This document shows positions 1 through 64,000 of a stretch of DNA of 64,000 bases, piece by piece (the stretch's first letter is position 1; every line of letters starts with the position of its first letter). Location: assembly GCF_964355755.1 (NCBI RefSeq), contig NC_092673.1, positions 23,743,648-23,807,647 of the forward strand, read 5' to 3'. The notes below the pieces were generated by a model. That model saw nothing but the letters and a program-made list of their open reading frames with translations, did not search any database and was not told the origin of the DNA. A program made the position numbers and the translations under genes. The DNA is from Antedon mediterranea. Taxonomy: Eukaryota > Animalia > Echinodermata.

Positions 1-430
1 TGATTAGTATAAAATATCACATCATATATCGATCAGTCCACAGATATCGACAGAAAACATTCATCATGGAAGATTATGTATCATAATATGATGGGTAAAT
101 ATAGAAATGGGACAGACAGGGTGATTAAAAGAGAGTCATGTTAATGTCTAGTTTTAAAGCCCCATTTATCAGGATGACTCGGAAGATCTTTTGCAACCAG
201 CCATCAATATATCAAGCCTAACATCAATCCACTATCTTCAAGACAAATTAATCTCATTAAATTCTTGATGGAGATAGTTTAAAAAGAAATAATTTTTAGG
301 AGTTGAATGGGGAGAATATTTCAAGAGTTAAAAGATTCTATTTTAGAAAGCAGAGCAGAGCAATACATCAATGCTTGATTACCCACAACAGCTTGCTAAA
401 TGATTTTATGAGCAGATTTAAAGAGTAAAC

Positions 431-599
431 AAAATTTGAATAAATTTTGATTTAATATACTCTGAAACTAAGCTTTAATTTTGAGTTGAAATAGGGAAGT
501 GGCTATCGGTACAGTCAACCATGCCAGTAGTACAATCGTCTGAACGCACGTTATTATTTTCTATCAGCATGGTTAACTGTACCTCTATTGTGAAGTTTT
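431..599. repeat. Dispersed ~165 bp repeat, copy 1, containing a ~75 bp hairpin/MITE-like core (508-583)
   Basis: Closely similar to 2081-2248. Core has inverted repeat GGTACAGTCAACCATGC ... GCATGGTTAACTGTACC, with TA on each side. Confidence 0.7.
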
Positions 600-2080
600 A
601 CAGTAGTAAGTGTAGTAAAATAGACATGATCCCAATGCTATAGAAATCCTATATCTAAGATTTTAAATTCGACCTCATGAATACAGATCTATCTATGCCA
701 TAAAAAAGAATACCAACTATTTGTGTGTATGAATATGTAGGTCAAGACCCCAAATACTCTAATTTCAGGGAATTAATGAGCATTTCTTAATATGTGTGCG
801 CTGATTCTTAAATCTGAGATTAAATTGTAATTTATGTATAATGATCTGACCTTAATCCAAATAGACTGGTAATTGTCCATTCCATTTGTGATTATTAAAA
901 TCGTATTGTGTACAGGTTTGTGAAGAATATCTAGAAAGTTGGAGCCAAAAAAGATAGTTAGAATCTTCTGAGATACTAGTTTATGAAGCCATAATCACAC
1001 AGGACTTTTTTATTAAGACTACCACTGCCAGCAGTATAGCAATTTTCACTTTAATAACTCCTGTGTTTATAGGCCAGTCATTTTCTAGAGTACCATCAAG
1101 CAGCATTGTAAGTGTTAATTAATCGGACTTGCCCAGTAATTCAGTAGTTCATTTGGCAAAACTTATTTTTTTTCTGCGTCATCAATGTTTGTTTGTGGTT
1201 TGGACCACAATGATTGATGAATAAATGGATGTTTCTGATTGGTCAGTAGTTTATATTTGTATGATAAATATTTGTCTTATTACCTGTGAAATTTTCAACA
1301 AAACTCAAACATTATGAATATGACGAGGTAAGCAGATAAGTGTTACGATGACCGTTTCAAAAAACCTAATCACCACAAATGTAAAACTAATGCATAATAC
1401 AGCTACTTCTTAAAACAGTTTGATTATGACATTCAAATCTGTTTCCAAACTAAAACACACTATTGCAATAACTCTTTTCTTACTTGGACACCAATGAATA
1501 GAATAAATTGTAATAAAGGAACGATAAATCAATGTACAGGTTATATAATCTCAAGAAAACATTAAACATGCAGTAAATCCAATACATCCAAATGTCCAAG
1601 TTTTATTGTTGTAGATGGTTGTAACTATTATTAATACTAGCTGATTCACAACCAAACGAGAACGAGATTCGTTTGGTTATTTCATATTCCTAAACTTGGA
1701 TTTTGACATTTTCTATTTTTGTATTAGATTTTTTTCTTTGTTTTCATTGCCTGATTCAATCATTGGAAAGAACCGACTTCTTGACCGTTTGATAGAGCTA
1801 TATCCGTTTTCACACTGAATTTAATTAACGTGACAATCAAATATATATGTAGGTTAATTACAAATCTAGATATTGTCTAGTAGAACTAACATGGCTAGAC
1901 TGCAAATTAACTGTAAGATTAACAACTCACTTTAACAAAATTAAAGGAAATTGGAGATAAGATTAGTAGACATCCACGCTTTAATTTTCTTCTTTTATTT
2001 ATATAGGAATGACAGTTGGTTGTTAATATACACAAAAATAATGCCACTAGTTCATCGTAACTCTGAAAATATGTCTAGAT

Positions 2081-2248
2081 AAATTTTGAATACATTTTGA
2101 TTAATATACTCTGAAACTAGGCTTCAATTTTGAGTTGAAATAGGGAAGTGGCTATCGGTACAGTCAACTGTGCCAGTGGTACAATTGTCTCAACGCAAGT
2201 TATTATTTTCTATCAGCATGGTTAACTGTACCTCTATTGTGAAGTTTT
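2081..2248. repeat. Dispersed ~165 bp repeat, copy 2 (direct orientation)
   Basis: Same sequence as 431-599 (AATATACTCTGAAACT...GGGAAGTGGCTATCGGTACAGTCAAC...CTCTATTGTGAAGTTTT) with few substitutions. Confidence 0.7.
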
Positions 2249-4020
2249 CTGTCAGTTGGCTGTACATCTTGTTCCGTGTGATGTGACGGAATAGGAACCA
2301 ATGAATTTGATTTGCAGTATGCATCATGCCGATAACCTGGTTTTTGGCTGAAAATAATGAATATTTAATTCTGAGAACAAATTTGTTTGACTACTATTAA
2401 ACATATGATGTTTCATATATTTTTCCAGAATCTATTAGAATGTTAATTTTTTTTTTCATTTTTTTCTTGACTTAATTTTTTTTTTTTTTTTTCTATGCAC
2501 CATTAATATAAATAAATGTTTATGAAATGAAATACACTTAACATCGACTAGGGGTATGATGAACCTACGTGGTGATACAATTGTGCAATATAAAACTAAA
2601 AACTTTAATGTATGGTTAACAATTCCACAGCCTCGTTCTTCAAATAAGCAAAGTAATATTATACAATTCTAATAGATTCTAGAAAATTATAGGAAACATC
2701 ATTTGTTTAAAGTAGTCAAAAAAAAATTCAAAGAATTCAATATTCATTTCACAAGTACTTTCAACTGCAAGTCATGACCAGATACTGAATTTGAAGTACA
2801 ATTTCACCTGCAGTATATGGTATTTTCTTTTTACTCTATTGAAAAAAAGTAAGAAAAACTGTTTGACATACAATCTAGCATGTGTTTATAGAATTTGTTT
2901 GTGTGTGTATTAAGTTGAAATTCAGACTGAAATTTAAAAATAAAATGCGTTTTTATTTACAAAATACTTTCGATATATTCTATTAAGATATGTAAAAATA
3001 TACCATCTAAAAATTGACTATTATAAAGTCTAAAACATATTGTATATTATAAAAACTCTAAGGATTGTGTGAATAGCAGGTAACAGGTGAACATGTCAGT
3101 GTATACTAGAAGAAGATTTCATCAACACAAGTACAGTAAATAAGGTATTAAAGGTATATAACACAATCCAATTCAAATTTATCTGCTGTCAAAAATGTAT
3201 TACAGAATATTACCAAAACCCTTGAGATCAACGAAAACTAATATAGCTTTAGGTGAAATTTAGATTTTAAAAATAAAATCTGTTGGTAATTTTATCTTTA
3301 AGATCTAAGAATAACTCTTGACAAATTCTTTCAAAAATATATCTATGCCCTATTCAACTTCGCTAATGACATTTTAGACATTACTTTTTATTTTAATGTA
3401 AACATCATTTTAAATTATCATTACTTTAAATTTTGTTCTGCATCGATTGGGATGTGTACTTTTAACAAGATGTCACCACTTGGTATTTAAAGAATAAAGT
3501 TAATGTTTAAATCATCAGGTCACTCTATTTGGACACTCTTTTTGGACACTCTATTAAGTCGGTGAATCTGGAATAATTAGTATAAAGATGAGAGTTCATT
3601 CATCCGTTCATAATCTACATTCATGGTTCGTTTCTTCGGATAGGTATACCATATGCTTTGATTTTAAATTCAAATGTTATTAGTCTGTATTCTTTTTTTT
3701 TTGTTATCATCACTTTTCTACCAAAATATAAAGCATAAACAGCATTAATTTGCAAGTATATTGTTCTTATGAGTGAGTGGCATACCATTTAAGACAGTGG
3801 AAATGTACTGTCATCCACTCACACGCTCCATGGTTCTGTTAGTAGAATGAGTTTTCTTGGATAAAGACTATTACTGTAGATCCAGTGTACAAACATTTTT
3901 GTGTAAACTTTAAAGACACATTTCGAGTTGCTCTGGTGCGTTACACAGTAACTGGTATGGACCGACTAAATAGCACCGGAATTGGCAGTACCAACATTCA
4001 TGACACTTTAGGGGAGAAGC

Positions 4021-4949
4021 TAGACTTGCCCCAAGTCTGTATTATCTTTTTTTTTTATTTATTTGTTTTTATTTCGACCGCGATTTTTGTCTGAAAATAC
4101 AGACTTGTGAAACACGTATAGAAATCGATTTGCAGACCGCAAACATCCGATAAGAATGACATAGGTTATCATACCGTATTTGGCTATATGGGGCGGGCGG
4201 TATGTAAATATAGATTTCGAATCAACCAATGATCATTTTGTTTCAAAATGAAAAAGATCAAGACGTACGTACAGTGCTGAATGTACGATCGAGACTGTTG
4301 AAATATAAAATCGTAATGCCAAGTTGTTTTGTTTATTAATTGTTTAGTCCTTGGCCTAGGCCTCTTTCGTAGGTCCCACTCAACTTGCACGCATGACCTG
4401 CCAAATAAAACGCCAATAAAGTAGCCCTACATACCACCACCGGCACACAACAGGGCTACACCACCACACAGAACAGGACAGGGTCTGGGTGGGAAGTAAA
4501 TCATAATTATCTCCGCGTAATAAATGATCCATTCAATGTTTGATTTGCGGAGAAGCTAGCCTATCATATCAAGACGAGTTTTCATGTTCATGTTTACCAG
4601 ACTACTAGGCATATAAAATAATTTCTAGCCTTCAGAAACTTTCATAAATGTACCCAAGTACACATTGTCTAAACGTAACATAGCGCATGCGCATCATCTT
4701 AGTTGTTGTAGTTCTGAAATATGAATATTAAAATGGTGTACGAGTGAGTAGCCAATCGCATGCAGCTGAAACTAGTCAACCGGATAATCGTATGCACCAA
4801 GGATTCTTGGTGTCAAACCACGTGACTTGTGCGTGTTTCCCCAGACGGAGTATCCAAAATCAAGTAGTATACGTATGAAACGCTATATGTGCCAAAATAT
4901 TTATCTTTTTACTAATATTAAGACAAAACTCCGTCTGGAACCCAGACTA
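4021..4949. mobile_element. Non-autonomous DNA transposon with 9-bp TSD (superfamily uncertain; TSD length is Mutator-like)
   Basis: Exact direct repeat GGGAGAAGC at 4012-4020 and 4950-4958. Termini TAGACTTG... and ...CCAGACTA are imperfect inverted repeats. Interior is more GC/CpG-rich than the flanks. Confidence 0.65.
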
Positions 4950-5314
4950 GGGAGAAGCATGTAATTGTCTACAATGCATTGAGATGGCATTGTTTGTGGA
5001 TAGTCCTATAGTCTTGCCTAGACTTCAGATTATTCCTGTTAAAGGAAGATCTTAAAATGATTCCATCTGTTTTTTTCTAGATAGATAGAAATGCATCCTT
5101 TCAAACGATTTTGAAATTGTTTGATAGTAGACAAAAGCAGATTCACCATGACTAGTCATCTTTTTCCAAATCATCATATGCCTTGTAGTTTGTACCTTTC
5201 TTTCTTGGTCTCATGATTCTTACCAATCAATCTAACCAAAGTCTTCTGCTTGATCTTGACATAACTAATATAACAAATTAATTGCTCTAGTTTGATGAAA
5301 CGTTTCACTATTTT

Positions 5315-5697
5315 AACTAGAAGCCACTCCGAGAGTGCATACCTCTGCCTACTGTAAAGTTCTCCTACTTCTTCGGGAAAATATATATATATATATTTGT
5401 GTGTGTCTTAATGCTGTGTGTGATTTAGGCTAATTGCACTACAAGCATGTGTGTGCGAATTTGGTGTAAAGACTGTTGCCGACTTTTGAAAATTTACACT
5501 AGCAGGTCTGACAATTATACTAAAAAGTGGTCGACAGTGGTCCGTATTGCCTCCAAAATTTAATGGAGTGGTCCTTGACCACATATCTATCTTTATTTTC
5601 ATTTTGGTAAAGATCTTGTAATTAATTTTTGAGTAATCCTGCTAAACAAACAAACAAACAAACGCGATCGACTACATAATACCTCCTTGGCGGAGGT
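5315..5697 (-). mobile_element. Helentron-associated (HINE/DINE-like) non-autonomous element
   Basis: Terminal hairpin ACCTCC-TTGGC-GGAGGT, adjacent (CAAA)n microsatellite, partner motif ACCTCTGCC at 5341 and AACTAG at the other end. Confidence 0.5.
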
Positions 5698-7095
5698 GAA
5701 ATATTATGAAATTGAAATATACGGTAAATGTTTGTTTACTAACATTTAATGTTGTTTTAGGATTTCATACAGTATGAAACTTTTTTCCATTTCAAACTTA
5801 ATTTAAACTAAATATAGCTAGAAGCTGTAATTGCAATTTGCAATTAAGTAGTACTGTTAATATTGTGTTTATTTTAATGGTAACCCCAAAACATAATTCT
5901 TCCCTAACTGTCAAATTCAGCAGATAAAGGCCATATTACAAATTGCATGTTGAAAATATATGTTTCTTTAAAGTAAATTGCATTCATAATTTTCTATTGA
6001 AATGACATTAAATGAATGTTAAAAAATGGCAATGAAATAGCATTTGAACCCTTTAAGCCCTCATAATACATCATTTTCAAATAAGACATTAACATTGTTG
6101 GTGTACACACATAATGAATGTTTATGAGTTGACAACATTTCATGAGTTGAAAAATTGATCTTTCGACGAATGAAATAGTTTCTCCATTCAACAAATATTC
6201 TTTTTGTTTTATAATATTATACCTACTGTTCTAAACATTCATTATATTTCCATCTTGAATCAATGTTGAAAGCTAGGCTTGAAGAGACCATTGAATAAGC
6301 AGCCTCAATTAATTGATGTTGAGTAGAACAGACTGTTCACTGTTTTTAATGAGTCTGTCACTCTCAAAATCTTTTTAAAAAAGATTTACATGTAGTACAA
6401 TCACCATTAACTATCACTTCCATTTATTTGTAGAATTATACTGTAGTACTAAATTGCACATCATGTGAAATTAACCAATCAAATGGCAATGATACAATTG
6501 GGTGTATCAAAATATGGAAATTCAAAACTTTATAAAAACCACATTGTGTTTAATATTTGGTACATTTTTAGAATCCTGTCTGTACAATTGTCAAATAAAT
6601 GAGACTTTAATAGCTGTGTTTACCCGGAACATGCTGCTGGCACCAGAGAGCCGGAACATCCACAAATCTAGTCATCCGTTCATGAAACGCCGCTGGGTAA
6701 CAATTCTGGCGCGAAAGTAGCATGATAGTCACTGAAATGCAAATTGCCTGTGTGTACGTATTTTGCATATGTGGGTCAACTCTGCCATCAAAATTAGACC
6801 CCTTATTTCCACATCAAAACACAATTCCCATAACTACAATCTTCTTCAAAATGCAAAGAAGTTTTTGCATCTTTTGAATTGGAGCAAGCTGTAGAATCTA
6901 GCTGTCAACGAGCCCAATCGTTTCTTAAATATTCCTATCCCATAATATAATGTGTTATTTAGTTAGTTGTTATTTGATTTATCTTTAGTTTCAACAGGAA
7001 ATCATATTTATTTACCCTATTCTACTTCATTTCAACAGCCAGAAAAGAATATTTACAATACAGTTTTAAAGCATTTATGTATTTTTTTGCCACAG

Positions 7096-7138
7096 TTTTG
7101 GTAACCTTTTTCATAATGAAACATCTTTTACCAGTGTT
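7096..7138 (+). pseudogene. Decayed tandem duplicate of the FAM20B penultimate exon (pseudo-exon)
   Basis: TTTTTTGCCACAG|TTTTGGTAACCTTTTTCATAATGAAA...ACCAGTGTT mirrors TTTTTCAACAG|TTTTGGTAATCCTTTTCACGATGAAG...ACCAGTGCT 180 bp downstream. It has an internal deletion and no GTAAG donor. Confidence 0.7.
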
Positions 7139-7275
7139 ATTAAATGATAATAAATTAACAATTTATTAACAAACTCAATAGTTCTTTTCAGAACTGAATA
7201 TACAAGGTGTACCGCAACATTTGATTTCAAAATTCAAAGCTTCAAACAATAAATAAATTCATTATTTTTCAACAG

Positions 7276-7335
7276 TTTTGGTAATCCTTTTCACGATGAA
7301 GAAAGTATCCTAGCTCCTTTAAACCAGTGCTGTAG
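7276..7335 (+). CDS. FAM20B: FAM20B-like glycosaminoglycan xylosylkinase, penultimate coding exon (60 bp)
   Basis: Bounded by TTTTTCAACAG and GTAAGT. Translates (S)FGNPFHDEESILAPLNQCC(R), matching the FAM20B motif SFGNP..DE.SILAPLYQCC. Phase 2 joins in frame to the exon at 19125. Too short for the ORF track. Confidence 0.92.
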
Positions 7336-9570
7336 GTAAGTCAATCCATAATCATTCTACCTCATACATTTTCATGAGTTCATTGTATAAAATTGGCTTT
7401 AGGGCCAATATTACAAAGTCAATTCTATCAAAGTGAAATATTCCATCTGCCTGTTTAGCAGTTGAAATTATGGAACATGTTCCTGAAATGTGAAGCATGA
7501 CTTTTGCCCTGAATCATAATTTGTCTTGTAACTAGATTTTGCTAGAAATTTAAAACAAAAATGTTCAGAATTGGACAGAATATATTGTTTTGGGGCGGTA
7601 AAGGCAAAGAAGCCGATATTAAAGCTTTGTTCTCATACCATTGCGCAGTTCTAATGAAATGTCGCTTGTGATTGGTCATTTTACTTGTGTTAAATTAATG
7701 CATTGCATCCTAGTGGGAACAGCACATTCACTTTACTTCGTTATTATGCTGAAACGAAAGCTTATAAATTAATTAACGTTTGTGTGCAGTATGTGCAATA
7801 GACCAATAAAATGTCTTGAATTTTGAATCAGTGGGGCAAATAATTTCATGTAGTGAAAGATGAAGGTTTTTATTTAAATGTTTCCCACCACTAACAAATC
7901 TGCAAAATGTTGAATTGTTTATGAAAATTGTCGGCGCTATTTGTTATTGTCTTTTTGTTTTTTCCATACCCGAGAAGATTTTTGTTTTATTACAAAGAAA
8001 GATGTTAACGTCTAGCGTGCTACTCTTTTATGACAACCCTTCAGTTTTTCTCCGAGAGGCCTGCTGTAACAGCAGCCTCAACTAAAGGGTTAATTGTCAT
8101 TATCATACAGTATTTTATTGAATGTAGTTACCAGAAGGCATTCAATACCCTACAAAGTAATAAATAAAAGTTTTTTCTTGTAAGTAACTTCTTTCTACCG
8201 TAATTTCAGATTCATATTTCCAATTTATACTATCACATCAAAATGTATTTATTGTAAAGCTTGCTGTAGGCGTCTCATCAGATATTCAATACCACTCTTC
8301 TGACATATAAAAATGACTACTAAATTTAGAATGGTGTCAGTGCTTCATTTAAAATCAATACCATTAGAATGTGAATTTGAATTTAAATGGTTCTACCAAA
8401 AAAAAAAAAGTTTTAAAACATTAAAATAGAGAGGGCAGTATTTCTTTATATAAAGTTTTAGCCAGAGGCTGATTCTAAACTTCAATACATTCCAAGAAAG
8501 CTTCCAATGCCTTCCATTCAAGTAACCTCTGGAGAATCTTTCGCACAATGTCAGTAAATTCATTGTAAAAATCTTTGCAATACGAGTCAAGCAAGACAAA
8601 TTAAAAGCTTATAGCATAATTGCAATAAGCACAACACATTTATGAACTCCTATTAAAGAGATATTTTCAGGATTAAATAAAATGTTCTCTTAATAGAGGA
8701 GCATTGAGGAGAGGGTGGTAGTGGTCATGCAAGAATCTGTAATACCCTTTAAATGACATGATTAAAATAAATTTATATAAAAATCAATTAGGTGCTAAAA
8801 CATAACATAAGCTGTTCAGTTCTGTATACAATTTTCTATTGTTTAAACAAAACATCGCCATATTCCATTCCATGAAACAGAACAAGTGGCAGTGAGACGG
8901 AACACATACTGTATTAACCACTCATTTAAATCAACTTACATGATCTACAATGTTGGAAATTGCATTTGGATTTAAAAATTAAATGTTTTCATATGTACAA
9001 AATCATTGGTTGGATCACCAAGCTACTCTAATTTCACAATTTTTTCATTTCACGGAACGAAAGATGGCGCCTTTCAATTGTGTATTTAAATTTTCCATTA
9101 TTTAACAACACAGCGCGGTCTTCCGTTCCTTGAAACGGAACAAGAGTGAAAGTTCAGGAAAAAAAAGAGTGAATGTTAATGTTACTTTAAAAAGCTAAGT
9201 AGAAATAGAAATATTTTCCATCAAGATGACTTGAATTAAAATGTAATTTCTGAGAAAATGATTAAAGAATCTCAGATGGATTATGGGATACTTTTTACAA
9301 GTCTCCCACTGAATATTATTGACATACTGCAAAGATAACATATTTAACTACACTTTTGCTTTACTGAGAAAATAAATTGAGTGTTTACTTAGGCCGATGT
9401 GTGCAATTTTTTTGTTATGTTTGGAAAGTATGAGAGCTTTAAAAATGTGTGATTTATATTTTAAACATACTCAGATAATCACTTCTAAAATGAAGTTTAG
9501 GTAAATGTTTATTTTACATTGATTTGATAACAATCTTTACATACCATAGTGACAATAACATTTTTTTTTG

Positions 9571-10381
9571 GGCCCTGTTTCTGCTGCCAACTAAATACCG
9601 TATATTATACGGTATTTTTTGAATACCGTATATATACGGTATATTTTTGGCAGCAGAAACTGCGCTCATAAAAAATATACCGTATTTTGTATACCGTATT
9701 TTCCCCACAAAATTTGTGGATAAAATACGGTATTTACAAATTTATACCGTATTTTTTGTACCCGTTTCTGCTGCCAATAAAAAATACCGTATTTTTTTTT
9801 TACATGACAAAAGGTCAACATTCGTGTTTTTATTTTCTGTCGCTGTCAGCTGTTTTACACACGTGTATATATATATTCGGCGAAAATGTGGAGCGAAGAC
9901 GTCACAGTTTTACTAAATAAATTTGTGTGGGGAAGCTAAAATGTCTGGCCAACTAAAAGGTAATAAAAGGGACAACCACATTTATAAAGACATTTCTAAA
10001 AAAATAAAGCAGGAGTATGGAATAGACTTGTCTCCAAAGCAAGTAAACTCAAAGCTGAAGAGCCTGCGAAAGCAGTACAACATTGCAAAATACAATAACT
10101 CGGGGAGGGAACGAATTAATTGTCCCCATTACGATGTTTTCTGTGCTCTCACAACATCTCTATCACTAGGGCTAGGCTGTTGAAAGTGAGACGTAAAACT
10201 TCCTTTAATTATCGATCAAATAAATGAATGGCAATTTGGGTAAAAAAGATGAAATTTAACACGACCACCCAAGAAGTATTGTTAGCAGAAACGGGGTACT
10301 AAAAAATACGGTATAAAAAATACCGTATTTTATACCGTATTTTTATACCGTATTTTGAGCAGTTGCAGCAGAAACAGGCCC
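9571..10381 (+). mobile_element. Non-autonomous PIF/Harbinger derivative, copy 1, retaining a Myb/SANT-like (trihelix) ORF fragment
   Basis: TIRs GGCCCTGTTTCTGCTGC / GCAGCAGAAACAGGCCC and many subterminal ATACCGTAT/ATACGGTAT motifs. ORF 9923-10183 (HIYKDISKKIKQEYG..LSPKQVNSKLKSLRKQY..SGRERINCPHYD) resembles Harbinger Myb-like proteins. Flanking trinucleotides TTG/CTG are an imperfect TSD. Confidence 0.85.
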
Positions 10382-11887
10382 CTGGATAGCATACTTTCTG
10401 TTTCGTTTGCTATGAAAACAACTATATTTTCAAACTCCGTCATATTTCTACTTTTTCCAGCTCCTCCTTCTTCGTTTCGTCTTTTACTATATTTTTTCCT
10501 CCAGGGTTCACAGGTCATTGAAAAATTGGAAAAAAATTTGTTTACAAACCTGAAAATTAGTGGAAGTTTCAACCTCTTGTCACAATATTACAAAGTCGAG
10601 AATCAACGTGTAATATTGTGAATAAATTTCAACAAAATAACATACCCATGTAATGCACAGTCTGATACTTTTTTCAAATGATGTATGTGTCAATTGTTAC
10701 ACAAACATTTTGTTACAAAATACAATATGGGTATTGCAAAACATGAAAATTAGTCCACAATGCAAGTCCTATCATTTGTCCAGGTTTGGTTTTCTTTAAA
10801 AAGTCATGGAAATAAATAGATAAGATGAGAATTTTTAAAATTTTATTTTACACCATTTATACAAATATATCGCTTTTTCTATGACATTTTTAAGCTAGAT
10901 TTAGTCAAGTAATTTTTTCTAGAATGGTCTTGGAAAATTAACTCTTGAGAAAGTTTATGAACCCTATAAGTTGTCTGTACTTTTCCTTTGTCCAGTAACA
11001 TCATTAGTCAGAGTGTATTATTACCATTATCAATTATATTTCTTCAGGTGTTTTAAATTTCATCAACCTATTAACTACTCTTGGTTGGTTCATTATTTCA
11101 ATGAAAATAACTGCATGTCATTTTGAGATTCCCTTAAATCGTTCAACATACCTATAACTCTTTTTTCCTTCCTCATTCTAAAATATTTTGCCATGCCCAT
11201 CTTTTAACACTGCATTTCTATTGTGATAATTTATCAATACAATTTTTACGGTTTATACTACATGACCTATGTTCTTTATCTCATAAAAGCTGTAAATGTT
11301 CCTAAAATTATGCTTTGCGTCTTTTATTATTGTAGTGTTAACAGTTTTAATACTAATTACTATGTAGATAATTTGTTCTTATTTATTAGTTCATTATCTT
11401 TCATTGTCCTCCAAAAACAACATATTAGATGAATAAAATAGTTAATGTTGTAGATATGATAAAATTTCACTTATGCAAAAAAAATATTGACAGGTAATGG
11501 GCCTAAATGGATCTTCTTTTTAAAATTTTAAGTTTTTACCAGACCAATAACTATGTGACATGTGACAAATGGCATATTCAATTTTAAAAAGGGAAACAGT
11601 AAATAAAATGTTTTTATGCAGTTTTTTTAACACATATTCTTTTTATAGTCAATATTATATCTGGTTCATTGTTCTATAAAGTGCAATCAGCGATGAGTTC
11701 ATAATGATATTTAAAGTCGAATGTTTCTGTAAATCATATTTTTCAGACTAATGGACAACGTTGTATAAATAAAACAACCGATACCGATCCTGTCATGATA
11801 GAATTACATTTTAACGTGGTATAATTAGCCTATCCATTAATGTCATACTAGCTATACTAAATAAAACTCCATCCAGAGTACATCATA

Positions 11888-12506
11888 GGGCCTGTTTCTG
11901 CTGCAACTGCTCAAAATACGGTATAAAAATACGGTATAAAATACGGTATTTTTTATACCGTATTTTTTAGTACCCCGTTTCTGCTAACAATACTTCTTGG
12001 GTGGTCGTGTTAAATTTCATCTTTTTTACCCAAATTGCCATTCATTTATTTGATCGATAATTAAAGGAAGTTTTACGTCTCACTTTCAACAGCCTAGCCC
12101 TATAGTGATAGAGATGTTGTGAGAGCACAGAAAACATCGTAATGGGGACAATTAATTCGTTCCCTCACCGAGTTATTGTATTTTGCAATGTTGTACTGCT
12201 TTCGCAGGCTCTTCAGCTTTGAGTTTACTTGCTTTGGAGACAAGTCTATTCCATACTCCTGCTTTATTTTTTTAGAAATGTCTTTATAAATGTGGTTGTC
12301 CCTTTTATTACCTTTTAGTTGGCCAGACATTTTAGCTTCCCCACACAAATTTATTTAGTAAAACTGTGACGTCTTCGCTCCACATTTTCGCCGAATATAT
12401 ATATACATGTGTGTAAAACAGCTGACAGCGACAGAAAATAAAAACACGAATTATTCAAAAAATACCGTATAATATACGGTATTTAGTTGGCAGCAGAAAC
12501 AGGGCC
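11888..12506 (-). mobile_element. Non-autonomous PIF/Harbinger derivative, copy 2 (inverted, ~200 bp internal deletion)
   Basis: Near-identical reverse complement of 9571-10381, lacking about 9621-9819. Same TIRs, 3-bp TSD ATA, and the same Myb-like peptide (12100-12348). Confidence 0.88.
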
Positions 12507-12892
12507 ATAATGACACATGGAAATTCTTCCAGGGAAGGGATTTAAATGAGTTATTAAACCTATTCTAAATCTAGCATTTACATTTTCTTCTTTACCAACT
12601 TTCTTGATTTGTATTCTAATAAAGAATAAAATGAATTGGGGCCTAAGATGAAGTACTGTAGTTTAACACAGTATACACATATACAGGTTTCCCCTCAATT
12701 AAAGACCACTTTTTAGACATATTTCAACAGGTTTCTGGTTAAATTACAACTGTTTTGTTTTGTCGTTTTCATAGGAAATTTATGTAACTGTATCTTTGTT
12801 ATTTTATTTTTATTATTTATTATTTTCTTTTTGTCTTTATTGCTGTTGAGAATTCAAAATAAGATTGTTAACAATTTACACTTATTATAATA

Positions 12893-13800
12893 CTAGCAAT
12901 TATACCCGCCCCAGGGCGGGTTTCAAAATTAGTTTAAAGGCTTCTCAGTACATAACACCCGACGCCAGTATCTGTCTATACTCACCAACTACCGCCCCTC
13001 TTCAATAAACACCCCATACTCTTTCTTAAAAACAAATTCTTCCCAGTGATGGACACATTCAATTCAACCTAAGCTTCAAATTGAGAGGAGTATACATAGC
13101 TATGATGGGTCTAATGATGTTATTGTTACTCCCAACCCATAATGGTGATGTAGTTGAACACAGTAACAGTAAACAACGTGTGTATGTTCACACAGGAATG
13201 GATGTCTGTAATGAGACAATCCAGGAGGCCAATACATAGCTGGATATGGTTAAAGTACTTTGCTAAATGTTTAATTGAATAGGTGCCATATTGGTTAATG
13301 AATAAAATATGTATATCTATATCTATATTTCCCCAAACACCTTGCTTAGGATAATTCAAATACTGTAAAACTTTTGTAGTATAATTTTACAATTCGATAG
13401 CCTACAACCCCGAGCCCTAGCAAAAATGACATCACAAACCACCACACCAACCCCCCGCCACCCCTCCCACAAAAACCCCAGGAGTCGGGGGAATTTTTTA
13501 AAATGTAGTTTAAAACCTTCCGGGTACAATTGCCATCATTTTGATACCCCATACGTATGGTTACGTGCAGAAACAGAAATTTGTATAACGAACAAACATC
13601 GAAAGTGGGGGTTTTGACCACATTTTGGTCCCTAACTTGGATCCTTGGTGGCGGATGATGTTGAAATATAGCTTAGAACATTTCCGGTACAATTGCGGTA
13701 ATTTTGATACCCCATATGTAAGATTATGTGCAGTAACAAAAATTTGTATAACGAACAAACAAACAAACAGACAGACAAACTCTCTCACTTATAATATAGA
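12893..13800 (-). mobile_element. Non-autonomous Helitron (Lep1-like architecture)
   Basis: Minus strand begins A^TCTATATTATAAG followed by a (GTCT/GTTT)n microsatellite. It ends with hairpin CCCGCCCTGGGGCGGG then CTAG^T. Internal ~170 bp duplication. Confidence 0.8.
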
Positions 13801-16800
13801 TTATTATTTATTTTTTACGCTGCTGCTCTAGCCAGCTTCATTCATAAGCTAAAGCAAGCAGCAGTATAGTATGTAAGGCCGACAGATTTGCGACTTTGTA
13901 AACTCGACTATAATTTATAGATTCCAGCTGCTGGACCCAAAAAACGTCTTGGAAAAGAGAGTCTATGAGGGCTCACGGTTGAACGATTTTGGATTCTAGC
14001 CCTTTGATTGGTTGACGCGAATCAACAGCAGACTTTTTGTAAAGTCACGTTGTCTCTTAGAGGGTATTCAGTCAGGTTACACACACACAGCACATTAAAG
14101 TTCAAAATTGACCATTTTTTAAATGGGCATGTGAATCATAATTAAAGAACTATCTTTGATTTGTATGTATTTTTGTGATTAAAGGACATCTTTTTAATAA
14201 TTACGGTAATAATAAATATATCTGAAGAAAGAACAATGATTCATTTTAAAATGTCGAGCAGCGTTTTTTGTAAGAAATATTTAATCTGGTTGCAATTCCC
14301 ATTTCCAAATGGGTCATAATATCCCATTTCTCATGACAAAAAGAGCAACCAGAAAATGACATTTTATTTTGATCTTTTTAGACTTTACTTTGTGGGCAAA
14401 GGTAAATCTGTCCATAAAATGTCAATTTCTGAAAAAAAATTGGTTAATATCTTGTAGACACTCAGACAAACATGACAAAGGAAATATAAATTGACATAAT
14501 GACTATAATTGATAGGAATAATTTGTGGCTTGTATAAACCAAACTGTCAAAAGTGATTTGATTTAAAAAGTAAAATGACATAAGATATGATATAATACCA
14601 TGATGTAAATTACAATCTAAATTTCTCCCAACATTAACAAATCTCAACTGACTTGTTGTTAACCCAGATTATGAACACTTAATGATGGATTATATTCTAT
14701 TTCAACTACTGTATATAATATATACTGTAGAACGTGTATTAGTTTTTGTAATTTTCACAATCATAAACTGAGTTTGAATTATTATTTTTATTACTACTGG
14801 GTACTACTAAAGTACAATTGAATTTTTATTGGAAATTCCGCTATTTTATTAAAATGTTTTATGAAAATTAATTTGAACTAATTTGCTGGTAAACAATCTT
14901 TTATTTTTTTAAATTAAGTTATTTACTATTACAAATATAATTATATTCTGAGGTATCAGAATAATAAATTAAACCCATTATATGTTACAGTTTAAACTCT
15001 CTAAAATACAATTGATTGTTCTAATCATAACATTGATTTGTTTAAATAAAGATATTTTATAAAGGAGTTTACAATATTCTTAAGACATACCATTGGTAAA
15101 AACATCTTACTTGCACTAATGTGGCAAGCAAATGCAAGTGCACCCTAAATTAGTTAAAAGTTACCTTCTTTGAAGTTACTCCAGAGTGTTGTACATTAAC
15201 AAATAACTTTCAAACATTCAAAAACATCTATTTATCCTACAACAATCAATATAGTGCCGGTCCATAAAATAATGTTCAGAGGCGCTTGACATTAAGTTAA
15301 ACAGGAACTGTACTATTTTAGGAAATAACATTGCTTGCACTACATTAAATACAATAAGAAAACTTCAGAGCAATGAGCAAAAGTTATACACTGAGTATTA
15401 GACTTTAGAGCTTTATAAGCTTCCTGATAAATCATCAGTATTTATTAAATTTAAAATAACAATTGAACCAAATGTTATATTTATAGTCTCAAAAATCTAA
15501 TGATTTATCATTTGATTTTTGTATATTTTGTAAATAAACTTGTACAATACATGTCACAATTGAACTCCATGCCATTTATTGGTTCTGATTAATATAGGTT
15601 CAGTTATCACTAATGGCGGAATATAATCGCAGTATATTTTATTACTACAATTATTGCATGTTTATAATAGTTACTATGCATACATTTATAAAATCAGTAA
15701 ATGCTGTTAAACACAATTATCAACAAATTATCAGGTATTAACTTACATTAGCTACTCACATTAATTGATTATATTACGTTCTACCGTATTATTTTACATT
15801 CTTAAAAAAAAAAATATTTAACAAGAATAAAAATGTACACATTTTTATTAAAGTTAAAATTGTACAATATCTATTGGACATTCAAGAGTGGTCATGTAAT
15901 ACCTTGTGAACGAGTACAATTCTCGACTGAATCTTAACTTTGAGCTCCGGTCATCAGTCTAACTAATGGCCGACTTATCTTAAACATTAGATGTCAATAG
16001 ATTTTAAGTTTGCCCTGAGCCGACCTAAATTTTGTCCAACTTTCAAGTCATCTCAAGTTCTGTAACATACAATTTTGGCCATTTCCAGTCTGAAAGCTGC
16101 TTTTTCATTTATACCTTTCTTTGTATGGAGAGCCGTCCCCAACATAAATACCATTACCCTTTATCTTTTTGTATTCAATTTCTATTTACCTGTATGCCTC
16201 TCTGTGATGCATTTCAAAACACAACCTTTTCTCTTTTCACTAAATAAATATGGGCTTTAATCCTGTGTTTTATTTAATGGAATATTGTTTCATTCCCTTT
16301 GAAACTACTTATCAACTGAACTCGCATGTCTAGACAATTAAACTATATTAGACAGCAGTTATCAAATCCCATTAAATGTAATGGTAAAAGGAAATAACTT
16401 TGATGCATGCATCATTTAAAACTTTCTTTGGTCTTGAAAAAAAATGTCTTTGTTCAATCAGATGTGTCAAAACCAACAATTATGTGTGGCAGTCTCATTT
16501 GTGGAATTTAACAGAATACACAACGTACAAAATGTATGGTTTAATAATACGCTGGAGCAACATCAGATACCACTCATTTTGCATTGATTTAACTGTAATC
16601 TCCTAAAATATATTATCGACCATAGCCATGCAGAATTGCAAATATACTGCATGCAATACAAATTGGTAGACCAAATCTAATGATTTTCCAATTTTAGTGA
16701 TTTTATTTGCATCAATAGGCCACAAAACATCTCAATTTTGAAAATCTTTAGTGTTTTTAGGCCTGACAAATGTGTTGGTAAAGCCTTAGCCGACCTAATT

Positions 16801-18307
16801 TTTTTCTTGATTAGGGTCACTTTTTTTGCATTGAGCATTACATTTTTCAGTTAAAATTGCATGAATATTGTAGAATTTCTACACCACTCTTTAAATTTGA
16901 TTTTGGCCAAGTATTTAGTACATAATTATGACAGATATTATTTAGATAATTGAGTTTATGTTTATTAAGAGGCGTTATAAACCAAATTATGATGGTTTTG
17001 TAATCCTCTAGTCAACCTCGTAAACATTTATTATTTGTATGCTTTTTGTGGCCACCTGTGTTGTATGCCCCATCAATGTAACGAATGATTAAACAATGCA
17101 GTGCATAGCATTGAAAGTCATGCTTCAAATATGAATCATGTTGAATGTACATGTTTAATATGATTGATATTAAAGTAGTAACTCTGATGAAAGAACAATG
17201 GTGGCATTTCTTTTTAACTCGTTACTTAATTTCATTTTTTTTGCTTATATTATTGATGAAACAATAGTGTTTCCTGAAAGCTGGGAACATATTTCTGGCT
17301 CTTTACTTTATTGTTTTGGATTTAACTTTTTGCTTATTTTATTTTTCTCACCATTGGAGAATCTGATACCATCAGTATGGTGAATGAAAAATATGGTAAT
17401 TAAATACAAAAGATAAATCTGCCCAGTATACACCATTCTGTTCATTACCAGATTAACCCCCAGCACCCCAAAAAACACAGTTTTGTTTGGCCACTGAACT
17501 CAATGTGGTAGATTTATATCCCACGTACAGTTAAAATAATATAAATGTGTTTATATTTTTATTTATTTATTTAATTTATTTATTTTATTCAAACTCATTC
17601 AACAATAGTACAATATAATAGTTACCAGGAACACAGCACTGTATTTGGTCGTTCTCCCTACAGTTTTGTCACTCTTGGAGAGAAAAAACACACATTTAAA
17701 GTATCTTGCACATTCAATTAATTACTGCATTATGTTATTTAAATTTATTCAAGGTAGACAATAAAGCATTAGTATAAAATCAAAACATGCTAATATTAAT
17801 TATTATTTTAGACATTGACAGGTGCAGTTTATATTCTCTATACTATAAAATTACAATATTCTGTCTAAAAAACAAAAAAATATTCAATCATTATTCCGCT
17901 ATAATGCTGATCAATTATGACACTAATAAAACATGACTTTGAATGGCCTGGTGAGAAACAAATATTGCCATAATATACATTTGAGTATATATATAATTGA
18001 CAATTATAAAGTTTTAACAGATTTCAACAAGGACAATGTTCGTATAAATGTTTCATTTTGACTTAAGCAATTAAAGGTAATGATTCTTATATTGGATGTT
18101 GACTAGTAGATTTATTTATATAATCGAAAACAAATTATTGGAAGGTGTCACAAACTCTGATTCCTTGTAGCAAAAGTATAAACACAAAATCTACAGAGTT
18201 TTAAAACAACTCAAAACAAAGTTTTAATTTCAATCAAATTCAACTTGTCTCTGAAAACAATCTAATATTCAAAATAAGAAAATAAATGTTCTTCATGATG
18301 ACTTTGC

Positions 18308-18423
18308 TTTTCTTCCTTATATCTTTTCTTCCTTATATCTTTTCTTCCTTATATCTTTTCTTCCTTATATCTTTTCTTCCTTATATCTTTTCTTCCTTAT
18401 ATCTTTTCTTCCTTATATCTTTA
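18308..18423. repeat. Pyrimidine-rich minisatellite, unit about TTTTCTTCCTTATATC (15-18 bp)
   Basis: About 7 tandem copies directly visible. Confidence 0.9.
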
Positions 18424-19124
18424 CACTTGTTCAAAGTTTTACTAACAAATTTTATTCTATTTATATTTTTGCTTTATTTAAAACTAACGATCAACGTACA
18501 TTTCTAGCCTAACAAATTTTCTATTATTTAAAAGTCGAAGATTATTAATAATAATAATAATATGTACTGCTTTTCCAATAGTGTACATGTTGGGTCAATA
18601 AGTGGCCAAGTGGTTACCAGAATCCATAGCCATACGTCAGCAAGGGTTTAATGGTCACTCGCTCATGTTTTATGATAAAGACTGTAAATTGTTGCAGTGT
18701 CCACAAAATGATTGTTTCCCAAAAGAACCTAATACATCTTTTAATACAAGTAGGGCGTTACCCTGATGTACTATTTCTGTCGTGGACAGACGAGAGAGCA
18801 CACTGACATGACGTGATCCTTAGGAGAGAAGCTGTGGTAGTTGAAGAGTGTAACATTTGAGTCCATAGAAAAACCATGAGAAAAGATTTCTTTGTTGGAA
18901 GGGCAGTATACCCTTCTTCTATAAGTTCTATATATGACTGAGTTAATCCCACCTCCTTCTGCCCATTTCCTACCTAATTCCATACCCACCTAATTACCCA
19001 GATACCCCATGACTATACTAGGAAAAATTGAAACTTATGGCTTTACTTGTGCCACTGATATTTAGTTTTTTAGGGCATTGATCCAATCATTTTTTTGCAT
19101 TAAAAAATGTAAAATTTGTTTCAG

Positions 19125-19341
19125 ATTAAGAAAATCAACATGGATAAAATTACAAGAATTGAAAAATGGACAGTTAAGTCAGGTGATGGAAGCTGTACTC
19201 TCACATGATCCAATCAGCCCTGTTCTGTCTGATCTTCATCTTCAAGCAATGGACCGCAGACTTCAAAGCATTCTGGAAGTAGTTGGCGATTGTTTTCAGA
19301 AGGAAGGAATGGATAATGTTCTGGTAGCAACACCAAAATAA
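19125..19341 (+). CDS. FAM20B: FAM20B-like glycosaminoglycan xylosylkinase, last coding exon
   Basis: Acceptor TTTGTTTCAG at 19124. LRKSTWIKLQELKNGQLSQVMEAVLSHDPISPVLSDLHLQAMDRRLQSILEVVGDC..GMDNVLV* matches the FAM20B C-terminus (STW.RL..LKNG.L...HDPISPVLSD.HL.A.D.RL). An AT-rich 3' UTR-like tract follows. Confidence 0.92.
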
Positions 19342-20625
19342 AAAGGTTTTCATAACAAATTTAAGAAGTTTGTTAATCATCAAGAAACAAGAGAATATAA
19401 AAGAACGAAATGTAAAAGTATTTATTGTTGAAAAATTGAACTAAGGTCTGATTTAATTTATTAAAAAATCAAAATAAAAGTAGGAATTTAATGATTGTGG
19501 ATTTAACTTTGTAGTTTATCAAATTTATTTTATTAATCGTTTTAAAATTGGAAACAAAAATTGGAATACAAGTCAGGATTTTCAATATTATGAAAATTCC
19601 AAATTCAAAAAAACAAAAGACAAAGGGAATGTATATTTATTGTTACTATATCAAATTTAATATTTTAAAGTTTGGAAACATTATTATTAAATTGTGTAAG
19701 AATTTTTTTTTATAATTTTGTTATATTATATAATTCATTAAACAATTAGAAATAAAATATAATTTAGCTATGGTGTATGTCTGCAGTAAGATAACCAATC
19801 AAATTACGTTCAGATGTATACTTTTTTTATATATTTATGTATTTTTGTATATTTCTGGGAAAATGTTGATTGACTATAGCCATATTCCACACATAAAATA
19901 GCATACAAAACTATGTCTTAATTCTAATTGATTAATCAGCTATGCCTATTAAATAATGTCGAGTTTTAACTTTCAAAAAATCATATTACAGTAAAACCTG
20001 TCTGTATAAGTCGACACTTTCAGTAAAGTTCCCCTTTAATACAAGAGTGAATAAGGATTGACCATTGTTTTAAAGCATTTTATTTCCTCCTGTATTTATT
20101 TTATGGGAAAGTGTCCCCATAATTAACAGTGTCTCCTGAATAGGGGTGCTCCAAATGAGAAGTTCTATAACTGCCTGTTTTCATCTATTCATTTTAGAAT
20201 TTGTTTTATAATTGTTAATACTCATAAATGTGCTATTATTTTTGTTTGGAACCAATTATTTTGGAAATACTGTTTTGTACAGAAAAAGTTATACATAATT
20301 ATTTTATATAGGATCACTGTCTATAAATGTAAAGATATTTATTTAAGACGAACAATAGATAAACATGTAAACAACATTATTGTATTGTAAAGAAAAATAT
20401 ACTGCAAATATACAATCTATTCTATTTCAACTTTTGCGACTACATTGATATTAACCCTATTTGTTTTTAGAATCAGTGTTGATGCGAGATGTATGTTGAT
20501 AACATTCGCTAACAGTAGAAACAGGCCTATACAGTCATCAACAAGCTTTTTAAAATGTTCTGTAATAGGGATCTTTTGATTTGAGATGGCCATCAACTTG
20601 AACATGCCAAATTACTCATGTCTAA

Positions 20626-21323
20626 GTTGACGAGTAACATGACATGTTTAGGTTCATGTCATGTAATGTAATGTAACCAGTCAACCTAAACATTTCATGT
20701 TACTTGTCAACCTAAACATGTCATGTTACTAGTCAACCTAAACATGTCATGTTACTCGTCAACCCTAAACATGTCATGTTACTCGTCAACCTAAACATGT
20801 CATGTTACTAGTCAACCTAAACATGTCATGTTACTAGTCAACCTAAACATGTCATGTTACTAGTCAACCTAAACATGTCATGTTACTAGTCAACCTGAAC
20901 ATTTCATGTTACTTGTCAACCTAAACATGTCATGTTACACGTCAACCTAAACATGTCATGTTACACATCAACCTAAACATGTCATGTTAGTCAACCTAAA
21001 CATTTCATGTTACTCGTCAACCTAAACATGTCATGTTACTAGTCAACCTAAACACGTCATGTTACTAGTCAACCTAAACACGTCATGTTACTAGTCAACC
21101 TAAACACGTCATGTTACTAGTCAACCTAAACATGTCATGTTACTAGTCAACCTAAACATGTCATGTTACTAGTCAACCTAAACATGTCATGTTACTAGTC
21201 AACCTGAACATTTCATGTTACTTGTCAACCTAAACATTTCATGTTACTTGTCAACCTAAACATGTCATGTTACACGTCAACCTAAACATGTCATGTTAGT
21301 CAACCTAAACATTTCATGTTACT
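20626..21323. repeat. 26-bp minisatellite GTCAACCTAAACATGTCATGTTACTA, ~25 copies, plus one inverted copy at its left edge
   Basis: Tandem array at 20680-21323 and inverted unit GTTGACGAGTAACATGACATGTTTAGGTT at 20626-20654. Confidence 0.95.
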
Positions 21324-22084
21324 CCAACTTGTGCACAATACCTTGACACAGTTTACATATCATCGAATCGATTCCTGATGCAACAATTCCTGCCATTTCT
21401 ACCGCAACTACTTTCTTTTGTAGTAGTCTATGCTGATTGGTTTCTGACGAATTTCAATCAATTAACTGAAGATTAGAAAAATGAGGCCAAGTGCTAGTTG
21501 ACCGTACGATGATATCGGATTATTTTCAAAAGCGTGTCAACTATATAAATTGAAAATACTAATACAATTATTCCTATTCTATTTTTCATTTATTTTATTA
21601 TACATCAATAATGTAAATAGGCGATGAAATGTCTTTCTATATTCTTACTGTAATTAATCTTGTCATTACTGACTTGTATTAACTTTAAATTGCTTATTCT
21701 GAACATGAACAAATATGTATTTAATTAAATCACATTATGAATGTATTATCATATATAAACACGGTTTCCATACCTTGTTTATAGGCCATAAAGTTGAATT
21801 CCATCGTAAGGGTTTGTGTTTTAGAAAGGGTATTTTGGTTTGTAAAGCACACTTTATTGTAATTATATTTATAAGGCAGTAACATTTTTTTAGAACTTTA
21901 TTTTGTATATCTGTGTTGTATTTTTAAAATAAAATTGTTATGGTGCTATTTTTAGGTTTTATTTATAACTAAAATACATAAGTACATGTTTATGCTATTG
22001 TTTCTAAGAAATAAAGAAAGATTATACAGTACATTTAAAATTTAAATTTAAAATAGTTACTCTCAATATAGCTGGAAATAACTG

Positions 22085-22800
22085 CAACTTACTACGCTTG
22101 CTGCAGCTGTACAACTACTAAGTTTACTGTAGCTGCACAACGGCTACGCTTTCTATAGCTGCACAACTGCTACGCTTTCTATAGCTGCACAATGTTTATG
22201 CTTGCTGCTGTACCATTTGCTTTACTTTCTATAGCTGTACAGTTGCTACACTTACCTACGGTTTATTTGCTATAGCTACATTTGCTATACTTCATACTGT
22301 ATGCTAAACAATTTCAACAACAACAACAATTTCTATGCTTACTACAGCGCTGTACAACTGCTTTCTGTAGCTGCACAACAAAGCTGCTGCACTTACTATA
22401 GCTGTGACAATTGCTTTGCTTGCTATAGCTGCACAATTGCTACATTTGCTATAACTGTACAACTGCTTCTTTTGCTATAGCTGTACAATTGCGGCGCTCG
22501 CAATAGCTGCACAACTGCTTTTGCTATAGCTGTACAATTGCGGCGCTCGTTATAGCTGCACAACTGCTTTTGCTATAGCTGTACAATTGCTACGCTTGCT
22601 ATCTGCATAATTGCTAAGTTTTCTATAGCTGTACAACTGCTATGATTACTATTGCTACACAATTTCTAAGCTTGCCGAACAGCTTATTTTGCCAACAGGT
22701 ACTATTGCTATAGCTGTACAATAGCTTCAGTTACTAGCTGTACAATTGCTGCAGAATTTCTATACAATTGCTATAGCTGCACAACTGCTATAGCTGCACA
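22085..22800. repeat. Degenerate minisatellite built on GCTATAGCTG(C/T)ACAA(C/T)TGCT
   Basis: Motif recurs throughout with variable spacing. Confidence 0.85.
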
Positions 22801-22899
22801 ATTTTTTTTAAATGGCCAAATGACTTTCTAAAAATCAATTATGGGATACCATTGTTATATAATAAAATGTACAGATTCGTTTGATTGGATTGTGGGTCA

Positions 22900-23115
22900 C
22901 ATGATCCCTGGATAGAGACTCTTTGTGACCTCTGGATAAGGATGCTTTGTGACCCCTGGATCAGGACTCTTTGTGACCCCTGGATAGGGACTATTTGTGA
23001 CCCCTGGATAGAGACTCTTTGTGAGCCCTGGATAGAGACTCTTTGTGACCTCTGGATATGGACGCTTTGTGACCCCTGGATCAGGACTTTTTTGGCCCCT
23101 GGATCGGGACTCTTT
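22900..23115. repeat. 24-bp minisatellite, consensus about GACTCTTTGTGACCCCTGGATAGG, ~9 copies
   Basis: Direct tandem repeat that generates the LCDPWIxT ORF 22885-23127. Confidence 0.9.
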
Positions 23116-23838
23116 ATTTATTTTTAATAATAAATGATTTTATGCCTCAGAGTTTATTAGCTTGTTAATTGCTAAAATAATCTATAGATCACCGGATTAA
23201 ATGAACTAAATTCCCATGATACTACATTAAAAGCCGAGGTAATCAATGCTAACTTCTATGTCAATGTAGAAAGTTATAATAATTATAATTATATATCACA
23301 GCAGACAAAAAACTTACTGATGATCGATTCTTTTCCAACTATGGTTCAAGCGAGCACAGAGCACATGATCATAATGTCATATTTTATCTATAAAGTTATC
23401 CTATAATGGGCTCAGTAGATTAAGAGATTTCAGAGAAAATCTGTCATTAACCCAAATAAAAACAAGTCAGCTATCAATGAAAAAGTCCTACTGGTACAAC
23501 AATGCAAAAACTTTTTGTCTAGCCTATTGGGCTGATACAGAGAGAATCAGAAACTGGAGAGTGAGAAGGAATGCTTTTTTTGTGCTGTAGGTTTTCCATA
23601 TTCCATATCATGCTATATATAGTTTTATCTGCCACTACATTCACTAAGACTAAAATTGTACTAACAGCATGACAATGTACAGCTCAAGTTGTCTCTAAAC
23701 ATTACTATACTACAACAATCTCACTATGATGAACCCCTCTCTTTGTAGTAGTAGTGTGGGTATGGGTTTCTATCAAAGGAACAGAAATTTAAAAAAAAAT
23801 GCACAAACACATGGTTAATTTAGTTTTAATGCAAAATA

Positions 23839-23958
23839 CCGTAAATCTTCGAATAGTAACCCACACTCTATAGTAACCCCCTTCCCCCTTCTAATAGTAA
23901 CCCACCCTAAAAACAATCAAAGGATAATAACCAAGGATTACAATTAAAAGATTTACGG
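23839..23958. mobile_element. Tc1/mariner-type MITE
   Basis: TA|CCGTAAATCTT ... AAGATTTACGG|TA, with internal ATAGTAACCC repeats. Confidence 0.7.
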
Positions 23959-24344
23959 TACAATATTTATCAATCCTATGATACTATAAGCAAGCTTTCC
24001 CGTCTGCATTAATTAGGGCTTCGGACCTTCAGGAGTGATTTAACTACACCTGGCTGCATTAAAAAGACGATGGACGAATGATTTCCCTACTTGCTTTTCT
24101 ATTGGTGTTCAAGACCTGAAAAAATAAACAACATAAATAACAAATAAATAAGATATGCAGATGTCCTAACCATTAGACCACTGGGGCTTTCATAGTTTTT
24201 AATATATCAATTTTGGCTTGGTTACACATTTGTAAATGTGGCGAAAGGTCAAAAGGTCAGGGTGAAAGGTTATAATACCAAACACCAACATGTCCTTAAA
24301 TCTCGACAACTAATGGTCACAGCAAGGTAAAGTTGAAAGAGATC

Positions 24345-24430
24345 GAATATATTGTCCGTAAGTACTTTATGAACTTTAAGACATCGAAAGCATCTGGTCC
24401 AGATATGATACTGCCTAGGGTACTGAAGGT
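24345..24430 (+). pseudogene. Small LINE (CR1/L2-type) ORF2 fragment
   Basis: KTSKASGPDMILPRVLK matches the KA.GPD.I.PR.LK motif that precedes LINE RT. Confidence 0.6.
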
Positions 24431-27400
24431 CTGTGGTCCTATCCTGGTGGGGTCAGCCATGCATTTCAACCAGCTGATTTACATGCAAATGAGCAAACTG
24501 GACAGGGTATTCAAGCGTGAGTCACAACACACCTCCCCATTCTAAAAGGGAAGCATTCCACCTTTCTCGCACTAGCTTGAATACACCGGGGAAACTCCCT
24601 GAAATGTGGGTACTGTACGTCCTCTTCTACATCATCATGGTAAGTGTAAAGCTCAGGAGGCATACTGATGTACAGATATCAGCTCCTGCATCACTATACT
24701 TACCATCTGCAGCAACTTCCAAGATCAACCTGAGTTCAACAAATTTACATACTTACCTTGTGTTCAGAGGGTACTTCAGTTACCATTCTAACCTGGGGTT
24801 GGTCTGTCGATACTGTAGTAACCTCCACTGTAGTCAATCCCACATCTTTCGCAGCCTGTTTACAACTAGTCCGATCAGATCCAATTGTGACCGAAGTCAC
24901 TGGAGTGTTACAGACTCCAATACTGGCAGATCGGATATCAGCAACAGGAAGAGCGGATATCACAGTTTGTCTCTCTTTCGGAACGATGGGTAATTTTCGT
25001 CGAGGTAGTTCAGACTTATCTACCAGATTGGTAGGTAGTTGCGGCCATCGTCTGTGTCGTTCTGAGTTCGTGGACTCCATGTTGGTTCCGGAATGGTGGG
25101 TAGTTGCCGTCGTCTACGTGATTCTCTGGTACCATCAGTTTTAGTTTGTCCTGGCTTCTCCCCTGGATTAACCACTGGGAAATCAGGCACTAACACTGGT
25201 ACAAGAGCAGTGTGTACTATGTGTCCTTTCCTGACCCACAATGCTAGCCGACCATGAGTCAACCGCTGAGAAATCCAGATTAGCACTGGCAGATTTTGAC
25301 ACCGATTCTTGTCTTCTTTTCTTTCTTGATTCACTTGTTGGTGTGTTAGGGTTAGGCATTTCACCAGTTGGTAAAATGCACTCTTGTTTTGTGGTCTCTA
25401 GTTGTTCCATGGTAATACATGGGTCTGCTACAGGAAGCATGTCCGATGTTGGTGAAGAGTAAGATGCCAAAAGTTGGAGTTCATCGGATATGCCAGGAAG
25501 TCTGTTTTTACCTTGCCGCCCTGCAGCCTTCATCGTGGAAAGAAATTTCCCATTGGGCACGTCCTCTTCTCCAATTGATGACTCCGCTTTCGGCCTACTC
25601 CAGATTTCAGAAGCTTGATAATGGTTCTCGGCTTCATCTTCGTGTGAGGAGATGTGATGATGGGTTGAGCTACAGAGAGCTAGTATAAGTCATAGACCTA
25701 GTACGGGACATTAAATCATTTCCGACTTTGCTCCCATGCTCTCTAACCCTTTGCGGCGACAGTCAAACCTCCTATATTTTTCAAGAGCTTCGGTGATAGT
25801 AGCACTTTCCGTTAAACATACTCACCAGCCTCCTTGTCGTGACACCAAGTGCAGAACCATTCCACCTGTAGCTTTTGCCCTCTTTCCTAGTAGATGGACG
25901 AGATCCTGCTCGGTCCAGAAATTTATTGCAACATGAAGCATCCTTTAAAACATACGATACACTTAAAAGTATAAAAGTATTGCCAGAGGTCAAAGACTTT
26001 CATTAAAATGTGTCTAAAGGTATGTTGTGCCACTAGTAATTATCCGGTTTAAGATGAATACTGTGTATAAACTAGGAATGTAAAATGTCAAAATACCAAT
26101 GCCTGGAATATTAAAATGGGCATAAAACTATTAAAACATTTGTGATACATTCACCAATTGCACAGCATTCAAATGATGACGATACTTCAAATCAAATCTT
26201 GGTAATTCTCAACGAACAGACTGGCACAGAATAAAAGTTGTAGTAACACTTTACCATTTTTTATTTAGCATAGAATACAATATGGATTAAAATACTGATA
26301 GACGTAGTAATAAATACAAGCACACCAGTATAATAAAATATCGTCAATGCAATAACACGCACACAAATATTGCAAAATGGCAGCTGGCAATACAAATACA
26401 GTTAAAATATTGCACCAGCAAACCTGCAATAACAACCCATGAAAAATGAGATCGGGATCCCGATCGGGATGCGGTGGAATCCCACCGGGATCGGACGATC
26501 CCACCGGGACGAACTCGGGATTTTTTTTTCGCAATATCGGGATAGACGGGATTTTTTTAAGAATTGCGGGATTTTGTACGCAATATCGGGATCGTGTTTT
26601 TAGACTGCGGGATTTTGTACGCAACAACGGGATTGGCGGGATTTTGTTTATAAAATTACGGGATTTTGTACGCAAGATCGGGATTTTGTACGCAAGATCG
26701 GGATTTTATACGCAACATCGGGATTGGTGGGATGTTGTTTATAAAATTACGGGATTTTGTACGCAAGATCGGGATCGACAGGATTGTGTTTGTAGACACG
26801 GGATTTTGTACGCAACATCAGGATTGGCGGGATTTTGTTTGTAAACGTACGGGATTTTGTACGCAACATCGGGATTTTGTATGCAGTATTTTAATTTCAT
26901 TGGGTAATACAGTAATTTGTAACAGACGGTAAGTAAGACGGTATGGTGTAAAACGTAAACATAGTAAGGTAAGTGTGATGATAATAATACGATAAGAAAT
27001 CAACTCGTTGTTAGTATTACTAAAGATGAGGTGTTAAATAATGATATAATAATGTAATTAACTATATAACGATCAAAGTAGCCGTGGCGGCGCAGCAAAA
27101 GGTGTGGTACATAAAGTAAACTGTCTGGCTGGTACATGTATTTAAAACAAAAATAACTCAATTCAAAGCAAAAACAACATTAACCCTAATCAAATAATAA
27201 CTTACCGTCTGTTACAAATTACTGTCTTTCCAATAGCTTAATACCCTCAACAAGTTAACAAAACTCAACTTGGTCATCCAATATCGTAAAAACAATGAAA
27301 ACCTATTCAATAATATAAAAAACTCCAAAGTGTTGTTTTAACTCGTTATTAAATCATAAACAACAAATCGTAAAAGATGGAACACTGATAATAATGCCGG

Positions 27401-28832
27401 ATGAGTATTGCAGAGGGTTTTGAAAATCTCATATTTTTTGGCTATATTGTATTACTATGACATATTATCCTACATCGGCAGATCGGTGTTCAATCATTTA
27501 CGATATTAATACAAATAATTATTTAGAATAAATAATGGACATTGTTAGTAAAACAAAAAACTTATCACATATTTTATTCTGAAATAAAAGAAAAAAACAT
27601 CAAACAACCAAAATGTTGCTAATTACTACCGATAACAATGAATCAGTTTAATCATCATTTTAGTGTAAGATTTAAGCACAAAATTACCGTAATGAAATTT
27701 GTATATTTACTTTTATAACAGATTTCTTTTAATTTCTAGACGTCTTTCCTTCATGGCGTAAAGAGTCTAAATTTTGGCGGGATTAAATTTATTCGGCATA
27801 GTCGTCTTAAATTTACATCTCGATTTTTTGGCGAAATTTTAATCGGGATAATGCGCAAAAACGAATTTTAACCGGGGTATCGATCGGGGTTCTTGGCGGG
27901 ATCCCGATCGATATCCCGGTTAAAAATCCCGTTCGTTTTTGCGCATTATCCCGATTACAATTTCACCGATGATCGGGACGTCGTCCGGGACCCCGATATT
28001 TTCGACCGAAATTCCCGACCAAAAATCCCGATTTTTCGTGAATCCCGATAAAAATCACGATGAAAATCCCGATACGGAATGAGTAATCGGGATTCCCAAA
28101 AGATCGGGACGTCGTCCGGAATTCCCGACCAAAAATCCCGATTTTTCGTGAATCCCGATGAAAATCCCGATACGGGATGGGTAATCGGGATTCCCAAAAG
28201 ATCGGGACGTCGTCCGGGATCCCGATATTTTCGACCGAAATTCCCGACAAAAAATCCCGATTTTTCGTGAATCCCGATGAAAATCCCGATACGGGATGGG
28301 TAATCGGGAAATCCCAAAAATCGGGACGTCGTTCGAGATCCCGATATTTTCGACCGAAATTCCCAACCAAAAATCCCGATTTTTCGTGAATCCCGATACG
28401 GATGGGTAATCGGGATTCCCAAAAGATCGAGACGTCAATCGGGATCCCGATATTTTCGACCGAAATTCCCGACCAAAAATTTCGGCCGAAAATATCGGGA
28501 TCACGGCGAGATCCCGGCGGGATCCCGACCGTGATATCGGCGGGATCCCGGATGTTTTTTCTATAGGAAGCAACTAGATTATTAAAAAGACGTCGATACA
28601 GTTTAACAACACTTACCAGTATAATTTCTCAAGATGAAAAACCTGACTGTTTTTTATTGATAACATCTTTTTCGTCCGTCAGTCAGGTTTTTCAATCAAA
28701 GTTAAAATTAGTGGTGCTACTCAGTTCAATGGCCACACCTAGTATCCCACCAGGTGATACGGCCTAGTAAACTGCCCACTAATCCTTCAACTACAGCAAA
28801 AAAGATTTCCGAGCTTCTGCTCGCAGCGCCAA
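24430..28832 (-). mobile_element. Internally deleted Gypsy LTR retrotransposon (minus strand), related to the + strand element next to it
   Basis: Minus-strand PBS TGGCGCTGCGAGCAG (tRNA-Ser type) at about 28817-28831. Its 5' UTR (26335-26435 plus 28568-28600) is homologous to 28843-28970. PPT/LTR junction GGGGAGGTGTGT-TGTGA at about 24520-24540 resembles the one at 36049-36066. Decayed GC-richer ORF remnants at 24.7-26.0 kb; no RT recognised. Confidence 0.6.
26436..28567. mobile_element. Non-autonomous CMC/EnSpm-like (foldback-like) DNA transposon with CGGGAT subterminal arrays
   Basis: Termini CCCATGAAAAA / TTTTTTCTATAGG with 2-bp TSD AA. Left arrays read CGGGATTTT and right arrays AAAATCCCG (inverted). 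Removing it restores CCTGCAATAACAAGCAACTAGAT, collinear with the homologous UTR at 28865-28888. Confidence 0.75.
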
Positions 28833-29599
28833 TGTTGTTGTTGTATTGACGTTTTTTTTTAATAATCTAGTTGCTTTTCATTGCAGGTTTGCTGGTGAAA
28901 TATTTTATTATTATTTGCATCAGCCATTTTGCAATATTGTGTGTGTGTTACTGCATTGACGATATTTTAATTTGTATCGTACTCTTTGCTTAATAACATC
29001 TGTCATACACTGTAACTAGATTTAGGGGCATAACAACCCAGTAGGAGAGAGACAATTTTTAGATCATGCCGTCTAATAAGGTTCTAGTTAACTTTTGCCC
29101 AGTGCAAGACCTTTATGGAGTCCCTAATGTAGGGAAGAAACGGGCAACTAGAATAGTTAAATGGCGGGCTACCCATGGCAACATTACGTCCTCTAATATT
29201 CACCAGATACACGAAGTAGCCGGTACAACCAGGTTAGTTGACTACCTGGATTTTCAACCGAATCCGAGTTTAGGTGGAGGCGTAGGCCAGATGATTGATA
29301 ATGTGGCACCTCTAGTGGAAAAACAGAATAGAGCGGCCAGAAGGGGGTCGCAGGTGTCACAACCTGTAGATATGGAAGGGGCATACCTGGTGCAAAATGA
29401 CGGGGGCCATAGTACCACGTCCTCTCATCGCCTCAGGCTACTCCTTTATTAGACGTACCAGGTACGTATTATACTGCAGGACCTGCTAGTGATCCTCGCT
29501 ATCTCGAAGGTGGGCTTAGGGCTTATATGCCGTCCACCTCCGCTGGGCGTTCTGACCAGACGTAGGAGCTACATCAGAAAGCCATCTCCAATAACCTTA

Positions 29600-30365
29600 G
29601 GTCGTGTTTATACAACACCCTAAATTTGAACACGGCTTTAATTTTTAGCGTGTTGTTCGGACCGAGGTCAACCCACCTTAACGTTTGCTGTTATACTAGA
29701 AATCACGATACCATGTTATACCGGAAGTTTCATCAACACGCAATGCATGCTAGGATAAAAGGTCAAATCGTTGATCGCGCTTGAATTGTCTGAGTTGTCA
29801 ACAATCATCGTCGCCTCCTCGCTGTCCGATGTATTCGCGCGGTTTTTACCATTTTCATTATATTGTATTCGTTCACGTTTGCATTGTTGTTTATTTTGTT
29901 CTCGGTTCATTTAAATTAATAAAAGTTATTTTAAGGGTTTCATTGTTTCATCTATACACTATGCCCGACACTATGGAAGAAGATGCCATTTTTGCGATGT
30001 TATTTTTTTTATTCTGTTTGGAGTGGGAAACGATAGAGGCCTACTACCACTACGAGTTGGCCCCACTAGGCTAGGCGTAAGACGTGGTAGGAGGATGATT
30101 GCTGGCAGCGAAGCAGCAATAAATGGGCCCAATCTTGTTAGCAATGATTGATATTACGACCTGTTTTAACGAGAGGTCAAAATATACCCTGAGGACACTT
30201 CCAACACGGTAACGGCGACCGGGAATCCACCAAATTTTAGGATTCAGCCAAGTAGCCTTTTTTGCAATTAAAATCTCATTACACGGAATCGCTTTGTTGT
30301 TATACAACACACTTTTCGTAGGCGTGTAGAATATGCGTGTAATAGCGTGTTGTATAAACGCGCCC
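29600..30365. mobile_element. PIF/Harbinger MITE inserted in gag
   Basis: TIRs GGTCGTGTTTATACAACAC / GTGTTGTATAAACGCGCCC with TSD TTA at 29597-29599 and 30366-30368. Confidence 0.85.
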
Positions 30366-31327
30366 TTAGACTCGTGTTTTAGCTCTAGGGAGGACGAGGA
30401 GGAAAGACTCCCCAGGAGACTATCTAAAAACGCTAAGTCTAAAACTAGGGCTCTCCGGCGATCTCCATCGACCAACGATAGTGACCTTAGTAGGGATGGT
30501 ACTGATACTGATAGTAGCAGGAGTCGGATAGACATAGTGCATGCAGGGGCTAGGACAGCAGTGGAGTGTCTCAGGACCACCCCGAGAATCAGGCACTATG
30601 AAGGCCGGCAGGGTCTTTTAGAATGTAAGAGAATGCGTAAAAAAGATATACCTAGGTCTCTAACGTTTAGGGGGAGGGGAGACAACTGGTCCTTTTTTAA
30701 GCGACGATTGGCTTTATTTATAGATGAGCAGGAACTCACAAACCGTGAAAGTAAGGACGTCCTTACTTGGTGTTTAGATGGGGCGGCGGCTGAGTTCTAT
30801 GTGAATCTAATAGAAATGGACGCTGATATGGGCTTTAGGCGGATCATTAGAGCTTTCAACCGACGCTTTAATGAGGACGAGCTCCCCGCGGTCCTCCAAG
30901 CTGAATTAGAGACTGCTATGTAAAATGAGGGGGAGACTATAGAGGAATGGGGAGATAGAGTGCTAACCCTGACTAGGAAGGCGTTGAAGGATTTGCCTAA
31001 GGAGTGGATCCAGGAGCAAGCCTCCGGAACCCGCACCTACTGGCGGCCAGAACCAGCCTGATCACCAACCAACAATACTCCTACTACGGAGGCCCGTTTG
31101 GCCGCTGTGGAGAGTAATTTCCAGACGTTGAATACCAATCTGGGACGGGTGAAGAGCACCGTGAACACGGAGATTGCCGCCATACGGGATCAATTGGATC
31201 AGCTCATGCGTTTCATGAGACCAGGCGAACTAGCTTGCTTTGAATGTAAGGAGGTGGGACATTTCCGCAGGGATTGTCCGAGGTTAGCGAGCCGTTTGCG
31301 TCAGGTTAGTGGCAATGAGCAGGATCC

Positions 31328-31334
31328 GTTAAAC
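31328..31334 (+). promoter_or_regulatory. Candidate -1 ribosomal frameshift site G-TTA-AAC at the gag/pol junction
   Basis: Sits just before the gag stop (31340). The -1 frame is open from here into the protease region, and GC-rich sequence follows. Confidence 0.55.
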
Positions 31335-31429
31335 GAGTAAGGGTTGGGTCAGAGGGCCGACGACCTAACCCGGTTCCGGAAGCAGGCCAGGAAGATGATG
31401 GCTCGTCAACTATCTCCCAGCTGGGCCCG

Positions 31430-33700
31430 ATGGCCAAGCCTGCAAATACAGAAGAGGTAGCACCGGATCCTGTCATCGAGCCATCTACAATTATCTCGGA
31501 GCTGATTGAATCATCTACACCGGGGACAACCAAAACTGAAGAGACTCAAACTCGGATGGTTATCAACAGGGTGAAATCGTTGAATGCGTTGCATGCAACT
31601 GCTTTTGTAAACGGTACAAAAATTGACGCAGTCGTGGACACTGCAGCGGATTTTACTATACTATCCGATAAGGTTTATTAAAGTCTAGATCCGGCACCAC
31701 CTGTGGTGTCCACCCTGTCCTTTACTTTGGCAGGAAGGGGGACATCTATGCCAGGTTCGAAGGTGGGGCCTCTACAGTTTACATTGGGAACCAAAGAGTA
31801 CCAGGAATTCTTTTATGTTACCCCCATCAACGACGATATGCTCTTGGGCGGGGATTTCCTTCATCCACAGGGAGCCGTTATCGATTGTGGAAATTTTCTT
31901 CTGGCAATTGGGGGCAGTGCCATATCTCTAAGAGGGGATTCACCGGTAGAACCTAGGGTTGCCCAGGTAACAGTGGCTAAACGGAGAGTAATCCCTCCTC
32001 ACTCAGCCGCTCATGTTAAATGCAAACTTGTGACAATTTATCAATGCCTGATTTCTTTATAGAGCCAGTTTCAACTACTGACGATGTGGCGATACCGGCG
32101 ACTTTACATCTACGCACTGATGCGCCATGCATCTGTGTCATCAACACATCTGACCACTACCTCACTATGAAAAAGGGTAGACAGATAGGTACGGCAAGTG
32201 AAGCTGAAGGGGTGAGTGTGTTCAAGACGGAGGCGACTCCGACCGATAATGCTTTGTTGAACCAAGCGGACGATGACGGTAACCAACCCGAGGGGGTGCC
32301 GGTGCACCTAGTGGGCATGTTGGACTCTTCGAGATCTAATCTCTCAAGTGAAGAGGCTGACGCGCTCACTAAGCTATTGGTTGATTACCAGGATGTCTTC
32401 GCCGCTCATCAATTCGACATTGGCACCTTTGGTGATATTGAACACAGCATCGACACTGGAGATGCCTCACCGATCAGGCAACGGCTCCACCATACTCCTC
32501 TGCGCTTTGTGGAGGAGGAAGAGAAGGAGATAAGGAAGATGTTGGAGGCTGGTATTATTCAACCGTCCATGTCCGAGTGGGCATCACCGCCTGTGTTGGT
32601 CCGGAAGCGCGATGGTTCTGTGTGTTTTTGCATTGACTATAGGGCTCTTACCAACATCACTACTAAAGATGCGTATCCATTACCTCTGATTCGTGATTGC
32701 CTGGACACACTGTCGGGGAATATCTTGTTTTCTAAACTGGACACGATTTGGGGGTACTGGCAGATTAAGATGAAGGATGAAGACCGTAAGAAGACAGCGT
32801 TTATCACCAAGGATGGCCTGTATGAATTCGTGAAAATGCCATTTGGTCTTATCAATTGTCCTGCAACCTTCTCCCGTGCCATGGGTTTGGTGCTGCGGGG
32901 ATTGGCGTGGGATACTGTATTGGCATTTCTCGATGACATTGTCGTGCTAGGTAAAACGTTCGAAGATCATCTCAGCTCATCATTTCGTATTAACAACTTT
33001 AAACTTAAACCTAAAAAGTGTGATTTCTTTCAGAAACAGGTTGAATTTTTAGGGCGAATCGTTGGGGAGGATACGGTGGCGGTGTCCGATTCGGATATAA
33101 AGGCTGTTCAAGACTGGCCGACACCTACCAATCTGAGAGAAGTACAGCAGTTCTTGGGGTTGGCTAACTACCATAGACAGTTCACTGGGAGGGGGGAGGA
33201 ACAACAACAAGCGTTCACCGGCTTGAAAGCTGCTCTCGTTCAACCTCCTCTACTCGCCTTGCCGAACGGGACTGATGAATTTATTCTGGATGTCGACGCT
33301 TCAGATCAAGCGCTAGGAGGCGAGCTGCTCCAGGTGCAGGAAGGTAAGGAGAAGGTAATTGCATATGCAAGTGCCCGTCTAACTCATGATGAACAACGGA
33401 ACTATTGCACTACACGCAAGGAGTCGCTGGCAATTGTGTTCATGACAAGGCATTTTAGGCACTACCTTCTAGGCAGACCTTTTAGAGTGCGGACTGATCA
33501 CAACAGCCTGACCTGGCTCCTCAACTTCAAGCAACCACAGGGGCAACTCGCTCGGTGGATCGAGGAGCTGAGCCGGTACCACCTGCTGATTGAACACCGC
33601 CGAGGACAACACCATGGCAACGGCGATGCTCTTTCTCGCCGACCAGAAACGCATGACAGGCAGTAGCCACGAGCGGCCTGCGCTTGAAGGGCTGTTCGTA
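31430..33700 (+). pseudogene. pol: Pol: aspartic protease, reverse transcriptase, RNase H (stops/frameshifts)
   Basis: AVVDTAADFT and MLLGGDFL (PR); WASPPVLVRKRDGS..FCIDYRAL, MPFGL.NCPATF, AFLDDI (RT); DVDAS, NYCTT.KE, RTDHNSL, QLARW (RNase H). Confidence 0.95.
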
Positions 33701-33913
33701 CTGTCAACGAGCAGATGCAAGATGGTCAGCGTTCCAGGATGAAGTGGACGACGTTGTGCCCATCGCCCACGTACACCAGGTAGCTGTGGACCACCCGGGG
33801 GGTACTCCAGGAGTCGCTGGCAATTGTGTTCATGACAAGGCATTTTAGGCACTACCTTCTAGGCAGAAGGTCGTCCTGGTATTATTACTAATGTTATTAG
33901 TTCTTGTTTATGC

Positions 33914-34212
33914 AGGTGCAGCTGAGGAACAAGACGGTGGTTTTAAATCATGACAAGCTGAAGCCCTGTCGGGATCGACAACTTCCTAAATGGCTGGCTG
34001 ATTTTAATTTACATTCTCTTTCTTCACCTAGAGATCCGGATGCGGGACCGTTGTATTGTCTATGTCGCCAGCCCTGGGCCGGCTCATTTATGATACAATG
34101 TGACTATTGCGAGGTGTGGTACCACGGTGCATGTGTGAATATTGCACCATCTGAGGCCTTGGACATCGACTTTTATCGATGTGCGGACTGCAAGTCCTCG
34201 GTTAACAATTAA
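33914..34212 (+). pseudogene. Integrase C-terminal remnant ending in a PHD finger
   Basis: VVLNHDKLKPC (Gypsy IN C-terminal vvH.drLKp motif), then LYCLCRQP...MIQCDYCEVWYHGACV...YRCADC, a complete C4HC3 PHD. The integrase core is deleted and replaced by a duplicate of 33420-33477 at 33810-33867. Confidence 0.88.
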
Positions 34213-34243
34213 GTGCTCGCGTTTATCTTCTCCTCTCTCAGGT

Positions 34244-35771
34244 ATGGACCAGTTACCGTTCGCTGACGGAAGTGAGACGGAGGTTTCCGAAATGGAGGAA
34301 GATGTGCTCCTGGCTAGCCCGGGTGCGCGGGAGGAATTGACCCCGAAAGAGGAAGCGGTGGCTGGGGATACGGGAGGGGCTTGCCCGGTGGCGAGCACCC
34401 CAGCCAAGCAGAAACCAACATGCCATCTGGGATGTGGTCGAGTGGCCAACATGCGGGTCCGCGCCACGAAGATGCATGCTCCGGTGTGTTTTCGACCACT
34501 GGAACGAAGTTCTTGGCGGAGGGCACGAGTGCAGTGGCGGGCACTCACCAGCTTGGCGACGGAGGGCCTTGGTAAAGGCAAGACACCGGAGGACTTGAGG
34601 TGTCTCCTGAACGTCCAGCACCTAATGGGGGATGGCACTGACGTCCTACCTCCGGATAGGAAAACTCGTGGTGCCATCCTTATGCTGACACGGGTGATTG
34701 GAGGAAGGAGGCCCCCGCCTCTCACGATAGCTCCGATTATCAGTCACCCATCGGCTCTCATACACTGGCGCTGTGTGATTGCTCTCATCGCTTCTTTTGG
34801 TGAAGAGCTGTTGAAGGAGTGTGGTCGTCGGGCTGATGAGAAGGATCCGGCGGGGGACCAGACCGCCAAAAAGCCGACGAAGAGGAAAGCCGCAGGTAGA
34901 GAGCATGGAGAGCGACCGACCAAGCGTGATGCCCCGGCACCGAAGGATGGTAGATCAGTGGCGGCGTCGGGTACATCGGCCTCGCTTGGTTCGGCGCCCA
35001 AAGTGTTTGATGCCTGTTTCCATCTGGACCGGTTGCAGAGGGACCTGCAACTTTCCCGACGAGGGGACCTCTGGGACGTGGAGCGAGCGGTGCGGGTGGG
35101 AAGTGGAACACAGCCTGTGGAAGTGGTAGGCGGGATTGCCCTGTTTGGCGATCCAACCACTTACCCCACCGAGCGGGAGATTGGCGGATTGACGAGGAAC
35201 GGCTCTGTGGTGGGTTTGGGAGTGGCTCCTGGCTACTCGCCGACAACGGTTCAATTCGATAGGCTTCTGGCCCTAGCCCGAACTCGAGATGTTCGAGTAT
35301 TCTGGAGAGTGGGGTTGGACCATTCGGCCCCGCCTACGGATTGGCCGAGACAAGATCAGCTGCTAAAGACGGTGTTGGGTCGTTGCTTGGACGGCCGCCA
35401 CCACCGCATCATGTGTCTTGAAATTTCTGGCGTTCAAGGCGATGTCACTGGGGAGGAGTGCTACTATCGTGTCTTGGACATCCTACGTCTAAGTCGCGTG
35501 TTGAAGGAACAGCGGCTGCTTCTGGCAGACTACGCTTTCACGGAAGCCGTAGCGACCGCCTACCTCCGGTATTTCCCCAGGACATACTTTAGCGTGACCA
35601 GCCGAGTGATTGCTGATGGGGTCCAACGAACCGGACTATCCTCCTGCCGGATACCCAGTCGGAGCACCTCATCTGTTGGGGGCGACCGCCGTCGCCGTGG
35701 GACAGGTGCTCGACAAGAGCCCCATGCAGGTCATTGATCTGACATGGAAGAACGGTCGAGATCTCCTTTGA
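34244..35771 (+). CDS. Retrotransposon ORF3: Zn-finger-like segment, HWR-motif region and TatD-like (amidohydrolase TIM-barrel) domain; frameshift near the C-terminus
   Basis: VFDACFHLD, VGLGVAP, WRVGLDH, QDQLL and YFSV align in order with TatD motifs D.H.HLD, G.HP, GE.GLD, Q...F and Y.S. After a deletion near 35635, another frame gives GAPHLLGATAVAVGQVLDKSPMQVIDLTWKNGRDLL*, like the TatD C-terminal helices. ATG 34244 is preceded by TTTATCTTCTCCTCTCTCAG. Confidence 0.7.
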
Positions 35772-36289
35772 GCCCCTGGCTCACCCACAACCAGAAGTTT
35801 TCAGTTTTGCCAGAAATGTTCCGTTTCAAAAGAAAATAGGTCCGTTTTACATTTATTTTCATTTATATCTTTCAGGTATCCAGGGAAGCGGAAGACGGTG
35901 CTACAGGCATGTCCCACGGCCAGTGACTACCTGAAGAGATCGTTGGGAGCGGTCTACATAGCTACGGGTATCGGGTATTTCTCACGTACGCAAATCACCC
36001 GGTTCACCTCCGAGGTGGATCCAGGACGGGGTGCCCGCTTTTCAAACACGGGAGGAGTGTTGTGAATGGCGCCCGCTGGGTAAACAGACCACCCCTCCGA
36101 CCGGACGAGGGCGTCTCCCCGATAGCTTGATTTGCATACAGGGGGTATGCAGATGTTAACGTGGGACCTCGACGCCGCCCGAACCGGTCTATTCGAAGCA
36201 GGGAACCAAGCAAACAAGACGGAAGACCGATTATATATATTGACTTGGACTTGCTCATTTATTTATTTTTTAATTATTTATTTATTCAA

Positions 36290-36345
36290 GGGATATTCAG
36301 TGTGGTTGATGTATTTTGACTTTTCATCAGCTTTTAATACAATTT
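36290..36345 (+). pseudogene. Tiny LINE RT fragment (Rex1/L2-like)
   Basis: SVWLMYFDFSSAFNTI corresponds to the RT motif D.S.AF.T. Confidence 0.55.
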
Positions 36346-36678
36346 TTTTCTTTTCCGATACCCTCTATACAAAAAGGATCAGAAATGCCCTTTCTGACCT
36401 TTGACCCACATACCAGGGCATCTTCATATCTCTGTAAGTACTGGTCGTAGAAAAATTACAGGAAAGTATGTTTTTGACCTTTGACCTATTTTATTGTATA
36501 TTTTCGTATGTTCGTATCTTAGTAACCAGTGGGCGTAGATGAGCGTTATTTGCGTCAAACTACTCATAAGGTCAATGTTTATATTAGTTCTAATGGAAAA
36601 GATTCGTGTAAAATGACCGGAAGTCATTATTTTGACCTTTGACACATATTCATTATTTTAGATTTCTCAGTAAATACA

Positions 36679-37471
36679 TTTTTAGTCGCGTGGAAGCGAC
36701 TCTATAGTTCACTATGTCGGTCGGTCGGTCTGTCTGTCTGTCTGTCGGTCTGTCTGTCGGTCTGTCTGTCGGTCCGGTATCACTATGCGTTTTATCGCTT
36801 TCTGACCTTATCTTGATATCAGTTTAATCTAGCTAGGTCAATTTTTCACAGTATATTCCTTATGGCCAGGAATCAATGTGGTTATGTTTTCACGGTGCGC
36901 AATAAAAAATTACGCGGTCTACGCATGATTTAACGAAATCACGTTTGTAATCATATCTTCACAACCATGAATCACAATTAAATAAAATTTGGTACTCATA
37001 AATTTCAGGGCATAAATCATCATATGGCAATACAATTACGTGCGTAGCGCATGTAACGCATGCGTACGCGCGCTTAACATTTTCAAAATTTATTTTCGAT
37101 GAAATAAGAGTACATTTCAGGCAATTTTAAGCGTTTACAAAATTGCCATGAGTGCGCATATTTTTGCACGCGCATTGCGCGTTAAATGTTATTGCGCACT
37201 CTTTTGCCCGATTTCTGTTTTCTTGACTTACTTTTCAACTCGAAATTACGTTATACGAGCACGTCGAAAGTGACAGGCTACGCACGTGTAAATTAAAAAA
37301 AAATAAATGTTTTTAAACATTTCAACATTTTTAAACATGTTCAGTAATTTCGGTCAGTATAGTTCACTATGTCGGTCGGTCGGTCTCTCTGTCTGTCGGT
37401 CTGTCTGTCTGTCTGTCGGTCCGGTATCACTATGCATTGTAGCACGCGATTTAATGGCTGTTGGCCTTGTT
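36679..37471 (+). mobile_element. HINE/Helentron-type non-autonomous element, copy 1
   Basis: Starts TTTTTAGTCGCGTGGAAGCGACT (hairpin), has two (GTCT/GTCG)n tracts and ends GGCCTTGTT. Near-identical copy at 48344-49145. Confidence 0.75.
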
Positions 37472-37754
37472 TATATCTCAGTAACCACTAAGCACAACTT
37501 CGTCAATTTTGTGTCAAAAGATTCAGAAGACTCTTACAGTATTTATATTCACTATATTAAAAAATGGATAGAAACTATGTTTTTGACTTTTGACCTATTA
37601 TACCAGTATATTTGTTTATATTTACTCTAATGAAAACAAATGCAAATGTACAAAATAACCGAAAATCATTATTTTGACCGTTAACATTTTCTAGTCGTGT
37701 CATGAATAAATCTCGGGTCTCGAGTATAACATTTTAAATTTGACCAAATAATAA

Positions 37755-39412
37755 GTGCGGCGATCTGACAGACGTTGGGCTGGAATATCAACTGATTTTG
37801 CCATAGAACAGTGTTTTATGCGTAGCATAAAAACAAGAGGAGGTCTAACAAGAGGGCGAGGATTAACAGAAATTCAACGACTTGTCTGGGTCCTTTCAAC
37901 TCCAGTCTGCGCCAAGATCAATCATTCAATGCAAGACTTCACTAACGTTTTGTATACTACCAGTGAACAACATAAAGAAACAAACAAACAAATTGTACAA
38001 TCAATGACAAACCAAAAGGTCGCCGACTACACATTTCGGAAAAAGAGCCAATCCATTACAATGAACTCTAAAAGCGCCTTGAAGATAAAAGATGATGTGG
38101 TCAATGTAGATCCTTTACTTCTATTTCAACGACTTGTAACTGCCGGCACAAGATGCGATAATGTATCAGATATATTTAGATTCACCAGATATGATGAGGT
38201 CTGCAAATAAAGCTAGTTTAGCTGATAGTTTGTTGTCAACAGCAATCGAGGTTGCTCCAGAACCTCCTGATCAAATTCAGTACGTCTTAGATGGAGGAGC
38301 ACTACTTCATAAAATTCCATGGACAAGAGGGGCTTCAGGGGTGACATTATGAGAGTATACACTAAATATGTTTCTCACAAATATGGAAAACCCATTGTTG
38401 TTTTTGATGGGTACGATAACTCACTAAGTACAAAAGACTGTACACATACAAGGAGAAGTGGTGGTGTCAAACGTTCAAAACAAACAAAGATTCATTAAGA
38501 TTTTGGGAAATAGTCTTGAAAAAGAAGGTTGTACTGTTCACCACGCAGAAGCTGACGCTGACTATCTTGTGTCGAAGATGGCTCTGTCCTGTGCAGAACA
38601 AATAGGCACGGTTGTCATCGCAGATGATACAGATATCCTGGTCCTCCTTATCCACCATGGTGGTCACACCAAACATAATGTATGGTTCAAGCCAAACCAA
38701 AGGAAAGAAACTAAAAAGGTGCAACGATGTTGGAACATTGCGGCAACAAGACTTGACCTTGGCAGCGATGTTTGTAAATAATTATATCCTATTTTGTCAC
38801 ACGTTCCTTGGATGTGACACGACATCGCGATTTTTTGGTATTGGGAAAATCAAAGCAGTAACTAAAGTAAGAAGTGACTGTTTCTTTTCTGAACAAGCCA
38901 AAGTGTTTATGACTTGTAAGGCAAACAGACAGGAGGTAATTGCAGCGGGTAATAACGCCATTTTGTCTTTGTATGGTAGCAGCGATAATGAAAACCTAGA
39001 TGAATTGAGGTTTCGTAAATTTCATGAAAAGACAACATGCAGTACTAAAGCAGTTCATCCACGTTCTTTACCCCCAACGGCATCAGCGGCAAAAAATCAT
39101 AGTCTAAGGGTGTACCAACAAGTTCAAGTTTGGCTTGGAAATGAAGAAAATGTACCTCCAGATAAATATGGATGGAAGATCAGCCAAGGCAGGATGATAC
39201 CATATTTGACGGACAACCCCCCAGCACCACAATTGCTCCTACAAATCATAAGATGCAAATGCAAAACAGGCTACTATAATATGAAATGCAGCTGTAGGAA
39301 CAATGGATTAGATTGCTCCATGGCATGTAGTGAGTGTCGAGGTGTATGCGCAAACATTTCACTAGATGATAATGAATATACCGATTCTGAAGATTCAACA
39401 ATGGGTTTGTAA
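37755..39412 (+). pseudogene. Academ-like transposase C-terminal part: XPG/FEN1-like nuclease plus Cys-rich finger; frameshifted
   Basis: Motifs D..IEQ..MRS.K..GGL..GRG, DGGALLH, VVFDGY, EADAD, DDTDILVLL, GCDTTS.FFGIGK, LPPT, and terminal CKC...CSC...CS.AC..C...C.N, spread across several frames. Confidence 0.75.
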
Positions 39413-40539
39413 AATCAGACGATTGGTAAATATTCTCAACCAGGCCTATTTGGATATTTTTCTGTTTTGTGTGTTTTTAGAGTAAATGTAAACAGAATAA
39501 TGAATAGTTAAATGTTATCTTGGGTGCTGATCTATGAAGAAATATAACACCAATATATTGCCCCAATTACTAAACGTTTTCTGGATAGATATCAAAGGTC
39601 AAAATAATTACTTTCGCATTGACTATATACACAGACATTTTTTATTAGAGTGGATATCCTTCTGAGTTGTTTGACACAAAAAATGCTCATCTAAACCCAT
39701 AGTTCACAAAGATACAAATATATAAATATAATAGTTGAAAGCTTCCGGTCATTTTCTGTAAAAATAGTTTCATTAGAGTAAATAAATATGGTTCTTCTGA
39801 ATTGTTTAACACAAAAGTTACGCTTATTGGTCACCGAGATACAAAAAATAAATTTAGTGAGATATGAAATAAAGAATATATGTTAACGGTCAAAACGATG
39901 ACTTTTTCATTAGAGTGAATATAAACATAGACCTTTTGAATATTTTGACACAAAAAATGCTCATCTACGCCCATTGGTTACAAAGATATGAATATACCAA
40001 TATAATAGGTCAAAGGTCAAAAGAGTAGTTTCCGGTCATTTTTTTGTAAAAAGTTTTATTAGAGTGAATATAAATAAAGGTCTTCTGAATTGATTAACAC
40101 AAAAATTACGAAGTTACGACTATTGGTCACCGAGATACAAAAAATTTACTTATATTCATTATTTTATATTATTTCACTATGTCAAAGGTCAAAATGATGT
40201 CGTCTGGTCATAATACACAAAACGTTTTCATTAGAGTGAATATAAACATAGACCTTCTGGGTATTTTGACACCAAAAACGCTTGTTTACGCCCAGTGGTT
40301 ACCGAGATATGAATATGCCAAAATAATAGGTCAAAGGTCAAAAACATGGATTCCGCTCATTTTTGATCAAAAACTTTCATTAGAGTGAATATAAATATGG
40401 GTCTTCTGAATTGTTTGACACCAAAATTACCAAGTTCGGCCAAGCGGTTACTGAGATATACAAATATATAATTTGACCCTCATGACCTCTTGACCCCTTA
40501 AAAAAGTATGTTCCACTGAACCGATTTTGGTAGATTTTG

Positions 40540-40996
40540 GAAATGTTTCTATCGGTAGATTGACTGGACTACAAAGGAAGCAACGTTTGACGAAATTTGC
40601 ATCCTGTTAGCCGAACATTTCACGCCACACAGAAACATGATTGTTGCCAGATATCAATTTAATAGTCGGTCACGTCAAAAACAAGAGTCAATTGCATCGT
40701 ATATTGCAGCTCTCAGAGACATCGCCAAGGACTGTAAGATTATGAAAAGACATTAGAAGAAATGCTTAGGGACCGTCTCGTTTGTGGTATAAACAATGAT
40801 AAAATCCAAAAAGCCTTACTAGCTCAAGGTGAGAAACTGACCAACAAAAAAGCCATAGAGGTAGCTCAGTCTGTTGAAATTGCGGATGAACAGTATAGCA
40901 TCATAAACGCAAGTGCACAGTCCCAGATAGATTCGTTCCAAATGAGCCATAATAAACAACATAAATTTAACAGGATGAAACCCAAGCCGGGTCCTA
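40540..40996 (+). pseudogene. gag: Mag-like Gypsy gag, 5' part (split by the CACTA element)
   Basis: RYQFNSRSRQKQESIASYIAALR and MLRDRLVCGINNDKIQKALL. Rejoins in frame with 56499 once the insertion is removed. Confidence 0.85.
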
Positions 40997-41329
40997 CCCA
41001 GCTAACACAAAACGTTTTGAAAACGTTTTTATTAAGTTATATTGAGGTTTTTACCTAACCTTGTTCATTTTGAACGTTTAAACATCGTTTTTTAAACGAT
41101 ATTTAATAGCTTTTTTTTTATTAGTTTAAAAAAAACATAGAAAAAACGTATTTGTTCGGGAATTTTAAGGTTATTTTATAACGTTTTTGAAATAATCTAT
41201 AATTAACTCATTGAGGACATTATAAATTGGTTATTTAAAGGTTTATTTAATACCTTCTAAACTTAACGTATAAGTAACTATAAAAAAACGTTTTGAATAT
41301 ATATTGTTTACGTTTTCATGAAAATGTTG

Positions 41330-42530
41330 ATAAATAACTAATATTGAACTGATTAGAAACGTCATAAATTAGTTATCTTAACGTTTCACTTATTACGTTG
41401 TATAAATAACCATTAATGAACTCTTTAGAAACGTCAAAAATTAGTTATTTAAACGTTTCACTTATTACGTTATATAAATAACCATTAATGAACTCTTTAG
41501 AAACGTTGTAGATTGGTTATTTGAATGTTTTTTATTTAAGTCTTAGGTACAACGCTCAATTAACCATAATTAAACGTTTTGAATTTGTTTTTTTTACGTT
41601 GTGATAAAACGGTTAAAATAACTAATATTGAACTGATTAGAAACGTCAAAAATGAGTTATTTCAACGTTTCACTTTTTACGTTATATAAGTAACCATAAA
41701 TGAACTCTTTAGAAACGTTGTAGATTGGTTATTTGAATGTTTTTTTATTTAAGTCTAGGTACAACGCTAAATTAACCATAATTAAACGTTTTGAATTTGG
41801 TTTTTTTACGTTGTGATAAAACGGTTAAAATAACTAATATTGAACTGATTAGAAACGTCAAAAATGAGTTATTCCAACGTTTCATTTTTTACGTTATATA
41901 AGTAACCATAAATGAACTCTTTAGAAACGTTATAAATTGGTTATTTGAATGTTTTTATTTTAAGTCCTAGGTACAACGCTCAATTAACCATAATTAAACG
42001 TTTTGAATTTGTATTTTTTACGTTGTGATAAAACGGTTTAAAATAACTAATATTGAACTGTTAGAAACGTCAAAAATTAGTTATTTTAACGTTTCAATTA
42101 TTACGTTATATAAGTAGTCATAAATGAACTCTTTAGAAACGTTGTAAATTGGTTATTTAAATGTTTTTATTTTAAGTCCTATGTACAACGCTCAATTAAC
42201 CATAATTAAACGTTTTGAATTTGTATTTTTTACGTTGTGATAAAACGGTTTAAAATAACTAATTTTTAACTGATTAGAAAATAGTTACAAAAAAAAAAAG
42301 AAGTTATTTTAACGTTTCACTTATTACGTTATATAAGTAGTCATAAATGAACTCTTTAGAAACGTTGTAACTTAGTTATTTAAATGTTTTTTTACAAACA
42401 AACAAACATTGGTACAAACGCTCAATTAACCATAATTAAACGTTTTGAATTTATGTTTTTGACGTTGTGATAAAACTGTTTAGAATAACTAATATTGAAC
42501 TTTATTAGAATCGTCATAAATTAGTTAATT
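41330..42530. repeat. Left subterminal tandem array of the CACTA element, ~212-bp period
   Basis: AAACGTCAAAAAT recurs at 41641, 41853 and 42065. Confidence 0.9.
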
Positions 42531-43628
42531 TAAAGTTAATTTAGGCCTAAGGTTATTTATACAACGTTATGAGATCTCTTTAAAAACGTTATTAAATTCC
42601 CTTTATCTTCTTATTTTTCAAAATAACTTAAAAAAAAATGTGTACCTTTTACGGTCCAAAAATGGTTTAAGATAGTACTAGTAGAAACGTTTGTTGTGGC
42701 CTACAATATGGCTAATGTTGTATCTTTCATCGGCACGTCACATCTATGCAAAAAAAAAACGGCGCGAAACTTTTCTTTCTCTGGACACGGCTGGCCGGGC
42801 ACGCCACATGTTCTCTCGCCGATGTCGTGACGACGAGTACGAGGTTGCATTTTTATAAAGTAAGTTAATTATATTTTTACTGTAAAAATAGACATAAAAT
42901 TATTAGGTATCTAATATTTTGCATACGTAAATAGAATGTTTATGAATTGATGTTAGGCCTAGTATTAGTATAGGCCATATAATCTAGGAAAGTCTATTGT
43001 GGTAGGCGCGCCTACTTCAGTGAGACCTCCTACCTAGGCGCGGCCTAGTTAATTTCCCTCGCTCGTGGAAGATTTAGGAGGACAAATGCTATCCTAGATA
43101 GGCCTAGCCCTAGACTAGACGTCTGAGACTAGTGATGCCTAGCTGTGCTTAACTAACTAGCCTGATAAACTATATATATTATTATACTTCTAAGGCTTAA
43201 CCAGGCAATATGATAAGATATAGGGCGCCTATCTGTATATTATATGATCACATGAAGTTCCGTATGGACAAATACTATGAACTATAAGTATAATATAACT
43301 TATTAGGCACAGAGAAGAAATTCCGAACCAACCGGTAATTTTAATTAAAATTTTGAAATGGTAAACTAGGCCTAGGTAGCCTAGCTAGTTTTCATTCTGA
43401 AGGGGCGTTTATGTGTATATATTTTACCATTTTACACTAAAAAAAATAAATGCCTTCCCCTGAATAAACGCCTCCCTTGAATAAACGCTCCCATGTTTAT
43501 TTGAATATATAAGGTATTAACAATTGTAGGTATAGGGAAAATGAAGTGACATAAAAATAATTTTGAATTCGTTGATTTTTCGACTTCGGCGAGTTTAACT
43601 GTATTCTAATTATTTGGATAGACTGACT

Positions 43629-45653
43629 ATGAATTCTGAACTAAGTAAGCAAGAGAAAAGAAAAAGATATAGAAGAAATTGGATGAAAGCATCGCGTGCA
43701 GTAAAACGAATGAGAGAGAATGAAAATCCAGACAAAGATGAAGTTAAAGAAAGTAGCATTAAAAGCAGATCTAATTATGAATGTATCATCCGTTCTAATT
43801 ATGAGGTTGATGAAGATTCAGTATTATTTTTAACTGACAGTGAAACTGGAAAAAATGCTTCTTCTACTGAGTCTAAATGTGATGATGGATATTTTTTTTC
43901 AAGTGATTCCGAAACTGATGATGAATGTCTTGTTTGTGAATCTGATTCCAGCAAAGCTGATAGTGTTGAATATTTAGTTGAAAGTCCATTGGCATTTAAG
44001 AAACAGCTTGCAGAATGGGTTTGCAAATATAACATCAAGCATGACGCTGTTGATAACCTTCTTAAACTTTTGCAAAAAAATGGACATCATTCAGAGTTAC
44101 CTGGTACTGCACGCACTTTGCTTGGTACAGTAAGAACAGTAGAAATTGGAAATAAATCAAACATGAAATATCACTACTTTGGATTAACTGAAGTGTTAAA
44201 AAAAGCTTACATTTACTGCAAACCAAAGCTATTTCACATAAAAGCTCTTGAAATTGGTTTTAATATTGATGGTGCACCATTGTTTAAAAGTTCTAGTTCA
44301 TCAATCTGGCCTGTTCTTTGCTGTATTGCCAATTTGACACCAACTTATGTCTTTATTGTTGCATTGACCGAAGGTTCTACAAAACCTAGTAACTTAGATT
44401 TTCTTTCAGACACCATAGCTGATTTACAGCATCTTCTAAAAAATGGACTTGATGTCAATGAAATGACAGTTCCAGTCAAAATACGGTACATAATATGTGA
44501 TGCACCCGCCAGGGCGTTCGTAAAACGTACAAAGCTTTACTCAGGCTATCACGGGTGTGATAAATGTAGCCAAAGAGGGCAACATAAAAATGGCAGAATG
44601 TTGTTCCTGCAAACAAGACACTTAAAAAAAAGAACAGACCAAAATTTTAGAAATCGAGAGTTTAGAGAACATCATCACAATGATGAATCACCATTCCTTG
44701 ACTTGCCGATTGATATGATAACATCTTTTCCTATAGATTTTATGCATCAAACTTGCCTTGGTGTTATGAAAAAAATGTTGTTGATGTGGGTCAAGGGATC
44801 AAACAGATTGTTGAGATTTCGTTTGTCGTCTGCCCAAGTACAAACTGTGAGTGAAAAATTAATCGGGTTAAAAAAATATGTGACTAATGATTTCCAGAGA
44901 AAACCAAGAGGATTATCAGAAATAGACAGATGGAAAGCCACTGAATTTCGCCAATTCTTACTTTACACAGGAAAGCTTGTCCTGAGTAGAATCCTTTCAC
45001 ATGAGAAATATGAGCATTTTATGTCCTTGAGTGTAGCTTGCTGTATACTTGTAAACTCAAAATTAGCACTTGCCTACAAGGAATATGCCCATCAGTTATT
45101 AGTGTATTTTGTAGAAAAAGGGCGAAATTTGTATGGCGAAGAATTTTTGATATACAATGTTCATACACTTTTACATTTGGCAGATGAAGCCGACTTGTTT
45201 GGAAATCTGAATAATTGTTCAGCATTTGGCTTTGAAAATTACATGTACACTTTAAAGAAACTTGTAAGGTCTGGCAGACATCCAATTTCGCAAATAGCAA
45301 AAAGAATAAGTGAAAGACATGTATTGAAGGAAAGAGTTAACTTAAATCAAACACCTGCAAGTATATCATTTAAATCACCAAATAACTGTTACATTATATC
45401 AGCTGACACTTGTTGTGAAGTTATTGAAGATCATTATGATGAGAACTCTACTAGTTTTGTATGTAGGGTATATGCCAGAAGTGAAAGTTTATTTACCTCT
45501 CCTTGTGACTCCAAGATAATAAATATACATAAAGTTAGAAACAGGTTTACCTCAATTAAAAAGATAAAAAGGACAGACTTAAGATTTAAAGCAATGAAGT
45601 GTAATATTGATGACAACGCTGCAGTGTTTATGGGTCTTTTACATTATAATTGA
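43629..45653 (+). CDS. CMC/EnSpm DDE transposase, uninterrupted (~674 aa from first ATG)
   Basis: FNIDGAPLFKSS..SIWP, ICDAPARAF, GYHGCDKC, PIDFMH..CLGV, RKPR....RWKATEFRQFLLY, YNVHTLLHL, SAFGFENY; no stops. Confidence 0.93.
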   Translation: MNSELSKQEKRKRYRRNWMKASRAVKRMRENENPDKDEVKESSIKSRSNYECIIRSNYEVDEDSVLFLTDSETGKNASSTESKCDDGYFFSSDSETDDECLVCESDSSKADSVEYLVESPLAFKKQLAEWVCKYNIKHDAVDNLLKLLQKNGHHSELPGTARTLLGTVRTVEIGNKSNMKYHYFGLTEVLKKAYIYCKPKLFHIKALEIGFNIDGAPLFKSSSSSIWPVLCCIANLTPTYVFIVALTEGSTKPSNLDFLSDTIADLQHLLKNGLDVNEMTVPVKIRYIICDAPARAFVKRTKLYSGYHGCDKCSQRGQHKNGRMLFLQTRHLKKRTDQNFRNREFREHHHNDESPFLDLPIDMITSFPIDFMHQTCLGVMKKMLLMWVKGSNRLLRFRLSSAQVQTVSEKLIGLKKYVTNDFQRKPRGLSEIDRWKATEFRQFLLYTGKLVLSRILSHEKYEHFMSLSVACCILVNSKLALAYKEYAHQLLVYFVEKGRNLYGEEFLIYNVHTLLHLADEADLFGNLNNCSAFGFENYMYTLKKLVRSGRHPISQIAKRISERHVLKERVNLNQTPASISFKSPNNCYIISADTCCEVIEDHYDENSTSFVCRVYARSESLFTSPCDSKIINIHKVRNRFTSIKKIKRTDLRFKAMKCNIDDNAAVFMGLLHYN

Positions 45654-46028
45654 GTGATTCTAAGAAGTTGAGAAATCTTAACTTAGCTGTACCTGTATGT
45701 CCTACTGTGATATAGTAGATTAATTTGAAAAAAAGAGGTTTCGTAATGTGCAACCATACTTTCATCAGTTACAATTACACACAGTACTGTATGTATGTAG
45801 TAGAATAGTTAACAATTAAATTTTATTTATTTTTTATTTATTTTATATCTGATACCTTTTTTAAAGACTTAACAAAAATATCTTTTCACTCAGAAACCAG
45901 TATTTCTAAGGCAAAATCTATGTAGAGCACCTGCTACTATGTAGAGTTATGACAACCGGACATAACAAAAAAGATGAGACTTTTTATGAGAAAAAAGCAA
46001 TAACATGTAGTCTTTTTAACTTTACAGA

Positions 46029-49000
46029 ATGGAACAAAGATATGCTGTAGTTATATTTAAAGGCACGGAATTAGAAGAAGAGTCGGTTGAAATTATATCA
46101 GAGAAATGGTTAGCAGAAGTGATAGATAGTGTAAGTACACTTACACTTACACTTAATGTTTGATGGAAATAGTTTAGGCTAGTGCCTATTAGATTCCATT
46201 TCTAGCCGAAAATAGTTGTCAAGTCTAGACTTAAAGATGTTCACTGAAGAGGCTTGTATTACATATTCAGGCAGAGAATTCCAGTGATGTATGACTCTGA
46301 TGGTAAAAAAGTTGACCCTGCACATAAGATTTCCTCTAAGTTTTGGACGATATAGTTTTAAGCTGTGTCCCCTGGTTCTGATGTTGTGAGACAATTTAAA
46401 TAAATCTTTTGGGTCAATATCCTCAAAGCCTTTCAAAATTTTGAAAGCTTCAATCAAATCTCCTCGTAGTCTTCTTGTCTCTAATGGTTGAAGATCAAGA
46501 TATTCTAACCTTTTTTCATATGGTAGATCACTTATTGACTTGACCATCTTTGTAGCTCTTCTCTGCACCTTCTCCAAGATTTCTTTGTCTTTGTTATAGT
46601 AAGGAGACCAGGACTGTATACAGTATTCCATATGTGGACGGATGTATGCCTTGTACATGACCTGAAAACTTTCTTTGTCAATATTTTTGAATGTTCACTA
46701 TTTTTTTTAGATTGTTTGTTATTCTCTCTCTTAAGCCTCTTTCTCACAGAACTGTGTTCTGAAAATGTATGAGGAATAATATATACTATATTTAGAAAAA
46801 GAAATCAATAAATTATTCATATTTTGTCAGAAACTTTTTATTGCCTGGGTATACCTCGACCCTATTTCACCGAATGATTCCTGGTATTATAGTCCAATGT
46901 GAATATTTGTAATATATGTTGGTAATAATTTTGCAAGCACGCCTGTCGGAAATGGGCTATGTGTCTTACACAGATATCTTGTGCTTACTTACTCATAAAG
47001 AATGTTTAATTCAGGAATTATGATTTTAGTTAAACCATAGTCGTGTGATTAGTTTATAGTAAAAGTATACAGACGAAACCAAGTACTAGTAGGAACTGTG
47101 TTTGTGAATAATTGAATTTGAATTGAATTGAATTATACAAAATTTAGACTGAAAACATGTTTGCTTCATGTTGTTTGACATACATAAATACAATGATTAA
47201 TATGTGATAGTATATTAAAAGTTCAATCCTGTCTATAGGAGGTCAAGTAAACTGCTGTCCTATTTTTAGTTTGTATTGCTGCAAGTGAAATAACCTAAAA
47301 ATTATGCTGTTAATGTTCTATTTTGCAAAAAAAGAATTGTAATTGTTTTTTTTAGGACAACCAAATTGTCAGAGCAGTACATTGGCCGGTTGGCCGATCA
47401 AACATTATAAAATTGGCGTATAAACACGAACAACCAGATAGAGAAAAATGGAAATTATTCAAAATCAGAAAAATAAGCAAATTAACAACTGATTTTGAGT
47501 TAGCAAAAAAAATGAGAAGGAAAGGTGAAGATACGTCAACGTTCGAAGAAGATGAAGATGATGGAAAAAGAAAAAAGAAGAGAAACACCTTGATCTATTC
47601 TGATGAAAACGATGAAGGTAGGCTGTAATTGTGTTTAATTACGTAGAGTCTTAAACTATAGTTTAGTATTCTTAAACCGGACTTTAGTCGTAGTTCAAAG
47701 TTCGACTTGAAAAAGTCGTAGTTCGAGCTATTACTTCAAATTCGATTCATAAACGAAGTAGTCGAAGTTTGCAGTTCGACTTAATGAAGTAAAGGTTTTA
47801 GTCGAGTTGCACACGTCTGAGTAAAAAAGGCTATACATTGGCCAATGACAAGAGAGTATTTGAGGAGCAGACGAAATTTTGCGCATTGATATCACTTTCC
47901 ATTTTCTTACAAAACTTTTTACGCATCAGGACTATATACATGAAAAATAATTTTAATCATTAATTAATTAAGATCAGTATAAATTTAACAGTGAAGTATT
48001 AACAACAAACGAAACCATGGCAGTACGGTAACTTTCATATTTTCTAGGCCCCCAACAAAGTATGATCGCAACAAACCACGCATTTCATAGCGTGACAAAA
48101 AAGCGCTTAGCCCCCTAAACATTCCATCGCTTGGTGAATTTCCGCATCTGCCATTGTCGCTATGGCATGACGTAGTTCAAGTCGGACTTGCGCGAAGAAA
48201 ATAATGTAATTTGTATACAGTTGTAAATAAAGATGATTTTCATTATTATAACTTATACCAATGTATATTTAATTAAGCTAATATAAAAATAGATATTTCA
48301 TTCTTCAATATCTGGCCAATATAACAACTCAATGACTGTTACGTTTTTAGTCGCGTGGAAGCGACTCTATAGTTCACTAAGTCGGTCGGTCGGTCTGTCT
48401 GTCTGTCTGTCTGTCGGTCTGTCTGTCGGTCTGTCTGTCTGTCGGTCCGGTATCACTATGCGTTTTGTCGCTTTATGACCTTATCTTGATATCAGTTTAA
48501 TCTAGCTAAGTCAATTTTTCACAGAATATTCCTTATGGCCAGGAATCGATGTAGTTATGTTTTCACGGTGCGCAATAAAAAATTACGCGGTCTACGCACG
48601 ATTTAACGAAATCACGTTTGTAATCATATCTTAACAACCATGAATCACAATTAAATAAAATTTGGTACTCATAAATTTCAGGGCATAAATCATCATATGG
48701 CAATACAATTACGTGCGTAGCGCATGTAACGCATGCGTACGCGCGCTTAAAATTTTCAAAATTTATTTTCGATGAAATAAGAGTACGTTTCAGGCAATTT
48801 TAAGCGTTTACAAAATTGCCATGAGTGCGCAGATTTTTGCGCGCGCACTGCGCGTTAAATGTTATTGCGCACACTTTTTGCCCGATTTCTGTTTTCTTGA
48901 CTTAATTTTCAACTCGAAATTACGTTATACGAGCACGTCAAATGTGACAGGCTACGCACGTGTAAATTAAAACAATATAAATGTTTTTAAACATTTCAAC

Positions 49001-52000
49001 ATTTTTAAACATGTTCAGTAATTTCGGTCAGTATAGTTCACTATGTCGGTCGGTCCGTCTGTCTGTCTGTCTGTCAGTCTGTTTGTCTGTCGGTCCGGTA
49101 TCACTATGCATTGTAGCACGCGACTTAATGGCTGTTGGCCTTGTTCATAAACATCGTTTAAAAACCATTTAGTCGACCATTTAGCCTGCCCCCTCCAGGA
49201 CTAACAAAATTGATCAAAATCCGTCTCGATTTAGTCGAGGTTGGCCTGAATTAGTCGGCGATTTAGTTGAAGTTTGGTTTATGAATTAAAATGATGTCAT
49301 TTTTAAAGTTTTAGAGCGAACTACGACTAAAATCACATTGACCATCATTTGAAATGTTGTCGAAAATTACATTAAAGTACCTCAATACCTTTACCAAGCA
49401 TCTTGTAAGTACATCACAGAGGGAATATTTTATAGTTTATAAATATTTTCAAGGTAAAATACCTCTGGTTTGTAAGGTTTTTATTTGAATTTTCATTCTA
49501 TATTTATGAGGTAATTAAATACTTATTTTTTGTGTTATCACGATTTATTTTCATTTCTTTATTACAGAAATGGATTTTTCCTATTTTCCAATAAAACCTC
49601 AAAAAACATGTAGGCCTAAAAGAAAAAATTCAAGTGAACTAAGTTCAGGTGAGGCATTATGGAATGGAAAGAGTTAAGTTCTATTTAGGCTATCGCTCTC
49701 TGTAGAGCGATAGCCTATTGTTATTGTCAAAGATTTCAATTTTTTTGCTTATTTTTTGTTGCACGCAGATCTAAAAAAACGGCGGTAGCAGTTATGTTGT
49801 AACTTGGCCAGCAGATGCGCGTATATATGTAGTTGTGCAATGTCGCGTAGCGTAACTATGCGCGATTTTCTTAAATTCTTAGATCGACTATAAATTGAAA
49901 ACCAATAGATATTTTTAAATACCACTTGAAACACGTATGCTTCATGTCAAGGGTCATCTTCCTGTATCATCAGCAACATTTTTAACATTGGTATTATCAC
50001 GCTTTGAAAGTTAAAAATTCTGAAAATCTAATTTCTACACGTTTCAGGACTTTTCAAGCATTTCACATTTTTCAAAAAAATATGCGTTGCGCGCGCGCTT
50101 TGCGCACTCACCCCATACGCAGCCTAGAAAGCACGTTTTTGCGCTTGATTATTGTCTTTTATAGTTTTATGATATATTTCTTTCATATTTGATGAATTAT
50201 CAATGCAAAATAAACTTTAAAAATCGTGCGCTTGAAAATTGGTCTAATTTTATGCAAATTTTTGTAAAAATATGCCTATTTTGAATCGATTATAGCTCAC
50301 CTGGATGGCTGGTGACCCCCTATTTGTTTAACTTATTATAAAGGGCAATGAGTTGTAGATATATATTCATGTGACATTTAGATCATAAGTATGTTGTTTA
50401 GTCATCATATGGTCATCTGAATTTTTCAATTAATCTTATTACTCAAAACATTCTCCTTATGACATATGAACTTTATTTTCAATTTGAAAAGGTCATCATA
50501 CTCAAACAATTAAGTAAACGTGAGTGGTGTAAAATAAAAAAATAACCGTCATTTAAACCGTTTACAATGCCAATACCGGTTGTGCCAGTAACGCTTGTTA
50601 AACGATTTTGATCAATGCTATGCTGTTTGTACAATCGTTACTGTAGACTGAGCCTAATGAATAGAATTACGATGCGTTGCGCGATAGCCTAACTCATCAC
50701 CGTGACAAGTTCAAATCTAGTTATACTTAGATGTTAAGGAACGAATTTGTTTAAATTTTATTATTCTTTAGTTCATGACGTCATTTGATTGGATTTATGA
50801 AAATATCATTTTCATTGAGGACATTATAAATAATTATCTTGAATAATAATTATCTATGATGAAGAACTTTCTTTTGCTTTCTGTAGGAAAAACATATATT
50901 TATCTATTTATCGTCCTTCGTTACTGGGCTGAATTTTCTTTTTTACCAATAAATAAAATGATGTAAACAATTTGAATATTGTTTTTAAGAAGCCTTATCA
51001 GTAAGTTGTCATTAATTTTAATTAAAAAATGCATACTTTTCAGATGATGAAATACCAGGTCCATCGACATCTTTACAGTCAGGTATTTTGATTTTTGTTT
51101 AATATACTGTATACTTTTATTTAATCATAAAGAATTTTAATTTGTTTAAACTCAAATATTTGTCTTTTGCATAACTAGAAATAAAATGAAACTTTTTTTT
51201 ATTCTAAAAATAAATTTCCTTATATTGATAAGGTAAATAAATACAACATTTTGTTTTATAAACATTTAGTTTTGATATGTAAAATTAATATTTATATCAT
51301 TTATTTATTACAGAAATGAACTTTTCTCTATCTCAAAAAAAAAAGAAACACACACAGAAGAGTTTAAGTGAACTAAGTTCAGGTGAGGCATTATGGAATG
51401 GGAAGAGTTAAGTCCTGTTTACACTTGGACATTAACAAATGAATTTATATTATAAATATATATACGGCCATACAGCGTTGAAACACCGGTTCTCGTCGGA
51501 TCACCGAAGTTAAGCAACGTTGGGCCCGGTTGCGTTCTGGATGGGAGACCGTCTATAAATCGCGACGGGTGCTGTATATACTGGAGAGTGATGGTGTAAT
51601 GGTAATATCAGACTGGCATGTGATAGGCATGGGTTCAAGGTTATCTGTACCATACTAATTGCATCCTTAGGCAAGATGCTTTACTCTCATTGCCTCGTCC
51701 TTCGGATGGGATGTAAAGCCGTTGTTCCTGTGTACTTAACAGTGCACGTTGAAGAACTTGGTACATTATTCGAAAAGAGTAGGGGATCGTCTCCCGGTGT
51801 GCTGATCTGGTAGGCGCTGCACTGCTGGCTGCCGTGGGTCCGTGGAGGGCCTAATCCGAATTTCCTCAGTTTCCAGTTGAGCTTGAGGATAAATATGAAT
51901 ACCTTTACCTTTATTATTATAGTTTTGAGATGAAAAAAATGTATTTTTATTATCTATATACTGTATCATCATTTGTTTTCAAGCTGAATTGTCCTGTTTA

Positions 52001-55000
52001 CTGATAAATAAGATGATGTAAACAAATTGCATAGTATGTATAGTTTATTTAGAATAAACATTTTCATACTTTTTAGATGATGATGATTTACAACCAGTGC
52101 TACCAGTACCCCCCTCACCCCCTGCACCCAGTCCTGCAACATCTTTTCTGTCAGGTATTTCTTTAAGTTATTATTTAATCATAAAGAATGCAATTTTTTT
52201 AACTTAAATGCTTGTCTTGCTTTGCATAAACAGAAAAAAATGTAAAAAGAATCCATCTTTGAATAATTCCGAAATTTGGTTTTCAGCAACAGAAATAATG
52301 TCTGACGAAATAGAAATTGAACAAAGTTTTCCATGGCCTCTATTAAGAGAGGATGCTTTTCGATTAGATTCAGGTAACAGTCTGTGGGTATTTAAGGAAA
52401 ACCAAAATTTAATCTGATCCTGCCAATTATTTTGATTTATAAGACACCTATGTGTATTCTTGCCATTTGATTGGTTGATTACGTATCACGTGCCGTTCAT
52501 TATTTCGATTCATCCTCACGATTGGGTGGTACATTGCACGTTCAGATGGTACATTGCAAGTTCATGTTGTTTTTTTTTTAATTTTGAGAATCTTGTTCAA
52601 AGTGGTAGGCCTATGAAAACTGCACGATCGAAAACCAGCCTGTAGAGTGCGCAGTCTATAATTGCTCCCCTCCGTGAGGAAAATCCTATAGCGCCATCTA
52701 TATGACATTCATTTCAATATGGCAGCCCATCATCAAGGCTTTCTTTGTGTTGCTTGACTATGCAGATTTGTTATTACTAAAACTGCACAGTAGGTGTGCT
52801 ATAAAACAAATAATGAATGTTTGCATGGAATGGACATAATATTTTCATTCGTTGTCTATTCAACGAGGTGGAGCCAAGTTGAATAGCCCAGTCCATCTTC
52901 CAACTCATGAAAATATTCTGTCTATTCCACTCAAACATTTATTATTTGTATATTGACTGCAAACCATCGGTATGATATGTGGCAATTCACCAGGTTCAAT
53001 ATTAAACCGTTCATTGGCAAAGGTTTGCTATTTATTGAGAAGACAAGGTTTACACTAAAATTATTACGCTTATAACTTAGAACGTATAACAATTTAACTA
53101 TTGATGGGTTGGCTACAAATTTAATAAATATGTGCGACTATTTGGGAGCTATGTTTAAATAGGTTCGTCAGTGAATGCTTTTAAAACCTGTGCAGAGGCC
53201 TATTACATATTGCAGAAAATGTGGATTCTTATGTTTAAATTTTTCACAGGCTGGTATTTCGTTTTTAAACATTAACATTTTGTTACTATACAAAGTTTTA
53301 AAAAGAGTGGTATTAATTGTAGATGTAGATACTTTTTATTTAGGCCCAATCGTTCAATATTGTAATTTTACTTCTACAGTAGTACACATACAATAGTCTA
53401 TCCTATAAAGTATTTCAAAAAATACATTTTAAGGGTCAGTTTTGTCAAGTTGTGGCTGATTAAAATATGTAAACTGTCATTTGGTGTGTAGTTTTCTATT
53501 TGTATTACTATCATCATCGTTATTAATATTGTCATTGTTATCATTTTATTGTTAATTAATGGCTTTTGTACCTTTACCTACCATACCTAATTTTAGCAAT
53601 TTAGTTTATAGAAAAAACGTTCTAGTGTTAGTATTGAAAAATGCTTTCATACGGCAATTAAATTAAAACTGTCTTATTTTAAATTTTAGATCATACATGG
53701 CCTTATTTTTATTTGTCTTTTTATGTTTTTCTAGAATCATCAACAAGCCCACCAATAAAGAAACAAAGGGAAAATTCCAAAAGTAAGATTTAGCCTTTAT
53801 TTATGATTGGCTTTATTATTTTTAAAGTTGACACATGTATTTATTCATCTTCATAATATATGTATGTGTGTATGTATGCATTATTCATTGTTATATATTG
53901 TTGCTGTGTTACTTTACAATTTTAGATAATTTGATCTTGCAGATAGTTTCAAAGTTCAAGTGTTAATGAGGTTTAATAGTTTAGAAAATGATCTACTGGA
54001 AATAAAAAACCTTTTAAAAGCAAATGAAAGAGAACCAAGAGAATCTCAGTTTGAACCTAAAGAATGGCCTATGTCAAGTATGGCACAATTTGACTGTTTT
54101 GAAGTCAAACTAAAAAATGACAATCTGAAGGACAGTGTGGTAGGTCTCTTTTATTGTTTGGACTAATTACAACATGTTTGACTTCTGTTCTTTAATCTCA
54201 TTTATGTTTTTCTTTTTATGTAATTGGCTCAGACACAACAAAAATGTAACTAGCGATTTATTGTAAGCAAACCACATCCCTTTATTTAAGAAATTGTATT
54301 TATGTTACTAATGAAGAAAATAAATGTTATTTTGAATGAATGAATGAATTAAGCATTAGACTCCTACCATGTAGGCCTATAGTATGATGGTGTTTGCATA
54401 TATTATATTTGCATTTTATTCATGACATCTCATTCGTAATAATTTAAAACAAACTGAAAAATGTCTATGTGTATACTTTTAACAGATACAGACTTTAAGA
54501 CGCCAGAAGTCAAATAATTTAGGCCAAAGCGTACGGAATTGCTTAAAGAAAACAGCAACTGCAGACCTCTGGTCTTTTTTCAACATGGAGGGGAGGAATG
54601 AAAAAAAATCCTTTAAGGGTACTGCACTTTGTTCAATAATAACCTGTAAGCACTTAATATTGCTATGTTAATTTATTATGTAGTTACTGTGGATGATTTT
54701 ATATACACAAAAGTTCTACCAGAAGATACTGTATGTCTGAATTTAGGAATTCATTCTGGTGTATTTGGTCTATCAACTAAACTGACAGTTCCTCTTTTTT
54801 CTTAGGTGTTTGTAGAACAGACACCAATACAGACAAAGAGATTGAAAGTGAAATTGGGAAGTATCTCAAATCAACTCCATTTAAAAAGGGTGTGAAGGTA
54901 GGCCTAAGTACTGTATGAGTGGCGGAGTTTTTTCTAAAATCTTACCCAACTCATATGAGGTCTGAAATTATGTTAAGTTTTCATTTCAGTAGGTCTCCAA

Positions 55001-55228
55001 TATGTGATATAGGTCTACGTGGTTTGGAGTCTTTTTCTTTGCTCACACATTGATAAATTTACAAATAGTGAAAGATATGTATAGCGTCTTGATGTTCATT
55101 TATATTTATATCTGCTCTTGCATTGAGAAAATTCACTTCTATTACATGTTATATAATGTTTTTTTTTTTGTTCTTTTTTGTAGAATCAAAAGAAAACAGA
55201 AACAACTTTAATGGAAATTGCAGATTGA
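46029..55228 (+). CDS. CACTA ORF2 (accessory protein, DUF4806-like C-terminus), 12 exons, ~419 aa
   Basis: Manually spliced GT-AG exons 46029-46130, 47356-47617, 49568-49648, 51044-51082, 51314-51382, 52077-52154, 52287-52373, 53735-53782, 53943-54139, 54486-54645, 54806-54897, 55184-55228 total 1260 nt, with compatible phases and no stops. N-terminus MEQRYAVVIF..VEIISEKWL..HWP..P..EKW; C-terminus LWSFFNMEGRNEKKSFKGTAL..EIESEIGKYLK. Confidence 0.82.
46137..46700 (-). mobile_element. 5'-truncated CR1-clade LINE in ORF2 intron 1
   Basis: YKAYIRPHMEYC..WSPY..LEKVQRRATK..RRLRGDLIE..TRGHSLKL..FF..RV...WNSLP (46179-46658), followed by a (TAAGTG)n tail. Confidence 0.9.
47665..49335. mobile_element. 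Non-autonomous TIR element in ORF2 intron 2, itself hosting a HINE copy
   Basis: TTTAGTCGTAGTTC and ATTCATAAAC on the left; GTTTATGAAT and GAACTACGACTAAA on the right. Ends approximate. Confidence 0.5.
48344..49145 (+). mobile_element. HINE/Helentron-type non-autonomous element, copy 2
   Basis: Full-length, highly similar to 36679-37471. Confidence 0.75.
49685..50722 (+). mobile_element. Second HINE/Helentron-type non-autonomous family
   Basis: Starts TTAGGCTATCGCTCT-CTGT-AGAGCGATAGCCTA (hairpin). GCGATAGCCTA recurs near the other end, which finishes TCTAGTT. The paralogous intron at about 51420 lacks it (empty site). Confidence 0.65.
51460..51920 (+). mobile_element. 5S rRNA-derived SINE (SINE3/AmnSINE1-like): 5S head, tRNA-like segment and Deu/Nin core
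   Basis: 51460-51579 is a diverged full-length 5S (TACGGCCATAC..CTCGTCGGATCACCGAAGTTAAGC..GGATGGGAGACC..GGGTGCTGTA) with no T-run terminator. It is followed by A/B-box-like TGGTGTAATGG..GGTTCAAG, core GTCCTTCGGATGGGATGTAAA..TTCGAAAAGAGTAGGGG..CCCGGTGT, and a TACCTT/TTA tail. Confidence 0.82.
52803..52950. repeat. ~150 bp imperfect palindrome (non-autonomous element-like)
   Basis: ACAAATAATGAATGTTT..AATATTTTCAT / ATGAAAATATT..AAACATTTATTATTTGT around a TATTCAAC..GTTGAATA core. Confidence 0.7.
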
Positions 55229-55809
55229 AGATAATCACAGTATAAAATATCAAAAAGTCAATGATCTAGGTGTTCTCTCCATGAGTTAGCGTTCAACAAT
55301 TTTGTTATAGGTGAAAATAGATTGTGGGACAAATGATTTATTGTATCGTTTAGTACGGCTTCGAGGCAGATGGATACGAATATTAGGTGGAAGAAAAGTG
55401 TATTCCTTATGGAGGGGGTGGTCTGTTTGTGAGAGTACACGTTTTACCAAGGAGAGAACACCTGCATCATAGTTGAAATTAAGATAACTCCAATAACCTG
55501 CCAGCCCTTCTGGTAATTTTATTTAATATAGTTCCTTATCTTTTTAATATAAACAAGATCCCAGATAATTCTACAAAAAGATATAACACTAAGTATGGTC
55601 GATTGGTAGAACAGTATAAAAATTTGTTTGCTAACATTAAATTTCCTAAGTTGTCTTAACAGGTACATTATATCCCTTTTTTATAGAGTTTTTGAATGTT
55701 ATTACACCAGTTCAGCTTTTCGTCTACTATAGTTAGATAGATTCTGTAAATACTGTATAACATTGCCAGAATGTTGTGATGTTGTTATACAGGCCTACTA
55801 GTACTTTTT

Positions 55810-56400
55810 TTTACGTTTGTTTCTGTTACGCTCGGTAACGTTATTTAAACGTTACGAATATACGTTTGTAAACACTGAGTTAAAAACGTTTTATTTTGGT
55901 TTCTGTTACATTCAGTAAAACGCTATTTAAGCGTTCTGAATATACGGTTTTTGAAACCTATTAAATACACATCCAAAGCATTTATTAAACGTCTTTTTTT
56001 GGTTTCTGTTACGTTCAGTAGTTACGCTATTTAAACGTTCCGAACATACGGTTTTTTAAACCTATTAAACACGTATCCAAAGCATTTATTAAACGTCTCT
56101 TTTTGGTTTCTGTTACGTTCAGTAGTTACGCTATTTAAACGTTCCGAATATACGGTTTTTGAAACCTATTAAACACGCATCCAAAGCATTTATTAAACGT
56201 TTCTTTTTGGTTTCTGTTACGTTCAGTAACGCTATTTAAACGTTCCGAATATACGGTTTTTAAACCTATTAAACACACATCCAAAGCATTTTTTAAACGT
56301 TTCTTTTTGGTTTCTGTTACGTTCAGTAACGCTATTTAAACGTTTCAACTGTACGTTTTTTAAGCGTAATAAAAACTTGAATTTTGTTCACAAAAAAACG
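55810..56400. repeat. Right subterminal tandem array of the CACTA element, ~104-bp period
   Basis: GGTTTCTGTTACGTTCAGTA at 56001, 56105, 56209 and 56309. Confidence 0.9.
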
Positions 56401-56498
56401 TTAAAGAAACATTTCATCAAAACATTTATGAAACGTTTTTTTGGTTTTAAATGAACGTTTGTACGACGTTAATAAAACGTTATTTTGTTAGCTGGGTA

Positions 56499-57770
56499 GC
56501 ACCAATAGACAAGGTCAATACAAAAGCCCAGGTCTAGGCCCACGTACAAATTGTCGAAATTGTGGTACTAAACACCCACCGAGAAGTTGCCCCGCCTACG
56601 GTAAGGAATGTAGAGCCTGTCACAAATACAATCATTACGCCCAGTTCTGTCGGTCTAAGCCCCAAATGATACACACACTAACTGAGGAATACGATTATGT
56701 TGACAACGATTATTATTATGATGGTGATGAACAATTAGAAACTGTAATTGGACACTTTGTTATTGACAATGTTAACGTTCCTAATTCGAACACAGGAGCT
56801 AAGTGTAACGTAATGTCGCTAACAACATTCAAACGCGTCGCTAAGACTGAATGTATAAACCAGTCAAAGAAAACTATTTTGATATCATTTGGTGGCACTG
56901 AAATTGCCAGCGAAGGTGTTACAACACTACAGTGCCATGGAAGCACACCAGACACATATGATCTTCAATTTCATGTCATCAACAAGCCAGTGCAGACACT
57001 GCTAGGCCTACGCGATTGTTTACGCATGGTTTGATCTGGCCAAAGATGAGTCAAGATATTGACAATCTTATTGAAAGATGTAGTGTATGTAACAGCACTA
57101 AATCACACATACAAAAAGAACCACTTCAAAGTCATCCCATACCATCTCTGCCATCGGAAACTGTTGGAGTAGACCTATTTCATTGGAATCATGACTACGT
57201 CGCAATTGGTGACAAATATTCAAATTGGTTTGATATGGAAATGCTACAATTGACATAACATCGTATTCTGTGATCCAATACCTAAAGAAACAATTCGCTA
57301 TACATGGTACACCGAACACGCTAAATAGCGATAATGGAAAGCAGTTTGTTTGTCATGAATTCAGCGAGTTTGCCAAATCATGGAACATTCATCATATTAC
57401 GAGCAGCCCACAGTACCCCCAGTCTAATGGACTCGCAGAAAGCGCAGTGAAAAGGAGTAAACAACTCCTGGAGAAAACCGAACGAGAACAATTGTTAAAA
57501 CCAACCATGACATCAGGCGTACAAGAACAACTCAAGAAAAAACAACAACAGAACAAATAATCATACAAGTCAGCAAAACCGCTACACAAACTCCGACCCG
57601 GTCAAGTTAAGCAGAAATCGCAGACACATCATCCCGGTATCCGAACCTGACCCGGTATTCACGGAAAACAACAACAACAGCGACAGACAACTATCACACA
57701 CCAAAGTACACCAACCACCGCCGACCACGCGATATGGAAGAGTGGTACGTCCAAATCCCCGTTATCTGAT
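56499..57770 (+). pseudogene. Mag-like Gypsy remnant, 3' part: double zinc knuckle, protease, integrase; RT/RH deleted
   Basis: CRNCGTKHPPRSCPAYGKECRACHKYNHYAQFC; NTGAKCNVM and LLGLRDC (PR); WPKMSQDI..CSVC, NSDNGKQF, SSPQYPQSNGLAESAV (IN). Confidence 0.88.
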
Positions 57771-57789
57771 CGTACCTAATTATAGTAGT

Positions 57790-59400
57790 GAGCCCTCTAT
57801 AGTTTAATCAATATGAACAACCCCTAATGAATACCCTATATATGACCATGCTCTCTCTCTGCATGCTGATTCATTGTACACACGAGTAACTAATAAAATA
57901 CAGTCATATAATCAGTTATAACGTCGTCCGGCTAATATATTTTATCAGCGAGGGCTTACAAGTATTGTCTATATTAATACCAAGTTGGCGTGGTGGCAGC
58001 GTCAGGAGACAAAAATCCTACGCAACATATTTTACTGCCCACAAGAATATTGACTTACCGTCTACACAGGCAGACCTAGCCCTATAGTATTTATACAGCC
58101 GTTATCGCACATCCACAGTCAAGCAACTGACCGGCGCATACCGCAGCCGCTGAGAATTGGCGTCAACACCTCATGACACTAAATTCGCCAATTTCCTGGT
58201 GGAAGGTTTCTCGTGCGGCAAGAAAACCAAAGCTTCCCCAGAAAGTAACCATGCTGGAACTAATGTTTGCTAGCATTACTGAAAACGAAGAACTCACCCC
58301 TTCACTTGAAAATCTACTCGCACTGACATGGCTACTTAGTTCACCCTTTACTTCCCCAACTTGTCAAACAGAGATATGGCACACAGCTTCGCTCACGCAC
58401 ACTGGCGTCCATCAAGCCTGAAATTTCACAAGCTATGACTTCTCTATTAGAAGAAATCAAAACTTCAGATGGCACAAGAGTCATGCGTTCAGACGACAGC
58501 TACTGCCACGAACAGGATTTCACCTGTGTCGAGGATCACAACGACCCACTATCTGGTTCATCCTCAGCTCTCCAAATACAGGTACGCCAGTCAGTCAGTC
58601 GCCATATCTCGAAGCCTTTCACGGCTATAATACTGATAATACTGTACATATTACTATAGACAGCGGTGCTCCTGGCAACATGATCCGTGAATCAAATGCG
58701 TTCAGATTAAGCCTAGTAGTCAATCGGCACACGAAGCCGATGGATCTTCGCAGTTACAGGTTATGGGCGAGACAAACGTCACCTTTATACGTGACTCGAC
58801 GTTGAGCTACTCGCTGGTACACCGTTCATGGAACAGAATGATATTTCTATCCGCCCCGCTAAGCGTCAGGTGGTAATGGCTCTGTCAGCACGCACTGTGA
58901 TATGGCCAGGTATAGTTACATTGAATTTTCACTCCCAAATGTCCTCACCGACATAAACAATCTCGAAAACATCTTTGCCATCTCATGTTTGGCCCGAACC
59001 ACATATCATATCGTGCGTTGCCGGACGAATTTGTATTCCTAATCTGTCAGACGCAACATACTCAAACAATTTACTAGCCTCCACAAGGAGACATTTTCAA
59101 CCCTTCCTTTAAAGGTTATAATGGTGCTGTAGGCCCATTTGTTGCCACCATAAATATGGGACCAGTCCAACCCCCACATGCAAAGGTCGACTCCCTCAGC
59201 ATGTAAAAACAAGCTCCTCGAACTACAACACAAGTTCAACGAACTCGAAACACTTGGGATTTTTGCCCGTCCAGAAGATATTGGAGTTGCTGTAGAATAT
59301 CTCAATCCATCATTCCTCGTGAAGAAAGCCAACGGCGGTTACAGATTAGTGACATCCTTTGCCGATGTTGGCAGGTACAGCAAACCACAACCTGCCTGCT
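57790..59400 (+). mobile_element. Heavily deleted Gypsy-type LTR element (LTR remnant, PBS, gag/PR/RT fragments)
   Basis: AATAAA-containing LTR-like segment and PBS-like TGGTGGCAGCG (tRNA-Leu type) at about 57991. EELTPSLENL..LTWL (gag-like), DSGA (PR), and [35 protein letters not shown] (RT N-terminus), truncated at about 59400. Confidence 0.7.
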
Positions 59401-59706
59401 AGTAATTTAGTAACGCTCAAAAAAAGTAACAATAACAAATGTAAGACATCAAATTATAAAACTAGTATTTTACAATGCAATGTATAATTGTAATTCTATT
59501 ACGTCATCTATACACTCCAGGGATCCCATGAGATGGTAGCGCACATGCGCAGCTTCAGTTAGCAACATAAAATAGTTGTACGCGGTATAGCTATTTCAGC
59601 TTCAATTGTTTCTGCATTTTACACGTAGTGTAAAGAATTATTTTACTATTTTTATTATTACTATTGTAAGTATAATTTGTAGAAAATAACTTGCATACTT
59701 TTGACT

Positions 59707-60560
59707 ATGGCCGACTCGCCAATAAACAAGACGCGTGTGTCAGACGTGCTTGCACTCGATTTGGAGGATGCAACGTCAACAGGCTCCGCATTCGCGGGCC
59801 ACACTATGATGATGGCGCCACACGGTAACAACGATCAGTCTAGTACTAGCGCGGCTAGTACGTATACGAAGAAGAGAGCATTTGACTCCTTTTACCACGA
59901 TCAGTATCAGTGACCTTAACAGTTAGGCATAATAAAAAGTCTTCTCCAGCAGTAGATAATGGAGAGATTTTGAAAATGTTGGTCGATATTCGTCAAGGTC
60001 AGGAGCAATTTAGTTCCAGGTTGGGCAACCTAGAGAACCTCTGCTATGACAATAATGATTACACAAGCGGTATTGTCAATATCCTCTTTCGAGAGGGTAC
60101 CAGTGAGGATAAGAATATCGAGTTAACAAAAAAGACCAAGAAGCCAGAGAATTGCGAGGGTCTTGCTAGTGTTAGAGTAGAAGCTCCTTGACATTGGCAT
60201 GGATGCTTTAGCCTTGCTAGGAAATTCAAATCGTAATTTGAATTTAAGAAGGTGGGACTGTATGAAACCCGACCTTAAAAAAGACTACTCTCACCTCTGC
60301 TCCTCTTCGGTTCCATTTACCGACAAGCTGTTTGGTGAGGATGTTTCTAAACGTGTAAAGGACATCCAAGATATTAACCTAGCTGGGAGTAAGATCAGAG
60401 TACAGCCAGTACTGGCTTCAGGCCCACATCCTTCCATACATTCAGAGGAAGAATGAGAGGCCGTGGTCGTGGCATATTCAGAGGCCGTGGTAGAGGAAGA
60501 GGAAACTTTCATGAATCAAAAAACTTCTACAAGGGGGTCAAGTCTCACAAACAGAAGTAG
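59707..60560 (+). pseudogene. DIRS gag-like ORF1 fragments
   Basis: KPENCEGL..VRV, DALALLGN.N..LNLRR..MKPDL..Y..LC, LFGEDV..RVKDI, and an RGRG-rich tail. Confidence 0.7.
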
Positions 60561-60625
60561 AGACGAGTGATCATGTCGAACCCCCAGTAAGTATAGAGAT
60601 TTCTTCTGAAACCTTTTTCCATGCA

Positions 60626-62584
60626 GGTAGATTGAAATCCTTTGAACATCATTGGCGACAGATTACCTCTGATGAGAGGATAATCGATATCGCACTTCAT
60701 GCACATATTGAGTTTGTAGATAACAGACCACCCGTGCAATTTGGTTACCCCAAATTGACTGTATTTAATGCCATAAAAGAGACTATTATTGAGACAGAAA
60801 TAAGTAAATTACTAGAGAAAAAAGCTATAAGACATTCGACACATTGTGAAGGAGAATTTATCTCTCCAATTTTTGTGGTACCAAAGAAGGATGGGTCCTT
60901 CAGAATGATTCTTAATCTCTAGTGCTTAAATGAACAAGTACAATACCATCATTTTAAAATGGATACATTTGATGATTTAAAGGACGCTTACTATTCAGTC
61001 CCGATTGCCGAAAACCATCAGAAATACCTAAAATTTATATGGAAGGGTAATTTGTTTCAATATACCTGCTTACCGAATGGGCTAGCGTCTGCTCCCCGAA
61101 TGTTCACTAAACTGTTAAAACCGGTCTATGCGTCTCTACGCAGCATGGGTCATACAGTTATGGCTTATATAGACGACTCATTTCTGGTACTAGATATGAT
61201 TACGAATCATGTGAAAAGAATGTCACTGATACAATCACTCTCATTAATAAGCTTGGTTTTATTTACCACCGAACTAAGTCAATCATAACTCCATCTCAAA
61301 CCCTCACTTTCTTGGGGTTTGTTATTGATTCAGTAAATATGACTGTAACTTTATCTAAGGAGAAGGTTGAGCGGTTAGTAACAGAATGCTCTGCGCTCGC
61401 TGGTTCAGAGTCAAAATCCATTCGCACAGTTGCGAGAATTATCGGATTAATGGTATCTAGCTTTCCCGCAGTGGAATTTGGTCCATTGTTCTACAGATCC
61501 CTAGATATGGCTAAAATTGAGATGCTGTAAGGGTAATTTTGATATGCACATGGCAATCTCAACAGATATGAAACTTGACCTAAGGTGGTGGATTCACAAT
61601 TTGTGTCATGAAAGACGACGTTTCCATAAATGTAACCCTCATATATCTATGTCATGTGATGCATCAACACAAGGTTGGGGTGTTGACTGTGAGGGAAATT
61701 AAAGTGGGGGTAGATGGTCATCATGTGAGGCGGCCCATCATATCAATGTTTTGGAATTGCTCGCAATATACTATTCCTTAAAATCATTTGAAAGGACAAT
61801 AATAGGGAAACATATGAAGATACTTTCGGACAACACCACTGCTGTAGCATACATTAATAATATGGGTGGTGTCAGATCTGTTGAATGCAACAATGTCGCT
61901 CGTAGCATTTGGATTTGGTGCAGAAGTAGAGAAATATGGCTTACAGCTACCCATTTGCCGGGGGCTCTGAATGTTGAGGCAGATCATGAATCTCGGGTAT
62001 TCAATGATCGTACAGAATGGCATTTAGATAAAGACATATTTTCACGTATTGTAAACATATTTGGTTGCCCGACAATTGATCTGTTTGCCTCACGTCTGAA
62101 CACCCAATTGTCTCAATTTGTTTCTTGGCGACCTGATCCACAAGCTACGTATGTAGATGCGTTTACATTAGAGTGGCAACCTTACTATTTTTATGCCTTT
62201 CCTCCTTTCAGTTTGATAGGAAGATGTCTACAGAAGATAGCATTAGACAAGGCGACAGGCATAATGATAGCTCCAGTGTGGCCAACACAACCATGGTTCA
62301 GCCAGATGCTACGGATGTTAATTGCTCATCCCTTAATGTTACCAATGACAGATGGAACCCTGATAATGCCTTCATTGAATCAGCTACATCCACTTCGCAA
62401 GAAGTTGAAATTAATTGCATGCCTGGTGTCCAGGAATTCCTTGAAAGACAAGTTTCAAGACAGGCAGCCGATATTATCATGGCATCATGGCGTCCAAGCA
62501 CCAGAAACCAGTACGCAGTCTATATTAACAGATGGTTCCAGTTTTGTAGTCGATCACAAACGGATCCAGTTTCACCACGTATAA
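60626..62584 (+). pseudogene. DIRS pol: RT, RNase H, DNA N6-adenine methyltransferase-like domain; several stops/frameshifts
   Basis: FISPIFVVPKKDGSFRMILNL, DLKDAYY, LPNGLASAPRMFTK, AYIDD; CDASTQGWG, HINVLELLA, SDNTTAVAYIN, HLPGALN.EAD; IDLFASRLN, DAF..W, YAFPPF. Confidence 0.92.
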
Positions 62585-63362
62585 ACAAGGTTCTGGACTA
62601 AGCTACAGTTGTCTTAACACAGCTAGATCAGCGCTTTCAGCACTATGCTCGTCGACCCATCAACATTCTATCGGTTCACACCCTCTCGTGGTTAGATTTT
62701 GTAAGGGTGTATTTAACTTACGACCTACAGTCCCAAGGTATTCACGAACGTGGGACGTACGTTCAGTCTTACAATATTTACGTTTATGTACTCCTATTAG
62801 AGAACTGAGTTTAAAGGACCTAACTATGAAATGTGTCATGCTTTTGTCATTAGTCTTGGCAGCTCGTTGCCAGTCCCTCCATCTTCTCAATCTCAGTGAG
62901 ATGAGAAAGGAGGACGATTGCTTTGTATTTGTTACCTCGAGGTTACTAAAGCAAAGCCGCCCAGGCTATTCTAACCCACAAGTAGTATTAAGCCGTTACA
63001 CAGTTGATGAAGAGTTATGTATTTACAATACATTAGAAGAATACATATCTCGTACGGAGAGTATTCGTGGTAATACTTCTCAATTGTTCATTAGTTTTAT
63101 TAAACCGTTCAAAGCTGTTTCAAAGTCCACGATAAGCCGATGGATTCGGGTTGTCATGGAAAAGGCAGGCATTGATGTTACCGTTTTTAAACCACATAGT
63201 GTCAGGGCAGCCGCTTCGTCCAAAGCTAAGCAGAATGGTGTTCCAATGGATACAATTCTAGCAACAGCCGGGTGGTCTTCGGAAAGTACATTTGCTAGGT
63301 TTTACGATAAGACCATTAATGAAGACCATGATGTTTTTTCCGTTAATGTTTTGAAGCTGTAG
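62430..63362 (+). pseudogene. DIRS tyrosine recombinase (overlaps the end of pol; internal stop/deletion at about 62600)
   Basis: IIMASWRPSTRNQY...W..FC (N-terminal domain); catalytic motifs AARCQSL, HSVR, AGWS, TFARFY. Confidence 0.9.
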
Positions 63363-63534
63363 GTCAACTTATTAATTAAAGTTACATAGTTGTTTCAAAA
63401 CAGTTTTGTGTTTACTTATCACGTCGTTGCTACCATCTCATGTGATCCCTTTCGTGTAAGATGACTACATAGAATCCCCATCAAACTTCAACTTCCAGGT
63501 AAGTCTCGTTTAATTATAGGATTTTTCTTTACAG

Positions 63535-63677
63535 GAAGATGGAAATAGTGGAGATGAAGATATTAATGATGACAATCACATTGATCTATTAAATCTGTTC
63601 TCTAAAGATGAACTTTTAAATGACAACATTTTCTATGGCGTTAACACAACCAAAGCTGAAGTAATGTTAAAGGCCAG
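63535..63677 (+). other. Possible isolated exon (acidic peptide), identity unknown
   Basis: TTTTTCTTTACAG|...CCAG|GTGCGG bounding open frame EDGNSGDEDINDDNHIDLLNLFSKDELLNDNIFYGVNTTKAEVMLKA. Confidence 0.35.
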
Positions 63678-64000
63678 GTGCGGGCAAAAAATTTCTATTG
63701 ATCATACATTCCAATAATTATCGATCTATAGTTTCCCCTATGTTTCATAATTTTTGGGATTTTATTTGTGTTACACAAGCTTTTTTAAAATAAGCACTTT
63801 CTTATCAGTGGGGGGATAGTTCAAATTACACAGTAAAATCTCTATTCTTTTGTACACAAATTTTGTAAATAGAGAGGAATTTAAAAAAGCTATGAAAAAT
63901 AAACGGTGTGGTAAAAAATGTTATCAGATGACTAAATATAGGTAATATAACTTGAATATTACATTTCTGATATTTTTATTCAACTTCAGATTTTTATTTT

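What the first reader, a model, noticed from the sequence alone, without database searches (positions are those of the whole stretch)
34215..35771. Gypsy retrotransposon carries a TatD-like nuclease-fold ORF3 in the env position
Seen: a ~500-codon ORF directly after the pol stop and before the PPT, with TatD motifs in the right order and a TatD-like C-terminus recoverable across one frameshift. The N-terminal part has a C-x3-C...H segment and a P..SHPSALIHWR motif. Known: extra Gypsy ORFs here are usually env or unknown proteins, and TatD proteins are metal-dependent 3'-5' exo/AP nucleases. I know of no characterised retroelement-encoded TatD. Several metal ligands are substituted here (DACFH for DxHxH, GVAP for GxHP, WRVGLD for GExGLD). 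Inference: the family captured a TatD, either as a cDNA/RNA-processing enzyme or as a dead nucleic-acid-binding or decoy protein.
Basis: partly seen in the sequence, partly recalled or inferred. Interest (0 to 1): 0.88.

Follow-up and report, generated by a model that had tools for sequence, protein, structure and literature searches.

The report
Crinoid retrotransposon carries disarmed TatD nuclease
A broken jumping gene, likely from a feather star, carries an extra gene with a TatD nuclease fold that lacks almost all of its catalytic residues, while related jumping genes carry the same gene with a complete active site that is predicted to trim RNA or RNA-DNA hybrids for the element.

Summary
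The core observation holds. ORF3 (ATG 34244) lies between the PHD-ending pol and the PPT, and its model's top Foldseek matches are TatD structures. 146 of 150 relatives scanned hit Pfam TatD. Linkage is not chance: 6 of 10 fetched loci with this ORF3 have the Gypsy pol end directly upstream (4 show the whole gag-pol), and the other 4 are too short to tell. Most relatives keep all eight catalytic/metal residues (77 of 92). The window lacks seven, and an Antedon paralogue shares all six losses it covers, so this lineage is likely a pseudo-nuclease. The nearest host proteins are TATDN2-like (human TATDN2 is an R-loop RNase). A confidently modelled C2H2-type zinc/helical domain, with no match in Pfam or the PDB, precedes TatD. 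Corrections: the break is a roughly 20-codon deletion plus frame change, and this copy is dead (no integrase core, stops in gag, no 5' LTR). Function is inferred. The scan noted this clade before, in a sea urchin and in flatworms. My open-access searches found no paper on it. New variant of enzymatic-ORF3 LTR elements.

The parts
29066..29452 (+). start of gag with an N-terminal helix-hairpin-helix domain (decayed)
   Evidence: Pfam HHH_3 E 8.7e-6; L002 gag begins with a similar-looking segment (by eye; no Pfam hit)
29595..30363 (.). 769-bp foreign high-copy repeat inserted in gag
   Evidence: contigs in all four laid runs skip it, and depth inside is mostly far higher
30364..31330 (+). rest of gag with a CCHC knuckle, interrupted by stops and frameshifts
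   Evidence: six-frame reading; tblastn to L002 gag E 5e-9
31580..33666 (+). pol: protease, reverse transcriptase, RNase H (broken in places)
   Evidence: Pfam RVT_1 and RT_RNaseH, weak gag-asp_proteas; 58-59% identical to the RT-RH of L002, L094, L097
33667..33877 (+). rearranged junction where the integrase core is missing; holds a 59-nt copy of 33419-33477 at 33809-33867
   Evidence: self-blastn; no rve hit; one contig of run X9 carries about 1.4 kb more in front of 33878 (that this is integrase is inferred)
33878..34212 (+). GPY/F-like segment (frame change near 33912) and PHD finger ending pol
   Evidence: Pfam PHD E 5.5e-10; tblastn to L002
34221..34241 (+). splice-acceptor-like pyrimidine tract and AG just before the ORF3 ATG
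   Evidence: sequence; similar sites seen by eye in 5 of 6 relatives; no RNA evidence
34244..34399 (+). ORF3 acidic N-terminus, predicted disordered
   Evidence: pLDDT under 50 for residues 1-43
34400..34852 (+). ORF3 C2H2-type zinc/helical domain with the SPxxLxHWR motif; no known family found
   Evidence: pLDDT 91, pTM 0.86; no Foldseek match at E 0.001 or better; best VIA Z 3.8; Cys, Cys, His, His in 61-64 of 65 rows
34988..35609 (+). ORF3 TatD-fold domain, first six strands, with metal ligands substituted
35610..35771 (+). TatD C-terminus in another frame, after a deletion of about 20 codons; both acidic residues of the E-x-D motif substituted
   Evidence: tblastn of P0001, P0004, P0005
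36050..36057 (+). polypurine tract
   Evidence: sequence; the same AAA..GGG.AGGA.|TG pattern in L002, L086, L094, L098
36058..36299 (+). candidate 3' LTR (TG start; CA end uncertain)
   Evidence: follows the PPT; no second copy in the window, so the right end is inferred

Best explanation
This is the third gene of a dead copy of a Gypsy/Ty3 LTR retrotransposon clade whose ORF3 joins a predicted zinc/helical domain to a TatD domain likely captured from a TATDN2-class gene, and in this crinoid lineage the TatD has likely become a non-catalytic nucleic-acid-binding module. Shown: the layout, the TatD fold, the linkage to pol in other elements, intact active-site motifs in most relatives and their loss here. 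Inferred: ORF3 is made from a spliced subgenomic RNA, as env is. In intact members the protein likely acts as a metal-dependent 3' ribonuclease on RNA in R-loops or structured RNA-DNA intermediates of the element, as human TATDN2 does, with the N-terminal region doing the substrate binding. That would ease transcription or replication of the element and limit damage and silencing signals. In the Antedon lineage binding would be kept and cutting lost, giving a protector or scaffold. My odds: element-borne TatD cargo 0.95; this lineage catalytically dead 0.9; fold kept by selection after catalytic loss 0.7; RNA/R-loop as the main substrate of intact members 0.4.
For: Fold and family: Foldseek's top 13 listed entries are TatD-family or annotated as metalloprotein/amidohydrolase; 146 of 150 relatives hit Pfam TatD at E 0.001 or better. 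Linkage: L002, L094, L097, L098 show gag-PR-RT-RH-IN-GPY/F-PHD then ORF3; L086 and L095 show the PHD directly upstream; these loci fall in both halves of the element clade. Active site: 77 of 92 complete rows keep all eight His/Glu/Asp, and 86 of 95 keep both glutamates. The window lacks 7 of 8. P0001 has lost 6 of 6 covered ligands against 9 of 30 other conserved columns (Fisher p 0.003), and the window has the same residue at the four of these it shares a frame with and at the two in its C-terminal frame. The equivalent glutamates are essential in TATDN2 and E. coli TatD (PMC10711561). Origin: the same profile scores long mollusc host TatDs at 200-208 bits, against YcfH 121, TATDN3 60 and TATDN1 52. 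In two trees the element TatDs are one clade (SH-aLRT 100) that groups with those hosts apart from most bacterial TatDs (99, 98). TATDN2 is the HxH-class paralogue with a long N-terminal extension (PMC10085689), and its N-terminus is needed for R-loop binding.
Against: No activity, expression or splicing was shown. The dead-lineage claim rests on two sequences, this copy and one database gene model; for the window's unbroken part alone the enrichment is weak (5 of 6 vs 10 of 27, p 0.07), and no dN/dS could be computed. Catalytically dead TATDN2 E593A binds R-loops only weakly, and TATDN2 has minimal activity on plain RNA:DNA duplex, which is the main reverse-transcription intermediate. The mollusc hosts are named 'uncharacterized'; calling them TATDN2 rests on architecture and recalled motifs. 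They were picked by the element profile. TATDN1 and TATDN3 were not in the trees, both trees are 'quick' searches, and the supported group is an unresolved three-way split that also holds a bacterial-looking and an algal-looking TatD (L003, L041). Five of the six linked loci come from one set of symbiont-MAG records, probably one animal host. The genomic context of the named animal proteins was not seen.
Confidence: 0.5

Rival explanations
1. Intact ORF3 is a DNA-directed enzyme (3'-5' ssDNA exonuclease or AP endonuclease, like TATDN1, TATDN3 and YcfH). It would trim cDNA ends, clear damaged cDNA or help repair integration gaps, working with the PHD-bearing integrase.
For: Most characterised TatDs do this (PMC10085689). 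The nearest solved structure by sequence is E. coli YcfH. Gag carries an HhH DNA-binding motif.
Against: The nearest host proteins are TATDN2-like, and human TATDN2 has little DNA nuclease activity. Loss of catalysis in several lineages (5 rows with 5 or fewer of 8 residues) argues against an obligatory replication step.
Confidence: 0.22
2. ORF3 is a counter-defence protein. The intact form would destroy element-derived small RNAs or immune-stimulating nucleic acid, and the dead form would shield them or act as a decoy for host partners of TATDN2.
For: TatD diverges faster than RT between elements (25-38% vs 58-66% among window, L002, L094, L097). Catalysis appears lost repeatedly while the zinc domain stays nearly invariant. 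Inactive nuclease folds serve in piRNA pathways (discussed in PMC5408684).
Against: No partner or small-RNA data. Fast divergence is usual for accessory ORFs.
Confidence: 0.15
3. The Antedon ORF3 has no function. The substitutions are relaxed-selection decay in a lineage that no longer needs the gene.
For: This copy is plainly dead, and it differs from P0001 at 20 of 182 residues. It has private lesions, including one zinc His and the deletion. Rotifer enzymatic ORF3s showed no departure from neutrality within genomes (PMC5408684).
Against: Losses concentrate on ligands and are shared with P0001. The stem to the Antedon pair is long (0.52-0.61 changes per site), yet the frame stayed open and the structural residues were kept.
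Confidence: 0.12
4. A host TatD gene or pseudogene lies next to a Gypsy remnant by chance.
For: No 5' LTR or target-site duplication was found in the window. Public records label many homologues as ordinary animal or bacterial genes.
Against: The same order recurs in six other loci. The PPT follows ORF3. Contig depth runs on from pol through ORF3 at a similar level, and single contigs cross the pol-ORF3 boundary.
Confidence: 0.01

Closest known systems
Juno and Vesta LTR retrotransposons of bdelloid rotifers with DEDDy 3'-5' exonuclease or GDSL esterase ORF3 (PMC5408684; passages read)
   Same: Gypsy-type element with a non-env enzymatic ORF3 after pol, predicted to process RNA or ssDNA 3' ends; activity not demonstrated
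   Different: Here the fold is a TatD barrel, not DEDDy ('TatD' occurs 0 times in that paper's main text). It is fused to a zinc/helical domain with no known match, homologues are spread over echinoderms, molluscs and a brachiopod, and this lineage has lost catalysis
Human TATDN2, R-loop RNase (PMC10711561; passages and section 23 read)
   Same: HxH-class TatD at the C-terminus behind a long disordered N-terminus; the same two glutamates are conserved in intact members
   Different: Element-encoded; an extra folded zinc domain; the window's lineage lacks both essential glutamates
Group II TatD enzymes: YcfH, S. aureus TatD, TATDN3 (PMC10085689; passages read)
   Same: Same fold; HxH motif in the family
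   Different: Those are cellular DNA exo/AP endonucleases; the profile scores them well below the TATDN2-like proteins
env of errantiviruses such as Drosophila gypsy (recalled)
   Same: Position between pol and PPT; acceptor-like site before the ATG
   Different: TatD fold, not a fusogen; no match among viral structures at E 0.001 or better

Membership tests
TatD (PF01026) fold | TatD-type barrel; profile or structure match | tested here: met
   Foldseek top hits E 7e-5 to 7e-3, probability 1.00 (the model was built with an alignment of TatD-like relatives); P0001 above the Pfam cut-off; the window ORF alone gives no Pfam hit
Active Group II TatD nuclease (window's ORF3) | HxH, bridging Glu, two further His, E-x-D | tested here: not met
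   7 of 8 positions substituted; not filed as an active TatD
Active Group II TatD nuclease (clade as a whole) | HxH, bridging Glu, two further His, E-x-D | tested here: met
   77 of 92 complete rows of a 100-row alignment keep all eight
Active Group II TatD nuclease (clade as a whole) | metal-dependent nuclease activity | not testable with these tools
   needs an assay
TATDN2 subfamily | nearest paralogue class by phylogeny | tested here: inconclusive
   best profile scores and a supported grouping, but an unresolved split, no TATDN1/3 in the tree, host proteins unnamed
TATDN2 subfamily | long disordered N-terminal extension before an HxH TatD | tested here: met
   pLDDT; relatives of 400-1100 aa with a C-terminal TatD
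TATDN2 subfamily | R-loop RNA degradation | not testable with these tools
   needs an assay
Ty3/Gypsy LTR retrotransposon | gag then PR-RT-RH-IN order | tested here: met
   complete in L002, L094, L097, L098; the window has PR-RT-RH and the IN tail, with the core missing
Ty3/Gypsy LTR retrotransposon | paired LTRs with TG...CA, PBS, target-site duplication | tested here: inconclusive
   only a 3' candidate in the window; L002 and L098 are circularly assembled contigs, as LTR elements often are
Ty3/Gypsy LTR retrotransposon | polypurine tract before the 3' LTR | tested here: met
   window and 4 of 6 relatives
env-class ORF3 | fusogen fold | tested here: not met
   the fold is TatD
env-class ORF3 | expression from a spliced subgenomic RNA | tested here: inconclusive
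   acceptor-like site by eye in the window and 5 of 6 relatives; no RNA joint seen
Rotifer DEDDy ORF3 | DEDDy exonuclease domain | tested here: not met
   no such Pfam family among the hits of 150 relatives

The most novel reading that the evidence does not exclude
An old clade of marine-invertebrate Gypsy elements captured the germline R-loop RNase TATDN2, fused it to a zinc/helical nucleic-acid-binding domain of a new fold, and expresses it like env to manage its own R-loops or RNA-DNA intermediates. The gene has repeatedly turned into a selected pseudo-nuclease (here in crinoids), and some long oyster forms may be domesticated host genes.
Probability: 0.3. Interest if true: 0.82.

Novelty: new variant of a known kind. 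Interest (0 to 1): 0.62.

Why it matters
It adds a nuclease fold that my searches did not find reported to the small set of enzymatic cargo genes of LTR retrotransposons, and ties it to TATDN2, a genome-stability enzyme. Natural pairs of intact and disarmed versions within crinoids make it directly testable whether catalysis or binding is what the element needs. The zinc/helical domain is a confident model with no structural match. Many database entries labelled as animal or even bacterial 'TatD hydrolase' likely come from these elements, which affects gene-family counts and MAG annotation.

Tried and rejected
No whole genome is held for this window, so copy-level tBLASTn, LTR dating and dN/dS were not possible. 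Direct Pfam and PDB sequence searches with the window ORF or P0001 gave nothing useful. IMG/VR gave no relatives in three scans. BFVD gave no match at E 0.001 or better. The ESM Atlas gave no usable hit for the zinc domain. Absence of a structural match for that domain does not prove a new fold. No RNA holder was listed for the element, which says nothing on expression. Read-level comparison of the catalytic codons among copies was not obtained; one search shows only 40 of more than 1100 differences. The AT-rich stretch at 33868-33916 looks like an intron but reads as the GPY/F segment with a frame change, so I rejected that. The 769-nt GT..AG skip in gag also stands in a DNA-type run and covers a very high-depth repeat, so I read it as an insertion. 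The search for long fused forms found no pol-TatD fusion among 6 hits. P0045 (RVT_1 plus TatD) looks like a chimeric gene model and was not counted as linkage. 78 of 80 loci and 13 of 21 were ordinary TatDs or chance matches and were left out of the linkage count. The careful tree did not finish. Literature searches for TatD or TATDN2 with retrotransposon, Gypsy, transposon or LTR terms and for Gypsy plus PHD in molluscs listed no description of this cargo, judged from search listings. The only hit I opened (PMC6962438) just maps a 'TATDN2' model in a squid Hox cluster. Subscription journals, Repbase entries and all supplements were not seen and could hold a prior mention.

Full report
1. Observation. 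The window is AT-rich animal DNA, and a GC-richer stretch at about 29-36 kb is a decayed Gypsy/Ty3 element. Pol ends in a PHD finger with its stop at 34212. The next frame has its first ATG at 34244, behind a pyrimidine tract and AG, and is open to 35737. An open frame of 400 codons or more arose in 1 of 2000 shuffles. The TatD C-terminus lies in another frame at 35610-35771, followed by a purine tract and TG at 36058. Comparison with an 88%-identical Antedon mediterranea protein (P0001) shows that the break is a deletion of about 20 codons with a frame change. That match suggests a crinoid host; no genome is held.

2. State of this copy. Gag carries stops and a 769-bp foreign insertion that contigs of all four laid runs skip. 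The integrase core is absent and a 59-nt piece of RNase H is duplicated at the junction. One contig from another run has about 1.4 kb more at that place, which fits an integrase in other copies (inferred). No second LTR is in the window. The family is present as many diverged contigs in runs of three coded organisms. This copy cannot be active.

3. Is it TatD? The window ORF alone has no Pfam or PDB sequence hit. P0001 passes the Pfam TatD cut-off. An exhaustive phmmer search found 226 relatives at E 0.001 or better, of which 150 were listed. I scanned 149 of them plus P0002, and 146 of these 150 hit TatD. The AlphaFold model of the unbroken part (pLDDT 77.7) has TatD-family chains at the head of its Foldseek list. 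The model used an alignment of those relatives, so it is not independent of them. Named relatives come from crinoids (Antedon, Anneissia), bivalves (Pecten, Argopecten, Ostrea) and a brachiopod (Lingula); 21 proteins were looked up.

4. Linkage to the element. Two collection scans gave ten loci with both the N-terminal domain and TatD: 2 of 80 and 8 of 21. L002, L094, L097 and L098 show gag-PR-RT-RH-IN-GPY/F-PHD and then ORF3. L086 and L095 show the PHD directly upstream. L001, L082, L087 and L092 end within or just before ORF3. None shows another context. L002 is a circularly assembled 8.9-kb element with three open frames. The RT-RH of three of them is 58-59% identical to the window's, and their TatD 25-34%. 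The same purine tract precedes TG in 4 of 6, and an acceptor-like AG follows the pol stop in 5 of 6 by eye. Five of the six linked loci come from one set of symbiont-MAG records and probably one animal host, so the independent sources are three, counting the window. The linked loci fall in both halves of the element clade, which favours linkage as the ancestral state.

5. Active site. In a 100-row alignment, 77 of 92 complete rows keep all eight metal-binding or catalytic residues, and 86 of 95 keep both glutamates. The window keeps one of eight. P0001 has lost 6 of the 6 it covers but only 9 of 30 other highly conserved columns (p 0.003), and the window carries the same residues at those six places. 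For the window's unbroken part alone p is 0.07. Several of the other losses flank the ligands, so the pocket seems remodelled as a whole. The Antedon pair sits on a stem of 0.52-0.61 changes per site within a crinoid clade whose other members are intact (P0005) or partly disarmed (P0004). The two glutamates are essential in human TATDN2 and E. coli TatD (PMC10711561, passages). I read this as a lineage-level pseudo-nuclease kept in frame by selection, with the caveat that it rests on two sequences and no dN/dS.

6. Origin. The element profile scores long mollusc proteins with a C-terminal TatD at 200-208 bits, against 121 for YcfH, 60 for TATDN3 and 52 for TATDN1. These proteins have the architecture described for TATDN2 (PMC10085689, passages), and their tree follows host relationships. 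The name TATDN2 is my inference, partly from recalled motifs. In two quick trees (66 and 57 rows, chosen by me from the proteins and loci held; five composition-biased bacterial rows and nine others were dropped and five pol-linked loci added for the second) the element TatDs form one clade (100). They group with those hosts and with L003 and L041 apart from the other bacterial TatDs (99, 98). That group is unresolved, L003 looks bacterial and L041 algal, and TATDN1/3 were not in the tree. Capture from a TATDN2-class gene is likely; an animal donor is not shown.

7. The second domain. Residues at 34400-34852 fold with pLDDT 91 and pTM 0.86. Two Cys and two His (C-x3-C-x8-H-x4-H) are present in 61-64 of 65 rows, as is the P..L.HW[RK] motif in most. 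The window has privately lost one His (P0003 and P0152 keep it). Pfam, Foldseek against the PDB, VIA-align against 48,161 chains (best Z 3.8) and the Atlas gave no match. That does not prove a new fold.

8. How it likely works. ORF3 occupies the env slot and probably uses a spliced RNA (inferred from the acceptor-like site; no RNA data). [quoted passage not shown] By analogy, intact ORF3 most likely clears R-loops or structured RNA-DNA intermediates of the element, with the zinc/helical domain binding substrate, and the crinoid version would keep binding and lose cutting. Against this, TATDN2 E593A binds R-loops only weakly and TATDN2 barely cuts plain RNA:DNA duplex. DNA-end or AP processing, counter-defence, and simple decay remain as rivals.

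9. What is known. The nearest described case is the DEDDy exonuclease or GDSL esterase ORF3 of rotifer Juno and Vesta elements (PMC5408684, passages; the lead came from earlier scan notes). A short review of accessory domains does not mention TatD (PMC6338049, passages). PMC12709183 was seen as a listing and one empty term search. Searches listed no paper describing a TatD-bearing retroelement. Subscription papers, Repbase and supplements were not seen. The scan noted the same clade earlier in a sea urchin (intact TatD) and ligand-poor TatD ORF3s in a flatworm. I confirmed the layout on other DNA but did not check those loci.

10. Verdict. The feature is real and element-borne. It is a new variant of a known kind (Gypsy elements with an enzymatic ORF3), seen here as a dead copy of a likely pseudo-enzyme lineage. 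Interest 0.62; the boldest reading has probability 0.3 and would deserve 0.82.

Noticed in passing
L082, L086, L087, L092, L094, L095, L097, L098; proteins P0013, P0064: Gypsy elements and their ORF3s sit in records titled as bacterial symbiont MAGs (Sedimenticola, Thiodiazotropha) and are annotated 'TatD family hydrolase'; they are likely co-assembled animal DNA.
   Followed up: partly
proteins P0110/P0165 (Ostrea edulis, 1102 aa), P0124, P0123: Long forms with a degenerate TatD; P0110 appears to have two copies of the zinc/helical domain and recurs in several sequencing-run contigs. They are candidates for domesticated host genes.
   Followed up: no
protein P0004 (Anneissia japonica) vs P0005, P0006, P0008: One crinoid species holds both partly disarmed (5 of 8 residues kept) and intact-looking ORF3 TatDs, which suggests stepwise or repeated loss in crinoids.
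   Followed up: partly
window 35709-35920: The database gene model P0001 ends in a peptide that the window encodes at 35876-35920, behind an acceptor-like site, which hints at a further splice near the end of ORF3.
   Followed up: no
window 26334-28970: A repeat element with inverted arms (26390-26435 and 28875-28920) and internal GGGATTTT-rich arrays abuts the start of gag, where the 5' LTR would be.
   Followed up: no
window 36366-40464: A region with inverted arms (36499-36644 and 40180-40325) holds decayed ORFs (37755-38210, 38606-39412) with a Cys-rich tail and no significant Pfam hit; possibly a DNA transposon.
   Followed up: no
window 9571-12506: Long near-perfect inverted arms (349 nt, 99% complementary), probably a young foldback or MITE-type element.
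   Followed up: no
window 36716-37475 and 48389-49149: Two copies of a very high-copy interspersed repeat, 95-96% identical.
   Followed up: no
window 20686-23117 and 41002-42501: Minisatellite arrays with 26-, 24- and 212-nt units.
   Followed up: no
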